64,000 nucleotides of DNA, taken from the NCBI GenBank assembly GCA_049322915.1, contig JBMOPW010000014.1, positions 408,983-472,982 of the forward strand, given 5' to 3'. Below the pieces are notes generated by a model that was not told the DNA's origin, searched no databases, and was given only the letters and a program-made list of their open reading frames with translations. The translations under genes and the position numbers were made by a program. Position 1 is the stretch's first letter, and every line of letters starts with the position of its first letter. Positions 1 to 64,000 of this stretch are shown here, piece after piece. The stretch comes from Candidatus Zhuqueibacterota bacterium (GTDB lineage: Bacteria > Zhuqueibacterota > Zhuqueibacteria > Thermofontimicrobiales > Thermofontimicrobiaceae).

Positions 1-29
1 CATGATGCTCACAAATAAGAATTTTATCT

Positions 30-2246
30 ATGAATAAAAAATACCTGCTCACCTGGCTGGCACTTCTGGCGTTCACTCCCATCCTGTCAGCCGGGGTTGG
101 TGATTGGATAACCTTCACCAGCCAAAACGATGTTCGCGATATTGCAGTCATTGATGACAAAGTCTGGTGCGCCACGAACGGCGGTGTATTTCATTATGAA
201 ATTCAGACCGGCGAATTTTATCAATTCAACAACACCAATGGCCTTTCTTCTGTGGATGCACGCGCCATTAAAGAGGATAATGCCGGGACCATCTGGCTTG
301 GCTTCGGCGATGGAGCGCTGAATGCATTTGACCCGGCGACGGGACAATGGACAGAAGTGAATGATTACAAAGGCTATTTCATTTTCGACATTGAAACGTA
401 CGGAGACTCCCTGCTCATTGCGCTGGATATTGGGATCAGTCTGTACGATATTCGAAAAAGTGAAGTAAAAGAGACCTATAAAAATCTGGGATGGAAACAG
501 GCGGATGGCAGTCCTGCCGTTGATATTGCGGTGACCGGAATCGTGATTGTCGGTCGGGATATCTGGGCGCTGTGCGAACTGGGCGTGGTGAAGTCCAGTT
601 TCGATCTGGCCAATTTGATGGCTCCGGAAAGCTGGACCAACTACACCACGGAGCAGGGGCTTCCCAGCACTACCATGAAGTCGATCCAGGTTCACGAGGG
701 TTCTGTCTTCATTGCGACCGATTCCGGCGTCGCTGTATTCCGGAATGGTAGCTGGGTGACGATCAATTCGAATTTGCCCGCTTTGAACATCATTGACCTC
801 AGCTCCAATGGGACAAAATTAATGGCTGCCAGCCAGAGTCAGGTCGTGGAATGGAATTCCACCTCCGAAATGTGGCAGGTGATAGGGGCGAAGATTAGCA
901 CCATCAGTTGTCTGTTTGTCACCGGACAGGACGACATCTGGGTTGGTCGCAAAAAAGGCGGCAGCAGCAAAGGTTTTGCGCACTACGTTTCTGAGACAGG
1001 AGTCTGGCAGGAACTGGTGGCCCCGGGACCTCCCGGCAATGAGTTCAACTGCCTAGCTGTGGACCAGGAAGGCATTCTCTGGTGCGGTTCAAATAGTGAC
1101 GGCATTTTCAGTTTCGATGGCCAGACCTGGCGGCAATTCGACACGAAAGCGGGATTGCTGAGCAATCGGATAAAATCCGTATCCATCGATTCGCACAATC
1201 GAAAATGGTTCGGTACGGTTGGTGGGGGCCTCGCCCTCATCGATGAAAACGATAGCTTATCTGTATTTTACAAAGAAGTACTATCCGGCATTGCTGAAGA
1301 CGCCAACTTCGTTCTAATTTCCGACGTGAAAGTCGATGTGTACGACAATGTCTGGGTGCTCAATTCCGCCGCTGTCAATAGCAACATCATTGCGGTGTAT
1401 ACCGCGGCGCGTGACTGGCAGTACTTCGCGGAGCAGGAAGGATTTCTCAGCATGTTTGTGAACACCGTCTCCTTCGATGCAAATCATCGAGTCTGGATCG
1501 GTTCCGAGGAAGGTGTGAATGTGCTCGATTACAATAATACGTTATTCGATAAAACAGATGATGATTTGTCCGGAACCCTGCAGGTCGTCGATGGATTGGA
1601 AGCGAATGTGGTCAAAGATCTGGCAGTTGACTCCGACAATATTGTCTGGATTTCCACGAGCGGCGGAATGAATTATTGGGATCCGTCCACCAATCCGCCC
1701 AGCGTTAAGACACAAGCCGGCTTGTTGAGCAACACCATCAACGCCATCGAAGTGGACATTCGAAATAATAAGTGGTTCGGAACCTCGGAGGGAGTGAGTC
1801 TGCTGGCTTCTGATGGATACACATTGACGCATTACACGACGGAGAATAGTTCGTTGGTCAATAACAATGTCACATCATTTGGATTTGATGCGGAAACCGG
1901 ACGTGTTTACATTGGTACGGCGAACGGACTGTCCTGCCTTGAGACGCCCTTTTCGCGGCCTCGGGAAAATCTTGACCAGGTCACTTTCGGGCCCAATCCT
2001 TTTATGAGCAATGGTAACCAGGAGTTTATCATTTCGAATTTGGCCGACGATGTAGCCATAAAATTTATGACAGAGAATGGCATGGTGGTCCGTTCTCTTT
2101 CCAATAATGAAATTTTTGGTTCGCAGGCCAGTTGGGATGGGAAGAATGATAATGACGAGTTTGTGAGAAGTGGTGTGTACGTCTTCATCATTTACAACGA
2201 AGAGACTGGATTAAACCGAACCGGCAAGGTCGCCGTGATTCATTGA
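30..2246 (+). CDS. Secreted two-component-regulator-type beta-propeller protein with C-terminal FlgD-like Ig domain (PorZ-like)
   Basis: N-terminal signal peptide; many GLxSNxI/V-xxIxxDxxxxxWxGT propeller repeats; C-terminal PNPF...WDGKND...SGVY...TGKVAVIH domain. Confidence 0.75.
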   Translation: MNKKYLLTWLALLAFTPILSAGVGDWITFTSQNDVRDIAVIDDKVWCATNGGVFHYEIQTGEFYQFNNTNGLSSVDARAIKEDNAGTIWLGFGDGALNAFDPATGQWTEVNDYKGYFIFDIETYGDSLLIALDIGISLYDIRKSEVKETYKNLGWKQADGSPAVDIAVTGIVIVGRDIWALCELGVVKSSFDLANLMAPESWTNYTTEQGLPSTTMKSIQVHEGSVFIATDSGVAVFRNGSWVTINSNLPALNIIDLSSNGTKLMAASQSQVVEWNSTSEMWQVIGAKISTISCLFVTGQDDIWVGRKKGGSSKGFAHYVSETGVWQELVAPGPPGNEFNCLAVDQEGILWCGSNSDGIFSFDGQTWRQFDTKAGLLSNRIKSVSIDSHNRKWFGTVGGGLALIDENDSLSVFYKEVLSGIAEDANFVLISDVKVDVYDNVWVLNSAAVNSNIIAVYTAARDWQYFAEQEGFLSMFVNTVSFDANHRVWIGSEEGVNVLDYNNTLFDKTDDDLSGTLQVVDGLEANVVKDLAVDSDNIVWISTSGGMNYWDPSTNPPSVKTQAGLLSNTINAIEVDIRNNKWFGTSEGVSLLASDGYTLTHYTTENSSLVNNNVTSFGFDAETGRVYIGTANGLSCLETPFSRPRENLDQVTFGPNPFMSNGNQEFIISNLADDVAIKFMTENGMVVRSLSNNEIFGSQASWDGKNDNDEFVRSGVYVFIIYNEETGLNRTGKVAVIH

Positions 2247-2324
2247 TAACTGCAAAATTTTCTAAGCCAACCATCACGCGCCTATTTTAAAGAGCAAGAC
2301 AAAATCGGAAGGTGACATTGCAGC

Positions 2325-4052
2325 ATGTTGAAAAGCCTTCATATCGAAAACTTTGCCCTGATCGACAAACTCGATATTGAATTTGAACCGGGTCTCAATA
2401 TTATCACCGGGGAAACCGGGGCTGGAAAATCTATCCTCATCGATGCGCTGGGTTCCACGATTGGCGAAAAAATCAGCAGTGAGTCACTGCGCAAAGGCTC
2501 GAACCGTGCAGTGGTGGAGGGCATTTTCTCCATCAAATGTCTGGATGAATTGAGAAGATATCTCAAAGATTCCAATCTGGAAGATTTTGACGACATCATC
2601 ATCCTCAGGAAAGAGATATCGGATAGCCTTCGCAATCGTGCATTTGTGAACGACTCGCCGGTGCCGAATACGAACCTGATTGACATCGGGGATCACCTGG
2701 TTGACCTTCATGGTCAGCATGAGCATCAGTCGCTGCTCAATGTGAATTATCACATCAAATACCTGGATGAATTTGGCGGGTTTCGGGTGCAGTTGGAACA
2801 GGTGGAGCGGAGTTATACGCAATTTACGCGGCTCAAAGAAAAATTAACTCTGCTGCAGCAACGGGAAAAAACGATTGCAGAAAAGCGAGATGTCTATCAA
2901 TTTCAGATTTCGGAAATTGATAATGTGAAACCGCTTCCCGGCGAAGACGCCGAACTGACGCAGGAAGAAAAAATACTGAAGAACGCTGAAAAATTATTCC
3001 AGACCGCGTCCGAGTTGTTCAGCGAATTGTATGAAAATGAGCAGTCCGTTTACGACCGCATTTCCGATGGCCTGAAAAAATTCGAAGAGCTGGTGGAAAT
3101 TGATGCCAGGCTTGCCGCAACCAAATCCGAATTCGAGGCCGCCCAGGTTGCCGTCGAAGAGGTTGCCAAGTTCATACAGCGCTATACAGATGATATCGAA
3201 TTTAATCAGGAACGACTGGAGGCTATTCGGGCTCGGTTGAGTCTGCTTTCCGGATTGAAGCGGAAGTATCACCGCTCATTGGAAGAGTTGGTTTCATTTC
3301 GGGAAAGTCTGGAACAGGAATTGCTATCGATTGAGAATCTGGAAGCGGAGATTATCGACGTCCAAAATAAAATTGAAGATGAACGAAGCCATCTGAGTCA
3401 ACTGTGTCTCGATCTTTCATCGCAGCGGTCGAAAGTTGCGGCGGAATTGGAAACGCTGGTGGTGGAGCAGTTGGGTCAATTGGGCATGAAAAACGCTAAA
3501 TTTAACATAACAATTCAGCGAACGCCGGATGAAAATGGCGCGGTACTGGTCGAGGGTGGCCATTACCGGGCCACTGCGCTGGGCATTGATCAGGTAGAAT
3601 TTTTCATCTCGGCAAATGTGGGGGAAGAAGTCAAACCATTAGCCAAAGTCGCTTCAGGCGGTGAAGTTTCCCGAATTATGCTTGCGATAAAATCGTCACT
3701 GGCGCGGGCGGACAGAATTCCCGTGCTGATCTTTGACGAGATTGATATTGGAATTTCCGGTCGCATCGCGCAGGCTGTCGGACTCAGCCTGAAACGGCTG
3801 TCCAAGACGCATCAGGTCATCTGCATCACGCACCTGCCCCAGATTGCCAGCATGGCGGATCAGCATTTTGTCGTCGAAAAATTTTCTGACGATACCTCCA
3901 CCCGAACGCGGGTTCGAAAGTTACAAAATAATGAGCGCGCATTTGAGGTTGCCAAACTTTTGGGTGGCGAATCCGTCAGCGAAACCCACATCAAAGGCGC
4001 CGTCGAATTGATCGAAGAAGCCAATAAATTCAGCGAGCAATTGAAGAATTAG
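2325..4052 (+). CDS. recN: DNA repair protein RecN
   Basis: Walker A GETGAGKS, LHGQHEHQ, long coiled coil, ASGGEVSR signature, Walker B IFDEID, CITHLPQ. Confidence 0.97.
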   Translation: MLKSLHIENFALIDKLDIEFEPGLNIITGETGAGKSILIDALGSTIGEKISSESLRKGSNRAVVEGIFSIKCLDELRRYLKDSNLEDFDDIIILRKEISDSLRNRAFVNDSPVPNTNLIDIGDHLVDLHGQHEHQSLLNVNYHIKYLDEFGGFRVQLEQVERSYTQFTRLKEKLTLLQQREKTIAEKRDVYQFQISEIDNVKPLPGEDAELTQEEKILKNAEKLFQTASELFSELYENEQSVYDRISDGLKKFEELVEIDARLAATKSEFEAAQVAVEEVAKFIQRYTDDIEFNQERLEAIRARLSLLSGLKRKYHRSLEELVSFRESLEQELLSIENLEAEIIDVQNKIEDERSHLSQLCLDLSSQRSKVAAELETLVVEQLGQLGMKNAKFNITIQRTPDENGAVLVEGGHYRATALGIDQVEFFISANVGEEVKPLAKVASGGEVSRIMLAIKSSLARADRIPVLIFDEIDIGISGRIAQAVGLSLKRLSKTHQVICITHLPQIASMADQHFVVEKFSDDTSTRTRVRKLQNNERAFEVAKLLGGESVSETHIKGAVELIEEANKFSEQLKN

Positions 4053-4351
4053 ACTGTTTTTGATGTTGTTTTTAACTGTCAATATTTTAATGTGATAGAC
4101 ATAAAATTAAAGTAAGTTTTTAAAAGTTATTTTTTTGTAAAGTGGTTGCAATTTAGTTTTTTTTTCCCTATAATATGTCTGCTCGGTAAATTCAGTGTAC
4201 GGAAAGACAAAAACGTTCAGGAGGTGATACACAAATCCATACCTTTGTTTTCCTTTCTGACTGATGAGGGCTCTATGGGCAAGGTATCATTAATTACATC
4301 GGTGATGTACACCGTGACGGGTAACAACGATTTTTTTAGGAGGATATTTTC

Positions 4352-5446
4352 ATGAAAAACACCAGGACTCTCATTAGTTCCTCCATTGTTTCGTTTGTCA
4401 TTGTCACACTGGGGCTGTTCATGCTGTGCATGAGCCGCGCGCCGCACGTGAACTATGATGAACCTCTCATTGATGGTGGTGGTGTTGCATCAGATTCTGT
4501 TCAAGTGAGCGACGAAGATTTTCTGAAATTGTTGGATGAGGCCTCAGGCGACAATTCGCAGCCAGATGACAATCAACAACTGGCAGAGGACAATTCGAAT
4601 AGCGGAGACGATAGCCAATTCTCTGATATTTGGAACGAAGGCACTGGAGAGAATACAGCTACGGAACAATCGCCGGAGAGCGGCGACGAGGGCATGGCGG
4701 AAATTTTACGCCTGCTTGAAATAGGCGACGATGCCGGCAATACATCTGCTGGCGAAGATGGTGGGCAGAAACTCACCGCAACTGAATATGGGGAAAGCGG
4801 TGGTTCATCTGAAAATGCCAGTCTTTCCTCCAATTCAGCGGATCAACTCACGGAAGAAATCGACCGGTTAGAGGGCGTGTTAGCAGATCGCAGTACTGAG
4901 ATTCAGAGCCTTCAGACCGAGATCGATGATTATAATAAGAAGATCGCCGAGTTCGATTCCGATGTCAGTTCCTCTGCCGCTTCGAATACGATTCAAAAAG
5001 CAAGCTATCAGGAAACGAGCGCATCGGAAGAGTCGGAAACCCGGGAATACGAAACGCATTCGCCATCTTTTTCCAGCGATGATTTTGAGACGAATTACAA
5101 TAGCGTAATGGAATTGTGCCTGTCGCGTCAATACCCCCAGGCCATCGACGGTTTTTACGCGTTGCTTCAGCAAAATCCCCATCATGACCTGGCGGACAAC
5201 TGCCAATATTGGCTTGGCGAATGCTATTACGCCCGGGGAGATTATTTCCAGGCTGTGGCTGAGTTCAACAAAGTTCTGGCATTCGAATCGCCGGACAAAC
5301 AGGACGATGCTCAATTGATGCTGGGCCTTGCTTTTATGAAGATTGGCGAGAGAAATATGGCGCGCTCGGAGTTGGACTGGCTTCTCTCCTGTTACGACGC
5401 CAGTGAGTATGTGAATAAGGCGAATTTTTATTTAGAAAGACTATAG
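4352..5446 (+). CDS. Exported acidic-linker/coiled-coil/TPR protein, CpoB(YbgF)-like C-terminus
   Basis: N-terminal hydrophobic anchor, D/E/S-rich linker, coiled coil, then ADNCQYWLGECYY and DAQLMLG TPR motifs; AGGAGG RBS. Confidence 0.7.
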   Translation: MKNTRTLISSSIVSFVIVTLGLFMLCMSRAPHVNYDEPLIDGGGVASDSVQVSDEDFLKLLDEASGDNSQPDDNQQLAEDNSNSGDDSQFSDIWNEGTGENTATEQSPESGDEGMAEILRLLEIGDDAGNTSAGEDGGQKLTATEYGESGGSSENASLSSNSADQLTEEIDRLEGVLADRSTEIQSLQTEIDDYNKKIAEFDSDVSSSAASNTIQKASYQETSASEESETREYETHSPSFSSDDFETNYNSVMELCLSRQYPQAIDGFYALLQQNPHHDLADNCQYWLGECYYARGDYFQAVAEFNKVLAFESPDKQDDAQLMLGLAFMKIGERNMARSELDWLLSCYDASEYVNKANFYLERL

Positions 5447-5597
5447 AACGATTAAAGTGGGAAGAATCATAAGAACAGAAGCTTCCCACTTCTTATATTA
5501 TCCTGTACTTGACCTGCAATCGACGTGCTGCATCTGAGATAAATTCCAATTTCATTTTGAGTCAAGCGTTTTTTTTTATCAAAGGAATTATCAAGCC

Positions 5598-8500
5598 ATG
5601 GCTGATTTTGTACATTTGCATAATCATACCCATTATAGCCTGTTGGATGGCGCATGTAAAATTGACGATATGCTGGAAACAGCCAAAAATTTTGGCATGG
5701 ATGCGCTGGCCATTACCGATCACGGCAATATGTTCGGCGCGATTGAATTTTATAAAAAGGCGAACAAGGCGAAAATTAAACCGATCATCGGGGCAGAGGT
5801 TTATATTGCGCCGGCCAGCCGATTCACAAAGACGTCAGGCAAGTCAGGCGGGAGTGATACATCGTTTCATCTGGTTCTGTTAGCTAAAAATAACCAGGGG
5901 TACAAGAACCTGATGAAGCTGGTCTCCATCGGCTATCTGGAAGGATTTTATTACAAACCCAGAATCGATAAAGAAGTCCTGAAGCAGTATTCCGATGGGA
6001 TAATCGCCTTAACGGCCTGCCTGAAAGGGGAAGTGGCTCAAAAAATAGTGCGCGGCCAAATCGATGAAGCAGAGCGCGCGGCACTGGAATACCGTGAAAT
6101 TTTCAAAGATGATTTTTATCTTGAAATTCATCGCCACAACATCCCTGAAGAAGAGATCGTGCTCAACGCCATGACGGAGTTGAGCGCAAAGCTGAGCATT
6201 CCCCTCGTTGCCACGAATGATATTCATTACCTGAAAAAAGAGCACGCATTTGCACATGACATTTTGCTCTGTCTGCAAACCGGCAAAAATATCAAAGACC
6301 AGAATCGCATGCGATACACTACGGAGGAGGTCTATTTCAAATCGCCCGAGCAGATGAAGGAGCTGTTCCACGATTTTCCTGATGCGATTCAAAGGACGGT
6401 GGAGATTGCGAACAAGTGCCATCTAGAACTCGATACCAAAACGATTCACCTGCCGAGTTACACCGTGCCGGATGAGCACCAAGGTTCCACGCTGGATGAA
6501 TATTTGAGATACCTGACCGAGGAAGGCGTCAGAGATCGATATTCGGAGATCACCCCGGCGCTGCAGAAGCGCATGGACCATGAACTAGCCGTCATCCAGA
6601 AGATGGGATATGCCGGGTATTTTCTGATTGTCAAGGATTTTATCGATGCAGCACGGCAGCGGGATATTCCAGTCGGGCCGGGGCGCGGCTCCGCCGCCGG
6701 CAGTCTGGTGTCGTATGCGCTTCGCATCACTAATATCGACCCCATCGAATACGACCTGCTTTTTGAGCGATTCCTGAACCCGGAGCGGGTGAGCATGCCG
6801 GATATTGACATTGATTTTTGCTACGAACGCAGGGAAGAGGTCATCCAGTATGTGAAGGAAAAATATGGCGACAAAAATGTCACCCAGATCATCACATTTG
6901 GAACAATGGCGGCGCGCGGCGTGATTCGTGATGTGGGGCGCGTGCTGGAGATCAGTTTGTCGGATGTGGACAAGATCGCCAAATTGATCCCGGCTACGCT
7001 GGGCATGACGCTGGATAAAGCGCTGGAACTCGTCCCTGAGCTTCGGGATGTGGCCAAACAGGATGACGTACATCGGCAGCTCATTGAAAATTCCAGAATT
7101 CTGGAAGGGCTGGCGCGCCATTCGTCCATACATGCGGCCGGTGTGGTGATCACTCCCGGTGAATTGACGAATTATATGCCGCTGTTCAAATCGAGCCAGG
7201 GCGATGTCACCACGCAATTCGACATGAAAAGTCTCGACTCGGTTGGCGTCCTGAAGATGGACTTCCTGGGATTGCGCACGCTCACGGTGATGGACGATAC
7301 GTTGAAGCTGCTCAGAAAACGCGGCGTCGAATTAGACCTGGATGCATTGAATCTCGAAGATCCGGACACATTCAAAATCTTCGGCAACGGCGAAACCATC
7401 GGCGTCTTTCAATTTGAAAGTTCCGGCATGCGCGATTGCCTGCGACGACTTCAGCCGCAGCGCATCGGCGACCTCATTGCCATGAACGCGCTTTATCGGC
7501 CGGGGCCCATGGACATGATCGATGATTTTATCAATCGCAAGCATGGCCGAACGTCGATCGAATACCTGCATCCCATGCTGGAACCTATCCTGCGGGACAC
7601 GTACGGGGTGATGGTGTATCAGGAGCAGGTGATGCGCGTGGCAAGCGATCTGGCGGGATTCAGCCTGGGAGCGGCGGATCTGTTGCGCCGCGCCATGGGA
7701 AAGAAAGAGCACGCGCTCATGACCGAGCAACGGCTGCTGTTCGTTCAAGGCGCTGCAAAGAATGGCATCGATGAAAAGTCCGCCGATGAAATTTTCACGT
7801 TGATGGCAAAATTCGCCGGCTATGGTTTCAATAAATCGCACGCAGCCGGCTATTCTCTGGTCGCCTATCAGACGGCTTATTTGAAGGCGCATTATCCAGC
7901 GGAGTTCATGGCCGCCAACATGACCAGTGAAATGAACAACACCAGCCGCATCGTGATTCTCATGGAGGAATGCCGGCGGATGGGAATTCAAATCCTGCCG
8001 CCGGATGTGAATGAGAGCTCCATCGAGTTCACCGTGGTCGGCAATAGCATTCGGTTCGGACTCGGCGCCGTGAAAAATGTGGGTAAAAATGCTCTGACTT
8101 CCATCCTCAATGCCCGTGAGAAAACAGGTAAGTTCAAGACAATTTTCGACCTGTTTCAGGAGATTGACACCCGGCTCGTGAATAAAAAAGTGCTGGAAAG
8201 CCTGATCCAGGCTGGCGCGCTCGATTCGCTGGATGGGCATCGCGCTCAGCTCGTGGCAAGTCTGGACCTCGCGTCCGGCTATTGCCAGAGTTTCGCTGCC
8301 CATCGGGCGAATGGTCAGACCAGCATTTTCGATGCCGGCGACAGCAATGTTGCCCTGGAATTGCCGCAGCTTCCCAAAGTCGAACCGTGGGGAAAATCCG
8401 AGCAGTTATCCAGGGAAAAGGAGTTGCTGGGATTTTATTTCTCCGGCCATCCATTGTCCAAATTTGATCTTGAAATGCAGATGTTTTCCAAGCAAACTCT

Positions 8501-9032
8501 GGCCGAGATTCAATCCCTGCCGGACAAAGCCCAGGTCAAGGTCGGCGCTATCATCACTCAGATTAAAAAACATTTTGATCGGAAAAATCGAACCATGGCC
8601 TTCGTGACCATCGAGGATCTCAGCGGCACATCGGAGATGATCATTTTCGCCGATGCCTATTCAAAATACCAGGAACTGCTGGTCGAAGACACGCTGGTGT
8701 TCGTGTATGGCAAGACGTCCTCAAAAGGGGATAATGACGATACAAAAATCCTCTGCGATGAGCTGATCCCGTTGGACAAAGTTTGGGATCGCTGCGCCAA
8801 GAATATCCACCTTTCATTGAAGTCCGAGACTACAACGAGCATGTTCATTCAACAGATAAAAGGGATTTTATCCAACAGCAACGGCCGTTGCGGCATTTAT
8901 TTCAATATTAAAACGCCGGAAAATGGTGAGTACGTTGTCAAATCCAAAAAGCTGATGGCCAGACCCTCGCCGGCGTTGGTTCATAAAATATCAGATTTGA
9001 TCGGGCAGGAAAATATTTCGATTGAATGTTAA
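5598..9032 (+). CDS. dnaE: DNA polymerase III alpha subunit
   Basis: PHP HLHNHTHYSLLDG, GPGRGSAAGS, MPDIDIDF, KMDFLGL, FNKSHA, C-terminal OB fold. Confidence 0.98.
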   Translation: MADFVHLHNHTHYSLLDGACKIDDMLETAKNFGMDALAITDHGNMFGAIEFYKKANKAKIKPIIGAEVYIAPASRFTKTSGKSGGSDTSFHLVLLAKNNQGYKNLMKLVSIGYLEGFYYKPRIDKEVLKQYSDGIIALTACLKGEVAQKIVRGQIDEAERAALEYREIFKDDFYLEIHRHNIPEEEIVLNAMTELSAKLSIPLVATNDIHYLKKEHAFAHDILLCLQTGKNIKDQNRMRYTTEEVYFKSPEQMKELFHDFPDAIQRTVEIANKCHLELDTKTIHLPSYTVPDEHQGSTLDEYLRYLTEEGVRDRYSEITPALQKRMDHELAVIQKMGYAGYFLIVKDFIDAARQRDIPVGPGRGSAAGSLVSYALRITNIDPIEYDLLFERFLNPERVSMPDIDIDFCYERREEVIQYVKEKYGDKNVTQIITFGTMAARGVIRDVGRVLEISLSDVDKIAKLIPATLGMTLDKALELVPELRDVAKQDDVHRQLIENSRILEGLARHSSIHAAGVVITPGELTNYMPLFKSSQGDVTTQFDMKSLDSVGVLKMDFLGLRTLTVMDDTLKLLRKRGVELDLDALNLEDPDTFKIFGNGETIGVFQFESSGMRDCLRRLQPQRIGDLIAMNALYRPGPMDMIDDFINRKHGRTSIEYLHPMLEPILRDTYGVMVYQEQVMRVASDLAGFSLGAADLLRRAMGKKEHALMTEQRLLFVQGAAKNGIDEKSADEIFTLMAKFAGYGFNKSHAAGYSLVAYQTAYLKAHYPAEFMAANMTSEMNNTSRIVILMEECRRMGIQILPPDVNESSIEFTVVGNSIRFGLGAVKNVGKNALTSILNAREKTGKFKTIFDLFQEIDTRLVNKKVLESLIQAGALDSLDGHRAQLVASLDLASGYCQSFAAHRANGQTSIFDAGDSNVALELPQLPKVEPWGKSEQLSREKELLGFYFSGHPLSKFDLEMQMFSKQTLAEIQSLPDKAQVKVGAIITQIKKHFDRKNRTMAFVTIEDLSGTSEMIIFADAYSKYQELLVEDTLVFVYGKTSSKGDNDDTKILCDELIPLDKVWDRCAKNIHLSLKSETTTSMFIQQIKGILSNSNGRCGIYFNIKTPENGEYVVKSKKLMARPSPALVHKISDLIGQENISIEC

Positions 9033-9081
9033 CAAGACCGATCCCGCCGTTGAATGAACTATCAGCCACAACGATGATTTT

Positions 9082-9359
9082 TCGTAACTACTCAGGTTGG
9101 CTGGTTCAGCGTTCAGAGTTCAAGGTTAGAATCATCTCATTATGTCTATTTGGTAATTGAATATTCGTAATTGCTCAGCCACAAAGCTGAACGCGGTTTA
9201 AAAAAATGAATTGCCCAAAATACGAACGAATAAAATGTCATCTTCGTGTAACGTTGTGGCTTGGTGACTTCACGGCGAGACTACATGCCTGGAGAGCGAC
9301 GAAAATTCTCTTTAACCCTGAACCGGTAACCTTTAAACCTGGAACCTGAGTAGTTACGA
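9082..9359. repeat. Intergenic element bounded by a 17-bp perfect inverted repeat (REP/MITE-like)
   Basis: tcgtaactactcaggtt (9082-9098) and aacctgagtagttacga (9343-9359); imperfect inner inverted segments and a third degenerate copy cgtaattgctcag near 9166. Confidence 0.7.
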
Positions 9360-9460
9360 TTTTCCTATGAATTGAACCACGGTGCATTTGCCAATATCTG
9401 GCCGTTTATTTTGAACCGCACAAGGAACGAACGCCTGAATGGATTGGAGCGGAGATCGCA

Positions 9461-10024
9461 TTGCGGAAGACAATTGACCGAGTGATAGGTTTGATACTGC
9501 ATCCGAATCGTACCTGGGACGAGATACACGCTGAACAGGCCACTGAAGCGGGAATCATCCGGAATTTTGTGGTGTATGTGGCCGCTATTCCGGCCATCTC
9601 CGGATTGCTGGGATCGTTGTCACTGCATTTTACATTCCTATCCTCGATGAAATGGGCTGTTGTCTTCTATCTCTTTGCCATCCTCGGAATCTGGTTTTCC
9701 GCTGAAGTGCTGCACATACTGGCCGTACAATTCAAGTGCGAAAGCAATCGCGTCCAATTTTTAAAACTGACCTCTGCTGCCTTCGCCGGCATTTTTGTCG
9801 GATTTGTATTTTTCATTGTTCCGGCAATATCTGGTCTATCAATACTGGGCGTGTATGGTTTTTATGTTTTCTGGATTGGATTCCCCCGGCTGGTGCATTG
9901 CCCTGAGGAGGCGAACTTCACGTTTTCCATCATTGGCCTCATCGTTTTGGCGCTTGTGCTCGCGGCGCTGTTTCTGTTCTCTGCATTGGTTAGCCAGACA
10001 TTGGTTCCCTTCCTTCGGCTTTGA
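9461..10024 (+). CDS. Yip1-family membrane protein
   Basis: N-terminal ILHPNRTWDEI motif, about 5 hydrophobic helices; TTG start with GGAG RBS. Confidence 0.8.
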   Translation: MRKTIDRVIGLILHPNRTWDEIHAEQATEAGIIRNFVVYVAAIPAISGLLGSLSLHFTFLSSMKWAVVFYLFAILGIWFSAEVLHILAVQFKCESNRVQFLKLTSAAFAGIFVGFVFFIVPAISGLSILGVYGFYVFWIGFPRLVHCPEEANFTFSIIGLIVLALVLAALFLFSALVSQTLVPFLRL

Positions 10025-10280
10025 TGCGAAGCCCGAACGCTCTGTTCGAATGACCGCCGGGATGAATGCGATGAATCCGAAGAGATGCCAGGCATGATTT
10101 GAGAGCTGTTCTCTGTGCGACCACAAGCGCATATCGTTTCACCGAGTGTAATTACCACTAATTTCTTCAGAATATGAAGCTGTCAGGATTGATGTCTGTC
10201 GTTTGTAAAGCGCGGCAATTACCTCCGCCAGCGTCTGAAGATAAAAATTACGATTCGCGGAATCAGTTTTCAGTCGAACA

Positions 10281-10313
10281 GGGACAGGCGAAGTGTGTAG
10301 CCGTCCCTTTTTT
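10281..10313 (+). terminator. Possible intrinsic terminator/attenuator hairpin
   Basis: gggac-aggc...gcc-gtccc stem followed by a T-tract, about 20 nt before the next start codon. Confidence 0.45.
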
Positions 10314-10332
10314 CATACACCCCGGGAGGTTT

Positions 10333-10635
10333 ATGACAACCAAATCGAGCATTATCCTTATCGTGTCAGGCATGGTAATTTCCATTCCCATCACCTGGCT
10401 GCTGGTCAATCAGGTGGGCAAACTGGTGGCGCCGTTTAAAAAGGCGTATTTGTATTTAATCCTTCTGGTACTGCCTGCGTGGGAATCGCGGAAATTTCTG
10501 GTTGGCAGCCGGCAGGCGTTTGAGGAGACATTCTTTTATTTTTGGATTCTGTACACCATCGCCATGTTAATTCTATTCGTTTTCGAATATCAAAGGGCTT
10601 CAAAAAAGACCGACGGAAAGGGGCAAGGACTGTGA
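10333..10635 (+). CDS. Small hypothetical membrane protein (100 aa, about 3 TM)
   Basis: GGAGG RBS before ATG 10333; hydrophobic segments; abuts the amidohydrolase gene. Confidence 0.65.
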   Translation: MTTKSSIILIVSGMVISIPITWLLVNQVGKLVAPFKKAYLYLILLVLPAWESRKFLVGSRQAFEETFFYFWILYTIAMLILFVFEYQRASKKTDGKGQGL

Positions 10636-10652
10636 CACATCAAGGTTTGAAA

Positions 10653-12251
10653 ATGAATGCCTCGCTTATTTTGCTCAATGGAAAATTCTGGACAGTCAAC
10701 GAATCCCGGCCCTGGGCTGAGGCCCTTGTCATGTCAAGGAATGAAATTATCTTTGTCGGCGCTTCGGCTGAAGCGCGGGCGTTTTCAGGCAGGGAAACAA
10801 AGGTCGTGGATCTGCGTGGTAGTTTTGGACTGCCCGGATTCAATGATGCGCATCTTCATTTTGCCGATGGATGCTATTCATTGGTGGGAGTGGATTTGCG
10901 GCCGGCTAAAAATGAGACCGATTTCGTCCAGCGGATCGCTGAATATGCCCGCAAGACGCCAGCCGGCACGTGGATCACCGAGGGCAATTGGGATCATGAA
11001 GTCTGGCCCGGTCAAAAGCATCCGACCCGGGATTGGATCGATGCGGTGACGCCGCAGCACCCTGTATTTGTCAGCCGCATCGATTATCACATTGCGCTGG
11101 CAAACTCGCTGGCGCTGGAACTGGCCGGCATCACAAAGGATACGCCCAATCCGCCGGGCGGTGAAATTGGCCGGGACCCAAACACCGGGGAACTGACCGG
11201 CATTCTCGTCGATAAGGCCTGGGATCTGATCTTCGCGGTGCGGCCGGTGGATGACGCAGCTCAGGCGCTGCCCACGTTCAAAGTCGGGCTGAATTATGCC
11301 GCTGAGCTGGGAATCACCAGCTTTCAGGACAATTGCACGAAACGGGATTTTCAGGCCTATCAGCTTTTGCATAAGCGCGGAGAATTAACCGCGCGAGTGA
11401 ACGCCTGGTTTTCGATCGATATGCTGGATCATTTCGAGCAAATTGGTTTTTTCGAAGATTTTGGGAATGACATGCTGCGCGTAGGGGTCATGAAAATTTA
11501 TGTGGATGGTTCCATGGGCGCGGGCAGCGCGTATTTTTACGAGCCATACACGGACAACCCCGCCACCTGCGGTTTGCTTCTCAATGACGAAGGCCAGTTG
11601 AATGAACTCGTCCTTCGCGCGGATGCCGCCGGTTTGCAGATCGCGGCGCATGCCATTGGCGACAGAGCCAACGAGATGATCCTCAATGCGTTTGAATTGG
11701 CCTTTGCCAACAACAAACCTCGCCAACGTCGTCATCGGGTGGAACACGCGCAGGTGGTCACTGACAGCGATATGGCGCGGTTCCGGGATTTGGGGATTAT
11801 CGCCTCCATCCAGCCGTCGCATTGTATCGACGACATGCACTGGGTCGAAAAGAGAATCGGCTCCGCGCGCAGCAATATCGCCTATCGCTCCGGTTCGTTT
11901 TTAGGGCATGGCATTCCATTGGCCTTTGGCACGGACTGGCCTGTGGAGTCGCTCGATCCTAAAATCGGACTGTACGCGGCTGTCACGCGGGAGGACATTC
12001 ATGGTGGGCCGGCTGGCGGCTGGCGGTCGGAGGAGAAAATGTCGCTGGACCAGGCCATTAAAAGCTATACTCTGGCGCCGGCGTTCGCTGAATTCTCCGA
12101 AGGGAAAAAGGGATCGATCGAGGTTGGCAAATTGGCAGATTTAGTGATTCTGGATAAAAATTTATTCGACATTCGGCCTGAAAAAATTTTGAGCGTCCGG
12201 GTGCTTTACACTGTCATGGACGGGAAAATCGTTTACCAGAGGGAGTCATAA
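10653..12251 (+). CDS. Amidohydrolase 3 family (YtcJ-like)
   Basis: PGFNDAHLH, KIYVDGSMG, AHAIGD, RVEHAQ, FGTDWP, GSIEVGKLADLV; start moved from the ORF-track 10542. Confidence 0.92.
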   Translation: MNASLILLNGKFWTVNESRPWAEALVMSRNEIIFVGASAEARAFSGRETKVVDLRGSFGLPGFNDAHLHFADGCYSLVGVDLRPAKNETDFVQRIAEYARKTPAGTWITEGNWDHEVWPGQKHPTRDWIDAVTPQHPVFVSRIDYHIALANSLALELAGITKDTPNPPGGEIGRDPNTGELTGILVDKAWDLIFAVRPVDDAAQALPTFKVGLNYAAELGITSFQDNCTKRDFQAYQLLHKRGELTARVNAWFSIDMLDHFEQIGFFEDFGNDMLRVGVMKIYVDGSMGAGSAYFYEPYTDNPATCGLLLNDEGQLNELVLRADAAGLQIAAHAIGDRANEMILNAFELAFANNKPRQRRHRVEHAQVVTDSDMARFRDLGIIASIQPSHCIDDMHWVEKRIGSARSNIAYRSGSFLGHGIPLAFGTDWPVESLDPKIGLYAAVTREDIHGGPAGGWRSEEKMSLDQAIKSYTLAPAFAEFSEGKKGSIEVGKLADLVILDKNLFDIRPEKILSVRVLYTVMDGKIVYQRES

Positions 12252-12253
12252 CC

Positions 12254-13321
12254 ATGTCCGATTTTGGTCGCGAAGAATTTGATCGCTACTCGCGGCAGAC
12301 GAATTTCGTCGGCCTGGGTCGTTCCGAACAGGAATTATTGGCGAAAAGCCGCGTGTTGATTCTGGGCTGCGGCGGCCTTGGCTCAGCTTCGGCGTCGCTA
12401 TTGGCGCGCGCCGGGGTGGGCTATCTTCGATTGGCTGACCGCGATTTCATGGAATTGAGCAATCTGCAGCGTCAAATTTTATACGATGAACACGATGTCA
12501 AAGAAGGGCTGCCCAAAGTGATCGCTGCTCAGCGGAAGTTGCGCGAAATTAACGCCAATACAAGAGTCGAACCCGTGATCGCGGATGTGAATCGCACGAA
12601 TATCGAGTCGCTCATTGAGGGTGTTCATCTGGTGATAGATGGTTCGGATAATTTTGAAACGCGCTATCTTTTGAATGAGGCCTGCGTCAAACACAATGTA
12701 CCCTGGATTTATGGTGCAGCCGTTGAGTCGTACGGCATGTGCATGAATATCATCCCTCGGAAAACCGCCTGCCTCCATTGCGTCATGGAACACGTGCCCC
12801 GGCCAAATGCGACTCCAGCCAGCGAGACAGAGGGAGTTCTGGGGCCGATTGTCACCATGATCGCTTCGATTCAATCGGCGGAAGCGATGAAGATACTGAC
12901 CCATAAAATGGATGCATTGAATAAAGCAATCATCGTCATCGATCTGTGGCAGAACAGCTATCAGGCCATCGATATCGCCGCCCTCCGTGAGACGGTGAAT
13001 TGCCCTGTTTGCAGTCAGAGCAAATTTGAATATTTATCCGGTCGATTTGGAAATTTGTACACCAGAGTGGTCGGTCAAAACGCGGTGCAGATTATCCCGT
13101 TTGAAACCCAGAAATTGGATTTGCCCCGGCTGGCCATTGAGTTGGCGTCGCAGGGGAGTGTCAAAGTGAATGAGTACGTTGTCCGCATTGAAATTGACCG
13201 ATGTGAACTGTCGATTTTTCAGGATGGCCGAACTGTCGTCAGCGGGACCGCGGATACGGGCATTGCCCGGAATTATTACACAAAATACGTGAAGCAGTGT
13301 GTGGATTCCCATCAGCAATAA
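12254..13321 (+). CDS. ThiF/MoeB-family adenylyltransferase
   Basis: RYSRQ, GCGGLG, DRD..ELSNLQRQ, DGSDNF, CxxC pairs (CLHC, CPVC), C-terminal extension. Confidence 0.88.
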   Translation: MSDFGREEFDRYSRQTNFVGLGRSEQELLAKSRVLILGCGGLGSASASLLARAGVGYLRLADRDFMELSNLQRQILYDEHDVKEGLPKVIAAQRKLREINANTRVEPVIADVNRTNIESLIEGVHLVIDGSDNFETRYLLNEACVKHNVPWIYGAAVESYGMCMNIIPRKTACLHCVMEHVPRPNATPASETEGVLGPIVTMIASIQSAEAMKILTHKMDALNKAIIVIDLWQNSYQAIDIAALRETVNCPVCSQSKFEYLSGRFGNLYTRVVGQNAVQIIPFETQKLDLPRLAIELASQGSVKVNEYVVRIEIDRCELSIFQDGRTVVSGTADTGIARNYYTKYVKQCVDSHQQ

Positions 13322-13354
13322 AAAAGCAGAATCCTGATTCAGGTTCTGCTTTTT
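13321..13354. terminator. Bidirectional intrinsic terminator
   Basis: aaaaagcagaa-tcctgattcagg-ttctgcttttt hairpin with A- and T-tracts directly after the moeB-like stop. Confidence 0.8.
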
Positions 13355-13424
13355 GTATAAAAATTGGTTAGCCTGTAACCGCTTTCGGCAATAAAATCCA
13401 GCGAAATTAACTTCCTAATAAGAC

Positions 13425-13773
13425 ATAGAACACGGATGACACAGATGACGCGGATTCGCACGGATTTCTTTTGATTCAATAAGCAAAAAGATTTATAAAA
13501 ATCAATTCATTGTATCAAAATTTATGGCGAACTTAAATGACCAAATCTCAATGGATTCCATAAGTTTTTTATCTGCGTTCATCTGTGTCATCCGCGTAAT
13601 CCGCGTTCTATTTCTTTTTTGGAGGCTCAGTTCGCCAGTATTTTATAGAACACAGATGTCACAGATGACGCGGTTTCGCACGGATTTCTTTTTAGTCAAA
13701 TCTCAATGGATCCTAAAAGTTTTTATCTGCGTTCATCTGTGTCATCCGCGTAATCCGCGTTCTATTTCTTTTT
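13425..13773. repeat. Tandem pair of palindromic repeat units built from ~9-nt subrepeats
   Basis: Left arms atagaacac(g/a)gatg(a/t)cacagatgacgcgg(a/t)ttcgcacggatttcttt at 13425 and 13645; identical right arms atctgcgttcatctgtgtcatccgcgtaatccgcgttctat at 13571 and 13725; shared caaatctcaatggat in both spacers. Confidence 0.85.
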
Positions 13774-13933
13774 GACTCTGGCTTGTCCAGGTTTATTTCC
13801 CATCAATGAAAATTGCCGGTAACTTTATAGCCTGTCAGGAATCCCTGCCATGCTGCCCGGTTTTGCCCTCCATGAACTTGAGAAATCAACACCCTGCTAA
13901 TTTCAATTGAATTAAAATCAGGTATCAAGTGAA

Positions 13934-14170
13934 TTAATTTTCAACCTGCGGTTGCTTCTTGCCCCGAGCTTTTTCGATAATGCGATTCAGCTCCGCCACT
14001 ATTTCATCGATATTCTCAAATCCCATCAATCGCGCTTGCAACTCAAGCGTTCCCCATGCGGGTCGCCCGCCTCAGGAGAAGCAGTATAAACCCAGATGAT
14101 GCAACGGATCAATCAACTCCGGATATTGATAGACTATTTCTGAAAAACTCGTCTGCTTGTTGATGTACAT
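13934..14170 (-). CDS. DUF1858-like small redox protein with CxxU motif, probable selenoprotein (78 aa, in-frame UGA at 14072-14074)
   Basis: Manual translation MYINKQTSFSEIVYQYPELIDPLHHLGLYCFS*GGRPAWGTLELQARLMGFENIDEIVAELNRIIEKARGKKQPQVEN; AGGAG RBS; family-like similarity continues past the UGA; GC-rich hairpin immediately 3-prime of the UGA. Confidence 0.8.
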
Positions 14171-14252
14171 CGTTCTGCTCCTGTCAGATCATATTTCAAG
14201 ATTTCGTTGATTAACCTATTCGATGGTGGAGCAGTGAAAAGGATTCAGGAAA

Positions 14253-15419
14253 TTATTTTTTCCCCCATTTTTTAAGAAGCGCCTGAGTGTCGCTGAAAAA
14301 TTGACTCTCCGCAGTGATGGCTGCCAGTTGGTTGGCCGCCAGTTCCCGCTGTCCGTTTAGTCCGTAAGCCAGCCCAAGATAATACACCACCCGATCCAAT
14401 CCGTTCAGACGGTATTTCGAGTTCACCGCATCTGCCTGTTGCAGTGAGGAAATTGCCTCCTGCAAATGTTTGGCTCTGACTTTTTTCTTTGTCTCTTTTT
14501 TCGAGTAAAGCGCTAAATGAGATAGCCCATTGTAAAAGTACAGATCCCGAAAATAGGGCGTGAACTCCGGCGCCACCTTCTTTGTCTCGAGGTCGGCCAT
14601 AGTAGCCTCGAGATTCTCGAAAATGTAAATGGCGGACTCGTATTCCTGAATTGTATAATAACCGACGCCGTTTTTGAAATCACGGATGAATGCGAACAGC
14701 AGGGGATCCCTGGTCGCTTCTATATCCTGGTCCACACCCCGAAATGTGCTGGAGTCGTATTCGTAGGGAATCCGTGTTTCAGAAAGAAACCGGGAGTAAT
14801 CATTCCTTTGAAAGAGTGAATCGTAGCTCAAAAGGAACAGAATGACCGCCGTGGAAACAGCGGAAATTAGCAGTGCGAAACGCGGCGATAGACGTGGAAT
14901 TTTCAGACTGTCCCGGAGGGACTCGAAACGATGTCTCCAACTCTCGGCTGGTCGGAGGGCATTGGTCATCGCTTCCGGTCCTGCCTGTTCCCGCGCATTC
15001 AGAATGTCGCGGAGAATGGCTTCGTTGTCCTTCAACTCAACGTGGGCCAGGTCGGCATCCGGTTCAGGGGATAGCTCCGGCAGGGCGCGCTGCAATTGAT
15101 CGAGAACGCGCTTGTAAAATAGCGGCGAATGAATAAGCCCGTGTCGGAATTGGCGCGCATCGCCTGCACTGAAATTGCCTGTGAACAGCCGCTCCAGCAA
15201 TTGTTCAACCTGACTGAACGACGCATCGGGCAAATTGGTCCGCGCTGGCTGCGCTTCGGCGTCCGCCGGCGGACTTGCATTTTCAATCAATTCAAAAAGC
15301 AATTGGTACAGCGGATTTCCCTCGCGAATTTTCCTGATGCTCTCCTGCGCGGAAAAATCGCTGTCGCCGTTCAAAAAAGCAGCTATCTCATGATGGAGTA
15401 TATCGCGTCGATTTTTCAT
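14253..15419 (-). CDS. Membrane-anchored anti-sigma-like protein with extracytoplasmic TPR-like domain
   Basis: Central TM (FALLISAVSTAVILFLL), FRG motif after TM, TPR-like YFYNGLSHL and YYLGLAYGL; ATGA overlap with upstream gene. Confidence 0.6.
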   Translation of the reverse strand: MKNRRDILHHEIAAFLNGDSDFSAQESIRKIREGNPLYQLLFELIENASPPADAEAQPARTNLPDASFSQVEQLLERLFTGNFSAGDARQFRHGLIHSPLFYKRVLDQLQRALPELSPEPDADLAHVELKDNEAILRDILNAREQAGPEAMTNALRPAESWRHRFESLRDSLKIPRLSPRFALLISAVSTAVILFLLSYDSLFQRNDYSRFLSETRIPYEYDSSTFRGVDQDIEATRDPLLFAFIRDFKNGVGYYTIQEYESAIYIFENLEATMADLETKKVAPEFTPYFRDLYFYNGLSHLALYSKKETKKKVRAKHLQEAISSLQQADAVNSKYRLNGLDRVVYYLGLAYGLNGQRELAANQLAAITAESQFFSDTQALLKKWGKK

Positions 15420-15823
15420 TTTGCTTTCATGTCCACGAGTTCTTTTTGTTTATAATAGTAATTTCTCATTACCTGGCTGAAGTCCTCAAAGCATCGATAG
15501 CAGGTATTGAGATGGCTGAAGATGCGTTCGCAATTGCCCTGCGCATTTTTTTTCGGAGAACCAAAGGCGAGAAATTCCAGATAGAAATCGATATGGCCGC
15601 CGAGAAAATTGGTCTCCCCGTTGCACATGGTGTCCGGTATTTCAGCAAATATATCGGCTGCATAGTCCCGCTGCTGAAGTTCGAGCATGCGATTTCGCAC
15701 CTGGGCCAATCCATCCGCTTCATGATCGGCCAGAATCGAAGGATGATTCGGCGCTCCGTTCGTTCGCTCATATTCCAGGTAAGCTAAAATTTGTCCAAGT
15801 ATTCGGTTTGAAATCATGTCCAT
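15416..15823 (-). CDS. Small protein with zinc anti-sigma (HxxxCxxC) motif
   Basis: HLNTCYRC near the C-terminus; directly downstream of a sigma-like gene. Confidence 0.6.
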   Translation of the reverse strand: MDMISNRILGQILAYLEYERTNGAPNHPSILADHEADGLAQVRNRMLELQQRDYAADIFAEIPDTMCNGETNFLGGHIDFYLEFLAFGSPKKNAQGNCERIFSHLNTCYRCFEDFSQVMRNYYYKQKELVDMKAK

Positions 15824-15920
15824 TCTGTCGGGTTATTTCCGGAATTTAGGTTGTGTCACGTTGAACGAACCGTCCCCCTTCATTTATAGAGACGGATTTC
15901 TGATAAATTCTCTCGACACC

Positions 15921-16562
15921 TTACTCCTTTTGCCCTGGAACATTGAGTTGCTGCCGGATCCGGTTGACGACAACATCGACAGCGTGCGGCTCCATGCTTT
16001 TCAAACAGGGATGATTCTTTTGCATGGGCGCTGAAAAATCGGCCCAGACATAGAGGAGAAAGACGTGAACATCCCGTTCGAGGTTGCGCTTTTTCGCGCC
16101 CGATGCGCTGCGCAGCCTGGCGACGATGGCTTCGTAAAGCTCCCAGCGCGTGTCAAAATCCAGGTCAATGAGATATTCAATGAACGTATCGATTTCCGTC
16201 TCCGAGAGGACCCGGGTAAAATGGCTTTGAATGAAACGACCGGTGGACCGGCTGCAAATAGTCGCCAGCCAGGATAAAAACATCTTTTCATTATCCCGCG
16301 CGCGGAAATCCTTCAGTGCTTTGCATGCATTGTTGCACAACACCATGATCACTTCAGAAAAAATATCGTTGACCGTCTCGGAATACTGGATATTCAATCG
16401 GGGCACATTCCATTTCCTGCAACTGCGCGCCACGTGATTATAAATGAACAGCTTGTACCGTTCAATGAATTGCCGCCATGCATGTTCATAGTCTGCACTG
16501 TCCGGGTGACTGCAATCATCGATCAACTGCTGAAATGAAAAGGTTGGGTCGTTCTGATTCAT
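15921..16562 (-). CDS. ECF-type sigma-70 factor (divergent)
   Basis: AWRQFIERY, DIFSEV, FLSWLATI (region 2); ERDVHVFLL...VDVVVNRIRQQL (region 4-like). Confidence 0.7.
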   Translation of the reverse strand: MNQNDPTFSFQQLIDDCSHPDSADYEHAWRQFIERYKLFIYNHVARSCRKWNVPRLNIQYSETVNDIFSEVIMVLCNNACKALKDFRARDNEKMFLSWLATICSRSTGRFIQSHFTRVLSETEIDTFIEYLIDLDFDTRWELYEAIVARLRSASGAKKRNLERDVHVFLLYVWADFSAPMQKNHPCLKSMEPHAVDVVVNRIRQQLNVPGQKE

Positions 16563-17120
16563 CGAAGTGGGTATCTGATTTTATAATCTTTCATAGACTC
16601 AAGAGAGAGTTCAATGGTATTCTTAAGAGTTTGCCTGTTGATAAAACAGCGCCGGCGGCTCGGAAATCAATTGGATGAGTTGTCACTGTACCGAACGCAC
16701 TGAAATGCCCGCGCGCCTATTTTGATTGATCCGAGATCAGCATTCCGGCAGCAGACGTTGTGGCTTTTCAAGGATGAAATGGCTGTTTGAGTAGTGCGAA
16801 CGCCGAAGTTGTGAAGAAAAAACAAAAAAACTGCCTCATCATGTCCGTTAGAATATTTCAAAAAGTTAAGCAGCTAATAGATTGATTTTTAACCTCGGAA
16901 TAAAATTTTGAAATGAATCTATTAAATATTCCATAAAAAAGCAAGAAATTTTTGATACAATGACGTTGTGATGAGAGAATATCGGGCCAACCTCGCTCTA
17001 TAACATTAGGCGAAAGTTACAGCCCTATGCTGAAATCCCGACTCAGCCAGGCTGGGAATTGAATGGGGCAGAATTATGTTCGATATTTCAGGGAAACGCC
17101 GGATAGAGAATGAGTCGACT

Positions 17121-17900
17121 ATGAATAAAATGAGCCTGCAGGTGATACTGTTCGTCGCAGTTCACGGATTCGTTTTGATGAACTGTCAGCCATATTATCC
17201 TGCAATACCAGATACAGATAGTCCCGGCAAAGTCGGACCGGCGCGTGCGTCGATCAAGCTACCGGTCGCCCAGAAGGCGTCGCCGGTGAAATCTGCCACA
17301 AAAAACGTACAGCCGGAGTACCAGATCGAAGTCGGCGATGTCATCGAAGTGAAATTTTTTTATCAGGATGATCTCAATGAAATTGTCACGGTTCGGCCGG
17401 ATGGGCGAATTACGCTGCAGCGCATCGGCGCGATTTACGCGTTGGGAATGACGCCGTCGCGGTTGCAGGAAATTGTGACGATCAAATACGCTGAGATCAT
17501 CAAGGAGCCGGAGGTGACCGTTTTCATTCGGAAATTCAGCGACTTACGAGTCTACGTCATGGGGGAAGTCAAGAATCCCGGCGGATTGATCTGGCAACCG
17601 AATCAGACCATTGCGCGAGCAGTGGCCGAGGCTGGTGGATTCAGCAAGGACGCCAAATATTCGAGCATCCTGTTACTGAGATTGGACCGCGACCATCTCC
17701 AGGCCATTCGGATCAATCTGAAGGAATTGCTCCGGGGAGGTAATCTGTCGCGCGATATCCGGCTGAAACCCAATGACGTCATTTTCGTCCCGTCCCGATT
17801 CATCACTCATGTGAAAGAGTTCGTGACGAATTTTTACGACGTCATTCTCCCGCCTCTGGATATGTATTATCGGGCAACGGTTCTTGACAGGATTTATTGA
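17121..17900 (+). CDS. Polysaccharide export lipoprotein (Wza/OPX family)
   Basis: Lipobox-like LMNC; YQIEVGDVIEV, VRPDGRITL, VYVMGEVKNPG, SLBB domain; alternative start 17076. Confidence 0.9.
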   Translation: MNKMSLQVILFVAVHGFVLMNCQPYYPAIPDTDSPGKVGPARASIKLPVAQKASPVKSATKNVQPEYQIEVGDVIEVKFFYQDDLNEIVTVRPDGRITLQRIGAIYALGMTPSRLQEIVTIKYAEIIKEPEVTVFIRKFSDLRVYVMGEVKNPGGLIWQPNQTIARAVAEAGGFSKDAKYSSILLLRLDRDHLQAIRINLKELLRGGNLSRDIRLKPNDVIFVPSRFITHVKEFVTNFYDVILPPLDMYYRATVLDRIY

Positions 17901-17909
17901 GGTGCAGGA

Positions 17910-18641
17910 ATGATTGATTTGCCGGAAAATGACAGGCGTTTTGTGAATGAGTTGCCGAGTCGGATGGAGCAGTTTCTGTCGCGGGCTGAGCAGTGGTCAG
18001 ACGCCAAAGACAGCCAGCGGCGATTGAAGCGAATATTGGATCTCTGCCTGGCCAGTCTGTTCATCGTGCTGCTGCTGCCGTTATTTCTGCTCATTGGCAT
18101 GTGCATCAAAGCCACGTCCCGCGGACCGATTTTGTTTCAGCAAACCCGGATTGGATTCCACGGTCGTAAGTTCACGATACTGAAATTTCGTACGATGCGC
18201 GCATCCACCCCGGGCAGCGATCATGAGCAACTCATCAGAAAATTGTTAGCCCCGGATAGTGGCGCGTCGCAGGACAGTGTGCAGGGATACAAAAAACAGA
18301 TTGACTCCCATGTCACCCAAATTGGTAAGTTACTGCGCAGAACAAGCCTGGATGAATTGCCGCAGCTTATCAATGTGCTCCGAGGCGATCTGAGTCTGGT
18401 AGGTCCGCGCCCGCATCCGGTGTATGAAGTGGAAAATTACAAAGACTGGTACCACGAGCGATTTCAGGTGATGCCGGGAATGACCGGATTGTCAAAACTG
18501 AAATTGCGTTGCACGCCGCAGAACTACGATGAGTCCATGCGTTTGGATCTGGAATATATTCGTACCTGGTCCATTGGCCTGGATGTAAAAATTTTGTTGC
18601 AGACAATTCTGCTGGTGCTGCGAATGAGTAGTGCGTATTAG
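17910..18641 (+). CDS. Initiating polyprenyl-phosphate phosphoglycosyltransferase (bacterial sugar transferase)
   Basis: KRILDL, KFRTM, RRTSLDELPQL, SLVGPRP, PGMTG. Confidence 0.93.
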   Translation: MIDLPENDRRFVNELPSRMEQFLSRAEQWSDAKDSQRRLKRILDLCLASLFIVLLLPLFLLIGMCIKATSRGPILFQQTRIGFHGRKFTILKFRTMRASTPGSDHEQLIRKLLAPDSGASQDSVQGYKKQIDSHVTQIGKLLRRTSLDELPQLINVLRGDLSLVGPRPHPVYEVENYKDWYHERFQVMPGMTGLSKLKLRCTPQNYDESMRLDLEYIRTWSIGLDVKILLQTILLVLRMSSAY

Positions 18642-18673
18642 TCAGTCAATTCATATAGTTCAGGAGATTTCAC

Positions 18674-19672
18674 ATGTATTTTCGAGGAAAGAAAGTTCTG
18701 GTGACCGGGGGCGCCGGATTTATCGGCTCCAATCTGGTGGACCGACTTGTTGAAGAAAATGCAGAGGTAATGGTCTTGGATGACCTGTTCACAGGAAGAG
18801 TCGAGAACATCAAATATTTTCGAAACATCTCCTTTATTCATGGTTCGGTGACCAATGAAAGTCTGGTGTATCACCTCGTCAAGCAGGCAGACATTGTATT
18901 CAATCTCGCGGTGCGGAATATCATCGTCTCGCCGAAGCAGCCGGGCGAAGATTTTGCAGTCAATGCCATGGGGACTTTTCACATTTTGAATGCGGCGCTG
19001 AAGAGCCACGTGGAGCGTGTGGTGTACACATCATCCGCGTCCGTGTATGGAAATGCCCGGCATCTGCCGGTCTGCGAGGACGATATGCCCTCAATTTTAA
19101 CGCCGTACGCTGCCAGCAAAATGTCCGGGGAAAATTATTGCTCGGCTTACTACGAAATGTACAACCTGCCGGTCACGGTGCTGAGGTACTCGAATGCGTT
19201 TGGAATAAACCAGTCGCCGAGCAATCCCTATTGCGGCGTCGTTTCGAAATTTTTCAATGCGCTGATGAATAACCAGCCGTTGCGGATTTTTGGCGATGGC
19301 GTACAGACCCGGGACTTCACGTTTGTCGGCGACATTGTCGATGCAACACTGCTGGCGGCGCAATCGCCAAAGGCCATCGGTGAGGTGTTCAATGTAGCGA
19401 CCGGGATCGAAACCAGCATCCAGCAACTGGCCAGCCTGATTATGCGGGTGGTGCGAGAATTCCCTGAACCGGAGCATACTGAGAAGCGGGACATTGATAC
19501 CATTCGCCGGCGTGTTTTGAACGTGGAGAAAATCCGGCAGAAGTTACACTGGAGTCCGGCCACGTCCCTGTTCGAAGGATTGAAAAAAACCTATGACTGG
19601 CTGTGCGAAATCCGCGACATCACCCAGGAAAATGTGGTGTTCAAAGATACGGTGAATAAACGGATTCAATGA
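18674..19672 (+). CDS. NAD-dependent nucleotide-sugar epimerase/dehydratase
   Basis: TGGAGFIGS, SSASVYG, YAASK, GDGVQTRDF. Confidence 0.93.
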   Translation: MYFRGKKVLVTGGAGFIGSNLVDRLVEENAEVMVLDDLFTGRVENIKYFRNISFIHGSVTNESLVYHLVKQADIVFNLAVRNIIVSPKQPGEDFAVNAMGTFHILNAALKSHVERVVYTSSASVYGNARHLPVCEDDMPSILTPYAASKMSGENYCSAYYEMYNLPVTVLRYSNAFGINQSPSNPYCGVVSKFFNALMNNQPLRIFGDGVQTRDFTFVGDIVDATLLAAQSPKAIGEVFNVATGIETSIQQLASLIMRVVREFPEPEHTEKRDIDTIRRRVLNVEKIRQKLHWSPATSLFEGLKKTYDWLCEIRDITQENVVFKDTVNKRIQ

Positions 19673-19766
19673 TCGTAATGCGCTGCCACCTCGGACTTAG
19701 CGCGACCGAACCCAAATTCAGTGAGCGGCAATTTGAACTGAAAGAAATGAAACACATGAGGATACC

Positions 19767-21068
19767 ATGAATCACGTCGCATTTTTGAAAGACCGATTGG
19801 ACTGGCAACGGCGCAGCCATGTCAGCCATCGCATGATGAGCATTTTGAAACGATACGGTATCGGCGATCAGCGCATGATGCTGGCTATTTTCAGGTACCT
19901 GAAATTAGTGACGAAGTATGGAGCTGTTCCGACCTTTCCTGTGACCGCCCAGGTGGTGGCCCGGCACAGCGAGGCCATTCGCCGATTCCAGGGAATGGGG
20001 GCTGAGTTTGCAATTCACGGCTATACGCATGTCGATTATACCATGCTATCGCCGGCCGATGTGACTGAGCATTTAAGCAAAGCTGTGGAAACGTTTGTTA
20101 CCCACGGCATTCACTACAGTGGCTTTCGTTTTCCCTATTTGAAACGCAATCCCGGCCTGTTCAGCCGGTTGAGCCAATTTGGTTTTTGCTGGGACAGCAG
20201 CGACACTGCGGATTTCGACCCTGTGCCGCAGCGTCTTTTTCCTGAGAAGGATTGGCAATGCTACGAGTTCATGCGTCGGGATTATGGTCGGACGCACATG
20301 CTTACCCGTTCCCCGCTGCCTGTTTTGAAGGACAATGTGCTGGAAATCCCGGTCGCTCTGCCGGATGATGATTTGCTGGTGGACCGGCTGCTTGTCGAAG
20401 ACGTCTCGTTCATTGCAGCGTGCTGGAAAAAGATGCTGCTCACATGCTTTGAGCATGGCGAGTTATTCGTGCTGCAGCTTCACCCGGAGCGGTTTTTCAT
20501 CTGCGAACCGGCGCTGGAAGTCCTGCTGGAAATGGCGTTTCGGGCGAAATCGAAAATCTGGTCAGCCAGTTTGCAGGCGATCCACGATTGGTGGCGCGAA
20601 AAAGAGACGTTCCGGGCAGTCGTGCAGAGCCTCTCCGGAACAAGGTATGCGGTGAAAATTCACTGCACCGACCGCGGGACGCTATTGATCAAAAATGCAC
20701 GTCGCCTGAATGCCGGCGAGCCGTTGTTTGAAAACTATTACCCGACAGGCGACAGGCAATTCGAAATGGAGTGCCTTGTGAAACCGGTGATTGGCCTCTC
20801 GGACAATTCTCCTGCGTGGTTGGTGGAGCACCTTCGCGAGTCCGGGTTCATCTTCGAAATGGCGCGGCCGGAGATGCAGTACGCCGTTGATTTGACAACA
20901 GATACCGGCAGCAATTCGCTGACAATTCAGAAATTGGATCAGCGCATTCAGCAATCGCCGCATCCGCTGCTGCGGTTCTGGCGCTGGCCCAATCAGGCCC
21001 GCTGCGCCCTTTCCATCACCGGCGATATCGATTGCCTCTCGTCCATGGATTTTTACAGCCGTTTATAG
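19767..21068 (+). CDS. Polysaccharide deacetylase (CE4/NodB-like), apparently circularly permuted
   Basis: TFPV, EFAIHGYTH, GFRFPYL, EIPV, LQLHPE; the WPNQARCALSITGDID strand sits at the C-terminus. Confidence 0.75.
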   Translation: MNHVAFLKDRLDWQRRSHVSHRMMSILKRYGIGDQRMMLAIFRYLKLVTKYGAVPTFPVTAQVVARHSEAIRRFQGMGAEFAIHGYTHVDYTMLSPADVTEHLSKAVETFVTHGIHYSGFRFPYLKRNPGLFSRLSQFGFCWDSSDTADFDPVPQRLFPEKDWQCYEFMRRDYGRTHMLTRSPLPVLKDNVLEIPVALPDDDLLVDRLLVEDVSFIAACWKKMLLTCFEHGELFVLQLHPERFFICEPALEVLLEMAFRAKSKIWSASLQAIHDWWREKETFRAVVQSLSGTRYAVKIHCTDRGTLLIKNARRLNAGEPLFENYYPTGDRQFEMECLVKPVIGLSDNSPAWLVEHLRESGFIFEMARPEMQYAVDLTTDTGSNSLTIQKLDQRIQQSPHPLLRFWRWPNQARCALSITGDIDCLSSMDFYSRL

Positions 21069-21080
21069 GAGCGCTTTGTT

Positions 21081-22139
21081 GTGAGAGTTGAAATCATAAA
21101 TCCCCTCGAATCGCTTGCATGGGACCACTTTGTGGCTGAGCATCCGCTGGCGACCATTTACCATCTTTCGGCCTGGGCGCAGGTCCTGGACGCATCATTT
21201 CTGCACATCGCGCCGCGGTATTTTGTCCTGCGTAATGAGGCCGGCGGCATCGAGGCCGGTCTGCCGCTGTTTCTGGTGAAAAGCCGCATCCTCGGCAATC
21301 GGCTGGTCTCCATTCCATTCACGCCCCACTGCGATCCACTGGTGCAGGCACACGAGCAGTGGAAGGAATTGACAACTGCCGCAATCGAGTATCTGCGCGA
21401 CATTCGAGGCAATGCACTGGAACTGCGGATGCTCGCCTGTCCTGACTTCGCAGGCAGCCGCCGCTGGAGCAGCGACACCACGTATCGGACGTACGAGCTT
21501 GAATTGACCGATCGCCCGGAATCGCTCTGGCAGAATTTTCACAGGGATTGTGTGCAGCGCGCGGTGAAAAAAGCAATGAAGCGCGAGGTGCGTCTTGTCT
21601 GGGGCGAGTCGGTGCGCGACCTGCACACATTCTGCGAGCTCCTGGTCTCGACCCGGCGCGCGCATGGTTTTCCGCCGCAGCCGTTTCGGTTCTTCCAAAA
21701 TATGTGGCATGAATTATATCCTCTCGGCAAAATTGCCCTGGCTCTGGCAGTCGTTCAAAAGCGGGTGATTGGCGGCGTGCTGCTGCTCAAACATCGGGAT
21801 CGGGTTCAATACGAATTTGTCGCCTCGGATAAACGCGGATTGGAAATGCGGCCCAACCACTTCCTTGTCTGGGAGTCCATTCAAATGGCGTGCCGCGAGG
21901 GATATCGCGTATTCGATTTCGGAAAGACGCCGGACGACAATCCCGGGCTCGTTCAATTCAAAGAGCGCTGGGGCGCGGTCGCCAGGCCTCTGCTGTATTG
22001 TCGCTATTCAACCCATGAACAGGAATCGGCATTTTCCAATAAGCGGCCGGCCTATCGCTGGCTGCAAAAGTATTTTCGTCACGCGCCAGCGCCGCTGTCC
22101 AAATGGAGCGGCGCGCTGGTGTATCGTCATATCGGATGA
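21081..22139 (+). CDS. FemAB-like GNAT protein
   Basis: WDHFV..HP..TIYH, RLVSIPF, PNHFLVWESI, FDFG, GLVQFKERWG. Confidence 0.85.
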   Translation: MRVEIINPLESLAWDHFVAEHPLATIYHLSAWAQVLDASFLHIAPRYFVLRNEAGGIEAGLPLFLVKSRILGNRLVSIPFTPHCDPLVQAHEQWKELTTAAIEYLRDIRGNALELRMLACPDFAGSRRWSSDTTYRTYELELTDRPESLWQNFHRDCVQRAVKKAMKREVRLVWGESVRDLHTFCELLVSTRRAHGFPPQPFRFFQNMWHELYPLGKIALALAVVQKRVIGGVLLLKHRDRVQYEFVASDKRGLEMRPNHFLVWESIQMACREGYRVFDFGKTPDDNPGLVQFKERWGAVARPLLYCRYSTHEQESAFSNKRPAYRWLQKYFRHAPAPLSKWSGALVYRHIG

Positions 22140-22145
22140 GGAATT

Positions 22146-23351
22146 ATGGACCAGTTCAAAACGAATCGGGGAGAAAAATCGCTGCGCGCCGGGACTGGCG
22201 CCCTTGTCTGCGGTGGGCATTTTCAGGGATTGGGGGTCATTCGAAGTCTGGGACGAAAAGGCATCCCGGTAACGCTGATTGACAACGAGATGAGCATCGG
22301 CCGATTCTCCCGCTATCTTTCGGATTTCCACCGCTGTCCGGATGTGCGGGATGAATCCGAATTCCTTCAGTTCCTGATTGATCTGGCGCTGAAGGCTGGC
22401 AAAAAAGGCTGGGTGATTTTCCCGACGGACGACGAAACCGTGTACGTGCTGTCGCGATTCAGGGAGGAATTATCGCCCCATTTTCGCATCACCATCCCCG
22501 GCTGGGAGGTGATCCGCTACACGTACGAGAAAAAGAATACCTATCAGCTCGCCCAATCCATGGGAATCCCGATCCCGAAGACATGGTACCCCGGGGATGA
22601 GAGCGCGCTGGCTTCATTGCCGCTGAATTTCCCTGTGCTGTTAAAACCGTCCGTTGTGAAAAAATTTTTCAATGTGAGAAAGAAAAAAGCGTTCATTGCC
22701 CGGAATTCCGAACAGCTCTCGGTCATGTATCGCGAGATGGCCGCGGTGATTCCCGCGGATGAAATTCTGGTGCAGGAAATGATCCCCGGCGGGCCGGAGC
22801 ATTTGTACTCCTTCTGCCCGTTGGTGAATAATGGAAAAATCGCAGCCCAGGTGACGGCGCGCCGGTCGCGTCAGCATCCCATGGACTTGGGGCACGCCAG
22901 CACATTTGTGGAGACGATTCATATTCCGGAACTGGAGGCGACCAGCGCCCGATTGCTGAATCGCATCGGCTACGAAGGACTGGCGGAAGTGGAATACAAA
23001 TTCGATCCAACGACCGGCGAATACAAGCTGCTGGACATCAATACGCGCGTCTGGGGATGGCATACGCTGGCCATTCGCGCCGGCGTGGATCTGCCGTATC
23101 TGCTGTTTCAGACCATGCTCGGCGAACCGGTGACTGCGCCGGACTTTCAGGACGGGGTGCGCTGGATTCGGTTGATGACCGATGTGCCCACGGTCTTTTT
23201 TGAAATAATCAAAAGCCGGATGCAGATGAGCGTCTATCTCAAAACGCTGAGGCGTCCGATGGAATTTGCAGTGCTTTCCAAGGACGATATCCTGCCTTGC
23301 CTGGCTGAACTCGTGCTGTTGCCTTATCTTTATTACAAGAGGGGATTTTGA
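22146..23351 (+). CDS. ATP-grasp carboxylate-amine ligase (D-aspartate ligase-like)
   Basis: LGVIRSLGRKGI, FPTDD, FPVLLKP, VQEMIPG, EVEYK, DINTR. Confidence 0.85.
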   Translation: MDQFKTNRGEKSLRAGTGALVCGGHFQGLGVIRSLGRKGIPVTLIDNEMSIGRFSRYLSDFHRCPDVRDESEFLQFLIDLALKAGKKGWVIFPTDDETVYVLSRFREELSPHFRITIPGWEVIRYTYEKKNTYQLAQSMGIPIPKTWYPGDESALASLPLNFPVLLKPSVVKKFFNVRKKKAFIARNSEQLSVMYREMAAVIPADEILVQEMIPGGPEHLYSFCPLVNNGKIAAQVTARRSRQHPMDLGHASTFVETIHIPELEATSARLLNRIGYEGLAEVEYKFDPTTGEYKLLDINTRVWGWHTLAIRAGVDLPYLLFQTMLGEPVTAPDFQDGVRWIRLMTDVPTVFFEIIKSRMQMSVYLKTLRRPMEFAVLSKDDILPCLAELVLLPYLYYKRGF

Positions 23352-23352
23352 A

Positions 23353-24219
23353 ATGACTGTTTATCTTTTTGGCATGAGCATCTCGACCGCCGCGCTGCTC
23401 GTCATTCCGCTTGGCCTTGTCTGGCAATTCACAGGCCGGCACATCCGGCGGCTGCTGCTGGCCGAAACGCTGATCACTGCCGCGTTGCTGCTGAGCATTC
23501 ATCCCGGAGGGAGCGGCACAGGCCGATTGGAATTGGCGCTGATTGCCCTGTGTTCCAATGGACTGCTTACAGCGTTGATACTGGCGGTCATGTTTTTTCG
23601 GGATCCGGAACGGGATATCCCAAGTGTTTCCGGGGCCATTCTCTCTCCGGCAGATGGGCGGGTGGTTTACGTCAAAAGAATCATTGGCGGCGAAATACCG
23701 ATTGCAGTCAAAAAAGACTGTTCCATGAAGTTGACAGAATTTGCCGACGCGGAATTCCTGACCGAAGGCGGCTATCTCGTGGGCATTGGCATGAGCGTGA
23801 TGAATGTGCACGTCAATCGCGCGCCCATCGCTGGTGTCATTGCGCTGATTCGGCGACGGCCCGGCAAATTCCTGTCATTGAAAACGGACGAGGCGCTGCG
23901 GGAAAATGAGCGCGTCACCACGATCATCGACAATGGCGATATGAGGGTGGGCGTCATCCAGATCGCGTCGCGGCTGGTGCGGCGAATCGTGTCCTATCTG
24001 CCTGAAGGCAGTGATGTTGCGGCCGGCGCGCGCATCGGCAGAATCCGATTCGGGTCCCAGGTCGATGTGGTGATACCGCAACGGGAAGGTTTGAAAGTGA
24101 ATGTAACGCCAGGTCAGGAGGTGCAGGCCGGCGCCTCGATTCTGGCGATGGCTGAGATGAAAGCGCACGTGGAACGGAAATCTGAAAAAATGGTGGCTGA
24201 GGCATGTTGTCGAACCTGA
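23353..24219 (+). CDS. Phosphatidylserine decarboxylase-like proenzyme
   Basis: FFRDPER, SPADGRV, VHVNRAP, ENER, RFGSQVD pyruvoyl self-cleavage site; N-terminal TMs. Confidence 0.88.
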   Translation: MTVYLFGMSISTAALLVIPLGLVWQFTGRHIRRLLLAETLITAALLLSIHPGGSGTGRLELALIALCSNGLLTALILAVMFFRDPERDIPSVSGAILSPADGRVVYVKRIIGGEIPIAVKKDCSMKLTEFADAEFLTEGGYLVGIGMSVMNVHVNRAPIAGVIALIRRRPGKFLSLKTDEALRENERVTTIIDNGDMRVGVIQIASRLVRRIVSYLPEGSDVAAGARIGRIRFGSQVDVVIPQREGLKVNVTPGQEVQAGASILAMAEMKAHVERKSEKMVAEACCRT

Positions 24220-25544
24220 AATTGAATCGAAGGAAATTCATTCAAAGCGTGGGAGTGCTGCTGGGCGGGCTCACCACAGCCGGGCTGGAGTTCAAAGTCC
24301 AGCCAGGTGTGCAGAAATTGAATTTGTTTTTGAAGCGCGCGAAAAAGCCCTGCGCCGACCGGACTCCTTCGCATATTTTTGTGGCGCGCGGCCGGACGCC
24401 GGAGCAAAATATCGCCTGTGTCATCGACATGATGGGAGGCATCGGGAAAATCATCGGCAAAGACGACATCGTCATTTTAAAACCAAATGCCCAGTGGAGA
24501 GGCCACGGCGGCAGCAATACCGACGCCATCAAAGGGTTTATCGACCTGGTGCTGGGCATGGCCGGATTCCGGGGAGAAATTATCATCGCTGAAAATCATC
24601 ATGCTGCCGAGGATGACAGCCTGGGCTGGACGACGACTCAGCGCAACGGGCAATTCAATCTGAACGAACTGGTGCGCTATTTTAACGACAAAGGCTTTCG
24701 GAACGTGAGCAAATATCACTGGCACGACGCCGGTCCCAATCCGTACCCGCTGCAATTCCCCGGCGGTTATGGAAAGATTGTCGCCGGCCCGGATGAAGGG
24801 GACGGCTATGTCTGGACCAACGAGGTGTACGAATGGGAAGGACGGCGCAGCAAAATGACCTATCCCATTTTCACGTCAACCTACAGCAAGAAGACCATCG
24901 ATCTGAAGCATGGCGTCTGGAGGAACCGCGACTTCACCGGCCAGCCGGTGAAGCTGATCAATTTTTCCACATTGAATCACCACTCGAAGATATTCGGCGT
25001 GACAGCGTCCATCAAAAACTATCTGGGAATTGTGGACATGACCTGCGGTGTGCATGGCACAGAACCGGTCGGGTATTATAATTTTCATTACGTCGGTCTG
25101 GGCTGGTCAAAAGATCACAGTGTCGGTCGGTTTCTGGAAGCGAATCTGACGCGGCCGTCGATGCAGCAGTTCAAATTCATGATGAAAGCGATCCGCTATT
25201 TCGGCCCCGGCAACGGCGCCACTGGCGGCGCAGTCGGGCGCTTTATGCAGACCATTCGCAAGGCCGATTTGAATATCATTGCCGCGGAATACGTCGGCTA
25301 CGAAGGCCGATTGGAGCCGCCGATTCGAACGAGGACAGTGCTGGCGTCAATCGACCCGGTGGCGCTGGACTATTACGCGGCGAAACATGTGTTGCTTCCG
25401 CTGGGCGGCAGCAAGGCGAAATTTAACGATCCGGATTGGAAGGAAGGACCGTTCCGCAAGTTCCTGGAGCGGTGCCAGGGCGAGGGAGTTGGTACGTTAT
25501 GCGAAGAGGACATGATTGTGCTGGAGGAGAGTGTCGCAGTGTGA
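24204..25544 (+). CDS. DUF362-family protein with Tat signal
   Basis: NRRKFI plus hydrophobic stretch; VILKPN, T..IKNYLG, DPVALD. Confidence 0.75.
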   Translation: MLSNLKLNRRKFIQSVGVLLGGLTTAGLEFKVQPGVQKLNLFLKRAKKPCADRTPSHIFVARGRTPEQNIACVIDMMGGIGKIIGKDDIVILKPNAQWRGHGGSNTDAIKGFIDLVLGMAGFRGEIIIAENHHAAEDDSLGWTTTQRNGQFNLNELVRYFNDKGFRNVSKYHWHDAGPNPYPLQFPGGYGKIVAGPDEGDGYVWTNEVYEWEGRRSKMTYPIFTSTYSKKTIDLKHGVWRNRDFTGQPVKLINFSTLNHHSKIFGVTASIKNYLGIVDMTCGVHGTEPVGYYNFHYVGLGWSKDHSVGRFLEANLTRPSMQQFKFMMKAIRYFGPGNGATGGAVGRFMQTIRKADLNIIAAEYVGYEGRLEPPIRTRTVLASIDPVALDYYAAKHVLLPLGGSKAKFNDPDWKEGPFRKFLERCQGEGVGTLCEEDMIVLEESVAV

Positions 25545-25851
25545 CATTTGACTGGCAGAGAAATGCGGCGCCTGTTGAACATCCCTGGTAACGTGGATTT
25601 CCCCGGGTGATTTTGTGCGGAAGCAATGGTCGATTTCAAACGGAGAAGGATGAGAAAACTTTGGCTGTTGGGAAGCCGAAATACTTACCCTGATTCTCGG
25701 TCTTCTCCGCTCTTATGCCATTGTGAAATTATTGCAATCATGCCCGGTTTCGGGGCGATTGATGAGAGTGCGGCGCAGTATTTCGGCTCTTATTTAAAAA
25801 AGCAGAGGATGTAAATAGGGCGTTATTGAATTGATAAAGAAAGGCAGATGC

Positions 25852-27321
25852 ATGCGTTACAAACGGGTGTTACTGATAAATCCTTCGTTCCCCAAAGAAG
25901 GCGGCGAATTGCTGAGACCCTCGGCAGGCTTGGGTTATCTGGCCGAGTCCATCAAGAGCCGGGGGATCGAGTACGATGTGATCGATTTGAATCTGGGCTA
26001 TCGTTTCAGGCATCTGGTCAAAAAGATTGATTCTTTTCAGCCGGATTTTCTGGGCGTGACAGTGCTTTCGCTGGGCTACAAGGACGTGTATGCCATGCTT
26101 GGCCAATTAAAATCCCTGTACCCGCATATCCCGATTGGGGTCGGCGGCCCCCATGTGTCGCTGTTGAAGGAGAAGGTGCTCCGGGATTGCAGCGCCATCG
26201 ATGTAGGCGTTGTGTTTGAGGGAGAAAAAACGCTTGTCGAAATATGCCTTGGGCAAAAATCGCTGGCCGAAATACCGGGATTGATGTATCGTTCGGAACA
26301 GGGCATTGTCTACACCGGCCCGCGCGGGAACGATGACTCGCTGGATGAATTGCCTTTCCCGCGCTACGAGAAATTCGAGCTGCACAAGTATGTACACGAG
26401 CGCGTGATCATCTCCAGCCGCGGCTGTCCCTATCAATGCATTTTCTGCCCGAATAAACTGATCACGCCGGCGTTCCGGATGCGCAGTCCCCAAAATGTGG
26501 TGGAAGAGATCGAGTACTGGTACAACAAAGGATACCGTCAATTCAATTTTGACGATGATAATTTCAATCAGTCGCGGAAGCGCGTGGTTGAGATGTGCGA
26601 TTTGCTCCGGGAGCGAAACATGGAAGGTCTGCTGCTGCGCTGCTCCAATGGGCTGCGTGCGGATCGGCTGGACCGGGAAATTTTGCAGCGCATGTGGCAG
26701 GCAGGATTCCGCTATCTGGGCATTGGCGCAGATGGCGGCAATAACAAAGTGCTGAAGACTCTGCAGAAGGGCGAACGCATTGAGGATATTGAGAACGCGG
26801 TGAAATTAGCGACGGAGCTGGGCTTCGGAGTGAAGCTGTTCTTTGTGGTGGGAACGCCCGGCGAAACATGGGACGATGTGATGGATTCGGCCCGGCTGGC
26901 GCAGAAGTATCCCATTCAGCGCGTTCACTTCTACAATTTAATTCCATATCCCGGCACGAAATTATACCAGTGGGTTGATGAACATAAGCGATTCATCATT
27001 CCGCCGGAAGAATATCTGAATAATATTTCAGACCTGATTTATGTGCCTCTTTTCGAAACGCCTGAATTATCGCGCGAGCAGCGGATCGAGGCGCTGACGT
27101 ATTTGAAAGGCGTGTCCCGGCAGGTGAGCAAAAACGCCGTGAAACGGTTGTTCGAAAATTATCGCGGGCTGAACCTGGTTCTGGCATCGCTCTTTACGAC
27201 TGACCGGGTGCAGCGCTGGATTTTTCAAAATGTCCTGTTCAGAAAAATGGTTGAGATGATTCGCTATCAGAAAATAATGAGACAGAAAAATGATGAACAA
27301 GTCCGAGTTACAGGAATATGA
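25852..27321 (+). CDS. Cobalamin-binding radical SAM protein
   Basis: GLGYLA, GGPH, EGE, SRGCPYQCIFC, FDDDNF, PYPGT. Confidence 0.92.
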   Translation: MRYKRVLLINPSFPKEGGELLRPSAGLGYLAESIKSRGIEYDVIDLNLGYRFRHLVKKIDSFQPDFLGVTVLSLGYKDVYAMLGQLKSLYPHIPIGVGGPHVSLLKEKVLRDCSAIDVGVVFEGEKTLVEICLGQKSLAEIPGLMYRSEQGIVYTGPRGNDDSLDELPFPRYEKFELHKYVHERVIISSRGCPYQCIFCPNKLITPAFRMRSPQNVVEEIEYWYNKGYRQFNFDDDNFNQSRKRVVEMCDLLRERNMEGLLLRCSNGLRADRLDREILQRMWQAGFRYLGIGADGGNNKVLKTLQKGERIEDIENAVKLATELGFGVKLFFVVGTPGETWDDVMDSARLAQKYPIQRVHFYNLIPYPGTKLYQWVDEHKRFIIPPEEYLNNISDLIYVPLFETPELSREQRIEALTYLKGVSRQVSKNAVKRLFENYRGLNLVLASLFTTDRVQRWIFQNVLFRKMVEMIRYQKIMRQKNDEQVRVTGI

Positions 27322-29404
27322 GGAGTTTTCGCAGCGCAATTTTTTGGAGGTAGTCCTCAAGCGCCGCTGGATGATTGCGATCCTGTTTTTCGCCATCTTC
27401 GGCGCCGTTGTCGTCGGGACGCTGCTGATGACACCGGTGTTCAGGACGACTGCCAAGATCATCCTGGAAAAGAAGCTGGAGCAGGAAAAGTACAGCCTGT
27501 TGAATTTGCCGGGCATCATCCGCGATCCCTACGATTTTATCGCTTCGGAAATTGAAATCATCAAAAGCCGGCCGGTGGCAGAGCGCGTGGTTCGGGCGCT
27601 GCAATTGGCGCGGCGCAGCGATCCGCAGTCAACCCGCGTTTCTGAAGCGAATAACCAGTTTCAGTGGGCGATCACGGATCTCGTTGAAAAGCTGGATGTA
27701 CAGAAAGTCAAGGACACCAACGTGATCACGCTGAGCTATTGCTCCGAAGACCCGATTGTGGCAGTGAACGTTGTCAATGCGGTGATTGAGGCGTACAAAT
27801 CCGAGCGGCTGAAGATCACGGAGCGCTCGGAAAATTCGGATTATCTGGAACGGCAAATCCGCTTTTACGACAATAAAATTTGCAGCCTGATGACGCTTTC
27901 GGCGGACGTGAAACAGGAATGGGAAATGCACTCCGCGGAGCAAAAAGCCCAGACACTGCAGAACAACCTGTCGATTTTTCAGGAAAAACTGGCAGAGACC
28001 CAATCCCGGTACGATGCAAAAAGAACGCGGCTCAGTAATTTGAAAAGACAAATATCCGATGGAAATGACTTCCTGGCGTTGGATGAAGAGATGAGTCCCA
28101 CATTGGTGAATCACATCAGCAAATTAAAAGAGCAGTTGCTAACGCTGGAAGTGGAAATCACCAGGGGACTGCAAAAGTACACGCCGAAGCATAAGCTGAT
28201 CATTCGGCTTGTCGAGGAGAAAGAATACCTTCAAAGTCTGTATCAGCAGTCGCTGAGGGATTATGTGAAAAGTGAAGAGGCGTATATCCGCGTCCTGAGC
28301 GAACAAATGCACGCCTACCAATCCAGATGTCAGGAGGTTTCAAGGCAGGTGGCGGCGCTTTCGGAGCCGGAGAAAACGCAGCAGATGATCGAGCGGGACC
28401 TCGGGAGCAACCGGGAAATTTACACGATGCTTGTGAAACAGCGCGGAGAAAATCAGATATCCAACTCGAAAAAAGGCGGTGAGATAACGGTGGAAATCGT
28501 GAGTCCGCCGGACCGACCGCTGCGCCCGGCGCGACCCAATAAGCGGCTCAATTTTATGCTGGCCGGCGTGTTGGGAATGATCATCAGCACCGGCGCTGCC
28601 TTTGGCGTGGAGTATCTGGAGCATTCCTATCGCATGATTCAGAAAAAGCAATTGATGCAACATCCGCATGTGACACTGCTTCCTGCCAGCTTCCTGAATT
28701 CCTCATTGAATGGCGGGAGCGACAACTCGTCCTATCAGGAAATTTTTCAGACGCGCCGGCAATTCACCTCCTGGCCAAAAGGAGGGGCGTCGATTGCTCT
28801 GGCCATTTTGTGCGGGCTCATCCTGATTGGCGCCGTTGGGTTGGCGATTAAAATTATGCCGGCGCAGCGAAACGATGGGGAGCAATGGCGCACTGAACCG
28901 ATGGACATGGGCGAACTGGTCGAGGAAAAATTTGTGGAGATAGAAAAAACGACGACTCTTTATGAATTGCTGCTGCGGGAATTCGGGATGATCCATTCCG
29001 AACTGGTGAATGAATTGAAACAGGCCAATCCCAAGATTACTGAATCAGTGATGATACCGGCCGGTGAAAAAGTGTATCTGCCAACAAGCGCTCTCGCCAG
29101 CGATACGCGATTGAAGCGATATGCGGTGCATGTTTTTTCATTGAGAAAATTCAAGGAAGCGATTGGCCACTATGTTCGCCTGACGCAGCAGGGGTACTAC
29201 GCAGCGCTGTTTTCGGTTCGCGATACGGAGGAGGGGCAGTTTTATAAAATAACCCTGGGATCATTTGCTGCGCGGAAACAGGCCGAGGGATTCCGGCGGG
29301 AACTCCTGGCCGGGAATCGTTTCAATTACGCAGCACTGTGGGATACGGGAGAGCTGTTCAATTCCGAAAAAGGAAAGTTGGCGCTATGTTATGTTGTGCA
29401 GTAG
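27290..29404 (+). CDS. Polysaccharide co-polymerase (GumC/Wzc-like) with C-terminal LysM-like and SPOR domains
   Basis: TM1, SEIEIIKSR, long coiled coil, P-rich PPDRPLRPARP plus TM2, third TM, ANP..IPAGEKVYLP (LysM-like), YAVHVFS...YKITLGSF...AE (SPOR); no Walker A. Confidence 0.8.
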   Translation: MMNKSELQEYEEFSQRNFLEVVLKRRWMIAILFFAIFGAVVVGTLLMTPVFRTTAKIILEKKLEQEKYSLLNLPGIIRDPYDFIASEIEIIKSRPVAERVVRALQLARRSDPQSTRVSEANNQFQWAITDLVEKLDVQKVKDTNVITLSYCSEDPIVAVNVVNAVIEAYKSERLKITERSENSDYLERQIRFYDNKICSLMTLSADVKQEWEMHSAEQKAQTLQNNLSIFQEKLAETQSRYDAKRTRLSNLKRQISDGNDFLALDEEMSPTLVNHISKLKEQLLTLEVEITRGLQKYTPKHKLIIRLVEEKEYLQSLYQQSLRDYVKSEEAYIRVLSEQMHAYQSRCQEVSRQVAALSEPEKTQQMIERDLGSNREIYTMLVKQRGENQISNSKKGGEITVEIVSPPDRPLRPARPNKRLNFMLAGVLGMIISTGAAFGVEYLEHSYRMIQKKQLMQHPHVTLLPASFLNSSLNGGSDNSSYQEIFQTRRQFTSWPKGGASIALAILCGLILIGAVGLAIKIMPAQRNDGEQWRTEPMDMGELVEEKFVEIEKTTTLYELLLREFGMIHSELVNELKQANPKITESVMIPAGEKVYLPTSALASDTRLKRYAVHVFSLRKFKEAIGHYVRLTQQGYYAALFSVRDTEEGQFYKITLGSFAARKQAEGFRRELLAGNRFNYAALWDTGELFNSEKGKLALCYVVQ

Positions 29405-30558
29405 CATACTCGATTTACGAATACGATGGACGCGTGCGGCGGGAGACTGAAGCGCTGCTGCGCGAGGGATTCGCAGTGGACGTGATCTGTCTCGGTGAGA
29501 AGGGCAAGCCGGGCCAAGCCACAGTGGACGGCGCCAGGCTGCATCGGGTTCAGCGCCGAGAGGTGAATGAACGGTATCTGGTTCAGTACATATACCGGCT
29601 GGCCCGATTCTTCCTGATGGTTTTTTTCAAGCTGACTCTGCTGTCGCTGAAAAATCGATACGCCCTGATTCACGTCCATAATTTGCCGGATTTTCTGGTG
29701 TTCACGACCATCGTCCCGAAATTGATGGGCGCGAAGGTCATTCTGGACATTCACGATGTGCTGCCAGAATTTTATGCCCGGAAATTCACCGTCCCCATGA
29801 GCCATTGGTGCGTCCGGCTGCTCATGTTTTTGGAACGATTGTCCATGTGCTACGCCGATCATGTGCTGACGGTGACGGAAATCTGGCGCGATCGGCTGAC
29901 GGAACGGGGCGTTGCGCCGGAGAAGTGCTCGGTGATTCTCAATGCGCCGGATGAGCGGTTGTTCCCGCAAAGCACATTCCCCATCCGAAACAACGGCGCG
30001 CCCATCAAATTGATTTACACCGGCACGCTGAAGGAACACTCCGGCATCGATATCATTCTCCGTGCGCTGCATCGGATGAAGGGCGCCGGCGTTGCGGCGC
30101 TGCTGGATGTGTACGGAATGGGCGAAGAAAAAGAGCGGTTGCTGCGCCAGGTGGAATCCCTGGGAATTCAGGATATGGTGCATTTTCATGAGGCAGTGCC
30201 TATCTCGCACATGCGCGAGGTGCTGGCCCGGTCAGATATCGGTATCGATCCCAAAAAGGCCGGTATATATTCCGGAGAGACGCTGAGCGTCAAATCCATG
30301 GAGTTTTTAGCGACCGGCCTGCCGGCGATAGTCTCGAAAACCAGAGCTGCTTCATTGTATTATGACGATTCCATGGTGGCGTTTTTCCAGCCGGAGGAGC
30401 CGGACGACCTGGCGCGATCGATCATCGAATTGAGCCGGAATCCGGAGCAGCGGGAAAGGCAGCGCAGGAATGGCAGAAAATTCTTCGCCACCCATAGCTG
30501 GTCAGTCTATCGCAGCAAATACCTGGCGATTGTCCGCGACCTGGCGCCGGCGAATTGA
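29386..30558 (+). CDS. Glycosyltransferase family 4
   Basis: DGRVRRE, HVHNLPD, DIHD, KSMEFLATGLP. Confidence 0.9.
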   Translation: MLCCAVAYSIYEYDGRVRRETEALLREGFAVDVICLGEKGKPGQATVDGARLHRVQRREVNERYLVQYIYRLARFFLMVFFKLTLLSLKNRYALIHVHNLPDFLVFTTIVPKLMGAKVILDIHDVLPEFYARKFTVPMSHWCVRLLMFLERLSMCYADHVLTVTEIWRDRLTERGVAPEKCSVILNAPDERLFPQSTFPIRNNGAPIKLIYTGTLKEHSGIDIILRALHRMKGAGVAALLDVYGMGEEKERLLRQVESLGIQDMVHFHEAVPISHMREVLARSDIGIDPKKAGIYSGETLSVKSMEFLATGLPAIVSKTRAASLYYDDSMVAFFQPEEPDDLARSIIELSRNPEQRERQRRNGRKFFATHSWSVYRSKYLAIVRDLAPAN

Positions 30559-30601
30559 GTCAACCTGCTAACTGAGCAAAATCAACCTGATGTGATCCAA
30601 T

Positions 30602-32182
30602 ATGCAATTCGAAACGCAGGCTACCCGGTTCAACAGGATTCAATGGGCTGAGGCATTAAGTCCCACCCTGTGGAGCCGAATTCATTGGAAATGGCAGCAT
30701 GGTATTTGGCTCGTCGCCGGACTACTGTGTGGCGCCAGCATTTTGGCCATTCTGAAATTCGAAAACGAGTGGCGAGCCTTCCTGCTGATCGGCGGTATCG
30801 CGCCATTCGTCTTCATGCTGAGCCGAAGCGTGAAGCGCCTGTGCCTCGCGCTGTTAGTCCTGTGCGTCCCCATCAATGCCGATGTGAATTTAATCTATCG
30901 GCCGCATCATGGCGGGGCCAGCGGACTGGGCATCCATCTGATCGACATCCCGCTGCTCTGCTTGTGCCTGTTCTGGCTGATTGAAATCGCCCGCAACCGA
31001 CGATTGGGATTCAGCCGGCTAACTCCCGCGATATTCCCGCTGTTCGGATTCTTTGTGTGCGCGTTGCTATCGATGCTCAACGCTGCAGATGTCCAATTCA
31101 GCCTGTTTGAAATCGTGCGACTGGTCGAGGCGATGCTGATATTTTTTGTCATCGCGCATTATGTCAACGAGGACAGGGAAATCCGCCTCATCCTTCTCCT
31201 TCTCGTCATCGGGTTGTTGCTGGAGAGCGCGATGGCATTTGTCCAGGGCTACCTGGGTCAATCCCTCGGGCTGTCGCTGCTGGGGGAGAGCGAGAAAATT
31301 GCGGAGCAGGAACTGGAAACTGTCGGCAGCGTCACGCGCGTCTGGGGCACCTTTGGCTCGTCCAATATTTTCGCGTTCTATTTGCAATGCATTGTGCCCG
31401 TTCTCATCGCGCTTCTTTTCAGTCGGTCGGTCGCGCCCTGGAAAATGCTATGGCTCATCGTGGCCATTGCCGGGACAATTGCCCTGCTGTTCACGCTTTC
31501 CCGCGGCGGCTGGATGGGATTTGCGTGTTCGATGCTGATCATCGCCGGGTTTCACTTTTTTCGCGGCAGGTTGACTATTGCCAAAGTGATGGCCCTCGTT
31601 GGCGTCGCCGGTCTGGCCGGACTCGTACTGTTCGGCTTTTCCGATTTGATCTGTGCGCGGCTTTTTTCCGATGACGGCGAATCGGCCTACCTCCGCGTTC
31701 CCATGATGCAGGTAGCCTGGGCAATTATCAAAGCGCATCCAATTTTGGGCATTGGCATTAACAATTACACCGTGGTGATGCGCTCTTACGATTCAACGGC
31801 GGAGCGGGTTTCGCTCTGGTTCGATTATCCTGTCCACAATGAATTCCTGCTGCTGGCAGCGGAGACAGGTATCTTCGGGCTGCTGTTCTTCATGGCGTTC
31901 ATGTATTTTCTCTTTAAAATTGGATTGTCGGCTGTAAAGCGTCATTCGAAGGCGCAGCTTACCAGCCATGTGGCCATTGGCATCATGGCCGGACTGTTCG
32001 GATTTCTGGTGCATTGCCTGGGCGATTTCCCATTGCTGGGCAACTTTACACTTTTCTGGGTGCTTGCCGGACTGCTGTGCGCCAGTGCGAATCGCCCGGC
32101 GACCCGGAGAGTTCAATTAACCGAAAACTGTTTTGTGAAATTTATAACCAACGTGTCTCTATGCTCGCAGCACATCAAATGA
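30602..32182 (+). CDS. O-antigen ligase/Wzy polymerase family protein
   Basis: Multiple TMs, RVWGTFGSSN, TLSRGGW, HPILGIGINN, HNEFL..AAETGIFG. Confidence 0.88.
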   Translation: MQFETQATRFNRIQWAEALSPTLWSRIHWKWQHGIWLVAGLLCGASILAILKFENEWRAFLLIGGIAPFVFMLSRSVKRLCLALLVLCVPINADVNLIYRPHHGGASGLGIHLIDIPLLCLCLFWLIEIARNRRLGFSRLTPAIFPLFGFFVCALLSMLNAADVQFSLFEIVRLVEAMLIFFVIAHYVNEDREIRLILLLLVIGLLLESAMAFVQGYLGQSLGLSLLGESEKIAEQELETVGSVTRVWGTFGSSNIFAFYLQCIVPVLIALLFSRSVAPWKMLWLIVAIAGTIALLFTLSRGGWMGFACSMLIIAGFHFFRGRLTIAKVMALVGVAGLAGLVLFGFSDLICARLFSDDGESAYLRVPMMQVAWAIIKAHPILGIGINNYTVVMRSYDSTAERVSLWFDYPVHNEFLLLAAETGIFGLLFFMAFMYFLFKIGLSAVKRHSKAQLTSHVAIGIMAGLFGFLVHCLGDFPLLGNFTLFWVLAGLLCASANRPATRRVQLTENCFVKFITNVSLCSQHIK

Positions 32183-33639
32183 CAAAGAATACGGCCATCA
32201 TTTTTTTGAACCGGCTGATTAGCCCGGTCATCGCCATGGTGCTGGTGATTTATGTGGCGCGTCACCTCAGCGTGGAAGACATGGGAAAATATTCGTTCAT
32301 TCGATCCTATTTCTCCATCTTCATGGTCATTGCTTCGTTCGGATTGCAACGGCCGCTCATCCGGGAAATTGCCAACAATCAGAAAAAGGCCGGCGTCTAT
32401 TTTTTCAATTCGGCGCTGCTGGGACTGGGTTCATCCGTTGCGATGATCGGAATCGCCTGTGCGATTATTCTGTTAGCGGACTACCCCCGGGATGTGCGAA
32501 TCGGCGTTTACATCATCAGCTTTGCGCTGCTGGCCACCACGCTGGATGAATATTGCCAGGCTGTCTTTGCTGCGTTCGAAAAATTCGGGCAGAATACGGT
32601 CATCATCCTGGTCTCCAGCCTGTTGCGGACAGCCGCGGCGATCCTGGTCCTGGTTCATGGTCACGGGCTGTTCCTGCTCATCGCTGTCATACTCGGCGTC
32701 GATTTCATCGAGCTATTTTTGAAACTGGTCGCAGTGAAAAAAATGGTGGGCTCCATCCCTGTCATGGTGGAGCCGCAGTTTGTGAAAAGCCTGGTACGGC
32801 TGGTCCCGACCTTCACGCTCATCTCAGTGCTGTCGGTGATCTATTGGCGGGTCGACATGCTGATGCTCTCAAAAATGACAACCATGGTGGAGGTCGGCAT
32901 CTATGCAGCAGCCTACCGACTGATGGAGGCGTGCAAAAGCCTTCCGTTGAGCATCACCCGGGCCATGTTTCCGGGGCTGTCGCAAATGTGCTGCACGGAT
33001 ATGACCCGCGCCAAAGCAAAGACCAATCAGGTCTATAAATGGACAGCGCTGCTCATCATCCCGCTGGCGGCCGGGACAGCGATGTTCGCCGACGAGATTA
33101 TTTTTTTCTTTTACAAAGCCAAATTTATGGCAGCGGCGCCAGTCCTGCAAATTTTAATCTGGACCATTGTGCCCTACGGCCTGGCCATGATTCTGGCCAA
33201 TCTGCTCGTCGCGTGCAATTTGCAAAAATATGATTTGTACGTCAACCTGGTCGCATTCAGCCTGAACCTCGTTCTGAATTTCGTGCTGATCCGGAAATAC
33301 AGCTACCTGGGCGCAAGTTACGCGACGCTCATTTCCATCGTCGTGTTCTTCGCCTTGCAACTTTACTTCGTGCGTCGCCATCTCTTTGCGCTGCACTACG
33401 CAGCGCTGCTGGTGAGACCGCTGGTTGCGTCGCTGGCCATGTCCGGATTTTTATACTATTCGACTGATCTGCCGATGCTTGTCCGTCTCATTGCAGCCGT
33501 CGGCATCTATGTCACGGCGCTGGGATTGATGAAGACGTTCACCAAACCGGAACTGGCACGTTTGGGACTGGCAAAATGCGACTGGCCAATGAAATTATTT
33601 TTCAAAAAAGAAAAAGTAACCGTGAGGATTGTGGAATGA
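32179..33639 (+). CDS. Wzx-type flippase
   Basis: About 14 TMs, ARHLS..DMGKY, RVDMLML, VGIYAAAYRL, LNFVLI..Y...GA. Confidence 0.9.
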   Translation: MTKNTAIIFLNRLISPVIAMVLVIYVARHLSVEDMGKYSFIRSYFSIFMVIASFGLQRPLIREIANNQKKAGVYFFNSALLGLGSSVAMIGIACAIILLADYPRDVRIGVYIISFALLATTLDEYCQAVFAAFEKFGQNTVIILVSSLLRTAAAILVLVHGHGLFLLIAVILGVDFIELFLKLVAVKKMVGSIPVMVEPQFVKSLVRLVPTFTLISVLSVIYWRVDMLMLSKMTTMVEVGIYAAAYRLMEACKSLPLSITRAMFPGLSQMCCTDMTRAKAKTNQVYKWTALLIIPLAAGTAMFADEIIFFFYKAKFMAAAPVLQILIWTIVPYGLAMILANLLVACNLQKYDLYVNLVAFSLNLVLNFVLIRKYSYLGASYATLISIVVFFALQLYFVRRHLFALHYAALLVRPLVASLAMSGFLYYSTDLPMLVRLIAAVGIYVTALGLMKTFTKPELARLGLAKCDWPMKLFFKKEKVTVRIVE

Positions 33640-34598
33640 TATCTGTCATAATTCCGGTTTACAATTGCAAAACGACTCTGCCGGACGTGCTGCACGGGTT
33701 GGCGCAACAAAAGCCGGATTCGGAAATGTTCGAAGTCATCGTCGTGGACGACGGTTCCACGGATGGCTCCCAGTTCATCGCCCGGGAATTCAGCGCAACA
33801 TCGCCGGTCTGGACTGCGTTTTTGTCCCAACCCAATCAGGGCGCGGCAGCCGCCAGAAACACCGGTATTCAACAGGCGCGCGGGGAAATACTGCTTTTCC
33901 TCGATGCGGATATTATTCCGACGCCGACGCTTTTGGCTGAACATGCGGCGTTCCACCGAACTCACCCGGCTGTGACGGACGCCGTGCGAGGCAGGGTCAT
34001 TCTCAGTCCGGCCATTGATCTGTCGCAGCAGGTGGTGCTGGATCAAACCTATCTCAAAGACGAACAGCCCCTGGAGACGCGCATTGCGTGGACGGATTTT
34101 GTGACCAACAATATTTCGCTGAAGCAGAGACTGCTGACGGAAAACAATCTGCGGTTCGATGAGCGCATGCTCCGCAATGAAGACGTGGAATTGGGCTATC
34201 GGCTGACGCAGGTAGGGCTGCGGCTGTTCTATCATTCCGGCGCGGTGGGCTATCACCATCATCCCATGACGCTGGCTAAACACATCGAGCGAGCGAAAAT
34301 CCACAGCCGTTCGTACGCCATCTGGTTCAACCGGCAGCCGCATCTGAAAAATGAGCTGGTGAAAATGGGCAAGGAGCAGAATTATGGGTTTGTGACGCGG
34401 CAGAGCCGCTTTGCCAGAAAGGTGAAGCATTACGGAAAGACAGTCCTGGTGAACGGACTGACCGTTCATCTGCTCACGATGCTGGGACAAATGGCGCTGC
34501 GCAGACGCGGCGAACTGGCGCGGCAATTCTTCAGGCACGTGTATCAGTATTATTTCAGAACGAATCTGAGACGGCAGACGAGATTATTGGCGCGGTGA
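33636..34598 (+). CDS. Glycosyltransferase family 2
   Basis: SVIIPVYN, VVDDGSTD, ARNTG, FLDAD, EDVELGYR. Confidence 0.93.
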   Translation: MISVIIPVYNCKTTLPDVLHGLAQQKPDSEMFEVIVVDDGSTDGSQFIAREFSATSPVWTAFLSQPNQGAAAARNTGIQQARGEILLFLDADIIPTPTLLAEHAAFHRTHPAVTDAVRGRVILSPAIDLSQQVVLDQTYLKDEQPLETRIAWTDFVTNNISLKQRLLTENNLRFDERMLRNEDVELGYRLTQVGLRLFYHSGAVGYHHHPMTLAKHIERAKIHSRSYAIWFNRQPHLKNELVKMGKEQNYGFVTRQSRFARKVKHYGKTVLVNGLTVHLLTMLGQMALRRRGELARQFFRHVYQYYFRTNLRRQTRLLAR

Positions 34599-34601
34599 AC
34601 G

Positions 34602-35906
34602 ATGGGATTCTCTGAGACAGAAAAAATAGTGAGCTATACCAGGGCAGGCGCCGGCGGACTCGATCGGCAGACTGAATCCCCGGCCCCGACGTTTTGGCCC
34701 GGCGCTCATTCGGGCGAGCAATTCGCGCAGCGTGAAGAGAACAAACTATCCGTCCTCATGTTGCTGCCCTACTTCCCGCCGGACTACTCCGGCGCTGGCG
34801 CCCAGGCGTTGAAATTATCGCTGGCGCTCCGGCGATGCGGCCTGTCCGTCTCCGTGATGACCACCGGAACGAGCGCACTGATGCGGTTCGGACAGGTGGC
34901 TGGTATTTCGGTAATTCGGATTCCGGCGTTCGGTCCGGAATGGCTGCGCACCGTGTTGTTCAACGTGGGCAGCCTGCCGCTTCTGTTGTTGCGCATGAAG
35001 CGTTTCGATGTCATCCATCTCCACAGCCTGAACGGGATGTACAGCGCGATGCTCCTCAAATGGCTGGCCGGGAAAAAGGTCATTTTTAAAATAACCAACT
35101 TCGGCATGGACGACCCGGTCTCGCTGCGGAGACAACCGGGCGGGAGATTGAAATTGTTCTTTTTCAAGCGTGCGGATCGCGTTGTTGCCATCAGCCGGGA
35201 TTGCCTGAAGTCGTGCCGGCAATCGAAGGTGGCGCCTGGCGTATGCGCCTTCATCCCCAACGGCGTGGATGTGGAATTATTCAAGCCATTGAATCGCGAG
35301 CAGCGGGCCAGGCTGCGGAGAATGATGGCTGTGAAGGAAGACGAACTGGTCATCGCCTTCGTGGGACAGATTCGCCGGCGGAAGGGCGTCATAAAAATTG
35401 TCAGGGCGTTGAGGCCGATGCTTGCCGGGACGCGACGTATCCGCTGCTTTATCGTGGGGCCGGTCGCTGAAACCGATTACTTTGCTACGGTGCAGGAAGA
35501 GATTGCCGCGCAGTCGTCCGGCGCGTTTTTTCACTTCACAGGCGAGGTCGGGGATGCCCGGCGCTATCTGCAAATTTCGGATATCTTCGTCTTCCCATCG
35601 GAAAGGGAGGGTCTGCCCAATGCCCTGCTCGAAGCCATGGCCTGCGGACTGGCCTGCATCGCCAGCAATATCAGTGGGTGCGCCGATGTCATCACTCACG
35701 GGAAAAATGGATTGCTGGTTGACCCGGATTCCATCTCAGAATTGACAGAGGCCATTCGGGCCGTTGCGGAAGACGGTCGACTGCGCACACGATTGGGCCG
35801 CGCAGCGCGTCGATCAATGTGCGAACAGTACTCGCTGGATCGAATCGCCGGCGCCTATTGCGAATTGTATGGAAGCGTTTTACAGAGGCCAATGAGTCGG
35901 ATTTGA
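34602..35906 (+). CDS. Glycosyltransferase family 4
   Basis: IPNGVD, RKG, PSEREGLPNALLEAMACG. Confidence 0.92.
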   Translation: MGFSETEKIVSYTRAGAGGLDRQTESPAPTFWPGAHSGEQFAQREENKLSVLMLLPYFPPDYSGAGAQALKLSLALRRCGLSVSVMTTGTSALMRFGQVAGISVIRIPAFGPEWLRTVLFNVGSLPLLLLRMKRFDVIHLHSLNGMYSAMLLKWLAGKKVIFKITNFGMDDPVSLRRQPGGRLKLFFFKRADRVVAISRDCLKSCRQSKVAPGVCAFIPNGVDVELFKPLNREQRARLRRMMAVKEDELVIAFVGQIRRRKGVIKIVRALRPMLAGTRRIRCFIVGPVAETDYFATVQEEIAAQSSGAFFHFTGEVGDARRYLQISDIFVFPSEREGLPNALLEAMACGLACIASNISGCADVITHGKNGLLVDPDSISELTEAIRAVAEDGRLRTRLGRAARRSMCEQYSLDRIAGAYCELYGSVLQRPMSRI

Positions 35907-35937
35907 ATTGTGTGAATTAAAAAAAATGGAGCGAATT

Positions 35938-38043
35938 ATGAAAGTTGGAATTATTGGAGCCGGGGAAATTGCGCAGTACCATATCCCGTACATCCAGGAA
36001 TTGGAACAGGTCGAGGTGTGCGCTGTGTGCGACAGCAACGCGGAGCGGGCGTCGCAACTGGCGAAGCGTTTCCGTGTGGCGCGCAGCTATGCCAGCGCAA
36101 CGGCCATGCTCGATTGCGAATCTCCTGACGTCGTTCATATTTTAACCCCGCCAAAAACGCACGCGCATCTGGCCGGGGAAGCGATGATGCGCGGCTGTCA
36201 CGTGCTGGTCGAAAAGCCCATGGCCATGAACGAAGCCGAAGCCGTGGACATGCTGCGCGCTGCGGAGCAAAACCGCGTGCGGCTTTCAGTCTGTCATGTC
36301 TATTTGTACGATCCCATGTTTCTGCGACTCATGGCGTATATCGAGTCCGGCCAGTTGGGCGAAATCATTCATGTGGAAGGCTACTGGTTCAACAATCCCA
36401 ACTTCGATGGGTCCAATGCCTACTCCCTGCGGGATCACAGCACCGGCTGGGCCTATCAGTTGCCCGGCGGCGTCTTTGCCAATTTCCTGGATCATCCGAT
36501 CTATCTTCAGAGCGCGCTGTTGAAAGGGATAAACGGCGTTTCGGTCGCGACAAAGAAGGTCGGCGATAATCCCTTTGTCCAGTACGACGAATTGCGGATT
36601 CAATTTGAAGGTCAACAGGCCAGCGGCGCCATTGTCGCGTCGCTGAATATCAAACCGAACATCAATTTGATCCGGGTGTATGGGACGAAGATGATCGTCA
36701 CAGCCGATATGACGCACATGACCCTCACCACCCAGCAGTCAAAAAATCTGCCTCACATGGTGATGAAGCTTTACAACAATTTCACAGGGAGCCGCCAGGT
36801 CTTTTCTGACACGCTGAAAAATTCGATGCAGATAGTGACCGGCAAAGTGAAACCGCGGCAGGGCTTACGAACCTTTCTCAGACGGTTCTACGAATCGCTC
36901 GCGAACAATTCGGAAATGCCGGTGAGCCCGGAAGATGGGCTCGAAAATGTCAGGCTGTGCCAGTCGATCTGGCGCAAGGCCGATGAAGATTTCCAGCGAC
37001 GCGCGTCGATCGGGGCGACAAAACCATCGTCGGCATCTTCGGTAGCGGCGCAGCAAAAATCGTGGGTGCTGGTGACCGGCGCTGATGGATTTTTGGGCCG
37101 AAATTTAGTGAAGCGCCTTCTCAGTATGCAGAAGAATGTGAAAGTGCTGATCCGGCGGATCAACCGGGATTACCTGAACGAGCCCAATGTCGAGGTGATT
37201 TACGGCGATATCCGGGACAAGGAGCTTGTGCGTCGATCCATGATAGGCGTGGATACGGCGTTCCATCTGGCCGGCAAAGTGACCAATCGCGGTGCCTGGC
37301 AGGATTTCCAAGAGGTGAATATCGAAGCCACGCGCAATCTGCTGGATGCTTCCCGGGCTGCCGGGATCAAAAAGTTCGTCTATGTCAGCTCGGTGGTTGT
37401 GTACGGTTTTCACAAAAGAAACGGTAGCAATGTGATTCACGAATCAGATGGGTATGGGGACGATATGGGTCGGTATCACTACTACGCCAAGTCGAAATTG
37501 TTGGCGGATAAACTCGCTCTGGACTATCACGCGCTATATGGATTCCCGGTCACGGTGATTCGGCCTGGCATCATTTACGGGCCGATGGGCGGCAATGTGT
37601 TCAATGGGAGTAAAATTGTCTTCGGGCAAAAGAACAAGCTGTTCCCTTATGTCTATGTCAAAAACGTGGTGGACGCCATCCTGGTTACGACGGAAAAGGA
37701 AGAGGCCAATGGTCAGGCCTATAATGTGGTCGACACAGCGCCGTTGACGCAGAGGCAATTTTTGAAAAAGATCGAACGGATCCTGGGAGCGAAGAAGAGG
37801 GCGGTCTGCGTGCCCCTGGTTGTGACAGCGACCTCCGCGAAATTGCTTGAATACATGTCCCGAAGAAAGGATTCCGAAGTGTCGCCGCCCATTTCCATGT
37901 TTACTGTGGATGCCATCCGGAGAAATTTGGTCTTTGACACGTCGAAAATCAGGGAGGAATTAGGCTGGGCGCCGGCCTACTCCACCGATGAAGGGCTGAA
38001 GGAATCGTTCCAGTGGTTCAATCAACAGGCGCCGAGTCGGTGA
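35938..38043 (+). CDS. Fused Gfo/Idh/MocA oxidoreductase plus NAD-dependent epimerase/dehydratase
   Basis: GIIGAG, HVLVEKPM in the N-half; VTGADGFLG, YAKSK, IRPG in the C-half. Confidence 0.85.
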   Translation: MKVGIIGAGEIAQYHIPYIQELEQVEVCAVCDSNAERASQLAKRFRVARSYASATAMLDCESPDVVHILTPPKTHAHLAGEAMMRGCHVLVEKPMAMNEAEAVDMLRAAEQNRVRLSVCHVYLYDPMFLRLMAYIESGQLGEIIHVEGYWFNNPNFDGSNAYSLRDHSTGWAYQLPGGVFANFLDHPIYLQSALLKGINGVSVATKKVGDNPFVQYDELRIQFEGQQASGAIVASLNIKPNINLIRVYGTKMIVTADMTHMTLTTQQSKNLPHMVMKLYNNFTGSRQVFSDTLKNSMQIVTGKVKPRQGLRTFLRRFYESLANNSEMPVSPEDGLENVRLCQSIWRKADEDFQRRASIGATKPSSASSVAAQQKSWVLVTGADGFLGRNLVKRLLSMQKNVKVLIRRINRDYLNEPNVEVIYGDIRDKELVRRSMIGVDTAFHLAGKVTNRGAWQDFQEVNIEATRNLLDASRAAGIKKFVYVSSVVVYGFHKRNGSNVIHESDGYGDDMGRYHYYAKSKLLADKLALDYHALYGFPVTVIRPGIIYGPMGGNVFNGSKIVFGQKNKLFPYVYVKNVVDAILVTTEKEEANGQAYNVVDTAPLTQRQFLKKIERILGAKKRAVCVPLVVTATSAKLLEYMSRRKDSEVSPPISMFTVDAIRRNLVFDTSKIREELGWAPAYSTDEGLKESFQWFNQQAPSR

Positions 38044-38173
38044 ATCGCGCCGCGCCATCGGCGTCATCTGGATTCCATGGTGTGACTGAAAGTTACTCTG
38101 GCTGGAAGTGCTTCCGAAATCAATCGGCAACACCCTGGAATATGTATTGAAACTGCATTGTGAGAAAGGGCTT

Positions 38174-39556
38174 ATGTACAGGACAAGCGTTCAAAAAGTG
38201 ATTTTCCCGATGCTGGAACTGGGCCATGGCTCCGGCATTCAACGGCGACTGGCGTTTTTACAGGACAGCGAGCGGTGGGACCTGAGTCGATTGCGGAATT
38301 TTCAGGAAGAGAAACTGCGTCGCTTGCTGAATCATGCGTACGAGCATGTGCCCTATTATCGGAGGGTTTTCCGAGAGAGAAATCTGCTGCCCAAAAACAT
38401 CGATCCGTCAAACCTGGACAGGCTCCCCATTCTGGATAAGGACACCATCCGGAACCATCAGCGCGACCTGTTGGCGACCAATATCCCCAAAGCGCGATTG
38501 ATCCATTCAGCGACGAGCGGATCCACCGGTCAGCCTCTGGAATTCTATCGCACCAGGCAGCAGGAAGATTGGTACTGGGCGCTTCGCTACCGCGCCTGGG
38601 CCTGGGGCGGCTACGAATTGGGCGACCCATACATCCGCGCATCGTGGAAAAAGCGGCCCATGAAGAAAAAAGTGCAGCATTGGCTGACTCGCTGCACCTA
38701 TTTCCAATTTGCCCATGTCAATGACGCATTGCTGGATCGGTACATCCGGCGAATGCGCGGCTCGCGGATCAGATTTGCTGAGGGCTTCCCTTCCACTTTT
38801 TTTCTGCTGGCCAATTATGCGAGGAAGCAGGGCGTCGATGATATTCGACTCGAGTCTATCATGACGAGCGGGGAGATGCTGTTCCCGCATTATCGCTCGC
38901 TGATCGAGTCGCAGTTCCACACCAGAATTTTCGATAATTACGCTGCCGGCGGAGAAGGGCTGACGATGGCGGCGCAGTGCGAATTCCGCCAGGGCTATCA
39001 CATGAACATGGAAAGCGTGGTCCTGGAGTTCTTATTGAATGAGCGGCCGGTTGCTGCCGGCGAGGTTGGGAAAATTTACATCACTGCGCTGGACAATTTC
39101 GCATTCCCGCTGATTCGCTACGATATCGAAGACGTGGGACGGCCGACAACGCAGAAATGTCCCTGTGGCCGACACCTCACACTGATGGAATCCGTGGAAG
39201 GTCGCACAGCGGATATCATTGTCACGCCGGAGGGCTATTTCATCGGCGTCAGTTTTTTTATGGCCCTGTTCAAACAAGTGAGCGGGATACAGACGTTCCA
39301 GATAGTTCAGGAGAAGGACTACCGCCTGCACATTCGCATTGTGAAAAACAACGCGTTTCCTTCGAACGGTGTGGATTCATTGAGGCGAAAAATTTCCGAG
39401 ATGTGCAACAACACCCTGGAGATGCAGTTTGAATTTGTGGACGACATCGCCCCGGCGTCCTCCAATAAACGCCGGTTTGTGATCTCGCACGCGCCGCTCA
39501 ATTCACCTGTGAGCGTCGCTGACCAATCACCGCAGTTAGAGAAAATTGCTGTCTGA
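38174..39556 (+). CDS. CapK/phenylacetate-CoA-ligase-like adenylate-forming enzyme
   Basis: AYEHVPYY, LPILDK, TSGSTGQP, PLIRYDIED, EGR..D; alternative start 38108. Confidence 0.85.
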   Translation: MYRTSVQKVIFPMLELGHGSGIQRRLAFLQDSERWDLSRLRNFQEEKLRRLLNHAYEHVPYYRRVFRERNLLPKNIDPSNLDRLPILDKDTIRNHQRDLLATNIPKARLIHSATSGSTGQPLEFYRTRQQEDWYWALRYRAWAWGGYELGDPYIRASWKKRPMKKKVQHWLTRCTYFQFAHVNDALLDRYIRRMRGSRIRFAEGFPSTFFLLANYARKQGVDDIRLESIMTSGEMLFPHYRSLIESQFHTRIFDNYAAGGEGLTMAAQCEFRQGYHMNMESVVLEFLLNERPVAAGEVGKIYITALDNFAFPLIRYDIEDVGRPTTQKCPCGRHLTLMESVEGRTADIIVTPEGYFIGVSFFMALFKQVSGIQTFQIVQEKDYRLHIRIVKNNAFPSNGVDSLRRKISEMCNNTLEMQFEFVDDIAPASSNKRRFVISHAPLNSPVSVADQSPQLEKIAV

Positions 39557-39607
39557 CAGGGGGGACAGCGGGATCATTTCAAACACAGGCATCGCCGGAG
39601 GTCAATC

Positions 39608-40759
39608 GTGCACACAGCTTCGACATTGAAAATAGTCCTCATCGGTCCATCCCCGAAGGCCCAGGGCGGGATGGCTTCATTGATGGCGGCTTTTCTGGCG
39701 TCCGATCTCGCACGACAAAATTCCGTTCGGCCGGTGTTTACCCGGCAGGAAGGATCGGCGTGGGTCAAGTTGAGGATGTTTTTCCGGGGCATGGCGCAAT
39801 TTTTATGGCTGAGCGCAGTCTGGCGACCGCATGTCTGCCACATTCATTTCTGCTCGCGGGTCAGTTTTTATCGCAAGTCAATTTTTGTGATCGCGGCGAA
39901 ACTGTTGGGACACAAGGTCGTGGTGCAGGGGCATGGCGGAGGATTCGACCCTTTCTACCGAAGCTCCAACCGGCTCTGCAAAATTTTCATTCGGAAGATG
40001 CTGGCCTGGCCGGATCGGGTGCTTGTCGGCTCGCAACACTCGAAAGAGGTGCTCTCGCGCATCAGCGGCCGAAGCGATGTGCGCGTGGTGAATAATTTCA
40101 TCGCGGATGAAAGGATCACCGGAGCCGGGCGCTGCGCCGAATTGAAATCCAATCTGCTCTTTCTGGGCCGTATTGAAAAATCGAAGGGGATTTACGAATT
40201 GATTGACGCCGCGGCTATTGTGAAGGAGAAAGCGCCGGGCGTCCGCTTTGTCCTTGCCGGAGCCGGCGAGATCGATCAGGCAAAGGAGCGCTGTCTGGAA
40301 AAACAGGTGTCCGACATGGTGGAATTCACCGGCTGGATTGAAGGGGATGAAAAGCTGGCGCTCTTTCAATCAGCGGCGTGTTTTGTTCTGCCCAGCCATC
40401 GCGAGCTGCAATCGATCGCTGTGATCGAGGCGCTGGCCGCCGGTCTGCCGATTGTGGCCTGCGATATTTCCGGCATTCGGGAGATGGTTGAAGACGGCGT
40501 CAACGGTTTTCTGATCCGACCAGGAAATGCCCGGCTGCTGGCGGGGAAAATCATCCTATTATTAGGGGACAGCACTTTGCGCCGGTGCATGAGTCGAAAT
40601 AATGTCCTGAAATTCAAGTCGCAGTTCCATTCAAAACTCGTCGTCAGCGATGTGAATCAGGTCTATCAGTCGGTTCTGAATCCAGCCGATACACCTCATG
40701 CCTCGCAGAGACGGCCCAGCGTCCGTTTGATTAAATTGCGCGCCAGGGGAATTTTGTAG
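39608..40759 (+). CDS. Glycosyltransferase family 4
   Basis: GGMAS, HGG, FLGRIEKSKG, LPSHRE....VIEALAAGLP. Confidence 0.9.
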   Translation: MHTASTLKIVLIGPSPKAQGGMASLMAAFLASDLARQNSVRPVFTRQEGSAWVKLRMFFRGMAQFLWLSAVWRPHVCHIHFCSRVSFYRKSIFVIAAKLLGHKVVVQGHGGGFDPFYRSSNRLCKIFIRKMLAWPDRVLVGSQHSKEVLSRISGRSDVRVVNNFIADERITGAGRCAELKSNLLFLGRIEKSKGIYELIDAAAIVKEKAPGVRFVLAGAGEIDQAKERCLEKQVSDMVEFTGWIEGDEKLALFQSAACFVLPSHRELQSIAVIEALAAGLPIVACDISGIREMVEDGVNGFLIRPGNARLLAGKIILLLGDSTLRRCMSRNNVLKFKSQFHSKLVVSDVNQVYQSVLNPADTPHASQRRPSVRLIKLRARGIL

Positions 40760-41676
40760 CCATTTTCCGCTAACGGCTCTGCATTGGTCAAGGCCAGTTG
40801 CGATGCCTGAGCGAGAGACTCGCTGTCCGTGGATAATCCGGCCAATTTTGAACTGACATTCTTTTCGAGCCAGGGGATCGGAGCGATGCCGCCAAGCGCA
40901 ACAGTCCCTGACGAGATGACCTGGCCGGTCCGCTGAATCATGGCCGCGACGCTCACCAGGGCGAAATCCCACGCTCCACGTTCCTTCATTTTGATGAAGC
41001 CGCTTTTCGCGCCGGCAGGCAGGTCAGGAATGGTGATCTGAGTGAGAATATCGCCGGGCGAAAGGATATTTTCCCGTTCGACATTGATCTCCGGCAGCAG
41101 GAAGAATTGTCCCACCGGCACGGTGCGGGTTTTTCGGCCGGAGAAGTAAGTCACCGAAGCGTTGAGCGCAGCCAGCGCGACTGCCGTATCAGAGGGGTGG
41201 ACAATGAAGCACGGCCCGCCGCCGATGACGCAGTGAAATTTATTGCGGCCATCCACGGCAAAGCAGGCGTCGCCGCCCCTGCGCAGACATTTGAACCCGC
41301 CGCGGTAATACCAGCAGCGGGGTCTCTGGCACAGATTGCCGGCGAGCGTGCCGATGTTGCGTAGCTGGGGAGACGCCACTTCGCTGGCTGCTTCGGCCAA
41401 TGCCGTATATTTTTCGCGGATCACCGGATGCCCAGCAATCGCCCGCAGCGATGCCAGCGCTCCGATGGTGAGGCCCCGGCCCGGTTCGTAGGTAATCGTC
41501 TCCAGCCCCGGCACGGATTTGAGATTCACCACGCGCTGTGGCGCTTCAATGCCATCTTTCATCAAACCGAGCAAGTCGGTCCCACCGGCCAGGAGCAGGC
41601 TGCTGCGCCAGTCTTCCCCGAGATTTTTATTGGCCTCTTTCAACGACCCGGGTTGAATGTATGTAAAATTTTTCAT
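40696..41676 (-). CDS. Xanthine dehydrogenase-family FAD subunit with 4Fe-4S insert (PaoB-like)
   Basis: AGGTDL, ASPQLRNIGTLAGN, CQRPRCWYYR..C..C..C insert, HPSD. Confidence 0.9.
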   Translation of the reverse strand: MKNFTYIQPGSLKEANKNLGEDWRSSLLLAGGTDLLGLMKDGIEAPQRVVNLKSVPGLETITYEPGRGLTIGALASLRAIAGHPVIREKYTALAEAASEVASPQLRNIGTLAGNLCQRPRCWYYRGGFKCLRRGGDACFAVDGRNKFHCVIGGGPCFIVHPSDTAVALAALNASVTYFSGRKTRTVPVGQFFLLPEINVERENILSPGDILTQITIPDLPAGAKSGFIKMKERGAWDFALVSVAAMIQRTGQVISSGTVALGGIAPIPWLEKNVSSKLAGLSTDSESLAQASQLALTNAEPLAENGYKIPLARNLIKRTLGRLCEA

Positions 41677-41737
41677 GTCGCCACTCCATAAATAACGATT
41701 CAAATCAATCAGAATTTTTAGTCAGGAAAGCGCGCCT

Positions 41738-44041
41738 TTAACTGTTGGAATACAGCGCGCGAAGCACCTTATCCGGCGTGATGGGCAGGCTCCTGATCCG
41801 CACGCCGATGGCGTTATAAACCGCGTTGGCTATGGCGCCCGGCGTGGGAATCATCGCCGGTTCGCCGCAGCCTTTGACGCCGGTGCTGCTCAGCAACGAA
41901 TCGCCCTTACTGACAATGATCACTTCAATTTCAGGAATGTCCTTGATGGTCGGGATTTTATAATCGTGCAAATTGTTGGTGAGCAATTTGCCGGTGGCGC
42001 CATCGATGAGGCGCTCTTCCATCAGCGCAAAGCCAATTCCCTGAATAACGCCGCCGTGGAATTGATTTTCCATGGTGGTCCGGTTGAGCACTCGGCCAAT
42101 ATCATGGGCAGCGACCACTTTGACCACGCGAATCCGGCCGGTTTCAGTGTCCACTTCCACATCGGCGAATTGCGCGCCGAACGTATTGGTTGTATATTTT
42201 TCCGGATTTGCCGCGCGCGCGCCAGTGGTGACCAGCACCTGTTCCCGCATTTGCCTGACAACGTCCGAGATTTTGAGTTTTTTCGAGTCATCGGATTTTA
42301 ACGAGATCACGCCGCTGGCGTAGACCAACTGTTCCGCCGGCGCACTCAGAATCGCCGCTGCACCGGAGATGAGTTTGGCTTTCATTTGTTCAGCGGCATC
42401 GCGCACTGCCGGCGAAACGGACGGCGCTGTCATGCTTCCGCCGCTGGAACTGGAATAGGGCGCTGCGCCTGTGTCGCCCAGTATGACGGATATTTTATCC
42501 ATGGGAATTTCCAGCACTTCAGAGGCCACCTGCGCCATGAACGTGTTGGTGCCGGTGCCGAGATCCTGGGTCCCGCAAATGACGCGAACACTGCCGTCCC
42601 GATTGAGCTTCACAGTCGCGTACGAAGGCGGCGCGCCGCCGCCCCACCAGATTTGCGTGGCCATGCCAATGCCCCGTCTCAGATGACCGACGCCCGCGCC
42701 GGCCGGCGTGTTCCGCCTATGCCAGCCGATGGCTGCTGCGCCACGCTCATACGCCTCGCGCAACTTTTTCGAAGTATACGGTGCGTTGGAAACCTGGTCG
42801 ATTTCAGTATAATTTTTCAATCGAAATTGCAATGGATCCATTCCGATTTTTTCAGCCAACTCGTCGATGATGGATTCAGTCGCAAACGTGCCCTGGACAT
42901 GGCCCGGCGCGCGAAACGGTCTGGCTGGCCCGGCATTGGTGTACACGGAGTATTCTTCGGACTTCACATTGGCGCAGGAATACAGCGTGCGAAATGGCCA
43001 ACTGCAACCGGCGCCGCTGGGATAAGCGCCAACCGTCCCATAGGAGTAATGGAACATGGCCGTCAACGCCCCGTCCCGCTTTGCGGCGACTTTCAATTTT
43101 TGAACCGAGTCCGGGCGGTTGCCCACAGCGAGATTCTGTTCCTTCCTGTTCAGGGCGATTCTCACCGGCCGACCGATCTGGCGCGCTAACAGTGCAGCCA
43201 TCACTGTGTATTTCCCGGCAGCGAGCTTGCTGCCAAATCCACCGCCCATGTATTTTTTGATGACGCGCACGCTGCTGCCCGGAATGCCGAGCGATTCAGC
43301 GACGGTATCGCGAACGGTGAAAATACCCTGGGTGGAATCCCACACGGTCAACTGGTCGCCGTCCCAATTGGCCACGCTGTTGTGCACTTCAGTGGGATTA
43401 TGAACTTCCACCTGGGTGGTGAACGTATATTCCACGGTGACGTCCGCTTCGGCAAAACCTTTGGCTAAATCCCCGCGTTCGTAGACATTGGGTTTGCCCT
43501 CCTGAATGTTGTTGTCTTTGTACAGTAGCGGCGCATTGCTTTTCATGGCCTCCCCGGCGTCGATGACAAAGGGCAGGGCCTCGTAACTCACATCGATTCG
43601 TTCGATGGCTTCGTCGGCAATGGCTTCGGTTTCAGCAACCAGGCAGGCGACTTCATCGCCTTCGTAGCGCAGATGCGGGTCGAATAACTGGCTGATCCGA
43701 TAGTACCAGGGTATTTTGGGGCAATTTTCATGGGTTAAAACAGCTAGCACGCCGGGCGTGTTCAAGGCCCGGGTGACATCGATTTTCAGAATTCTGGCAT
43801 GGGGCAGAGGACAGCGCAGCGTTCGCGCGTGAGCCATTCGGGGCAGTTTAATATCCACTGTGTATTGGGCGGTCCCGCTGACTTTATCGTACCCGTCAAT
43901 TCGGGGCATGGGTTGGCCGACGACTTTCAAGTCCGCGTCGGGACCCCATGGCTTCAATTTTTCGGTGGGAACCTCGGCCAGGGTTTCGGCCGGTCCCTCT
44001 TCAAAAAAGTAAGTACTTTTAATTATCTTTCGTTCAGGCAT
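41738..44041 (-). CDS. Xanthine dehydrogenase-family molybdopterin-binding subunit (PaoC-like)
   Basis: RIDGYDKVSG, GGGFGSK, FRAPG, DLGTG, GGS, KGCGE. Confidence 0.93.
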   Translation of the reverse strand: MPERKIIKSTYFFEEGPAETLAEVPTEKLKPWGPDADLKVVGQPMPRIDGYDKVSGTAQYTVDIKLPRMAHARTLRCPLPHARILKIDVTRALNTPGVLAVLTHENCPKIPWYYRISQLFDPHLRYEGDEVACLVAETEAIADEAIERIDVSYEALPFVIDAGEAMKSNAPLLYKDNNIQEGKPNVYERGDLAKGFAEADVTVEYTFTTQVEVHNPTEVHNSVANWDGDQLTVWDSTQGIFTVRDTVAESLGIPGSSVRVIKKYMGGGFGSKLAAGKYTVMAALLARQIGRPVRIALNRKEQNLAVGNRPDSVQKLKVAAKRDGALTAMFHYSYGTVGAYPSGAGCSWPFRTLYSCANVKSEEYSVYTNAGPARPFRAPGHVQGTFATESIIDELAEKIGMDPLQFRLKNYTEIDQVSNAPYTSKKLREAYERGAAAIGWHRRNTPAGAGVGHLRRGIGMATQIWWGGGAPPSYATVKLNRDGSVRVICGTQDLGTGTNTFMAQVASEVLEIPMDKISVILGDTGAAPYSSSSGGSMTAPSVSPAVRDAAEQMKAKLISGAAAILSAPAEQLVYASGVISLKSDDSKKLKISDVVRQMREQVLVTTGARAANPEKYTTNTFGAQFADVEVDTETGRIRVVKVVAAHDIGRVLNRTTMENQFHGGVIQGIGFALMEERLIDGATGKLLTNNLHDYKIPTIKDIPEIEVIIVSKGDSLLSSTGVKGCGEPAMIPTPGAIANAVYNAIGVRIRSLPITPDKVLRALYSNS

Positions 44042-44235
44042 AACACCTCCGGAAAAAGATTTTTCTCAATGACGAAACACGGCCATCGAAGCGGTTTGCA
44101 TAATTCCATTCGGATCATCACGGGGCGCGCGCATTGGATAGACATGAAAAAGTATTGCATTCGCATCGTCAATTTTTTAAGTAATCCCACGCAGCGAAAA
44201 TTCTCAGCGGGACGGATCATTGACCAAAGTATGTC

Positions 44236-44850
44236 CTACTTGAATTTTGCGGCGGCTGCGGCCAAAACCGAATCGACAATCTTGGGGTAGGCAGCACATC
44301 GGCACAAATTCCCGCCCATCCCGTCCTGAACCTGTTCCCGCGACGGAGTGGGATTATTCATAAGGAGCGCGTGAGCCGCCATAATCTGTCCCGGCGTACA
44401 AAAACCGCATTGCAGCCCATCTTTGTCGATAAACGCTTGCTGAATGGGATGCAGCGTTTCGCCGTTCATCAGCCCTTCGATGGTGGTCACCTCTTTTCCT
44501 GCCGCGTCCAGGGCCAACAAATGACAGGAATAGACTGCGCTGCCATTCAACAATACGGTGCAACTGCCGCATTCACCCTGGTTGCAGGCAATTTTGGTTC
44601 CGGTCAATTGCAGCGAATCGCGGAGCACCTCGGCCAGCGTCGTCCGGGGCTCAACCATCAATTTCACGGCGCGGCCATTGACCTTGAAGGCAAGCAATTG
44701 TTTCCCATCGTGAGCGGCCTCGGCGGTCGCCAATTGTTCGGAAATAGCCGGCAGCGAATGCACCAACACCGTGGATCCCACGACCCCGCTGCCGATGCCC
44801 TTCATAAATTTCCGCCGGGAAATGCCATCGGATTTGATTCTGTCTTTCAT
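44236..44850 (-). CDS. 2Fe-2S subunit with Tat signal (PaoA-like)
   Basis: SRRKFMKG signal; CNQGECGSC, QCGFCTPG, CRC. Confidence 0.92.
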   Translation of the reverse strand: MKDRIKSDGISRRKFMKGIGSGVVGSTVLVHSLPAISEQLATAEAAHDGKQLLAFKVNGRAVKLMVEPRTTLAEVLRDSLQLTGTKIACNQGECGSCTVLLNGSAVYSCHLLALDAAGKEVTTIEGLMNGETLHPIQQAFIDKDGLQCGFCTPGQIMAAHALLMNNPTPSREQVQDGMGGNLCRCAAYPKIVDSVLAAAAAKFK

Positions 44851-45062
44851 AACAAAGTCCTTTGTAAGGTGGATTGAATGGTTACAGTGCGGTTTCTGAA
44901 CCGAATGACTCCAGTGGTCGATTGAGTCGATTGAAACAAATAAAACGGACTGTTCAGATTTCAATTAAATAAAATTTGGGATAATGTCAAGTAAAAAATT
45001 GAAAGGTCCAGGGTGACTGACGACAGTCCGGCCGTGACAGCGCTTGCCCTCGGTTGGAGTCA

Positions 45063-45992
45063 TCAGCGACTGTTGGCTCTGTAATAGTCCTCGCAGACAG
45101 TGCACCGGTGGCAGGCTTTATGGCACATCAGCGTTTGCTTGAAGAATTCCTCTCCAATCTCAATAGGCGTTCGCGGCGATGCCGGCCCGGCGCCTATCCG
45201 ATGGGGAGAACGCCTGGAGCGAAAGATATAGGCGTCCAGCACCTCCCTGTAATAGGACGGATTTTGCAGCGTCACCCGTCCGGCCAATTTGAGGGTATCG
45301 AAAAGACCGTTGTAGAGATGAAGATGCTGCGGAAGAATCCAACTGCCGGTCAACCGCAGCCAGGGCTTTTGGCTCAGCATGTCCAGGCACAGCGATTGCG
45401 GGTAGGGGAGTTTTGATCCCATTTCATAGAAATGCTGCGTTCGAAAAACACAGTTGGGCAGGCAGCCCTCATTGACAATGAGTCGTATTCCCCCGGAAAA
45501 GGACTCGCGAAGCAAGGTCAGGGCTGGCAAATTTCGGACGATGCGCGACGAGGCCACCAGTGTATCGAAAATACCATTGATCATAGCCAATTGATTGGGA
45601 GAAAAAATGTCCATCAGCACCGAGGCAGTGAGCCGCAGGCGCGGAATGCTTTCCCTGATATTTTTAGCGAGCGTCACATTGGATAGCGTCACGGATTGGA
45701 TTCGATAGGAATTGCATAGGTTTTTCAGCGTCTCAATGATGGCCGGGGTCATTTCTTCTACCGGACGCGGGAAGACGACGGGATTAATCAGCACCGACAG
45801 CCGGAAAGGAGAGGCTTCCAAAAATTCCTGCAACTGGTGCGTCGGTTGCATCGGTCGACCGGAAGGAACATTTTCCATCAGGATGGGAAAATAGACTTCA
45901 TGAATATAGCGGTCGTAGTGCTCGGCGAGATTTTTCCAGAACGAAAGAGGCTGATCGATGTAAGGGATGACCCAGATTGTTTCGCGTTTCAT
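45063..45992 (-). CDS. U32-peptidase-like (Fe-S) protein
   Basis: LIVNEGCLPNCVFRTQH, WILPQ, LKLAGR, C-terminal CxxxCxxCxxC; start set to ATG 45992 (ATGA overlap). Confidence 0.65.
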   Translation of the reverse strand: MKRETIWVIPYIDQPLSFWKNLAEHYDRYIHEVYFPILMENVPSGRPMQPTHQLQEFLEASPFRLSVLINPVVFPRPVEEMTPAIIETLKNLCNSYRIQSVTLSNVTLAKNIRESIPRLRLTASVLMDIFSPNQLAMINGIFDTLVASSRIVRNLPALTLLRESFSGGIRLIVNEGCLPNCVFRTQHFYEMGSKLPYPQSLCLDMLSQKPWLRLTGSWILPQHLHLYNGLFDTLKLAGRVTLQNPSYYREVLDAYIFRSRRSPHRIGAGPASPRTPIEIGEEFFKQTLMCHKACHRCTVCEDYYRANSR

Positions 45993-46972
45993 GACCATGG
46001 AGATTCCGCAATTGTTATTCTTTGTGACGAAGAAAAACGCATGAGTTTCTGAGCAGTACATCCTCCTGTGCAAGCGCCTGTGCGCTTGTAATCGCATAGA
46101 GCGCACCATTTGAAAATACCAACCGCCTGGAATTTTGAAAGCGTTTTTTGAAAGTGAGCGCGAACTGCGTCGGCTGTGAGGGTTGCCGTCAGCGGCAGAT
46201 TGATGAGACGGCCAAGTGGGTAGCAGGCCACGATGCTCCCATCCGGGAGAATGTCCGGGATCGGTTCGCAATGAGTCCCGGGCTTGGGGTCCAGTCCCAA
46301 CTCGCTCAGATGCTCGCCGTTGAACATGCACGGAACAAAGCCGCAGTCCAGGTTTATTTTTACGGACTCAGAGCGCGCGACTCTGGCGAAGTCAGCGATT
46401 CGCTGGCCAATGAGGCTGTAATGCTTGGGCAGCAAACAAGTGTTTTTATAATCAATGCAGGGATGAGCCAGACCCAGTCGTACCTGTTTTTTCAAATTGA
46501 AATCCCGAATGAGATTCAGAAGAAAATTCAGCCGGGCGCTTTTGTGATAAATATTCAACCCCGGCATGACGTTCCGATTCAAGGCTGATAGCGTTTTCTC
46601 CAATCCGGACTTCGCTTCGGGCAATTCATCGGTCCAGTGAGTGATGTTGAGAATAACGGTAATGATATCCTCGGGCAGGGCGCTGAGATATTCTAGCACG
46701 GCTTCGGGCATGAGTCCATTGGAGAAGAGCCGAATCGGCCGGCCGGTTTGTTGCGCCATTTCCAGAAAATGAATAATCTGCGGATGCAATGTGGGCTCTC
46801 CGCCCAGAATGCGAACCTGTCCAATGTTGGACCGCATCACAAAATCCAGAGCAGATTGAAAAATGTTCAGCGGCATGTGGCCATGATTCCTGGCACCGGT
46901 TTTATATTCTCCCTGGGTGAAACAGTAGCGGCAATGGAGATTGCATTCCGATGTAATTGCAATATTAGCCAT
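45989..46972 (-). CDS. Radical SAM protein with C-terminal SPASM-like Cys cluster
   Basis: CNLHCRYC, GGEPTLHP, DCGFVPC, CEP..DILPDG....C, CALC......CTGGC. Confidence 0.9.
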   Translation of the reverse strand: MANIAITSECNLHCRYCFTQGEYKTGARNHGHMPLNIFQSALDFVMRSNIGQVRILGGEPTLHPQIIHFLEMAQQTGRPIRLFSNGLMPEAVLEYLSALPEDIITVILNITHWTDELPEAKSGLEKTLSALNRNVMPGLNIYHKSARLNFLLNLIRDFNLKKQVRLGLAHPCIDYKNTCLLPKHYSLIGQRIADFARVARSESVKINLDCGFVPCMFNGEHLSELGLDPKPGTHCEPIPDILPDGSIVACYPLGRLINLPLTATLTADAVRAHFQKTLSKFQAVGIFKWCALCDYKRTGACTGGCTAQKLMRFSSSQRITIAESPWS

Positions 46973-47237
46973 GTTGTTGCGTCGGAATAAGGATATCGTT
47001 TTTCACCAGAACATCGATGGTGTCGTGGATTATTCTACGAGCGTGAGATTCAGTCACGAGCGCGATCTTCGCCATCATGCGAACCAGGGCAGCTTCCGGC
47101 ACCTGCTTCAATATCAAATCGAAGACGGCGGCCATGGGATAATCCAGGGCCAGTTGACATTCGTTCACCCTTTCGATGAACTGAATGTGCCTGAGATCGA
47201 CACAATAGAAATAATTGGGATTCAGCCGATAGGTCAT
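46965..47237 (-). CDS. PqqD/RRE-like small protein
   Basis: 90 aa, three beta strands then three helices ending IHDTIDVLVKNDIL; lies between radical SAM genes. Confidence 0.6.
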   Translation of the reverse strand: MTYRLNPNYFYCVDLRHIQFIERVNECQLALDYPMAAVFDLILKQVPEAALVRMMAKIALVTESHARRIIHDTIDVLVKNDILIPTQQHG

Positions 47238-48610
47238 TTTTCTTCCTTAAAATGAAAAAGGGTGTCTGATGCGTGCAGCGACAAGGCTTGCAAGCTGGGC
47301 GGATCGGCTAACAGTTCATCGACGCGACCTCTCAGCCCCAGATTTTCCAATAGGCAGCAGACGGTGATGATTCGGGTATGAGTGCAAAAGTCGATATATT
47401 TCGCTGATGAGCCGGGATAGGTGCAATTGACATGACAATTGCCAGCGCAGCTAAATCGGCAGAAACAATTTGCACAACGCGGCTTATTGTAAACCAGATT
47501 TCGGAGGTGTTTCATTTTTTCGAAATCGATTTCCACGTGACCCTGGGGTGACACATGGCCCACGCTCAGGTCGAGATTTTTACTTGCCCAGTCGCTTGCA
47601 TGCAAATAGCAACTGGCTACCGTTCCATCCGGGTGAACGATGAGCACGTCCCGGCCAACAGGGCAGGATGTGGTCTGTACCGTGTCCAATGAAACAGGCG
47701 CATACACCGGTTCGATCATGTGATCCCGTAGAATTCGCCAGCTTCGAATGCAGGCTCCGGCAAACTCGTACGGATCCGGCGGGAATAAGCCCGCAGCGGC
47801 GGATCGGGAGTTCGGTGTGAGCGTTTCGAAATTGACTTTGTCCGGCTGAAATTCCGTGCAGAACCACTGCGCCATGGCCTCCATCTCGTTCACAGAGTCC
47901 GACGTTATGCAACATCGTATGGCGAGGTCGACACTGCTGTCGGATAAATACCTGATGGTCTCAGCCACTTGGTCGTAGCTGCCCTGATGGGAGTTCATGG
48001 GGCGCATCCTGTCGTGATATTTCTGAAAACCATCGAACGAGACCACCACCCGGTCGAAATAATCTCTGACGAACCGGCGCTGCCTTTCTGAGAAGCAGCC
48101 ATTGGTTAGCACTTCAAAGTGGGGGATGAGCCCAATTTTTGACGCCACGAACCGTGTATGGTGTACAGCAATGTCGATGATTTCAGGCTCTGCAAACGGT
48201 TCGCCGCCGAAAAACTGAATGGATAACACTCTTCTGTTGCTATTCCAGGTTAGCTCTGCGTAATAATCGATTGCCGCGATCATTCTGTCCGGGTCGATGG
48301 TTTGCTCTCTACCGTAATCCTCCCCAAAATCACAGTAAATGCAGGACATATTGCAGCGCCGGCTGGGGATGATACCCAGGAATTGAGGATCCAGCCCACC
48401 GGTCCGATCTGGATTACGAGTCGCCGGCGTCCGTAGCTGTTCAATCAACGAAGTCAATTCGCCATGAGCAGGTGAGTCCTTGCCGTTCTGCAATCCTCGT
48501 TTCAAGAGGTCAACGGCGCTTTCATTGAGCAAAGCAGTGATGCCGTGCAGTGGCGCAAACAGCAGGAATGAATCCAGCGCCGGCACGACAAAAATCGAAT
48601 TGCCACGCAT
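47234..48610 (-). CDS. Radical SAM/SPASM maturase
   Basis: CNMSCIYC, FFGGEP, SFDG, CPVG, CANCFCRFSCAGNC; likely start ATG 48610 (ORF track 48661). Confidence 0.92.
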   Translation of the reverse strand: MRGNSIFVVPALDSFLLFAPLHGITALLNESAVDLLKRGLQNGKDSPAHGELTSLIEQLRTPATRNPDRTGGLDPQFLGIIPSRRCNMSCIYCDFGEDYGREQTIDPDRMIAAIDYYAELTWNSNRRVLSIQFFGGEPFAEPEIIDIAVHHTRFVASKIGLIPHFEVLTNGCFSERQRRFVRDYFDRVVVSFDGFQKYHDRMRPMNSHQGSYDQVAETIRYLSDSSVDLAIRCCITSDSVNEMEAMAQWFCTEFQPDKVNFETLTPNSRSAAAGLFPPDPYEFAGACIRSWRILRDHMIEPVYAPVSLDTVQTTSCPVGRDVLIVHPDGTVASCYLHASDWASKNLDLSVGHVSPQGHVEIDFEKMKHLRNLVYNKPRCANCFCRFSCAGNCHVNCTYPGSSAKYIDFCTHTRIITVCCLLENLGLRGRVDELLADPPSLQALSLHASDTLFHFKEEK

Positions 48611-48611
48611 G

Positions 48612-49961
48612 TCAACGGATGATTTTTTCACCATGCCACACGCTGCCTGATTTTTCGACATAGTACAATAGCAATTCCCTTGTGAGTTCCCGATTCAATT
48701 GACATCTGGGACTATATCCATTGCGCCCGGAATCGCCATCATGAAACGCCTTGGGCGGACAATCTCCGGCGCAGTGATAATAACAGAAACATCCTTTGGC
48801 CTTGCATTGGGCCTTGCGCGCTTCAATTTTATCCGCTAACTTTTTCTGTTTCGCTTCGTTGATGTGCAGCGCGCCGTTCTCATCCAGCCTGCCGTAGAAA
48901 AACAGGTCGCTGAGAGCATGCTCCCTGTCATAGACCTCGTAACATGCGGTGAGCTCGCTGTCATGATTCACAATGAGCGCAACGTCCCGAGCCAGACAGA
49001 ATTGATCGGTGACAATCCAGGGTCGTGCGCCGGAATAATACAGATGGCGCTCATGAGAATTGGCAATCTCCAGAGCCTTGGTGAAGACGCTGGCAAAGGC
49101 CCGATAGTTTTTCAAATAGTTATTTTTCAAGTGAGCGCGGCCGTGACTGAATACCGGCTCCACTTGAAAGACATTGCAGCGGGACTCTCGGCACAAGAAA
49201 TCGATACTCGCCGGAAGGGATTCGATGGAATCGTCCATGACGCTCAGGCGAATGCCGTAAGGAATATTCCGCTCATCGATTGCGTTCATCGTCTCAAAAA
49301 CGCGGTCGAAGCTGGGCTTTCCGGCAGCAGCCGGTCGCTGCCGATTTTGGATTTCCGGCAGACCGTCGCAGGACAGTGAAACTTCGGAGATGCCCAAATC
49401 CAGAATTTGCTCTGCTTCGGTCTTCTTCAAATAGCCGTTGGTGGTGAGTGAAATTTTGCAGGGCAGCGCTTTTCCCCCGGCATAGCGAATCAGTTCGAAC
49501 AACTGCTTTTTAACAACCGTGGGCTCGCCGCCGCCGTGAATGCTCAGCGTAAAGCTATCTTTCCTCTGCTCCGTGGCATTTCGGCACGCAATGTCAATGG
49601 CTTTTTTCCCCGTCTCCACTGGCATCACTTTGCCTGTGCGATTCCCTGACGAGGCGTAACAATAAACGCACTGCAAATTGCAGGCAGTCGTCAGCAGCAG
49701 CACGCAGGTGGTTGGCCTTTCAGCCAGCGTTTTGTGGACTCCACGGAGCGTTCGTCTGTTGGGTGAAAAATAACCGATCTGTTCAAGGATAGTGATTGCC
49801 TCTGGTTGGACTCCCCGACGCTCATGAGTTCCGTGCACGTCAGTGAGAACTTCTTTCATGGCTTGATTGGCAATGAACGCTAAGGGCTTGAACGGAAGAT
49901 AGACAAGATACTTATCCTCGACCGGGATGAAAAAGATCGGATTGTCGTTTCTATCGACCAA
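48612..49961 (-). CDS. Radical SAM/SPASM maturase
   Basis: CNLQCVYC, HGGGEP, TTNG, SCDG, C...CFCYYHCAGDCP...C; likely TTG start at 49961 with GGAG RBS just after the WD40 stop. Confidence 0.9.
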   Translation of the reverse strand: MVDRNDNPIFFIPVEDKYLVYLPFKPLAFIANQAMKEVLTDVHGTHERRGVQPEAITILEQIGYFSPNRRTLRGVHKTLAERPTTCVLLLTTACNLQCVYCYASSGNRTGKVMPVETGKKAIDIACRNATEQRKDSFTLSIHGGGEPTVVKKQLFELIRYAGGKALPCKISLTTNGYLKKTEAEQILDLGISEVSLSCDGLPEIQNRQRPAAAGKPSFDRVFETMNAIDERNIPYGIRLSVMDDSIESLPASIDFLCRESRCNVFQVEPVFSHGRAHLKNNYLKNYRAFASVFTKALEIANSHERHLYYSGARPWIVTDQFCLARDVALIVNHDSELTACYEVYDREHALSDLFFYGRLDENGALHINEAKQKKLADKIEARKAQCKAKGCFCYYHCAGDCPPKAFHDGDSGRNGYSPRCQLNRELTRELLLYYVEKSGSVWHGEKIIR

Positions 49962-49974
49962 TGGGCTATCTCCA

Positions 49975-51207
49975 TTAATTTGGATACCAATACCCGCAAC
50001 TGGAGCAACTTGATGTGCTGACCGTATCGCATGTGCAGACCGTGTTGCAGCTACAGATGGTGTCGCACGTGCAGGCAAAACCACCAGGATAAGTCTCATC
50101 GTAAACTTCTTCCGTCAGGGCAGGGTCATGCAGTGACTTGATGAACTTGCCACTTAAATCCCACAGATAAATGTGGCGATCATCTCCGGCAGATGCGAAC
50201 ATGGAATTATCTGGACTAAAAACGACGCTAGTCACCCACCCCGAATGAGCTTGCAAAGTGTTCAGCAGGGAACAAGCGGGAAAGCTTCTGATCTGAAAAG
50301 ACGAATCACCGCCGCTGATGACCATCGCGTTGCTGTATTTATTGATGTCAAAAGTTTGGATGAAAGGGGAGTTCGTATGAAATGATTTGTACAGAATGCC
50401 TTCAGGCAACAGCCAGACATCGATGAGGTCACCGATAAAACCGGATGAGACCAGGAACATGCCATCCGGACTGAAAGCAAGAAGCGCCGCTGAATAGGTG
50501 AGATTAATTGTTTTTTTGAGATTGCCGTTTGGCAATCCCCACAATTTGATGGTCTGGTCACTACTTCCTGATGCTATTGTCGCACCATCCGGGCTGATGG
50601 CGACTGCGTTGATGTAAACCAAATGTCCCACGAGCGAGTTAATCTCTGTATTATCGCGCAGGCTCCATAAATTCACAGTTAGCATATGTCCGGCCGTCGC
50701 CAGCATGGAACTGTCAGGACTGATAGCAAAGTCATTGCCGATGAACCTGCTCCTCATGACGCCGTCGGGCAAGTTCCAAATAGTGATGATACTATCTGTC
50801 GCCCTCGAAGCAAGCATGGTACCATCCCGACTGTAAGCCACTTTTTTTACAGCATAATAGGGTGATGCGTCAATTGTCCGCACCAGACTACCATCGGATA
50901 CGCGCCACAGTTTGACTTTTCTGTCGTCGCTACCAGACGCCAGCATTGTCGCGTCGGGGCTGAAAGCGACTGACGAAATGGATGAGCTATGAGCAAACTG
51001 AATGACTTTTTTCCGCTGCGCTTCCGTTTCCTTCGAGGATGTTGGATCTTCACAACCGCTGAGAGTTGAGCCCAAAGCAATACCTGATGTGATTGCCGAG
51101 CCAAGCCCGAGAAAATTTCGTCGCGACAGAGATTTGTCGTCCTTGGTTTTTTGGATGGCGTAAATCTCCGGTTCTTCAGGCGATTTCAATCGTTGTTTTT
51201 TCATCAT
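49975..51207 (-). CDS. Tat lipoprotein with 7 WD40 repeats and Cys-rich tail ending SCGYWYPN (putative modification substrate)
   Basis: SRRNFLG plus lipobox LSGC; seven WD40 blades; tail CTCDTICSCNTVCTCDTVSTSSCSSCGYWYPN; AGGAG RBS. Confidence 0.85.
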   Translation of the reverse strand: MMKKQRLKSPEEPEIYAIQKTKDDKSLSRRNFLGLGSAITSGIALGSTLSGCEDPTSSKETEAQRKKVIQFAHSSSISSVAFSPDATMLASGSDDRKVKLWRVSDGSLVRTIDASPYYAVKKVAYSRDGTMLASRATDSIITIWNLPDGVMRSRFIGNDFAISPDSSMLATAGHMLTVNLWSLRDNTEINSLVGHLVYINAVAISPDGATIASGSSDQTIKLWGLPNGNLKKTINLTYSAALLAFSPDGMFLVSSGFIGDLIDVWLLPEGILYKSFHTNSPFIQTFDINKYSNAMVISGGDSSFQIRSFPACSLLNTLQAHSGWVTSVVFSPDNSMFASAGDDRHIYLWDLSGKFIKSLHDPALTEEVYDETYPGGFACTCDTICSCNTVCTCDTVSTSSCSSCGYWYPN

Positions 51208-51353
51208 TTCATCTCCTGTAATAGGGTGAAGTGTTGAATCCCCATTGTGGAAATTAAATAGAATTTTAAAGATTCACGATTCACTCGATTTCGGCTATCG
51301 GTGATCATTGGCCATTAAAGCAGAATCGTGCGCGGTGAATGTTTCTTGTTGAA

Positions 51354-53018
51354 TCAATTTGGATACCAGTAACCGCAACTGGCGCAACTGCTGCAACTGG
51401 AACAACTGCTGCAGCTTGAACAGCTACTGCATGAAGTGCCGATGGTGACTGTATCGCACACACAGGTAATTTCACCGGTCAAAGAAGTGCCTGTGGAAAT
51501 GGTGATGGTATCGCACGTGCACACAAGATTGCAGGTGCACACAGAATTGCTGAAAACTGGCTCTCGCTGTTTGACGGTGCGGCAATCGATTTTTGTCACC
51601 AGCGCCGGATCGTAGAGGCACCAGTATGGATTGCCGGTTGGCATTGTCCAGAGCTTGAGCGTGAGGTCCCAGGCGCCGGACGCCAGCATTGCGCCGTCAG
51701 GAGTGAAGGCAATCGTCATGACTGTGTAAGAATGTCCGGAAAGGCTTTTTATTAATTTTCCATCCGGCAGGCTCCACAGCATAATTACGGTATCCAGCCC
51801 GGCGGACGCCAGCATTTTCCCATCCGGGCTGACGGCGATCGTGATAACGGAAAAGCTGTGTCCCTGCAATGTTTGCAGCAAAGTGAATTTTAATTGATCG
51901 TCAGATGCTGAAACAGGGTTTTTCTTGTCGCACCCGGAAATCACCGAGGCAACGGCGGCGGTCGCGCCGATGAGCAACGCCGTATCGCTCGCTTTTCGTC
52001 CTGAGCCATGGCTAACCAATTCATTTTGAAGTGGAATTGGGGATGGTGGCTCACCGCTGATGCGGTCGGAATGATTGCGCTGGCTTCCATGAAGCGCTAT
52101 AAATGCTGTCAGCGCAGCGACCTTATATTCATCCGATTGTTTTTCAATGAGCAATTCGCCTGGTGGGTTTTTCGTGACGAAATTCTCTCCGGTCCCAGAA
52201 ATGCTCCATACTTTGATTGTTGTATCCCCGCTGCCGGAGAACAGGCGTGTGCCGTCCGGGCTGAACTTGACCGATGAGACGTATGCTGCATGGCCATCCA
52301 GAGTTTTCAGCAATTTCCCATCTGGGATTCTCCAGATTTTGATGGTTTCATCGACACTGCCAGAAGCCAGCAGCGTGCCATCCGGGCTGAAACAGACTGT
52401 ACTGACGGTTTCAGTATGGCTTTTGAATGATTCCAGCAATTTGCCATCAGGCAGGCTCCACAACTTAATCGTTTTATCCACGCTGCCGGAAGCCAGTAGC
52501 GTGCCATCCGGGCTAACTGCCAGACAATAGATATCGCCAACATGGCCGCTTAGCGTTTTCAGTTGCACCCCATCGGATACGCGCCATAATTTAATGAACG
52601 TGCCTATCCCCCCTGAGACCAGGATCGTCCCATCGGGGCTGAACGCCAGACAGTAAATTTCCGATGAGCTATCTTCGATCGTCCGGCTCAAATCTCCATT
52701 CGGCAGATTCCAAAATTTGATTTTTTTATCGTTGCTTCCGGATGCCAATAGTTTTCCGTCATGGCTGATGACGACAGAGTAAATTCCATTTGTATGGGCA
52801 GTTACATTATTACATAGTTCACTGGAGAGTTTACCACCTTCTCCCACTGTTTGGGCCATCGCACGTTTTGCCCCATTTGCGCCAAGCATCACACCAGCGC
52901 CAATCCCCAGACCTAATCCCACAAAATTTCGCCGGCTGATACCATAATCGCTTTTGCTTTTTTGAAGTGCAAATATCTGTGGCGCTTCTCTCTTGCGGTT
53001 TCGATTTTTTTTATTCAT
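51354..53018 (-). CDS. Tat-exported WD40 protein (7 blades, ~100-aa insert) with Cys-rich tail ending SCGYWYPN
   Basis: SRRNFVG plus AMA cleavage site; seven GH..WD-type repeats; tail CTCNLVCTCDT...CVCDT...(SSC)n-ASCGYWYPN; AGGAG RBS. Confidence 0.85.
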   Translation of the reverse strand: MNKKNRNRKREAPQIFALQKSKSDYGISRRNFVGLGLGIGAGVMLGANGAKRAMAQTVGEGGKLSSELCNNVTAHTNGIYSVVISHDGKLLASGSNDKKIKFWNLPNGDLSRTIEDSSSEIYCLAFSPDGTILVSGGIGTFIKLWRVSDGVQLKTLSGHVGDIYCLAVSPDGTLLASGSVDKTIKLWSLPDGKLLESFKSHTETVSTVCFSPDGTLLASGSVDETIKIWRIPDGKLLKTLDGHAAYVSSVKFSPDGTRLFSGSGDTTIKVWSISGTGENFVTKNPPGELLIEKQSDEYKVAALTAFIALHGSQRNHSDRISGEPPSPIPLQNELVSHGSGRKASDTALLIGATAAVASVISGCDKKNPVSASDDQLKFTLLQTLQGHSFSVITIAVSPDGKMLASAGLDTVIMLWSLPDGKLIKSLSGHSYTVMTIAFTPDGAMLASGAWDLTLKLWTMPTGNPYWCLYDPALVTKIDCRTVKQREPVFSNSVCTCNLVCTCDTITISTGTSLTGEITCVCDTVTIGTSCSSCSSCSSCSSCSSCASCGYWYPN

Positions 53019-53038
53019 TACGGTTACTCCTTCTGGAA

Positions 53039-53455
53039 TTATGGTTCGTAATGCACATCATTCGCAGGAATACATATTCCCTGTTGCACGAACTGCAACG
53101 CAATTTCCCGGACACGCTGAAACCCTTCATCAATGGGAAGTTTGTACTCCGATGAAAAATTCATACTAATCAAGTGAATACCGAGTCCCTGTTTGATATG
53201 GGATAGAAAAAAGACTTCTGGTGATCCTTTACAATACTGACCAAGCGGTTCGTCGTTTTTATTGACAATAAAAATATCACCGGCGTTCTCTTTAATAGCA
53301 ACATTGTCCCGCACACGGAATTTGAGTTGTCGGAATTTGTTCTCATCCAGCTTCCATAAATCCGTCAGTTTAAAATGACGATGCCCGTCGCATTCTTCTT
53401 TTATCATATAAATATGGGACAGTAACTCTTTGAAAAAATAACGTCGTTGAGTCAT
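53039..53455 (-). CDS. Hypothetical protein, possible RRE/PqqD-like C-terminal half
   Basis: 138 aa with AAGGA RBS; C-terminal ISMNFSSEYKL...VREIALQFVQQGIC resembles PqqD winged-helix helices. Confidence 0.5.
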   Translation of the reverse strand: MTQRRYFFKELLSHIYMIKEECDGHRHFKLTDLWKLDENKFRQLKFRVRDNVAIKENAGDIFIVNKNDEPLGQYCKGSPEVFFLSHIKQGLGIHLISMNFSSEYKLPIDEGFQRVREIALQFVQQGICIPANDVHYEP

Positions 53456-53512
53456 GGCGTCCTTCCTTAAAACGTGTTCTCTGAGCGCCTATGTTCATCA
53501 TCAGGCGCTACG

Positions 53513-54370
53513 TTATTCAAGCCGGGTGATGAATTGGAAATTGGACAACCTGCCCCATTTCTCTTTCATGCACGTATCCGAAATCGATTGCGGCCGAGGC
53601 AGGAGACGGTCATTCATGTCATAGTAATAGCCTTGAATATTATTGATCCGCGCGCAACCGGCGAGTGTGCCGTCCGGATTCACTGTAACGCCATTGAAAA
53701 ATGCGCCGCACGCGTAATTGAATCCGCAGCAGTTCGGCGCATGCCCCGGATATATGCCTAATTCCAGGCTGAGCCTTTCGTAGTTGTATTTAAACTCTTT
53801 CCACTCGAAATAGTCGAGCATCTGGTCCGGATTCCCCACGTAGGGAGTGACATTGTTGAACAACGAATTGGTATTTTTAGCGACGGCCAGCACTTCACCG
53901 TAACAATCTTTGTTCAAAAGCGATACCGTGTAACTGATCCAATGGTTCAGGCCGGCGTCGTTCAGCATCGTCAATGCTTCGACGGCTTTGGTATAGACGC
54001 CCTGACCGCGAATGATGTCATTGATTTTTTCACTCCCGTCCAGCGAAATCTGAACGCACAGCTTTTCTTTGTACGGCAACAGAAGCGTCACATATTTATA
54101 AATCAATGTACCATTGCTCAATATGGAAACCCGATCGAATTGAGAAAAGCAATACTCTAAAAATTGAAAAAACTCCGGGTGCAGTAATGGTTCGCCGCCA
54201 CTTAAATAAATGACAGACATGTTCTGTCTGTTGCGCAGAACGTGTTTTATGGTTTCAAGTATATCTTTGAACAGGAGGAAATCCATTGACTGGGCTCTAT
54301 CATGCTTTCGCGCGTAGCACGAAATGCATTTCAGGTTGCACGTTTCCAGTAATCGTAAATGAAACCACAT
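53513..54370 (-). CDS. Radical SAM protein with short (Twitch-like) Cys-rich C-terminus
   Basis: CNLKCISC, SGGEPLLHP, QISLDG, CC....CGA...VNPDG...GC. Confidence 0.9.
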   Translation of the reverse strand: MWFHLRLLETCNLKCISCYARKHDRAQSMDFLLFKDILETIKHVLRNRQNMSVIYLSGGEPLLHPEFFQFLEYCFSQFDRVSILSNGTLIYKYVTLLLPYKEKLCVQISLDGSEKINDIIRGQGVYTKAVEALTMLNDAGLNHWISYTVSLLNKDCYGEVLAVAKNTNSLFNNVTPYVGNPDQMLDYFEWKEFKYNYERLSLELGIYPGHAPNCCGFNYACGAFFNGVTVNPDGTLAGCARINNIQGYYYDMNDRLLPRPQSISDTCMKEKWGRLSNFQFITRLE

Positions 54371-54379
54371 GGTTCGCCT

Positions 54380-55534
54380 TTACTTGGGGGTGACAGCGAC
54401 AATGGCGCCTTTTTTGAAAATCGAAACAGGGGCAAGCGTTTTCAATGTCAAACCGTGAAAGCCATTGATTGAAATCTGCCGCTTGCTCCACTTGTCCGGA
54501 TGAATGAATTCTATCCTGCCTGAGTCATCGTACACAAGGCACGTTTCCAGATATTCGTCATCAATAATTTTTTCAAACGGTTGTCTAAGCAAGGCGATTA
54601 TGTTCTGTCGTCGTTTTTTCACCTGCATCCGTTTATTGATTGTCGAGCAGAAATTGAAGTTCAGCCCGCTGCCAGTGTCGGCTAACGCAGTGAGTATTTC
54701 TGTGACGACACCGGCGCTATCCATTGAAATTTCCGTGATATGTCCATCTTCAAACATGATTTTCCTGAAATGCTCAGCGTTCAAGCATGCGGAATGCGAT
54801 TGGCTCTCTTTCATCAACTCGTGCACATTGAGAAATTTTACGCCGGCGTCTTCGTAGCCCGGAATGGCCATTAAAAGTGCGGCTTTATCTCTCAGCAACA
54901 ATGGGATTTCGACGGTAATGTTCCTGATTTTCTTTGCTGCATATTCCATAATTCGCATGACATGAATGTCATCGTATCCGGTAGCGGCTGTGTTGAACCT
55001 GATTTCGTCAAGCGCCAGATCGGAAAATGAATCGACCTGGCGCTCCGTGAGTTGAACGCCATTGGTATAGAGCCAAAAATAATTATCTGGAAATTGACTT
55101 TTGAAAAATGTCAGCAGATCGGCGGTCCTTCGGAACTTGCATAACGGCTCGCCACCAGAGAAGCTGATCCCCCTGATATGAACGCGCTGGTAATTAGTGG
55201 CGATCTGTCGTTTATCCCGACCCAGCGCTGAAAGCGGTACACCCGGCCTGTTCTTTAACGTGCTGATGCAAAATTCGCAGTCGAGGTTGCACGTCGGTGT
55301 AACGAACAGACAATCCCAATGACCGCTCTTGCACAGCATGCACCCGGGCGACAGCTCCCCTCGGCAAATAGTCTGGCTATCACGATCCACCCGAATTCCA
55401 GGGAACTGCCGGGCGATGCTGTCCTGATATTCGCACCAGATGGCTTGCAGTTCAGTGATATTGGTTTGTTGTGTCGGAGCGCTCGCTAACAGACTCGCTA
55501 CAAACGCCGGAATTGTACACTTCGTGTTTTTCAT
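54380..55534 (-). CDS. Radical SAM protein (non-SPASM, PGCxxC N-terminal type)
   Basis: LSPGCMLC..G...LFVT..CNLDCEFC, SGGEP, LYTNG, LDEIRF, VEIP; start uncertain, overlaps upstream gene. Confidence 0.85.
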   Translation of the reverse strand: MKNTKCTIPAFVASLLASAPTQQTNITELQAIWCEYQDSIARQFPGIRVDRDSQTICRGELSPGCMLCKSGHWDCLFVTPTCNLDCEFCISTLKNRPGVPLSALGRDKRQIATNYQRVHIRGISFSGGEPLCKFRRTADLLTFFKSQFPDNYFWLYTNGVQLTERQVDSFSDLALDEIRFNTAATGYDDIHVMRIMEYAAKKIRNITVEIPLLLRDKAALLMAIPGYEDAGVKFLNVHELMKESQSHSACLNAEHFRKIMFEDGHITEISMDSAGVVTEILTALADTGSGLNFNFCSTINKRMQVKKRRQNIIALLRQPFEKIIDDEYLETCLVYDDSGRIEFIHPDKWSKRQISINGFHGLTLKTLAPVSIFKKGAIVAVTPK

Positions 55535-56600
55535 ATTCAAATAACAACCGGTTGATCCGGCACCGCAAACTCTGTGTGACCGGGTAAGCGGCTTCGTGGC
55601 TCAATCTGCACAGATCAGGGCAGCCTCTCACGCATGAGTCCTGCACTTCGCACCTTACGCATTCCAGGTAAAGTTTGTGGGCGGAGCATTCTAAATCCCG
55701 GACCTTGTTAGTATTGATTAAAAATCGATTTGCTTCTACATCGTAATGCCCAATGGCAAACAAGCTTTCAATGGCTTCATCGTCTTTGAATAAACAGGCA
55801 GAGGCAATCCCGCGCCGTCCAATGAATAGGACATTTTTAAAAAAATTGCAATACGGTCCATGCTGTTGATTGCTGCGATACCCGGAGTAATTGATCATTC
55901 CACCGGCGCGGGACACTATTTTTTTTGCTCTGAGAAAATTGAACACAAAGATATCCGGTTCAGGATAGAGTGCATTCCCGACACTCAAGCGGTACACGGG
56001 TTCCACCTGAAATTCGCGCAAGCCCAGGTCATCGATGAAATGTGTCATGATTGGCGCCAGCAGATGTGCATTGTGCCTGGTTACAGTGATCCTGATGACA
56101 GGTATTTTCCGATTTTCGCTGAGAATGCGTAACGCAGCCATCACGCTCGGGTAAGTACCGGTTCCCGAAGTATGCCGTCTCTGAAAGTCGTGCGCATTTC
56201 GGTCACCGTCGAGAGAGAGACAGATACGATCGAAATGGTTGGCGATCCAGGAATACTTATAATCCTCCATGCACCCATTGCTAGTAATGAATGAAAATAA
56301 TGACAATCCTCTTTGCCGTAGCATGGCTGCAATGAATTCATGTATTTTTTTCAACAGATCAAACTGAAGGAGCGGTTCGCCGCTGCCCTGGAATCCCAGA
56401 TAGAAAGGTTTCCGTTTGTTCAGGCAGTTGTCGACAATCAACTCTGCCGCACATTGGATGCAGTTCAGAAAATCGTTCTCGTGCAGGTAGTGGTCGCAGG
56501 AGTGGTGATTCTGGGGCCGGGAATAACAGTAAAGGCAATCCAGGTTGCACTCCGAGCCGAGGCTAATTGTAAGACAGAGCGGTGAAAAAAGCATGTCCAT
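55452..56600 (-). CDS. Radical SAM/SPASM maturase
   Basis: CNLDCLYC, GSGEP, TSNG, SLDG, CVRC.....CVRGCP...C. Confidence 0.9.
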   Translation of the reverse strand: MDMLFSPLCLTISLGSECNLDCLYCYSRPQNHHSCDHYLHENDFLNCIQCAAELIVDNCLNKRKPFYLGFQGSGEPLLQFDLLKKIHEFIAAMLRQRGLSLFSFITSNGCMEDYKYSWIANHFDRICLSLDGDRNAHDFQRRHTSGTGTYPSVMAALRILSENRKIPVIRITVTRHNAHLLAPIMTHFIDDLGLREFQVEPVYRLSVGNALYPEPDIFVFNFLRAKKIVSRAGGMINYSGYRSNQQHGPYCNFFKNVLFIGRRGIASACLFKDDEAIESLFAIGHYDVEANRFLINTNKVRDLECSAHKLYLECVRCEVQDSCVRGCPDLCRLSHEAAYPVTQSLRCRINRLLFEYEKHEVYNSGVCSESVSERSDTTNQYH

Positions 56601-56914
56601 ATAAACAGTCAGGTAATTTTTTGTCCAACCTGTGCTAAAAACAGTGGAGGCGCGTGAGTTCAGGAGAAAGATTTTTTCAGGGTGTTAGGTCAATTGGATT
56701 AGTCATTGGCAGATGACTGTCTGACAGGTTTGACATTGTGTTGTTTCAGAAATCATTTATTCCGGTTTTGAGTTCACTCAGCAGGGATGATTGGAAAGTG
56801 AAGAGGCTGTCGGATCAGGTCGCCTATGTGCGTGAACTATCGTGGAGGTAATTCGAATGGATGGAGGCCGGCAACCTGTACAGCAACGCGTTATGCATCC
56901 TGCTATCTCATGAC

Positions 56915-56942
56915 AAGATAATAAATATTATCAAAATGTCAA
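56915..56942 (-). promoter_or_regulatory. Candidate sigma-70 promoter for the radical SAM cluster
   Basis: Minus strand TTGACA-N16-TATCTT about 315 bp upstream of the first gene. Confidence 0.45.
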
Positions 56943-57132
56943 TTGGAATTTTTGAAAGCGGAAGATTCTTCCAGTTCGATTGGCGTTAGGGGTATTGATG
57001 CGTGCGTGTCTTCCGCGCGCGGGGTCCGCTCATGAAAAAATCAGAACAGCGACGACGAGACATTTAGCTGCCAGAAGCAGAAAAGAGCGACACGCGCGAC
57101 TTAAAAAAATTGAGGTCGTAAAAATTTTTCAC

Positions 57133-57161
57133 TTGCAATTGCATCATTTATTTTTTATATT
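57133..57161 (+). promoter_or_regulatory. Candidate sigma-70 promoter of the MarR/GbsR gene
   Basis: TTGCAA-N17-TATATT. Confidence 0.55.
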
Positions 57162-57164
57162 TGA

Positions 57165-57186
57165 ATCGTTTGTTTAATTTCAAACA
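57165..57186. promoter_or_regulatory. Putative repressor operator 1 (ATCGTTTG-N8-CAAAC)
   Basis: atcgtttg-tttaattt-caaaca just downstream of the -10 box; second copy at 57714. Confidence 0.6.
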
Positions 57187-57200
57187 ATACAAACTTACCT

Positions 57201-57674
57201 ATGACTCCATCCTTAAAACAAGAATTTATTCAGGATTTCGGCGAAGCCTATCATATCTTTGGGTTGCCCAAACTCATGGGACGTATCGTGGGGCTGATGC
57301 TGTATGTGGAAACACCGATAAGCCTGGATGAAATTGCCAGCCAGCTCAATGTGAGCAAAGGCCCGGTGAGTCAAATCATTCGTCGGCTCAAAGATCACAA
57401 CTTGATACGGCGAATCTGGATGCCAGGCGACCGCAAGGATTACTACCAACCAGAGGCTGAGATTTTCGGAAATGCATTTCGGAATCATGTCGGATTGATG
57501 AGACGGAATCTGGAATTAGCGCAGAAATACCAGTCAAAATTGAAGACTAAAGGATCCGACGAAAATTCCATCTTTAAACAACGAGTGGAAGACATGTATC
57601 AATTTTACCAGTTGATGCTGGATTATTTCGATAAATTTTTAAAGGACTGGCAGGAACAGCGTTCAGTAGAATAA
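57201..57674 (+). CDS. GbsR/MarR-family transcriptional regulator
   Basis: GLPKLMGRIVGLM, SLDEIASQLNVSKGPVS HTH, PGDRKDYY. Confidence 0.9.
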   Translation: MTPSLKQEFIQDFGEAYHIFGLPKLMGRIVGLMLYVETPISLDEIASQLNVSKGPVSQIIRRLKDHNLIRRIWMPGDRKDYYQPEAEIFGNAFRNHVGLMRRNLELAQKYQSKLKTKGSDENSIFKQRVEDMYQFYQLMLDYFDKFLKDWQEQRSVE

Positions 57675-57713
57675 CGAACAACGTGACTTCGGGCGTCATG
57701 TTCTATTACATTG

Positions 57714-57735
57714 ATCGTTTGGAAAAAATCAAACG
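57714..57735. promoter_or_regulatory. Putative repressor operator 2
   Basis: atcgtttg-gaaaaaat-caaacg upstream of fabG. Confidence 0.6.
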
Positions 57736-57768
57736 TTTGAAAACTATGCAAATGAACAGGTGGTCATT

Positions 57769-58500
57769 ATGAAACGATTCGAGAACAAGGTCGTTGTCGT
57801 CACCGGCGGCGCTGCCGGCATTGGTGCGGTTACTGCGAAAAAGTTTGCGGACGAAGGCGCAACGGTTTTTATCTGGGACGTGAATGAAGCGCAGGCCAAT
57901 GCGCTCACTGCGGACACCAAACACATATTCTTTTTGAAGGTCAATGTCGCCGATGCGGCGAGCGTTCAGCACGCTGTGAAGGAGGTCATTACAAAATCGG
58001 GACAGATCGATGTGCTGATAAACAACGCCGGTATCACTCGTGATGCAACGCTGCTGAAAATGGAACTTGCACAATGGGACGCAGTGATCGATGTGAATTT
58101 GAAGGGCGTTTTCAATTGCACCCAGGCAGTGGCGCGGGTCATGGCCGAGAAAAAGTCCGGGGTGATCATCAGCACCAGTTCCGTTGTGGCGTTGTACGGC
58201 AATTTTGGTCAGACCAATTATGTCGCGTCGAAGTCCGGCATCATCGGCATGACAAAAGTATGGGCGCGGGAATTGGGCCGAAAAGGCATACGCGTCAACG
58301 CAGTCGCGCCGGGATTCATCGCCACCGATATGGTGAAAACCGTGCCGGAAAAAGTCATTGACATGATAAAAGAAAAAACGCCCCTGAATCGATTGGGCGA
58401 GCCGCAGGATATCGCCAATGCCTACTTGTTCTTAGCCTCTGATGAGGCAGCATTTATCACAGGGACAGTCATTAGCGTGGACGGTGGATTGATCATCTAA
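57769..58500 (+). CDS. fabG: 3-oxoacyl-ACP reductase (SDR)
   Basis: TGGAAGIG, NNAGITRD, GNFGQTNYVASK, APGFIATDM. Confidence 0.85.
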   Translation: MKRFENKVVVVTGGAAGIGAVTAKKFADEGATVFIWDVNEAQANALTADTKHIFFLKVNVADAASVQHAVKEVITKSGQIDVLINNAGITRDATLLKMELAQWDAVIDVNLKGVFNCTQAVARVMAEKKSGVIISTSSVVALYGNFGQTNYVASKSGIIGMTKVWARELGRKGIRVNAVAPGFIATDMVKTVPEKVIDMIKEKTPLNRLGEPQDIANAYLFLASDEAAFITGTVISVDGGLII

Positions 58501-58513
58501 CAAAAGGCACCCC

Positions 58514-59503
58514 ATGATGCGAAATGCGAGGATTATTTCGACAGCGATGTACGCGCCGGACACAGTGATTCCCAATCAATATTTCAACGACCTGTTGGGT
58601 GAAGACGTCGACTCGTGGCTTGTTGAAAATTTAACCATACGCGAACGCCGCTGGTGCCGGGTTGATGAAAGCACCGCGGATCTGGCTTATTTTGCCGGTA
58701 AGAAGGCAATCGAAAACGCAGGTCTCCTGCCGAACGATGTGGATTTAATCATCATTTCGACGGATACGCCTGAATATATTTCGCCCAGTACCGCTGCCGT
58801 GGTTCAACATCGGTTGGGGGCGCAACGGGCAGGCACATTTGACGTCAATACCGCCTGCGCCGGGTTTGTGACAATCCTGGATATGGCAGCTAAATATATC
58901 CGCTCGGACGAACAATACACCACGGTGCTGGTCATTGGCGCTTATGCCATGTCCAAGTATCTGAATATGTCCGATAAGAAAACGGCGACGCTCTTTGCCG
59001 ATGGCGCCGGCGCGGCTGTGCTCCAGGCGACAACAGAGGACTGCGGATTTTTAGGATCACTGTTGCACACCGAGGGCCAGTATCACGATTGGATGGGCAT
59101 TTATGGCGGCGGCACGAAAATGCCAGTGTCCCGGGACGTCATTCAGAATAAGGATCACCTGCTCAAATTTGTAAAAAAATTTCCCAAGGAAATTAATCCA
59201 ACGACCTGGATGCGCATGATCAGCGAACTGGTAACGAAGCAGGGATTGACCACGCGCGACATTGATATGGTATTTCTCACTCAAATTAATATAAATAGCA
59301 TCCGCGAAACGCTTGACAATCTTGGATTATCCATGAAGAATACGCATACGGTGATGGATCGGTACGGCTACACCGGATCTGCCTGTATTCCCATGGCCTT
59401 AGCAGAAGCGGTGGCATTAGGAAAAGTAAAGAAAAATGATTTGATAATTTTCATGGGGTCTGGCGGTGGTTTAGCTTTTGCGACGGCTGCGTTTCGCTGG
59501 TAA
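58514..59503 (+). CDS. Ketoacyl-ACP synthase III (FabH)-like condensing enzyme
   Basis: ACAGF catalytic Cys, LFADGAGA; TQIN and GYTGSA replace HQAN and GNTS. Confidence 0.85.
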   Translation: MMRNARIISTAMYAPDTVIPNQYFNDLLGEDVDSWLVENLTIRERRWCRVDESTADLAYFAGKKAIENAGLLPNDVDLIIISTDTPEYISPSTAAVVQHRLGAQRAGTFDVNTACAGFVTILDMAAKYIRSDEQYTTVLVIGAYAMSKYLNMSDKKTATLFADGAGAAVLQATTEDCGFLGSLLHTEGQYHDWMGIYGGGTKMPVSRDVIQNKDHLLKFVKKFPKEINPTTWMRMISELVTKQGLTTRDIDMVFLTQININSIRETLDNLGLSMKNTHTVMDRYGYTGSACIPMALAEAVALGKVKKNDLIIFMGSGGGLAFATAAFRW

Positions 59504-59537
59504 CAATTCATTTACCAAGAATATAGAGGATAGTATC

Positions 59538-61058
59538 ATGACCGATTTGGCCTCTCAAGAAATGGTGATAGCGGGATGGGTCATTCTCCTGGTTTATATG
59601 GGAGTCATACTCTTTTTTGTCACTCGTGGCGCCCGCAAAACTTCCTCCATGGCCGATTATGCTGTCGGCAGTATTGCGTTCTCACCTGTGGTTGTGGGTT
59701 TATCGCTGGCAGCTTCGATGACCAGCGCAGCAACGTTTATCATTAATCCCGGTTTTATCGCACTCTATGGCCTCAGCGGTGTTATCTCGTATGTCATTGT
59801 ATTGCCGGCAGCCGCACTTACGTCTTTGGCGATCCTGTCCAAAGGCTTTCGGAAACATGGCAAAGCAGTAAAAGCGCTCACTCTGGCGCAGTGGATGGGA
59901 ACCCGCTACAACAGCTCTGGCTACGCCCTCTTCTTCGGTTTCCTTTCGTTCCTACTTATCACGTTCATCGTGCTCATTTGCGTGGGATTAACCCAAATCA
60001 TCTCAAAGACACTCAATGCCAGTGAGACCACTGTCCTGGTTGCGATTGCCATTTTTATCTTTGGCTACATGATGTTCGGCGGCGCTAATTCCATGGTTTA
60101 CACAAACACGGTACAGGCAATTTTGATGCTGATTGTTGCAGTCATCTTGATCGGATCCGGCTACGAGCATTTCAGCGAAGGCGTGCATGGATTCCTCGAT
60201 AAACTCAAGGCCATCGATCCAAAGCTGATTGGATGGACCAATGATAGCAGTTTTCTGTTCCGCGATTTTTTTGAAATTGTCATCGCCCAGATCATTGTTG
60301 GCGTAGCCATTGTGTGTCAACCTCATATTATCACGCGCTCGCTTTTACTCAAAACAGACAAAGATGTCAATAAATACCTGGTAGTGGGAATCGTAGCTGA
60401 AGTCATCTTTTTCACGGTGGTCGCAACCGGACTGTATGCCCGACTTGAATTCCCGGATTTGACAGTCAATGGCGTTCCGCTTAAATTGGATAGCATCGTT
60501 TCCGCCTATGTGGTCAAAGAATTTCCAGTGTATATCGGGATGGTCCTGGTCCTGGGACTTATCTCGGCCGGGCTATCGACGCTGGAGTCGCTGATTCAAA
60601 GCCTGTCCACGACAATCACAGCCGACGTCATCAAGCCACTCTTCGGGCGATATTTTCCGAAAGATAAGAAGAAGAATGAAAAATTTAATGTGATGCTCAA
60701 TCGGTTAGTGATCGCCGTTATGGCGGTGTTGGCCATTTTCATCTCCCACGATCAGTTGGTTAATCCAAAATTGAGCGTGGGCATCTTTGCTCAAAACGGT
60801 GTGTACGCCTACTTCGCCGCTGCCTTTGTGCCCATCATTTTTGGAATGTTCTTAAAAAATGTGCCCAAAAGCGCGCCGATTGCAGCATCGATCACAGCCG
60901 TCATCGTTCATTTCATCATGTACTACGGAAAGGTGACTGTCCCATTCTCGAAATCCACCGGCGAAAATCCCGGCGTAGCCGCCGGGGTGGCCATACTTTC
61001 GTCCATTCTTGTGGGCTGGATTTTTTATATTATTTCGGAGAAGAAGCATCGTGCATAA
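59538..61058 (+). CDS. Sodium:solute symporter (PanF-like)
   Basis: About 13 TMs, SAATF..NPG, QPH, SAGLST; GAGGA RBS. Confidence 0.85.
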   Translation: MTDLASQEMVIAGWVILLVYMGVILFFVTRGARKTSSMADYAVGSIAFSPVVVGLSLAASMTSAATFIINPGFIALYGLSGVISYVIVLPAAALTSLAILSKGFRKHGKAVKALTLAQWMGTRYNSSGYALFFGFLSFLLITFIVLICVGLTQIISKTLNASETTVLVAIAIFIFGYMMFGGANSMVYTNTVQAILMLIVAVILIGSGYEHFSEGVHGFLDKLKAIDPKLIGWTNDSSFLFRDFFEIVIAQIIVGVAIVCQPHIITRSLLLKTDKDVNKYLVVGIVAEVIFFTVVATGLYARLEFPDLTVNGVPLKLDSIVSAYVVKEFPVYIGMVLVLGLISAGLSTLESLIQSLSTTITADVIKPLFGRYFPKDKKKNEKFNVMLNRLVIAVMAVLAIFISHDQLVNPKLSVGIFAQNGVYAYFAAAFVPIIFGMFLKNVPKSAPIAASITAVIVHFIMYYGKVTVPFSKSTGENPGVAAGVAILSSILVGWIFYIISEKKHRA

Positions 61059-62568
61059 TTTCGAAATCGACTGGGTCAAAAAATGGGCGAAATACACGCC
61101 TAACCGGATGGCGCTTCGGGAGCATCAGCGCGATTTGCAGTGGAGCTATGCTGAATTGAACCAGCGTGTGAATGCGCTGGCCCGCTTTCTCCGTGATCAT
61201 CTGCATATCCAGAAAGGGGATAGAATTGCAGTCTATTCAAAAAACAGAGCGGAGTATGTGTTCCTGTTCTGGGCCTGTGTCAAAACCGGCGCGATCCTGG
61301 TGCCACTGAATTTCCGGCTGACGGCGATGGAACTTGTCGGACTGTTGCGCAACGCTGAGCCTGCGCTATTCATTTTCGAACAGGATCTTGACGAGCGCGT
61401 GCAGCAGCTTCAGTCGCTGTGGCAGTTTCCTGCAGCTATGGAAATTTCGTCATTGACGTCATTTTTGACTGACGCGATTTCTGCGGATCAGCCCATTGCC
61501 AGCGAGCCAGGATCGCTGGAGGACATTGTCATGATCCTGTATACCGCCGGCACAACGGGCGTGCCCAAAGGCGCCAAGATCAATTTTCGCATGTTGCTGT
61601 GGAATTCAATCAACACTGGTCTACGGCTCGATATTACGTCATCCGATCATACCCAAAGTTTTGCACCGTTTTTTCATACCGGCGGCTGGAACGTACTGCT
61701 CACGCCGTTCTTCCATCACGGTGCCTCCCATACATTACTCAACAGTTTTAACGCGGATCTGATTTTGGAATTGATGGAAAAAGAGAGGACAACACTGCTG
61801 TTTGGCGTGCCGACCATGCTGCAAATGATGGCGGATTCCCCATTATTCAGGACAATCGATCTGTCGTCGGTTCGGTACGCCATTGTCGGCGGCGCTCCCA
61901 TGCCCATTCCTCTGATCAATATCTGGCATGACAAAGGCGTTCGCATCCGCCAGGGATATGGCCTCACAGAGGTGGGCCCCAATGTGTTTTCACTGCATCA
62001 GGATGACGCGGTGCGAAAAAAAGGATCGATTGGTTTCCCCAATTTTTATATGGAGACGAAGGTCGTCAACGACCAGCGGCAGGAATGCGGCGACAATGAA
62101 GTAGGCGAGCTCTGGCTGAAATCACCGGTGGTGACGCCGGGCTACTGGCGAAAGGAAGATGAGACAAACGAGGCGATCACGGACGGTTGGTTTCATACCG
62201 GGGATATGGTTCGCCGGGATGAAGACGGGTATTTTTTTGTTGTGGATCGAAAGAAAAATATGTTCATCAGCGGCGGCGAGAATGTTTATCCCGCGGAAAT
62301 CGAGCGCGTTCTGGAGGCTTACCCTGGCGTTAAAGAGGTCGCTGTGATTGGAGTGCCCGATGAAAAGTGGGGGGAAGTCGGATGCGCATTCATCGTTGCC
62401 GAACAGAAGGGTGGCTTTGCCGAGAAGGAAATTTGGGAGTTCTGTCAGGACAAACTTGCAAAATTTAAAATTCCCAAATATGTGAGATTTATTAATCAAT
62501 TACCCCGGAATGATGCCGGAAAGGTCGACAGAAACGACCTGAAGAAAAAATTCACTTTAACTAAATGA
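61051..62568 (+). CDS. Acyl-CoA synthetase / AMP-binding enzyme (MenE/FadD-like)
   Basis: YTAGTTGVPKG, GYGLTE, WFHTGD, SGGENVYPAEIE, GKV; GTG start at 61051. Confidence 0.9.
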   Translation: MHNFEIDWVKKWAKYTPNRMALREHQRDLQWSYAELNQRVNALARFLRDHLHIQKGDRIAVYSKNRAEYVFLFWACVKTGAILVPLNFRLTAMELVGLLRNAEPALFIFEQDLDERVQQLQSLWQFPAAMEISSLTSFLTDAISADQPIASEPGSLEDIVMILYTAGTTGVPKGAKINFRMLLWNSINTGLRLDITSSDHTQSFAPFFHTGGWNVLLTPFFHHGASHTLLNSFNADLILELMEKERTTLLFGVPTMLQMMADSPLFRTIDLSSVRYAIVGGAPMPIPLINIWHDKGVRIRQGYGLTEVGPNVFSLHQDDAVRKKGSIGFPNFYMETKVVNDQRQECGDNEVGELWLKSPVVTPGYWRKEDETNEAITDGWFHTGDMVRRDEDGYFFVVDRKKNMFISGGENVYPAEIERVLEAYPGVKEVAVIGVPDEKWGEVGCAFIVAEQKGGFAEKEIWEFCQDKLAKFKIPKYVRFINQLPRNDAGKVDRNDLKKKFTLTK

Positions 62569-62581
62569 AGGAGGATGTTCC

Positions 62582-63073
62582 ATGAAACGTTTATTGGTGG
62601 TACTATTCATTTTCGTCGGTCTTTTTGGGATTATATCCTGCGATAAAGACGACGACAGCAGCACCACGCCAGATCCTGTCGATGAATGGATTGGCACCTG
62701 GTTGAGCGCCGGCGCGAACGTAGCGCCGATTCTCATCGCTGTATTTCAGTATGACAGCGTGAAAGTCGAGTTCAAAGACAACAGTACAATTACCCTCAAA
62801 TCGCATGTGACGAATGGCGCGTGGACGACCACGGAAGGCACCTACACCATCACCAAAGCCACGTCTGGCACGGTTCACACGGCAAAATTTGTCTACCCCG
62901 CATTTGAGCAGGAAGGCATTATTGAAATTACTGCTGGAACTCCGTCGACCATGAAGCTGGAAGTTGTGCAGACGATACCGAACATCGGAGCAACGCCGCG
63001 CACACCAGCAACTGGTTTTGGATCCGATCCGGCTTTGGGCACAGCTAATATTCAGAAGTACATCAAATTGTAA
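62582..63073 (+). CDS. Hypothetical lipoprotein
   Basis: Signal peptide with IISC lipobox followed by DKDDD; GGAGG RBS. Confidence 0.8.
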   Translation: MKRLLVVLFIFVGLFGIISCDKDDDSSTTPDPVDEWIGTWLSAGANVAPILIAVFQYDSVKVEFKDNSTITLKSHVTNGAWTTTEGTYTITKATSGTVHTAKFVYPAFEQEGIIEITAGTPSTMKLEVVQTIPNIGATPRTPATGFGSDPALGTANIQKYIKL

Positions 63074-63085
63074 TGCTAATTCCGC

Positions 63086-63116
63086 CTGATGCCACCGCTA
63101 TATGCGATGGCATCAG
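63086..63116 (+). terminator. Intergenic hairpin (terminator or mRNA-stabilising stem)
   Basis: ctgatgcca...tggcatcag inverted repeat, weak T-tract. Confidence 0.45.
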
Positions 63117-63146
63117 TCACTTTCACTCTAAGAGAAGAGTAATTGT

Positions 63147-64000
63147 ATGAAGACCTTATTTTCCATCATAGCCTTGATTTTGTTGGGCGCATTTTTTCTT
63201 CAGGCTCAGACTGCCGATGCGTTTGTTGAAGAAAAAGTGAAAGAGAATAAGAAAGAATTCACCTTCATCGGCTACTATTTTATGCGCTCGGAGCAATCCA
63301 ACGTGGCCCCGACCAACGAATTCCTGAAAGGCCAGGTCGTCGGCCGGTTATTTGGAGGGAATACAACCAGAACTTCAAACGCGCAGTCAAGTTTTACAGA
63401 GCAGCGATTCATGCCGATGATCACCTACACGCCCCGTCTGTTCGACGGTTGGGCAAAAATGCGCATGAGCTTTGAATTCGATTGGACCTGGGGCGATGCC
63501 AATTACGGCGCTGGCGGAAATTTTGGCGGTGCATTTGCCGCTGATTTTGTCAACATGCAAACGCAAAATCTGTTCATCGAATTCAGACCGAATAAAACAC
63601 TCTTTGTCAATGCCGGATTGACCCGGCTGTACGATAACGTCAATGTTCCTTATTACACGGTGACGAGTATGTTGCTCAATACCGGGTACCGCCTCTCGTT
63701 CTGGGGATCGGATGCCACAGGCCTGGCAGTTCATAAAATGTTCGCCAATAAGCGCATGAAATTCGGCGCCTACCAGCTCTATGAAAACAATGTGGAACAG
63801 AAGGATGACGTTTCCCTGGTGGAGGCCATGTTCGAATATGACCTCGATATTGTTCATACCGTCGGCCTCTCATTCTGGCATGTGCGGGATCGAGCCAGTG
63901 GAGAAGGCGGCGTCTCGATTCTCGGCCAGGGATTAAATTCTGGCTTGTCCAACTATAACGGTGTCTTCAATTTTAATTTTGGCAACGAATCATACAAAGC
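63147..64000 (+). CDS. Secreted / probable outer-membrane protein (3-prime truncated by window edge)
   Basis: MKTLFSIIALILLGAFFLQA signal peptide; aromatic-rich beta-strand-like sequence (MSFEFDWTWGD); frame appears open to the window end, hence absent from the ORF track. Confidence 0.65.
   Translation, partial: MKTLFSIIALILLGAFFLQAQTADAFVEEKVKENKKEFTFIGYYFMRSEQSNVAPTNEFLKGQVVGRLFGGNTTRTSNAQSSFTEQRFMPMITYTPRLFDGWAKMRMSFEFDWTWGDANYGAGGNFGGAFAADFVNMQTQNLFIEFRPNKTLFVNAGLTRLYDNVNVPYYTVTSMLLNTGYRLSFWGSDATGLAVHKMFANKRMKFGAYQLYENNVEQKDDVSLVEAMFEYDLDIVHTVGLSFWHVRDRASGEGGVSILGQGLNSGLSNYNGVFNFNFGNESYK

Follow-up and report, generated by a model that had tools for sequence, protein, structure and literature searches.

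A conserved motif in fixed register with the twin arginines of Tat-type signals, and its putative role in docking Cys-rich precursors to radical SAM enzymes

How do cells hold back a folded substrate from export until a slow cytoplasmic modification ends? The question is raised by a gene cluster in a 64,000-nucleotide stretch of a Candidatus Zhuqueibacterota genome (the window, meaning here the whole stretch analysed), in which two WD40 precursors, each with a Tat-type signal in front and a Cys-rich tail behind, lie among radical SAM enzymes. The answer that I favour, tentatively and with a probability of roughly 0.45, is that E-x-P-[EQ]-[IV]-[FY]-[AS]-[ILV]-(10 residues)-R-R-x-F may be a family-wide recognition element in the Tat n-region, which would tether the precursor for modification of its tail.

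Two WD40 precursors and their signals

The features of the two precursors are as follows.

49975..51207, minus strand: 410-aa WD40 precursor (translation, Pfam)
49978-50073, minus strand: Cys-rich tail of the 410-aa protein, CTCDTICSCNTVCTCDT...CSSCGYWYPN
51055..51207, minus strand: predicted Tat lipoprotein signal peptide of the 410-aa protein, residues 1-51 (read by eye)
51118..51123, minus strand: twin arginines R29-R30 of the 410-aa protein
51148..51177, minus strand: n-region motif E11-E-P-E-I-Y-A-I-Q-K20 of the 410-aa protein (translation, alignment, family table)
51354..53018, minus strand: 554-aa WD40 precursor (Pfam WD40, E 1.7e-74)
51357..51551, minus strand: Cys-rich C-terminal tail of the 554-aa protein (CTCNLVCTCDT ... 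CSSC repeats ... GYWYPN)
52854..53018, minus strand: predicted Tat signal peptide of the 554-aa protein, residues 1-55 (read by eye)
52929..52934, minus strand: twin arginines of the 554-aa protein (R29-R30), with P13 16 residues ahead of them
52959..52988, minus strand: n-region motif E11-A-P-Q-I-F-A-L-Q-K20 of the 554-aa protein (translation, gap-free alignment, family table)

The first-pass annotation had claimed that a leader-like motif and the Tat motif stand in the same register in both N-termini, and the alignment of residues 1-60, which is free of gaps, bears this out: E11, P13, I15, F/Y16, A17, L/I18, Q19 and K20 are common to the two proteins, as is S28-R29-R30-N31-F32-x-G-L-G downstream, and in each the P13 of E-x-P-[QE]-I-[FY]-A-[LI] precedes the twin arginines by 16 residues. 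Identity, counted on the pairwise alignment, is 24/46 over the first 46 residues, compared with 39% for the first segment of 275 columns. Within the motif the two genes use different synonymous codons for P, I and A (cca/ccg, ata/att, gca/gcc), which places the conservation at the protein level and makes an RNA-level or translational signal unlikely; an AGGAG-type ribosome site lies just 5' of both precursor starts. An N-terminal strand closing the WD40 propeller was also considered and is ruled out, since the motif lies upstream of a cleavable signal and occurs on non-WD40 cargo.

In the 554-aa protein the Tat signal is followed by about five blades, an internal hydrophobic 'VISGC' segment, more blades and the Cys-rich tail. 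Its signal ends, as read by eye, in a site of the signal peptidase I type (A53-M54-A55/Q56, the slash marking the predicted cut), while the 410-aa protein has the lipobox L49-S50-G51-C52, so that h-region and site read FVGLGLGIGAGVMLGA...AMA/Q and FLGLGSAITSGIALGSTLSG/C; both the AMA site and the LSGC lipobox had been assigned beforehand, and both are present. Orthologues of the 554-aa protein retain [VIL]-x-A/[QH] at the predicted cleavage site, and a lipobox-like Cys follows the h-region in 19 of 62 family members. The 410-aa protein scores 17.7 bits with the NCBIfam model TAT_signal_seq (TIGR01409), above the cut-off of 16.7, and 13.8 bits with Pfam TAT_signal (PF10518), below the cut-off of 22.7; the 554-aa protein falls below both (14.9 and 15.5 bits, respectively). 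These sub-cut-off Pfam scores count against the docking reading. The Pfam cut-off is passed by five of the seven relatives scanned (23.9-26.6 bits), and the genome encodes TatC (PF00902, G000:C10, 246 bits, above cut-off). Neither for the n-region motif nor for the tail was there a match among Pfam and NCBIfam models.

Distribution of the motif among relatives and Tat signals

Residues 1-60 of the 410-aa protein, used alone in a word-based search, matched only that protein, and relatives were reached through the tail, the neighbouring gene and profiles. The motif is present in 6/6 relatives retrieved with the tail only and in 4/4 reached through the gene of the neighbouring 138-aa protein, with which a contig search gave one locus, a duplicate of that in genome G011. 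A 40-position N-terminal profile, holding no information on the tail, retrieved 53 representatives at E<=0.001 among 1.84 billion proteins, and 51 of these carry the motif, a proportion to be read with the bias of such retrieval towards motif bearers in mind, the unbiased samples being small (6 + 4 proteins). Of the 64 proteins in the combined set 62 have it, as does every complete relative found. One further locus, L012, was excluded from all counts: its 36 precursor residues include EKPEIFAV and diverge before the RR at the contig end.

Counting from the proline as position 0, the first arginine follows at a distance of 16 in each of the 30 precursors taken from loci or early searches (29 of their N-termini being unique) and in 61 of the 62 motif bearers, the remaining one (P0064) having 17. 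Among the 29 unique N-termini, E stands at -2 in 28, and RR and the F at RR+2 in all; the E(-2) and F(RR+2) columns lay outside the pattern by which these N-termini were collected. The position of A17 holds A, S or another small residue and is not invariant, +6 varies and +7 is K in 18/29, so that Q19 and K20, which had been counted as part of the motif, hold in both window proteins but not family-wide. The n-region outside the motif varies, and its flanks have diverged completely, for example in P0004 or G119 compared with the window proteins; what persists despite this divergence is E(-2), P0, the hydrophobic residues at +2, +3 and +5 and the 16-residue spacing. Absence of the motif from homologous precursors had been named beforehand as refuting its role, and the motif is kept, including in distant relatives and on non-WD40 cargo.

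The cargo is of at least three kinds (WD40-like, Ig-like of PF16158, and unassigned), and 300-500 residues of this unrelated cargo lie between the N-terminal motif and the C-terminal tail, which in 39/62 motif bearers ends in [YS][WY][YHFR]P[NDS] after a Cys-rich stretch. The motif has been kept through exchanges of the cargo domain.

The first-pass annotation had further held that Tat n-regions are normally variable; in this genome the other Tat n-regions are short and without the motif. A six-frame regular-expression scan of the 6.25-Mb genome for P.I[FY]A[LIVM]QK found these two proteins only; the looser P.[ILVM][FYW].[ILVM], sought within 30 residues before RR, occurs in none of the other 32 of the 34 strict-pattern Tat-like N-termini of the same genome; and the n-region measures 27-28 residues in the window precursors versus a median of 7.5 among the genome's Tat-like N-termini. 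In a scan of 167 genomes of the phylum, matches reaching profile positions 1-8 were confined to G000, G011, G096 and G118; G119 gave a weaker match (positions 9-49, E 1.5e-5) and is a family member on inspection, while the remaining matches listed start at position 15 or later, in the portion of the profile that describes the Tat signal. The motif is thereby ruled out as a general feature of Tat signals in the genome or phylum.

Candidate partners and competing explanations

The rest of the cluster flanks the precursors on both sides.

45063..45998, minus strand: final gene of the cluster, a 311-aa protein whose fold distantly resembles U32 peptidases (Pfam and structure rows)
45989..46972, minus strand: 327-aa radical SAM enzyme (NCBIfam, Pfam)
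46965..47237, minus strand: 90-aa discrete RRE protein, as modelled (AF2 pLDDT 88.0, Foldseek)
47234..48661, minus strand: 475-aa radical SAM/SPASM enzyme with an N-terminal extension (NCBIfam, Pfam)
48612..50099, minus strand: 495-aa radical SAM/SPASM enzyme (NCBIfam, Pfam)
53039..53455, minus strand: 138-aa discrete RRE protein, PqqD / lasso-B1-like as modelled (AF2 model, Foldseek, five orthologues aligned)
53513-54370, minus strand: 285-aa radical SAM protein (NCBIfam matches far below family cut-offs)
54380-55540, minus strand: 386-aa radical SAM protein (NCBIfam matches likewise far below)
55452-56600, minus strand: 382-aa radical SAM protein (NCBIfam matches likewise far below)

The 138-aa and 90-aa proteins had been named as candidate partners, and AF2 models with Foldseek give both a genuine RRE fold, that is, a predicted winged helix of three strands and three helices superposable on solved RREs. 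The model of the 138-aa protein (pLDDT 81.9; strands at 45-74, helices at 79-124) matches best 6jx3_B, a lasso B1 protein with bound leader (E 1.5e-4, TM 0.82 on the target, rmsd 2.3), with TbiB1, the PbtF RRE, PqqD and the SuiB RRE also among its matches; by sequence it matched no Pfam or NCBIfam model. Its N-terminal extension of about 40 residues opens, in five orthologues, with an invariant M-[TS]-x-R-R-x-F-F and has no h-region, and its gene lies directly upstream of the first precursor in five loci (window, G011, L013, G096 and G118), overlapping the precursor start in L013 and G096. The 90-aa protein matches TbiB1 (5v1v_A, E 5.7e-5, TM 0.83/0.84) and 6jx3_B (TM 0.84/0.89) and has orthologues in G011 and G096.

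Counting the N-terminal extensions of the radical SAM enzymes, which are putatively of RRE type by position and sequence pattern, a cluster holds up to four RRE-type domains, two of them discrete. In the 495-aa enzyme, whose ORF overlaps the end of the 410-aa gene and so has an uncertain start, the extension spans about 130 residues and would be RRE-like by its position; the best solved relative is CteB (5wgg_A, E 1.3e-13), with query residue 134 aligned to chain residue 101. Against curated maturase families (PapB, SCIFF, CefB and CXXX-repeat among those scored), all six radical SAM proteins reach at best 45-105 bits versus NCBIfam cut-offs of 340-600. The 311-aa protein matches Pfam Peptidase_U32 at E 0.093, below cut-off, and structure-atlas rows with PF01136 at TM 0.87-0.88; with such a protein ending the cluster, signal peptidase need not be the sole protease.

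A minimal locus narrows the choice of partner. The 95% complete genome G119 keeps the motif and has a single SPASM enzyme, of the 495-aa type (37% identity to the window enzyme from residue 55 on), and in it no match was found to the 138-aa profile or to the 90-aa protein, so these two are not universal partners. Since the 495-aa type is the only maturase type common to the window cluster and the G119 locus, the universal partner, if it is an RRE, is more likely the N-terminal extension of this enzyme. In G096 an enzyme of this type was sought at E<=1e-30 without a match; a contig end truncates the cluster in that genome, which makes the result uninformative.

The docking reading would then run as follows. 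In the cytoplasm an RRE domain of the radical SAM machinery, for which the N-terminal extension of the 495-aa-type SPASM enzyme is the best candidate, would bind the short strand-like segment of the n-region (in larger clusters the discrete 138-aa and 90-aa RREs may bind it also), and the precursor would be tethered while enzymes modify its Cys-rich tail; as the motif is locked in register to the twin arginines, an RRE sitting there would hide the Tat motif as well, and export would be delayed. Once released, the folded and modified protein would be exported by Tat; signal peptidase I in the 554-aa type, and the lipoprotein pathway in the 410-aa type, would then remove signal and motif together. 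I infer the binding, the masking and the sequence of steps, as well as where cleavage falls and the chemistry of the tail; what is observed in favour is the motif with its fixed register, its exclusive co-occurrence with the tail across cargo folds, the RRE neighbours and TatC. As a leader-like docking site the motif is plausible, and the original proposal stands as to conservation in relatives and RRE folds next door, and is weakened as to the small partners it named, which have no match in G119, and as to the variable Q19/K20. A stronger version, in which docking strand and twin arginines form one unit, perhaps a hairpin, clamped by the RRE, so that maturation is coupled to export and the cargo becomes visible to TatBC on RRE release, is highly doubtful; here the Tat-like N-terminus of the 138-aa RRE could aid the hand-over by occupying the RR site of TatC or by pairing with the RR segment of the precursor. 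If true, it would be a new Tat quality control built from RiPP parts, for protein-sized substrates of several cargo folds.

The same motif could instead be an export-control element, read by a Tat-specific chaperone encoded elsewhere or by TatBC, that times or permits the export of unusual cargoes. The strict register of motif and RR fits a partner that reads the two together, G119 keeps the motif without the discrete RREs, and chaperones binding Tat signals are an established class in the passages available of PMC3316669; the coupling of the motif to a radical-SAM-associated tail, however, is explained less directly, and in those same passages it is the H and C regions of the Tat signal, not the N region, that TorD and DmsD recognise, so that a chaperone reading an n-region motif would be unlike the known ones, and I regard export control as unlikely. 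Most RiPP recognition sequences lie near the core, and the WD40-type precursors have a conserved segment just there, L359-x-D361-P362 in 410-aa numbering, conserved in 94-100% of 18 sequences (D361 in 18/18, L359 and P362 at 94%); being the more conventional place for a recognition sequence, it counts against docking in the n-region. Maturases might accordingly recognise this pre-core L-x-D-P-A, leaving the n-region motif to serve signal solubility, avoidance of Sec/SRP, protection from proteolysis or a role after cleavage. Yet the segment is absent from PF16158-type members, which have ...PTPTSYVVC..., while the n-region motif is common to all cargo types, and N-terminal truncations of CrpA, as excerpted from PMC13692751, reduced processing; recognition just before the core seems distinctly unlikely.

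That the motif is a functionless leftover from a single ancestor is barely credible, even though common descent is certain, the members being homologous at least in signal and tail, for the flanking n-region has diverged completely while motif positions and 16-residue spacing persist, the codons within the motif have changed synonymously, and cargo domains were swapped with the motif retained. If the motif is a docking site, the signature E-x-P-E-[IV]-[FY]-[AS]-[ILV] 16 before RR, together with a Cys-rich ...YW[YH]PN end, would mark a large exported family whose tails are probably cross-linked by radical SAM enzymes, and two fields, RiPP leader recognition and Tat proofreading, would be joined; no earlier RiPP-type recognition sequence embedded in a Tat signal was found, nor did full-text searches, with subscription-only papers outside their scope, return literature on this Tat/WD40/radical-SAM/tail system.

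Comparison with known systems

The RRE-leader pathways of RiPPs (PqqD-PqqA; lasso B1, PDB 6jx3, 5v1u, 5v1v) also place small winged-helix RREs beside the substrate, and the models of the 138-aa and 90-aa proteins can be overlaid on B1 structures determined with the leader bound. The n-region motif resembles docked leader strands in its shortness and its many beta-branched and aromatic residues; it is conserved and N-terminal, and cleavage at the predicted signal-peptidase sites would remove it. In contrast to these pathways, the putative recognition sequence here is part of a Tat signal, at a fixed distance from RR, and a folded domain of 300-500 residues, an atypical spacer, separates it from the core. 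For the SPASM enzymes, the best family and structure matches, weak as they are, come from ranthipeptide/SCIFF maturases (PapB, CteB; 90-105 bits with the PapB model versus a cut-off of 340), but the substrates here are proteins and not peptides of about 50 residues, and the scores lie far below curated cut-offs.

Tat proofreading chaperones, to which NapD, HyaE and HybE also belong, are cytoplasmic, bind the Tat signal and hold export until the cargo is finished, like the partner proposed here, whereas the folds of TorD and DmsD differ from RREs and their cargo is a cofactor enzyme. As is proposed here, bufferins/oxazolins (Sec) and DAG-RiPPs (lipoprotein pathway) are modified in the cytoplasm, on a C-terminal Cys motif, before leaving by a general export route, and lose their N-terminal part to signal peptidase; those systems use MNIO enzymes with Sec or Lsp signals, where here radical SAM/SPASM enzymes accompany a Tat-type signal, and their two papers contain neither the word twin-arginine nor Tat and, in the portions available, report no conserved n-region motif. 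The n-region motif in fixed register with the twin arginines is a new element of this protein family.

A precedent is CrpA/CrpC of Methanococcus voltae, in which, according to the available part of PMC13692751, a SPASM radical-SAM enzyme with an RRE carries out thioether crosslinking of a Cys-rich protein. The predicted RRE recognition sequence of that protein sits at its very N-terminal end, a domain intervenes, and in the same account truncation from the N-terminus reduces processing. That system is archaeal, has a single enzyme and, in the same part of the source, no mention of an export signal, unlike the cluster described here; as a precedent, its arrangement supports N-terminal recognition on a protein-sized SPASM substrate.

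The gene cluster and its two precursors, predicted to be exported

The two WD40 proteins of the window, predicted to be exported, lie in a gene cluster with six radical-SAM proteins, none of which reaches the cut-off of a curated NCBIfam maturase family.

Genes of the cluster, in cluster order
55452-56600, 54380-55540 and 53513-54370, minus strand: three radical-SAM genes
53039-53455, minus strand: 138-aa protein, predicted RiPP recognition element (RRE)
51354-53018, minus strand: 554-aa WD40 protein
49975-51207, minus strand: 410-aa WD40 protein
48612-50099 (495-aa) and 47234-48661, minus strand: two SPASM radical-SAM proteins, both with a long N-terminal extension
46965-47237, minus strand: 90-aa protein, predicted RRE
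45989-46972, minus strand: sixth radical-SAM protein
45063-45998, minus strand: 311-aa protein, last gene, distant U32-peptidase-like fold

For the 311-aa protein, Pfam U32 matches at E 0.093 and Atlas structure rows carrying PF01136 reach TM 0.87-0.88, with a 622-aa radical-SAM fusion protein as the top row; the protein may be a protease or a tailoring enzyme of another sort. In both WD40 proteins the C-terminus is a Cys-rich run of C-x-C-x-x-x units closed by GYWYPN, which a scan of the whole genome shows at no other place.

The first-pass annotation had proposed that the two N-termini align without gaps around a shared leader-like motif, and this holds on both proteins, which read E11-x-P13-[QE]-I15-[FY]-A17-[LI]-Q19-K20 and then S28-R29-R30-N31-F32. 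A count on the alignment gives 24 identities among residues 1-46, versus 39% in the first propeller segment, and the codons for the motif's P, I and A differ synonymously between the two genes. Read by eye, the predicted cleavage sites are A-M-A|Q after the h-region of the 554-aa protein and L-S-G-C in the 410-aa protein. The Tat assignment of the pair rests on borderline model scores together with the consensus of the family. Their n-regions run to 27-28 residues against a median of 7.5 among the 34 Tat-like N-termini that a strict pattern finds in this 6.25-Mb genome (these two included); across the genome the motif occurs in these two proteins only, and none of the other Tat-like N-termini has even P-x-[ILVM]-[FYW]-x-[ILVM] before its RR. 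An in-window contrast is the xanthine-dehydrogenase-type molybdopterin oxidoreductase pair just downstream of the cluster (41738-44964, minus strand), whose [2Fe-2S] subunit (44236-44964) bears a short Tat signal of the usual kind, GISRRKFMKG, and lacks the motif.

An internal hydrophobic stretch at about residues 343-362 of the 554-aa protein finishes with a lipobox-like VISGC-D-K-K-N-P; it is kept in the long orthologues (P0002, P0003, P0005, P0006, P0009, the 549-aa protein of a 44-kb metagenome contig and the 568-aa protein of genome G096) and aligns, as the third alignment segment, to the end of the lipoprotein signal of the 410-aa paralogue. The long form looks like a soluble propeller fused to a lipoprotein-type precursor whose RR and n-region have been lost.

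Conservation of motif, register and tail

Relatives were gathered at first with anchors free of the motif, namely the C-terminal tail and the 138-aa neighbour gene, and the question raised by the first-pass annotation, whether homologous precursors lack the motif, was answered by its presence in six of six and four of four proteins. The last 60 residues of the 410-aa protein, used as a word-search query, returned P0002-P0007, including the GC-rich distant WD40 protein P0004 and the non-WD40 protein P0007 (Pfam PF16158), all with P sixteen residues before the first R; the 138-aa anchor gave genome G011, with one precursor truncated by the contig end, and the metagenome contig, with three. A fragment, L012, has the motif and ends before the RR, and was left out of the counts. 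Across 167 genomes of the phylum, the matches listed for an N-terminal profile reach positions 1-8 (E<=1.3e-9) only in the window's genome, G011, G096 and G118; a weaker match in G119 (positions 9-49, E 1.5e-5) is a family member on inspection, and the remaining matches listed begin no earlier than position 15 and so cover just the Tat part.

The 30 precursors collected by then (29 unique N-termini) are free of indels from P to RR. With the P counted as 0, the columns set by the collecting pattern were 0, +2, +3, +5 and RR; among the free columns, E at -2 is found in 28/29, [AS] at +4 in 25/29 and F at RR+2 in 29/29. Q19 and K20 of the motif as originally claimed are variable among these N-termini.

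A HMMER search with a 40-position profile of the N-terminus alone against 1.84 billion representative proteins (clustered at 50% identity, many of them fragments) gave 53 hits at E<=0.001, 51 with the motif and two spurious (P0043 and P0059); an earlier word-indexed search had found the Cys-rich tail in 14/14 hits. In the pooled set 62 of 64 proteins bear the motif, with a spacing of 16 in 61 of the 62 and of 17 in P0064, while P0031 and P0039 each deviate in a single position (T at +5; RK instead of RR). These profile-search counts are biased towards motif bearers, the unbiased samples being the six and four proteins, and since relatives are not independent they give breadth, not statistics. 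The ending [YS][WY][YHFR]P[NDS], most commonly HYWHPN, HYWYPN or GYWYPN, closes 39 of the 62; of the 23 without it, 20 have at most 260 residues, below the length of any complete member, and are presumably fragments, P0018 and P0038 look truncated, and P0049 has an alternative Cys-rich ending, CTCVPIK, also found in G119. The cargo of 29 motif-and-tail proteins, classed with a stricter tail pattern that missed GYWYPN-type endings, is WD40-like in 14, PF16158-like in six and unassigned by crude BLAST in nine, one of which has weak propeller matches. The n-region motif and the tail thus stay coupled even where the intervening domain has been replaced.

Several observations accompany this survey. 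A subfamily whose tail ends in CTCDKICTCVPIK instead of YWYPN (L039 in G119, 2019-3422, minus strand; P0049; P0044) has a longer conserved n-region, E-x-P-x-[IL]-[FY]-K-I-x-D-[IL]-x-x-D-W-x-M-[GN]-R-R-G-F-L, and W at +12 is common in the largest subfamily as well (G-x-x-W-Q-I-S-R-R-D-F-L-K). At L037 (G118:C879, 1380-1420, minus strand) the precursor frame directly follows the RRE stop codon and has no start codon before the motif, the ATG-AAT-AAA start lying in another frame across a run of about eight A; the disruption is a homopolymer frameshift, whether genuine or introduced in assembly. The first G096 precursor (L034, G096:C27, 8944-10211) is broken by a frameshift into two frames, 195 aa for the N-terminal part and 277 aa for the C-terminal part, and representative P0016 is the same 195-aa piece. 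A HemN-like radical-SAM gene lies between precursor genes at L013, the metagenome contig (9853-11292, 479 aa), and at L034 (13823-15175, 450 aa); the window has no counterpart between its two precursors.

Candidate partners of the motif

Neither small neighbour has a Pfam or NCBIfam hit. The model of the 138-aa protein (pLDDT 81.9) shows from residue 45 three strands followed by three helices, the RRE order, and its best solved matches are B1 proteins of lasso-peptide systems, crystallised with bound leaders (6jx3_B, E 1.5e-4, TM 0.82 on the target; TbiB1), ahead of the PbtF RRE, PqqD and the SuiB RRE; the 90-aa protein (pLDDT 88.0; TbiB1 E 5.7e-5; 6jx3_B TM 0.84/0.89) is, as modelled, a plain RRE. 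In the window, G011, L013, G096 and G118 alike, the 138-aa gene immediately precedes the first precursor, and in L013 and G096 it runs into the start of that precursor. The protein opens with M-[TS]-x-R-R-x-F-F-[KR], which is invariant in five orthologues (window, L002, L013, L034, L037) and resembles a Tat motif, but without a hydrophobic h-region after it; AlphaFold2 places residues 1-22 in a helix of low confidence (pLDDT 52-66).

The smallest locus is that of G119 (95% complete). Its WD40 precursor, 467 aa long, carries E-E-P-K-I-Y-K-I sixteen residues ahead of RR, and directly upstream is just one SPASM enzyme, of 452 aa. Identity to the 495-aa enzyme of the window is 37% from residue 55 on, a stretch that includes the N-terminal extension. 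Between this enzyme and an unrelated gene there is no further open frame, and neither the 138-aa profile nor the 90-aa protein finds a match in the whole G119 genome. Enzymes of the 495-aa type are present in the window's genome, G011, G118 and G119 (the G096 cluster ends at the contig end). If the motif's partner is within the system, the candidate present everywhere examined would therefore be the N-terminal extension of this enzyme type; it appears to correspond by position to the CteB RRE, because residue 101 of 5wgg_A, the best solved relative, aligns to query residue 134.

A proposed mechanism and its relation to known systems

I tentatively propose, at a probability of roughly 45%, that the motif is a leader-like docking site in the n-region of the Tat signal, with binding, masking, order, cleavage and tail chemistry all as predicted steps. 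A cytoplasmic RRE domain would grip the precursor by the strand-like motif segment while the radical-SAM enzymes modify the C-terminal tail; motif and RR would be read together, as their fixed distance suggests, and the Tat motif would thereby be covered. After release the folded protein would be exported by Tat (TatC is present in the genome), and signal peptidase I or the lipoprotein pathway would cut off the signal, motif included. The chain ends of a closed WD40 propeller are usually adjacent, and if so here, the N-terminal handle may be near the tail in space.

The register with RR and the G119 case would also suit a role in export control, with TatBC or a Tat chaperone reading the motif, which I consider unlikely. 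Recognition might instead occur at a pre-core segment, L-x-D-P-A, leaving the n-region motif for solubility or protection; this segment is conserved in 18 WD40-type sequences but absent from the PF16158 type, and I regard the idea as rather improbable. That the motif is a neutral leftover is hardly credible, given that flanking positions have diverged completely and cargo domains have been exchanged around it.

How does the proposed docking site compare with what is known? Searches of the literature outside subscription journals turned up no account of a Tat signal whose n-region holds a conserved motif in fixed register and linked to maturation by radical-SAM enzymes. Bufferins/oxazolins and DAG-RiPPs both involve MNIO enzymes, and the words Tat and twin-arginine are absent from both papers. 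CrpA/CrpC is alike in that a SPASM enzyme with an RRE acts on a Cys-rich protein whose recognition sequence is predicted at the extreme N-terminus (PMC13692751).
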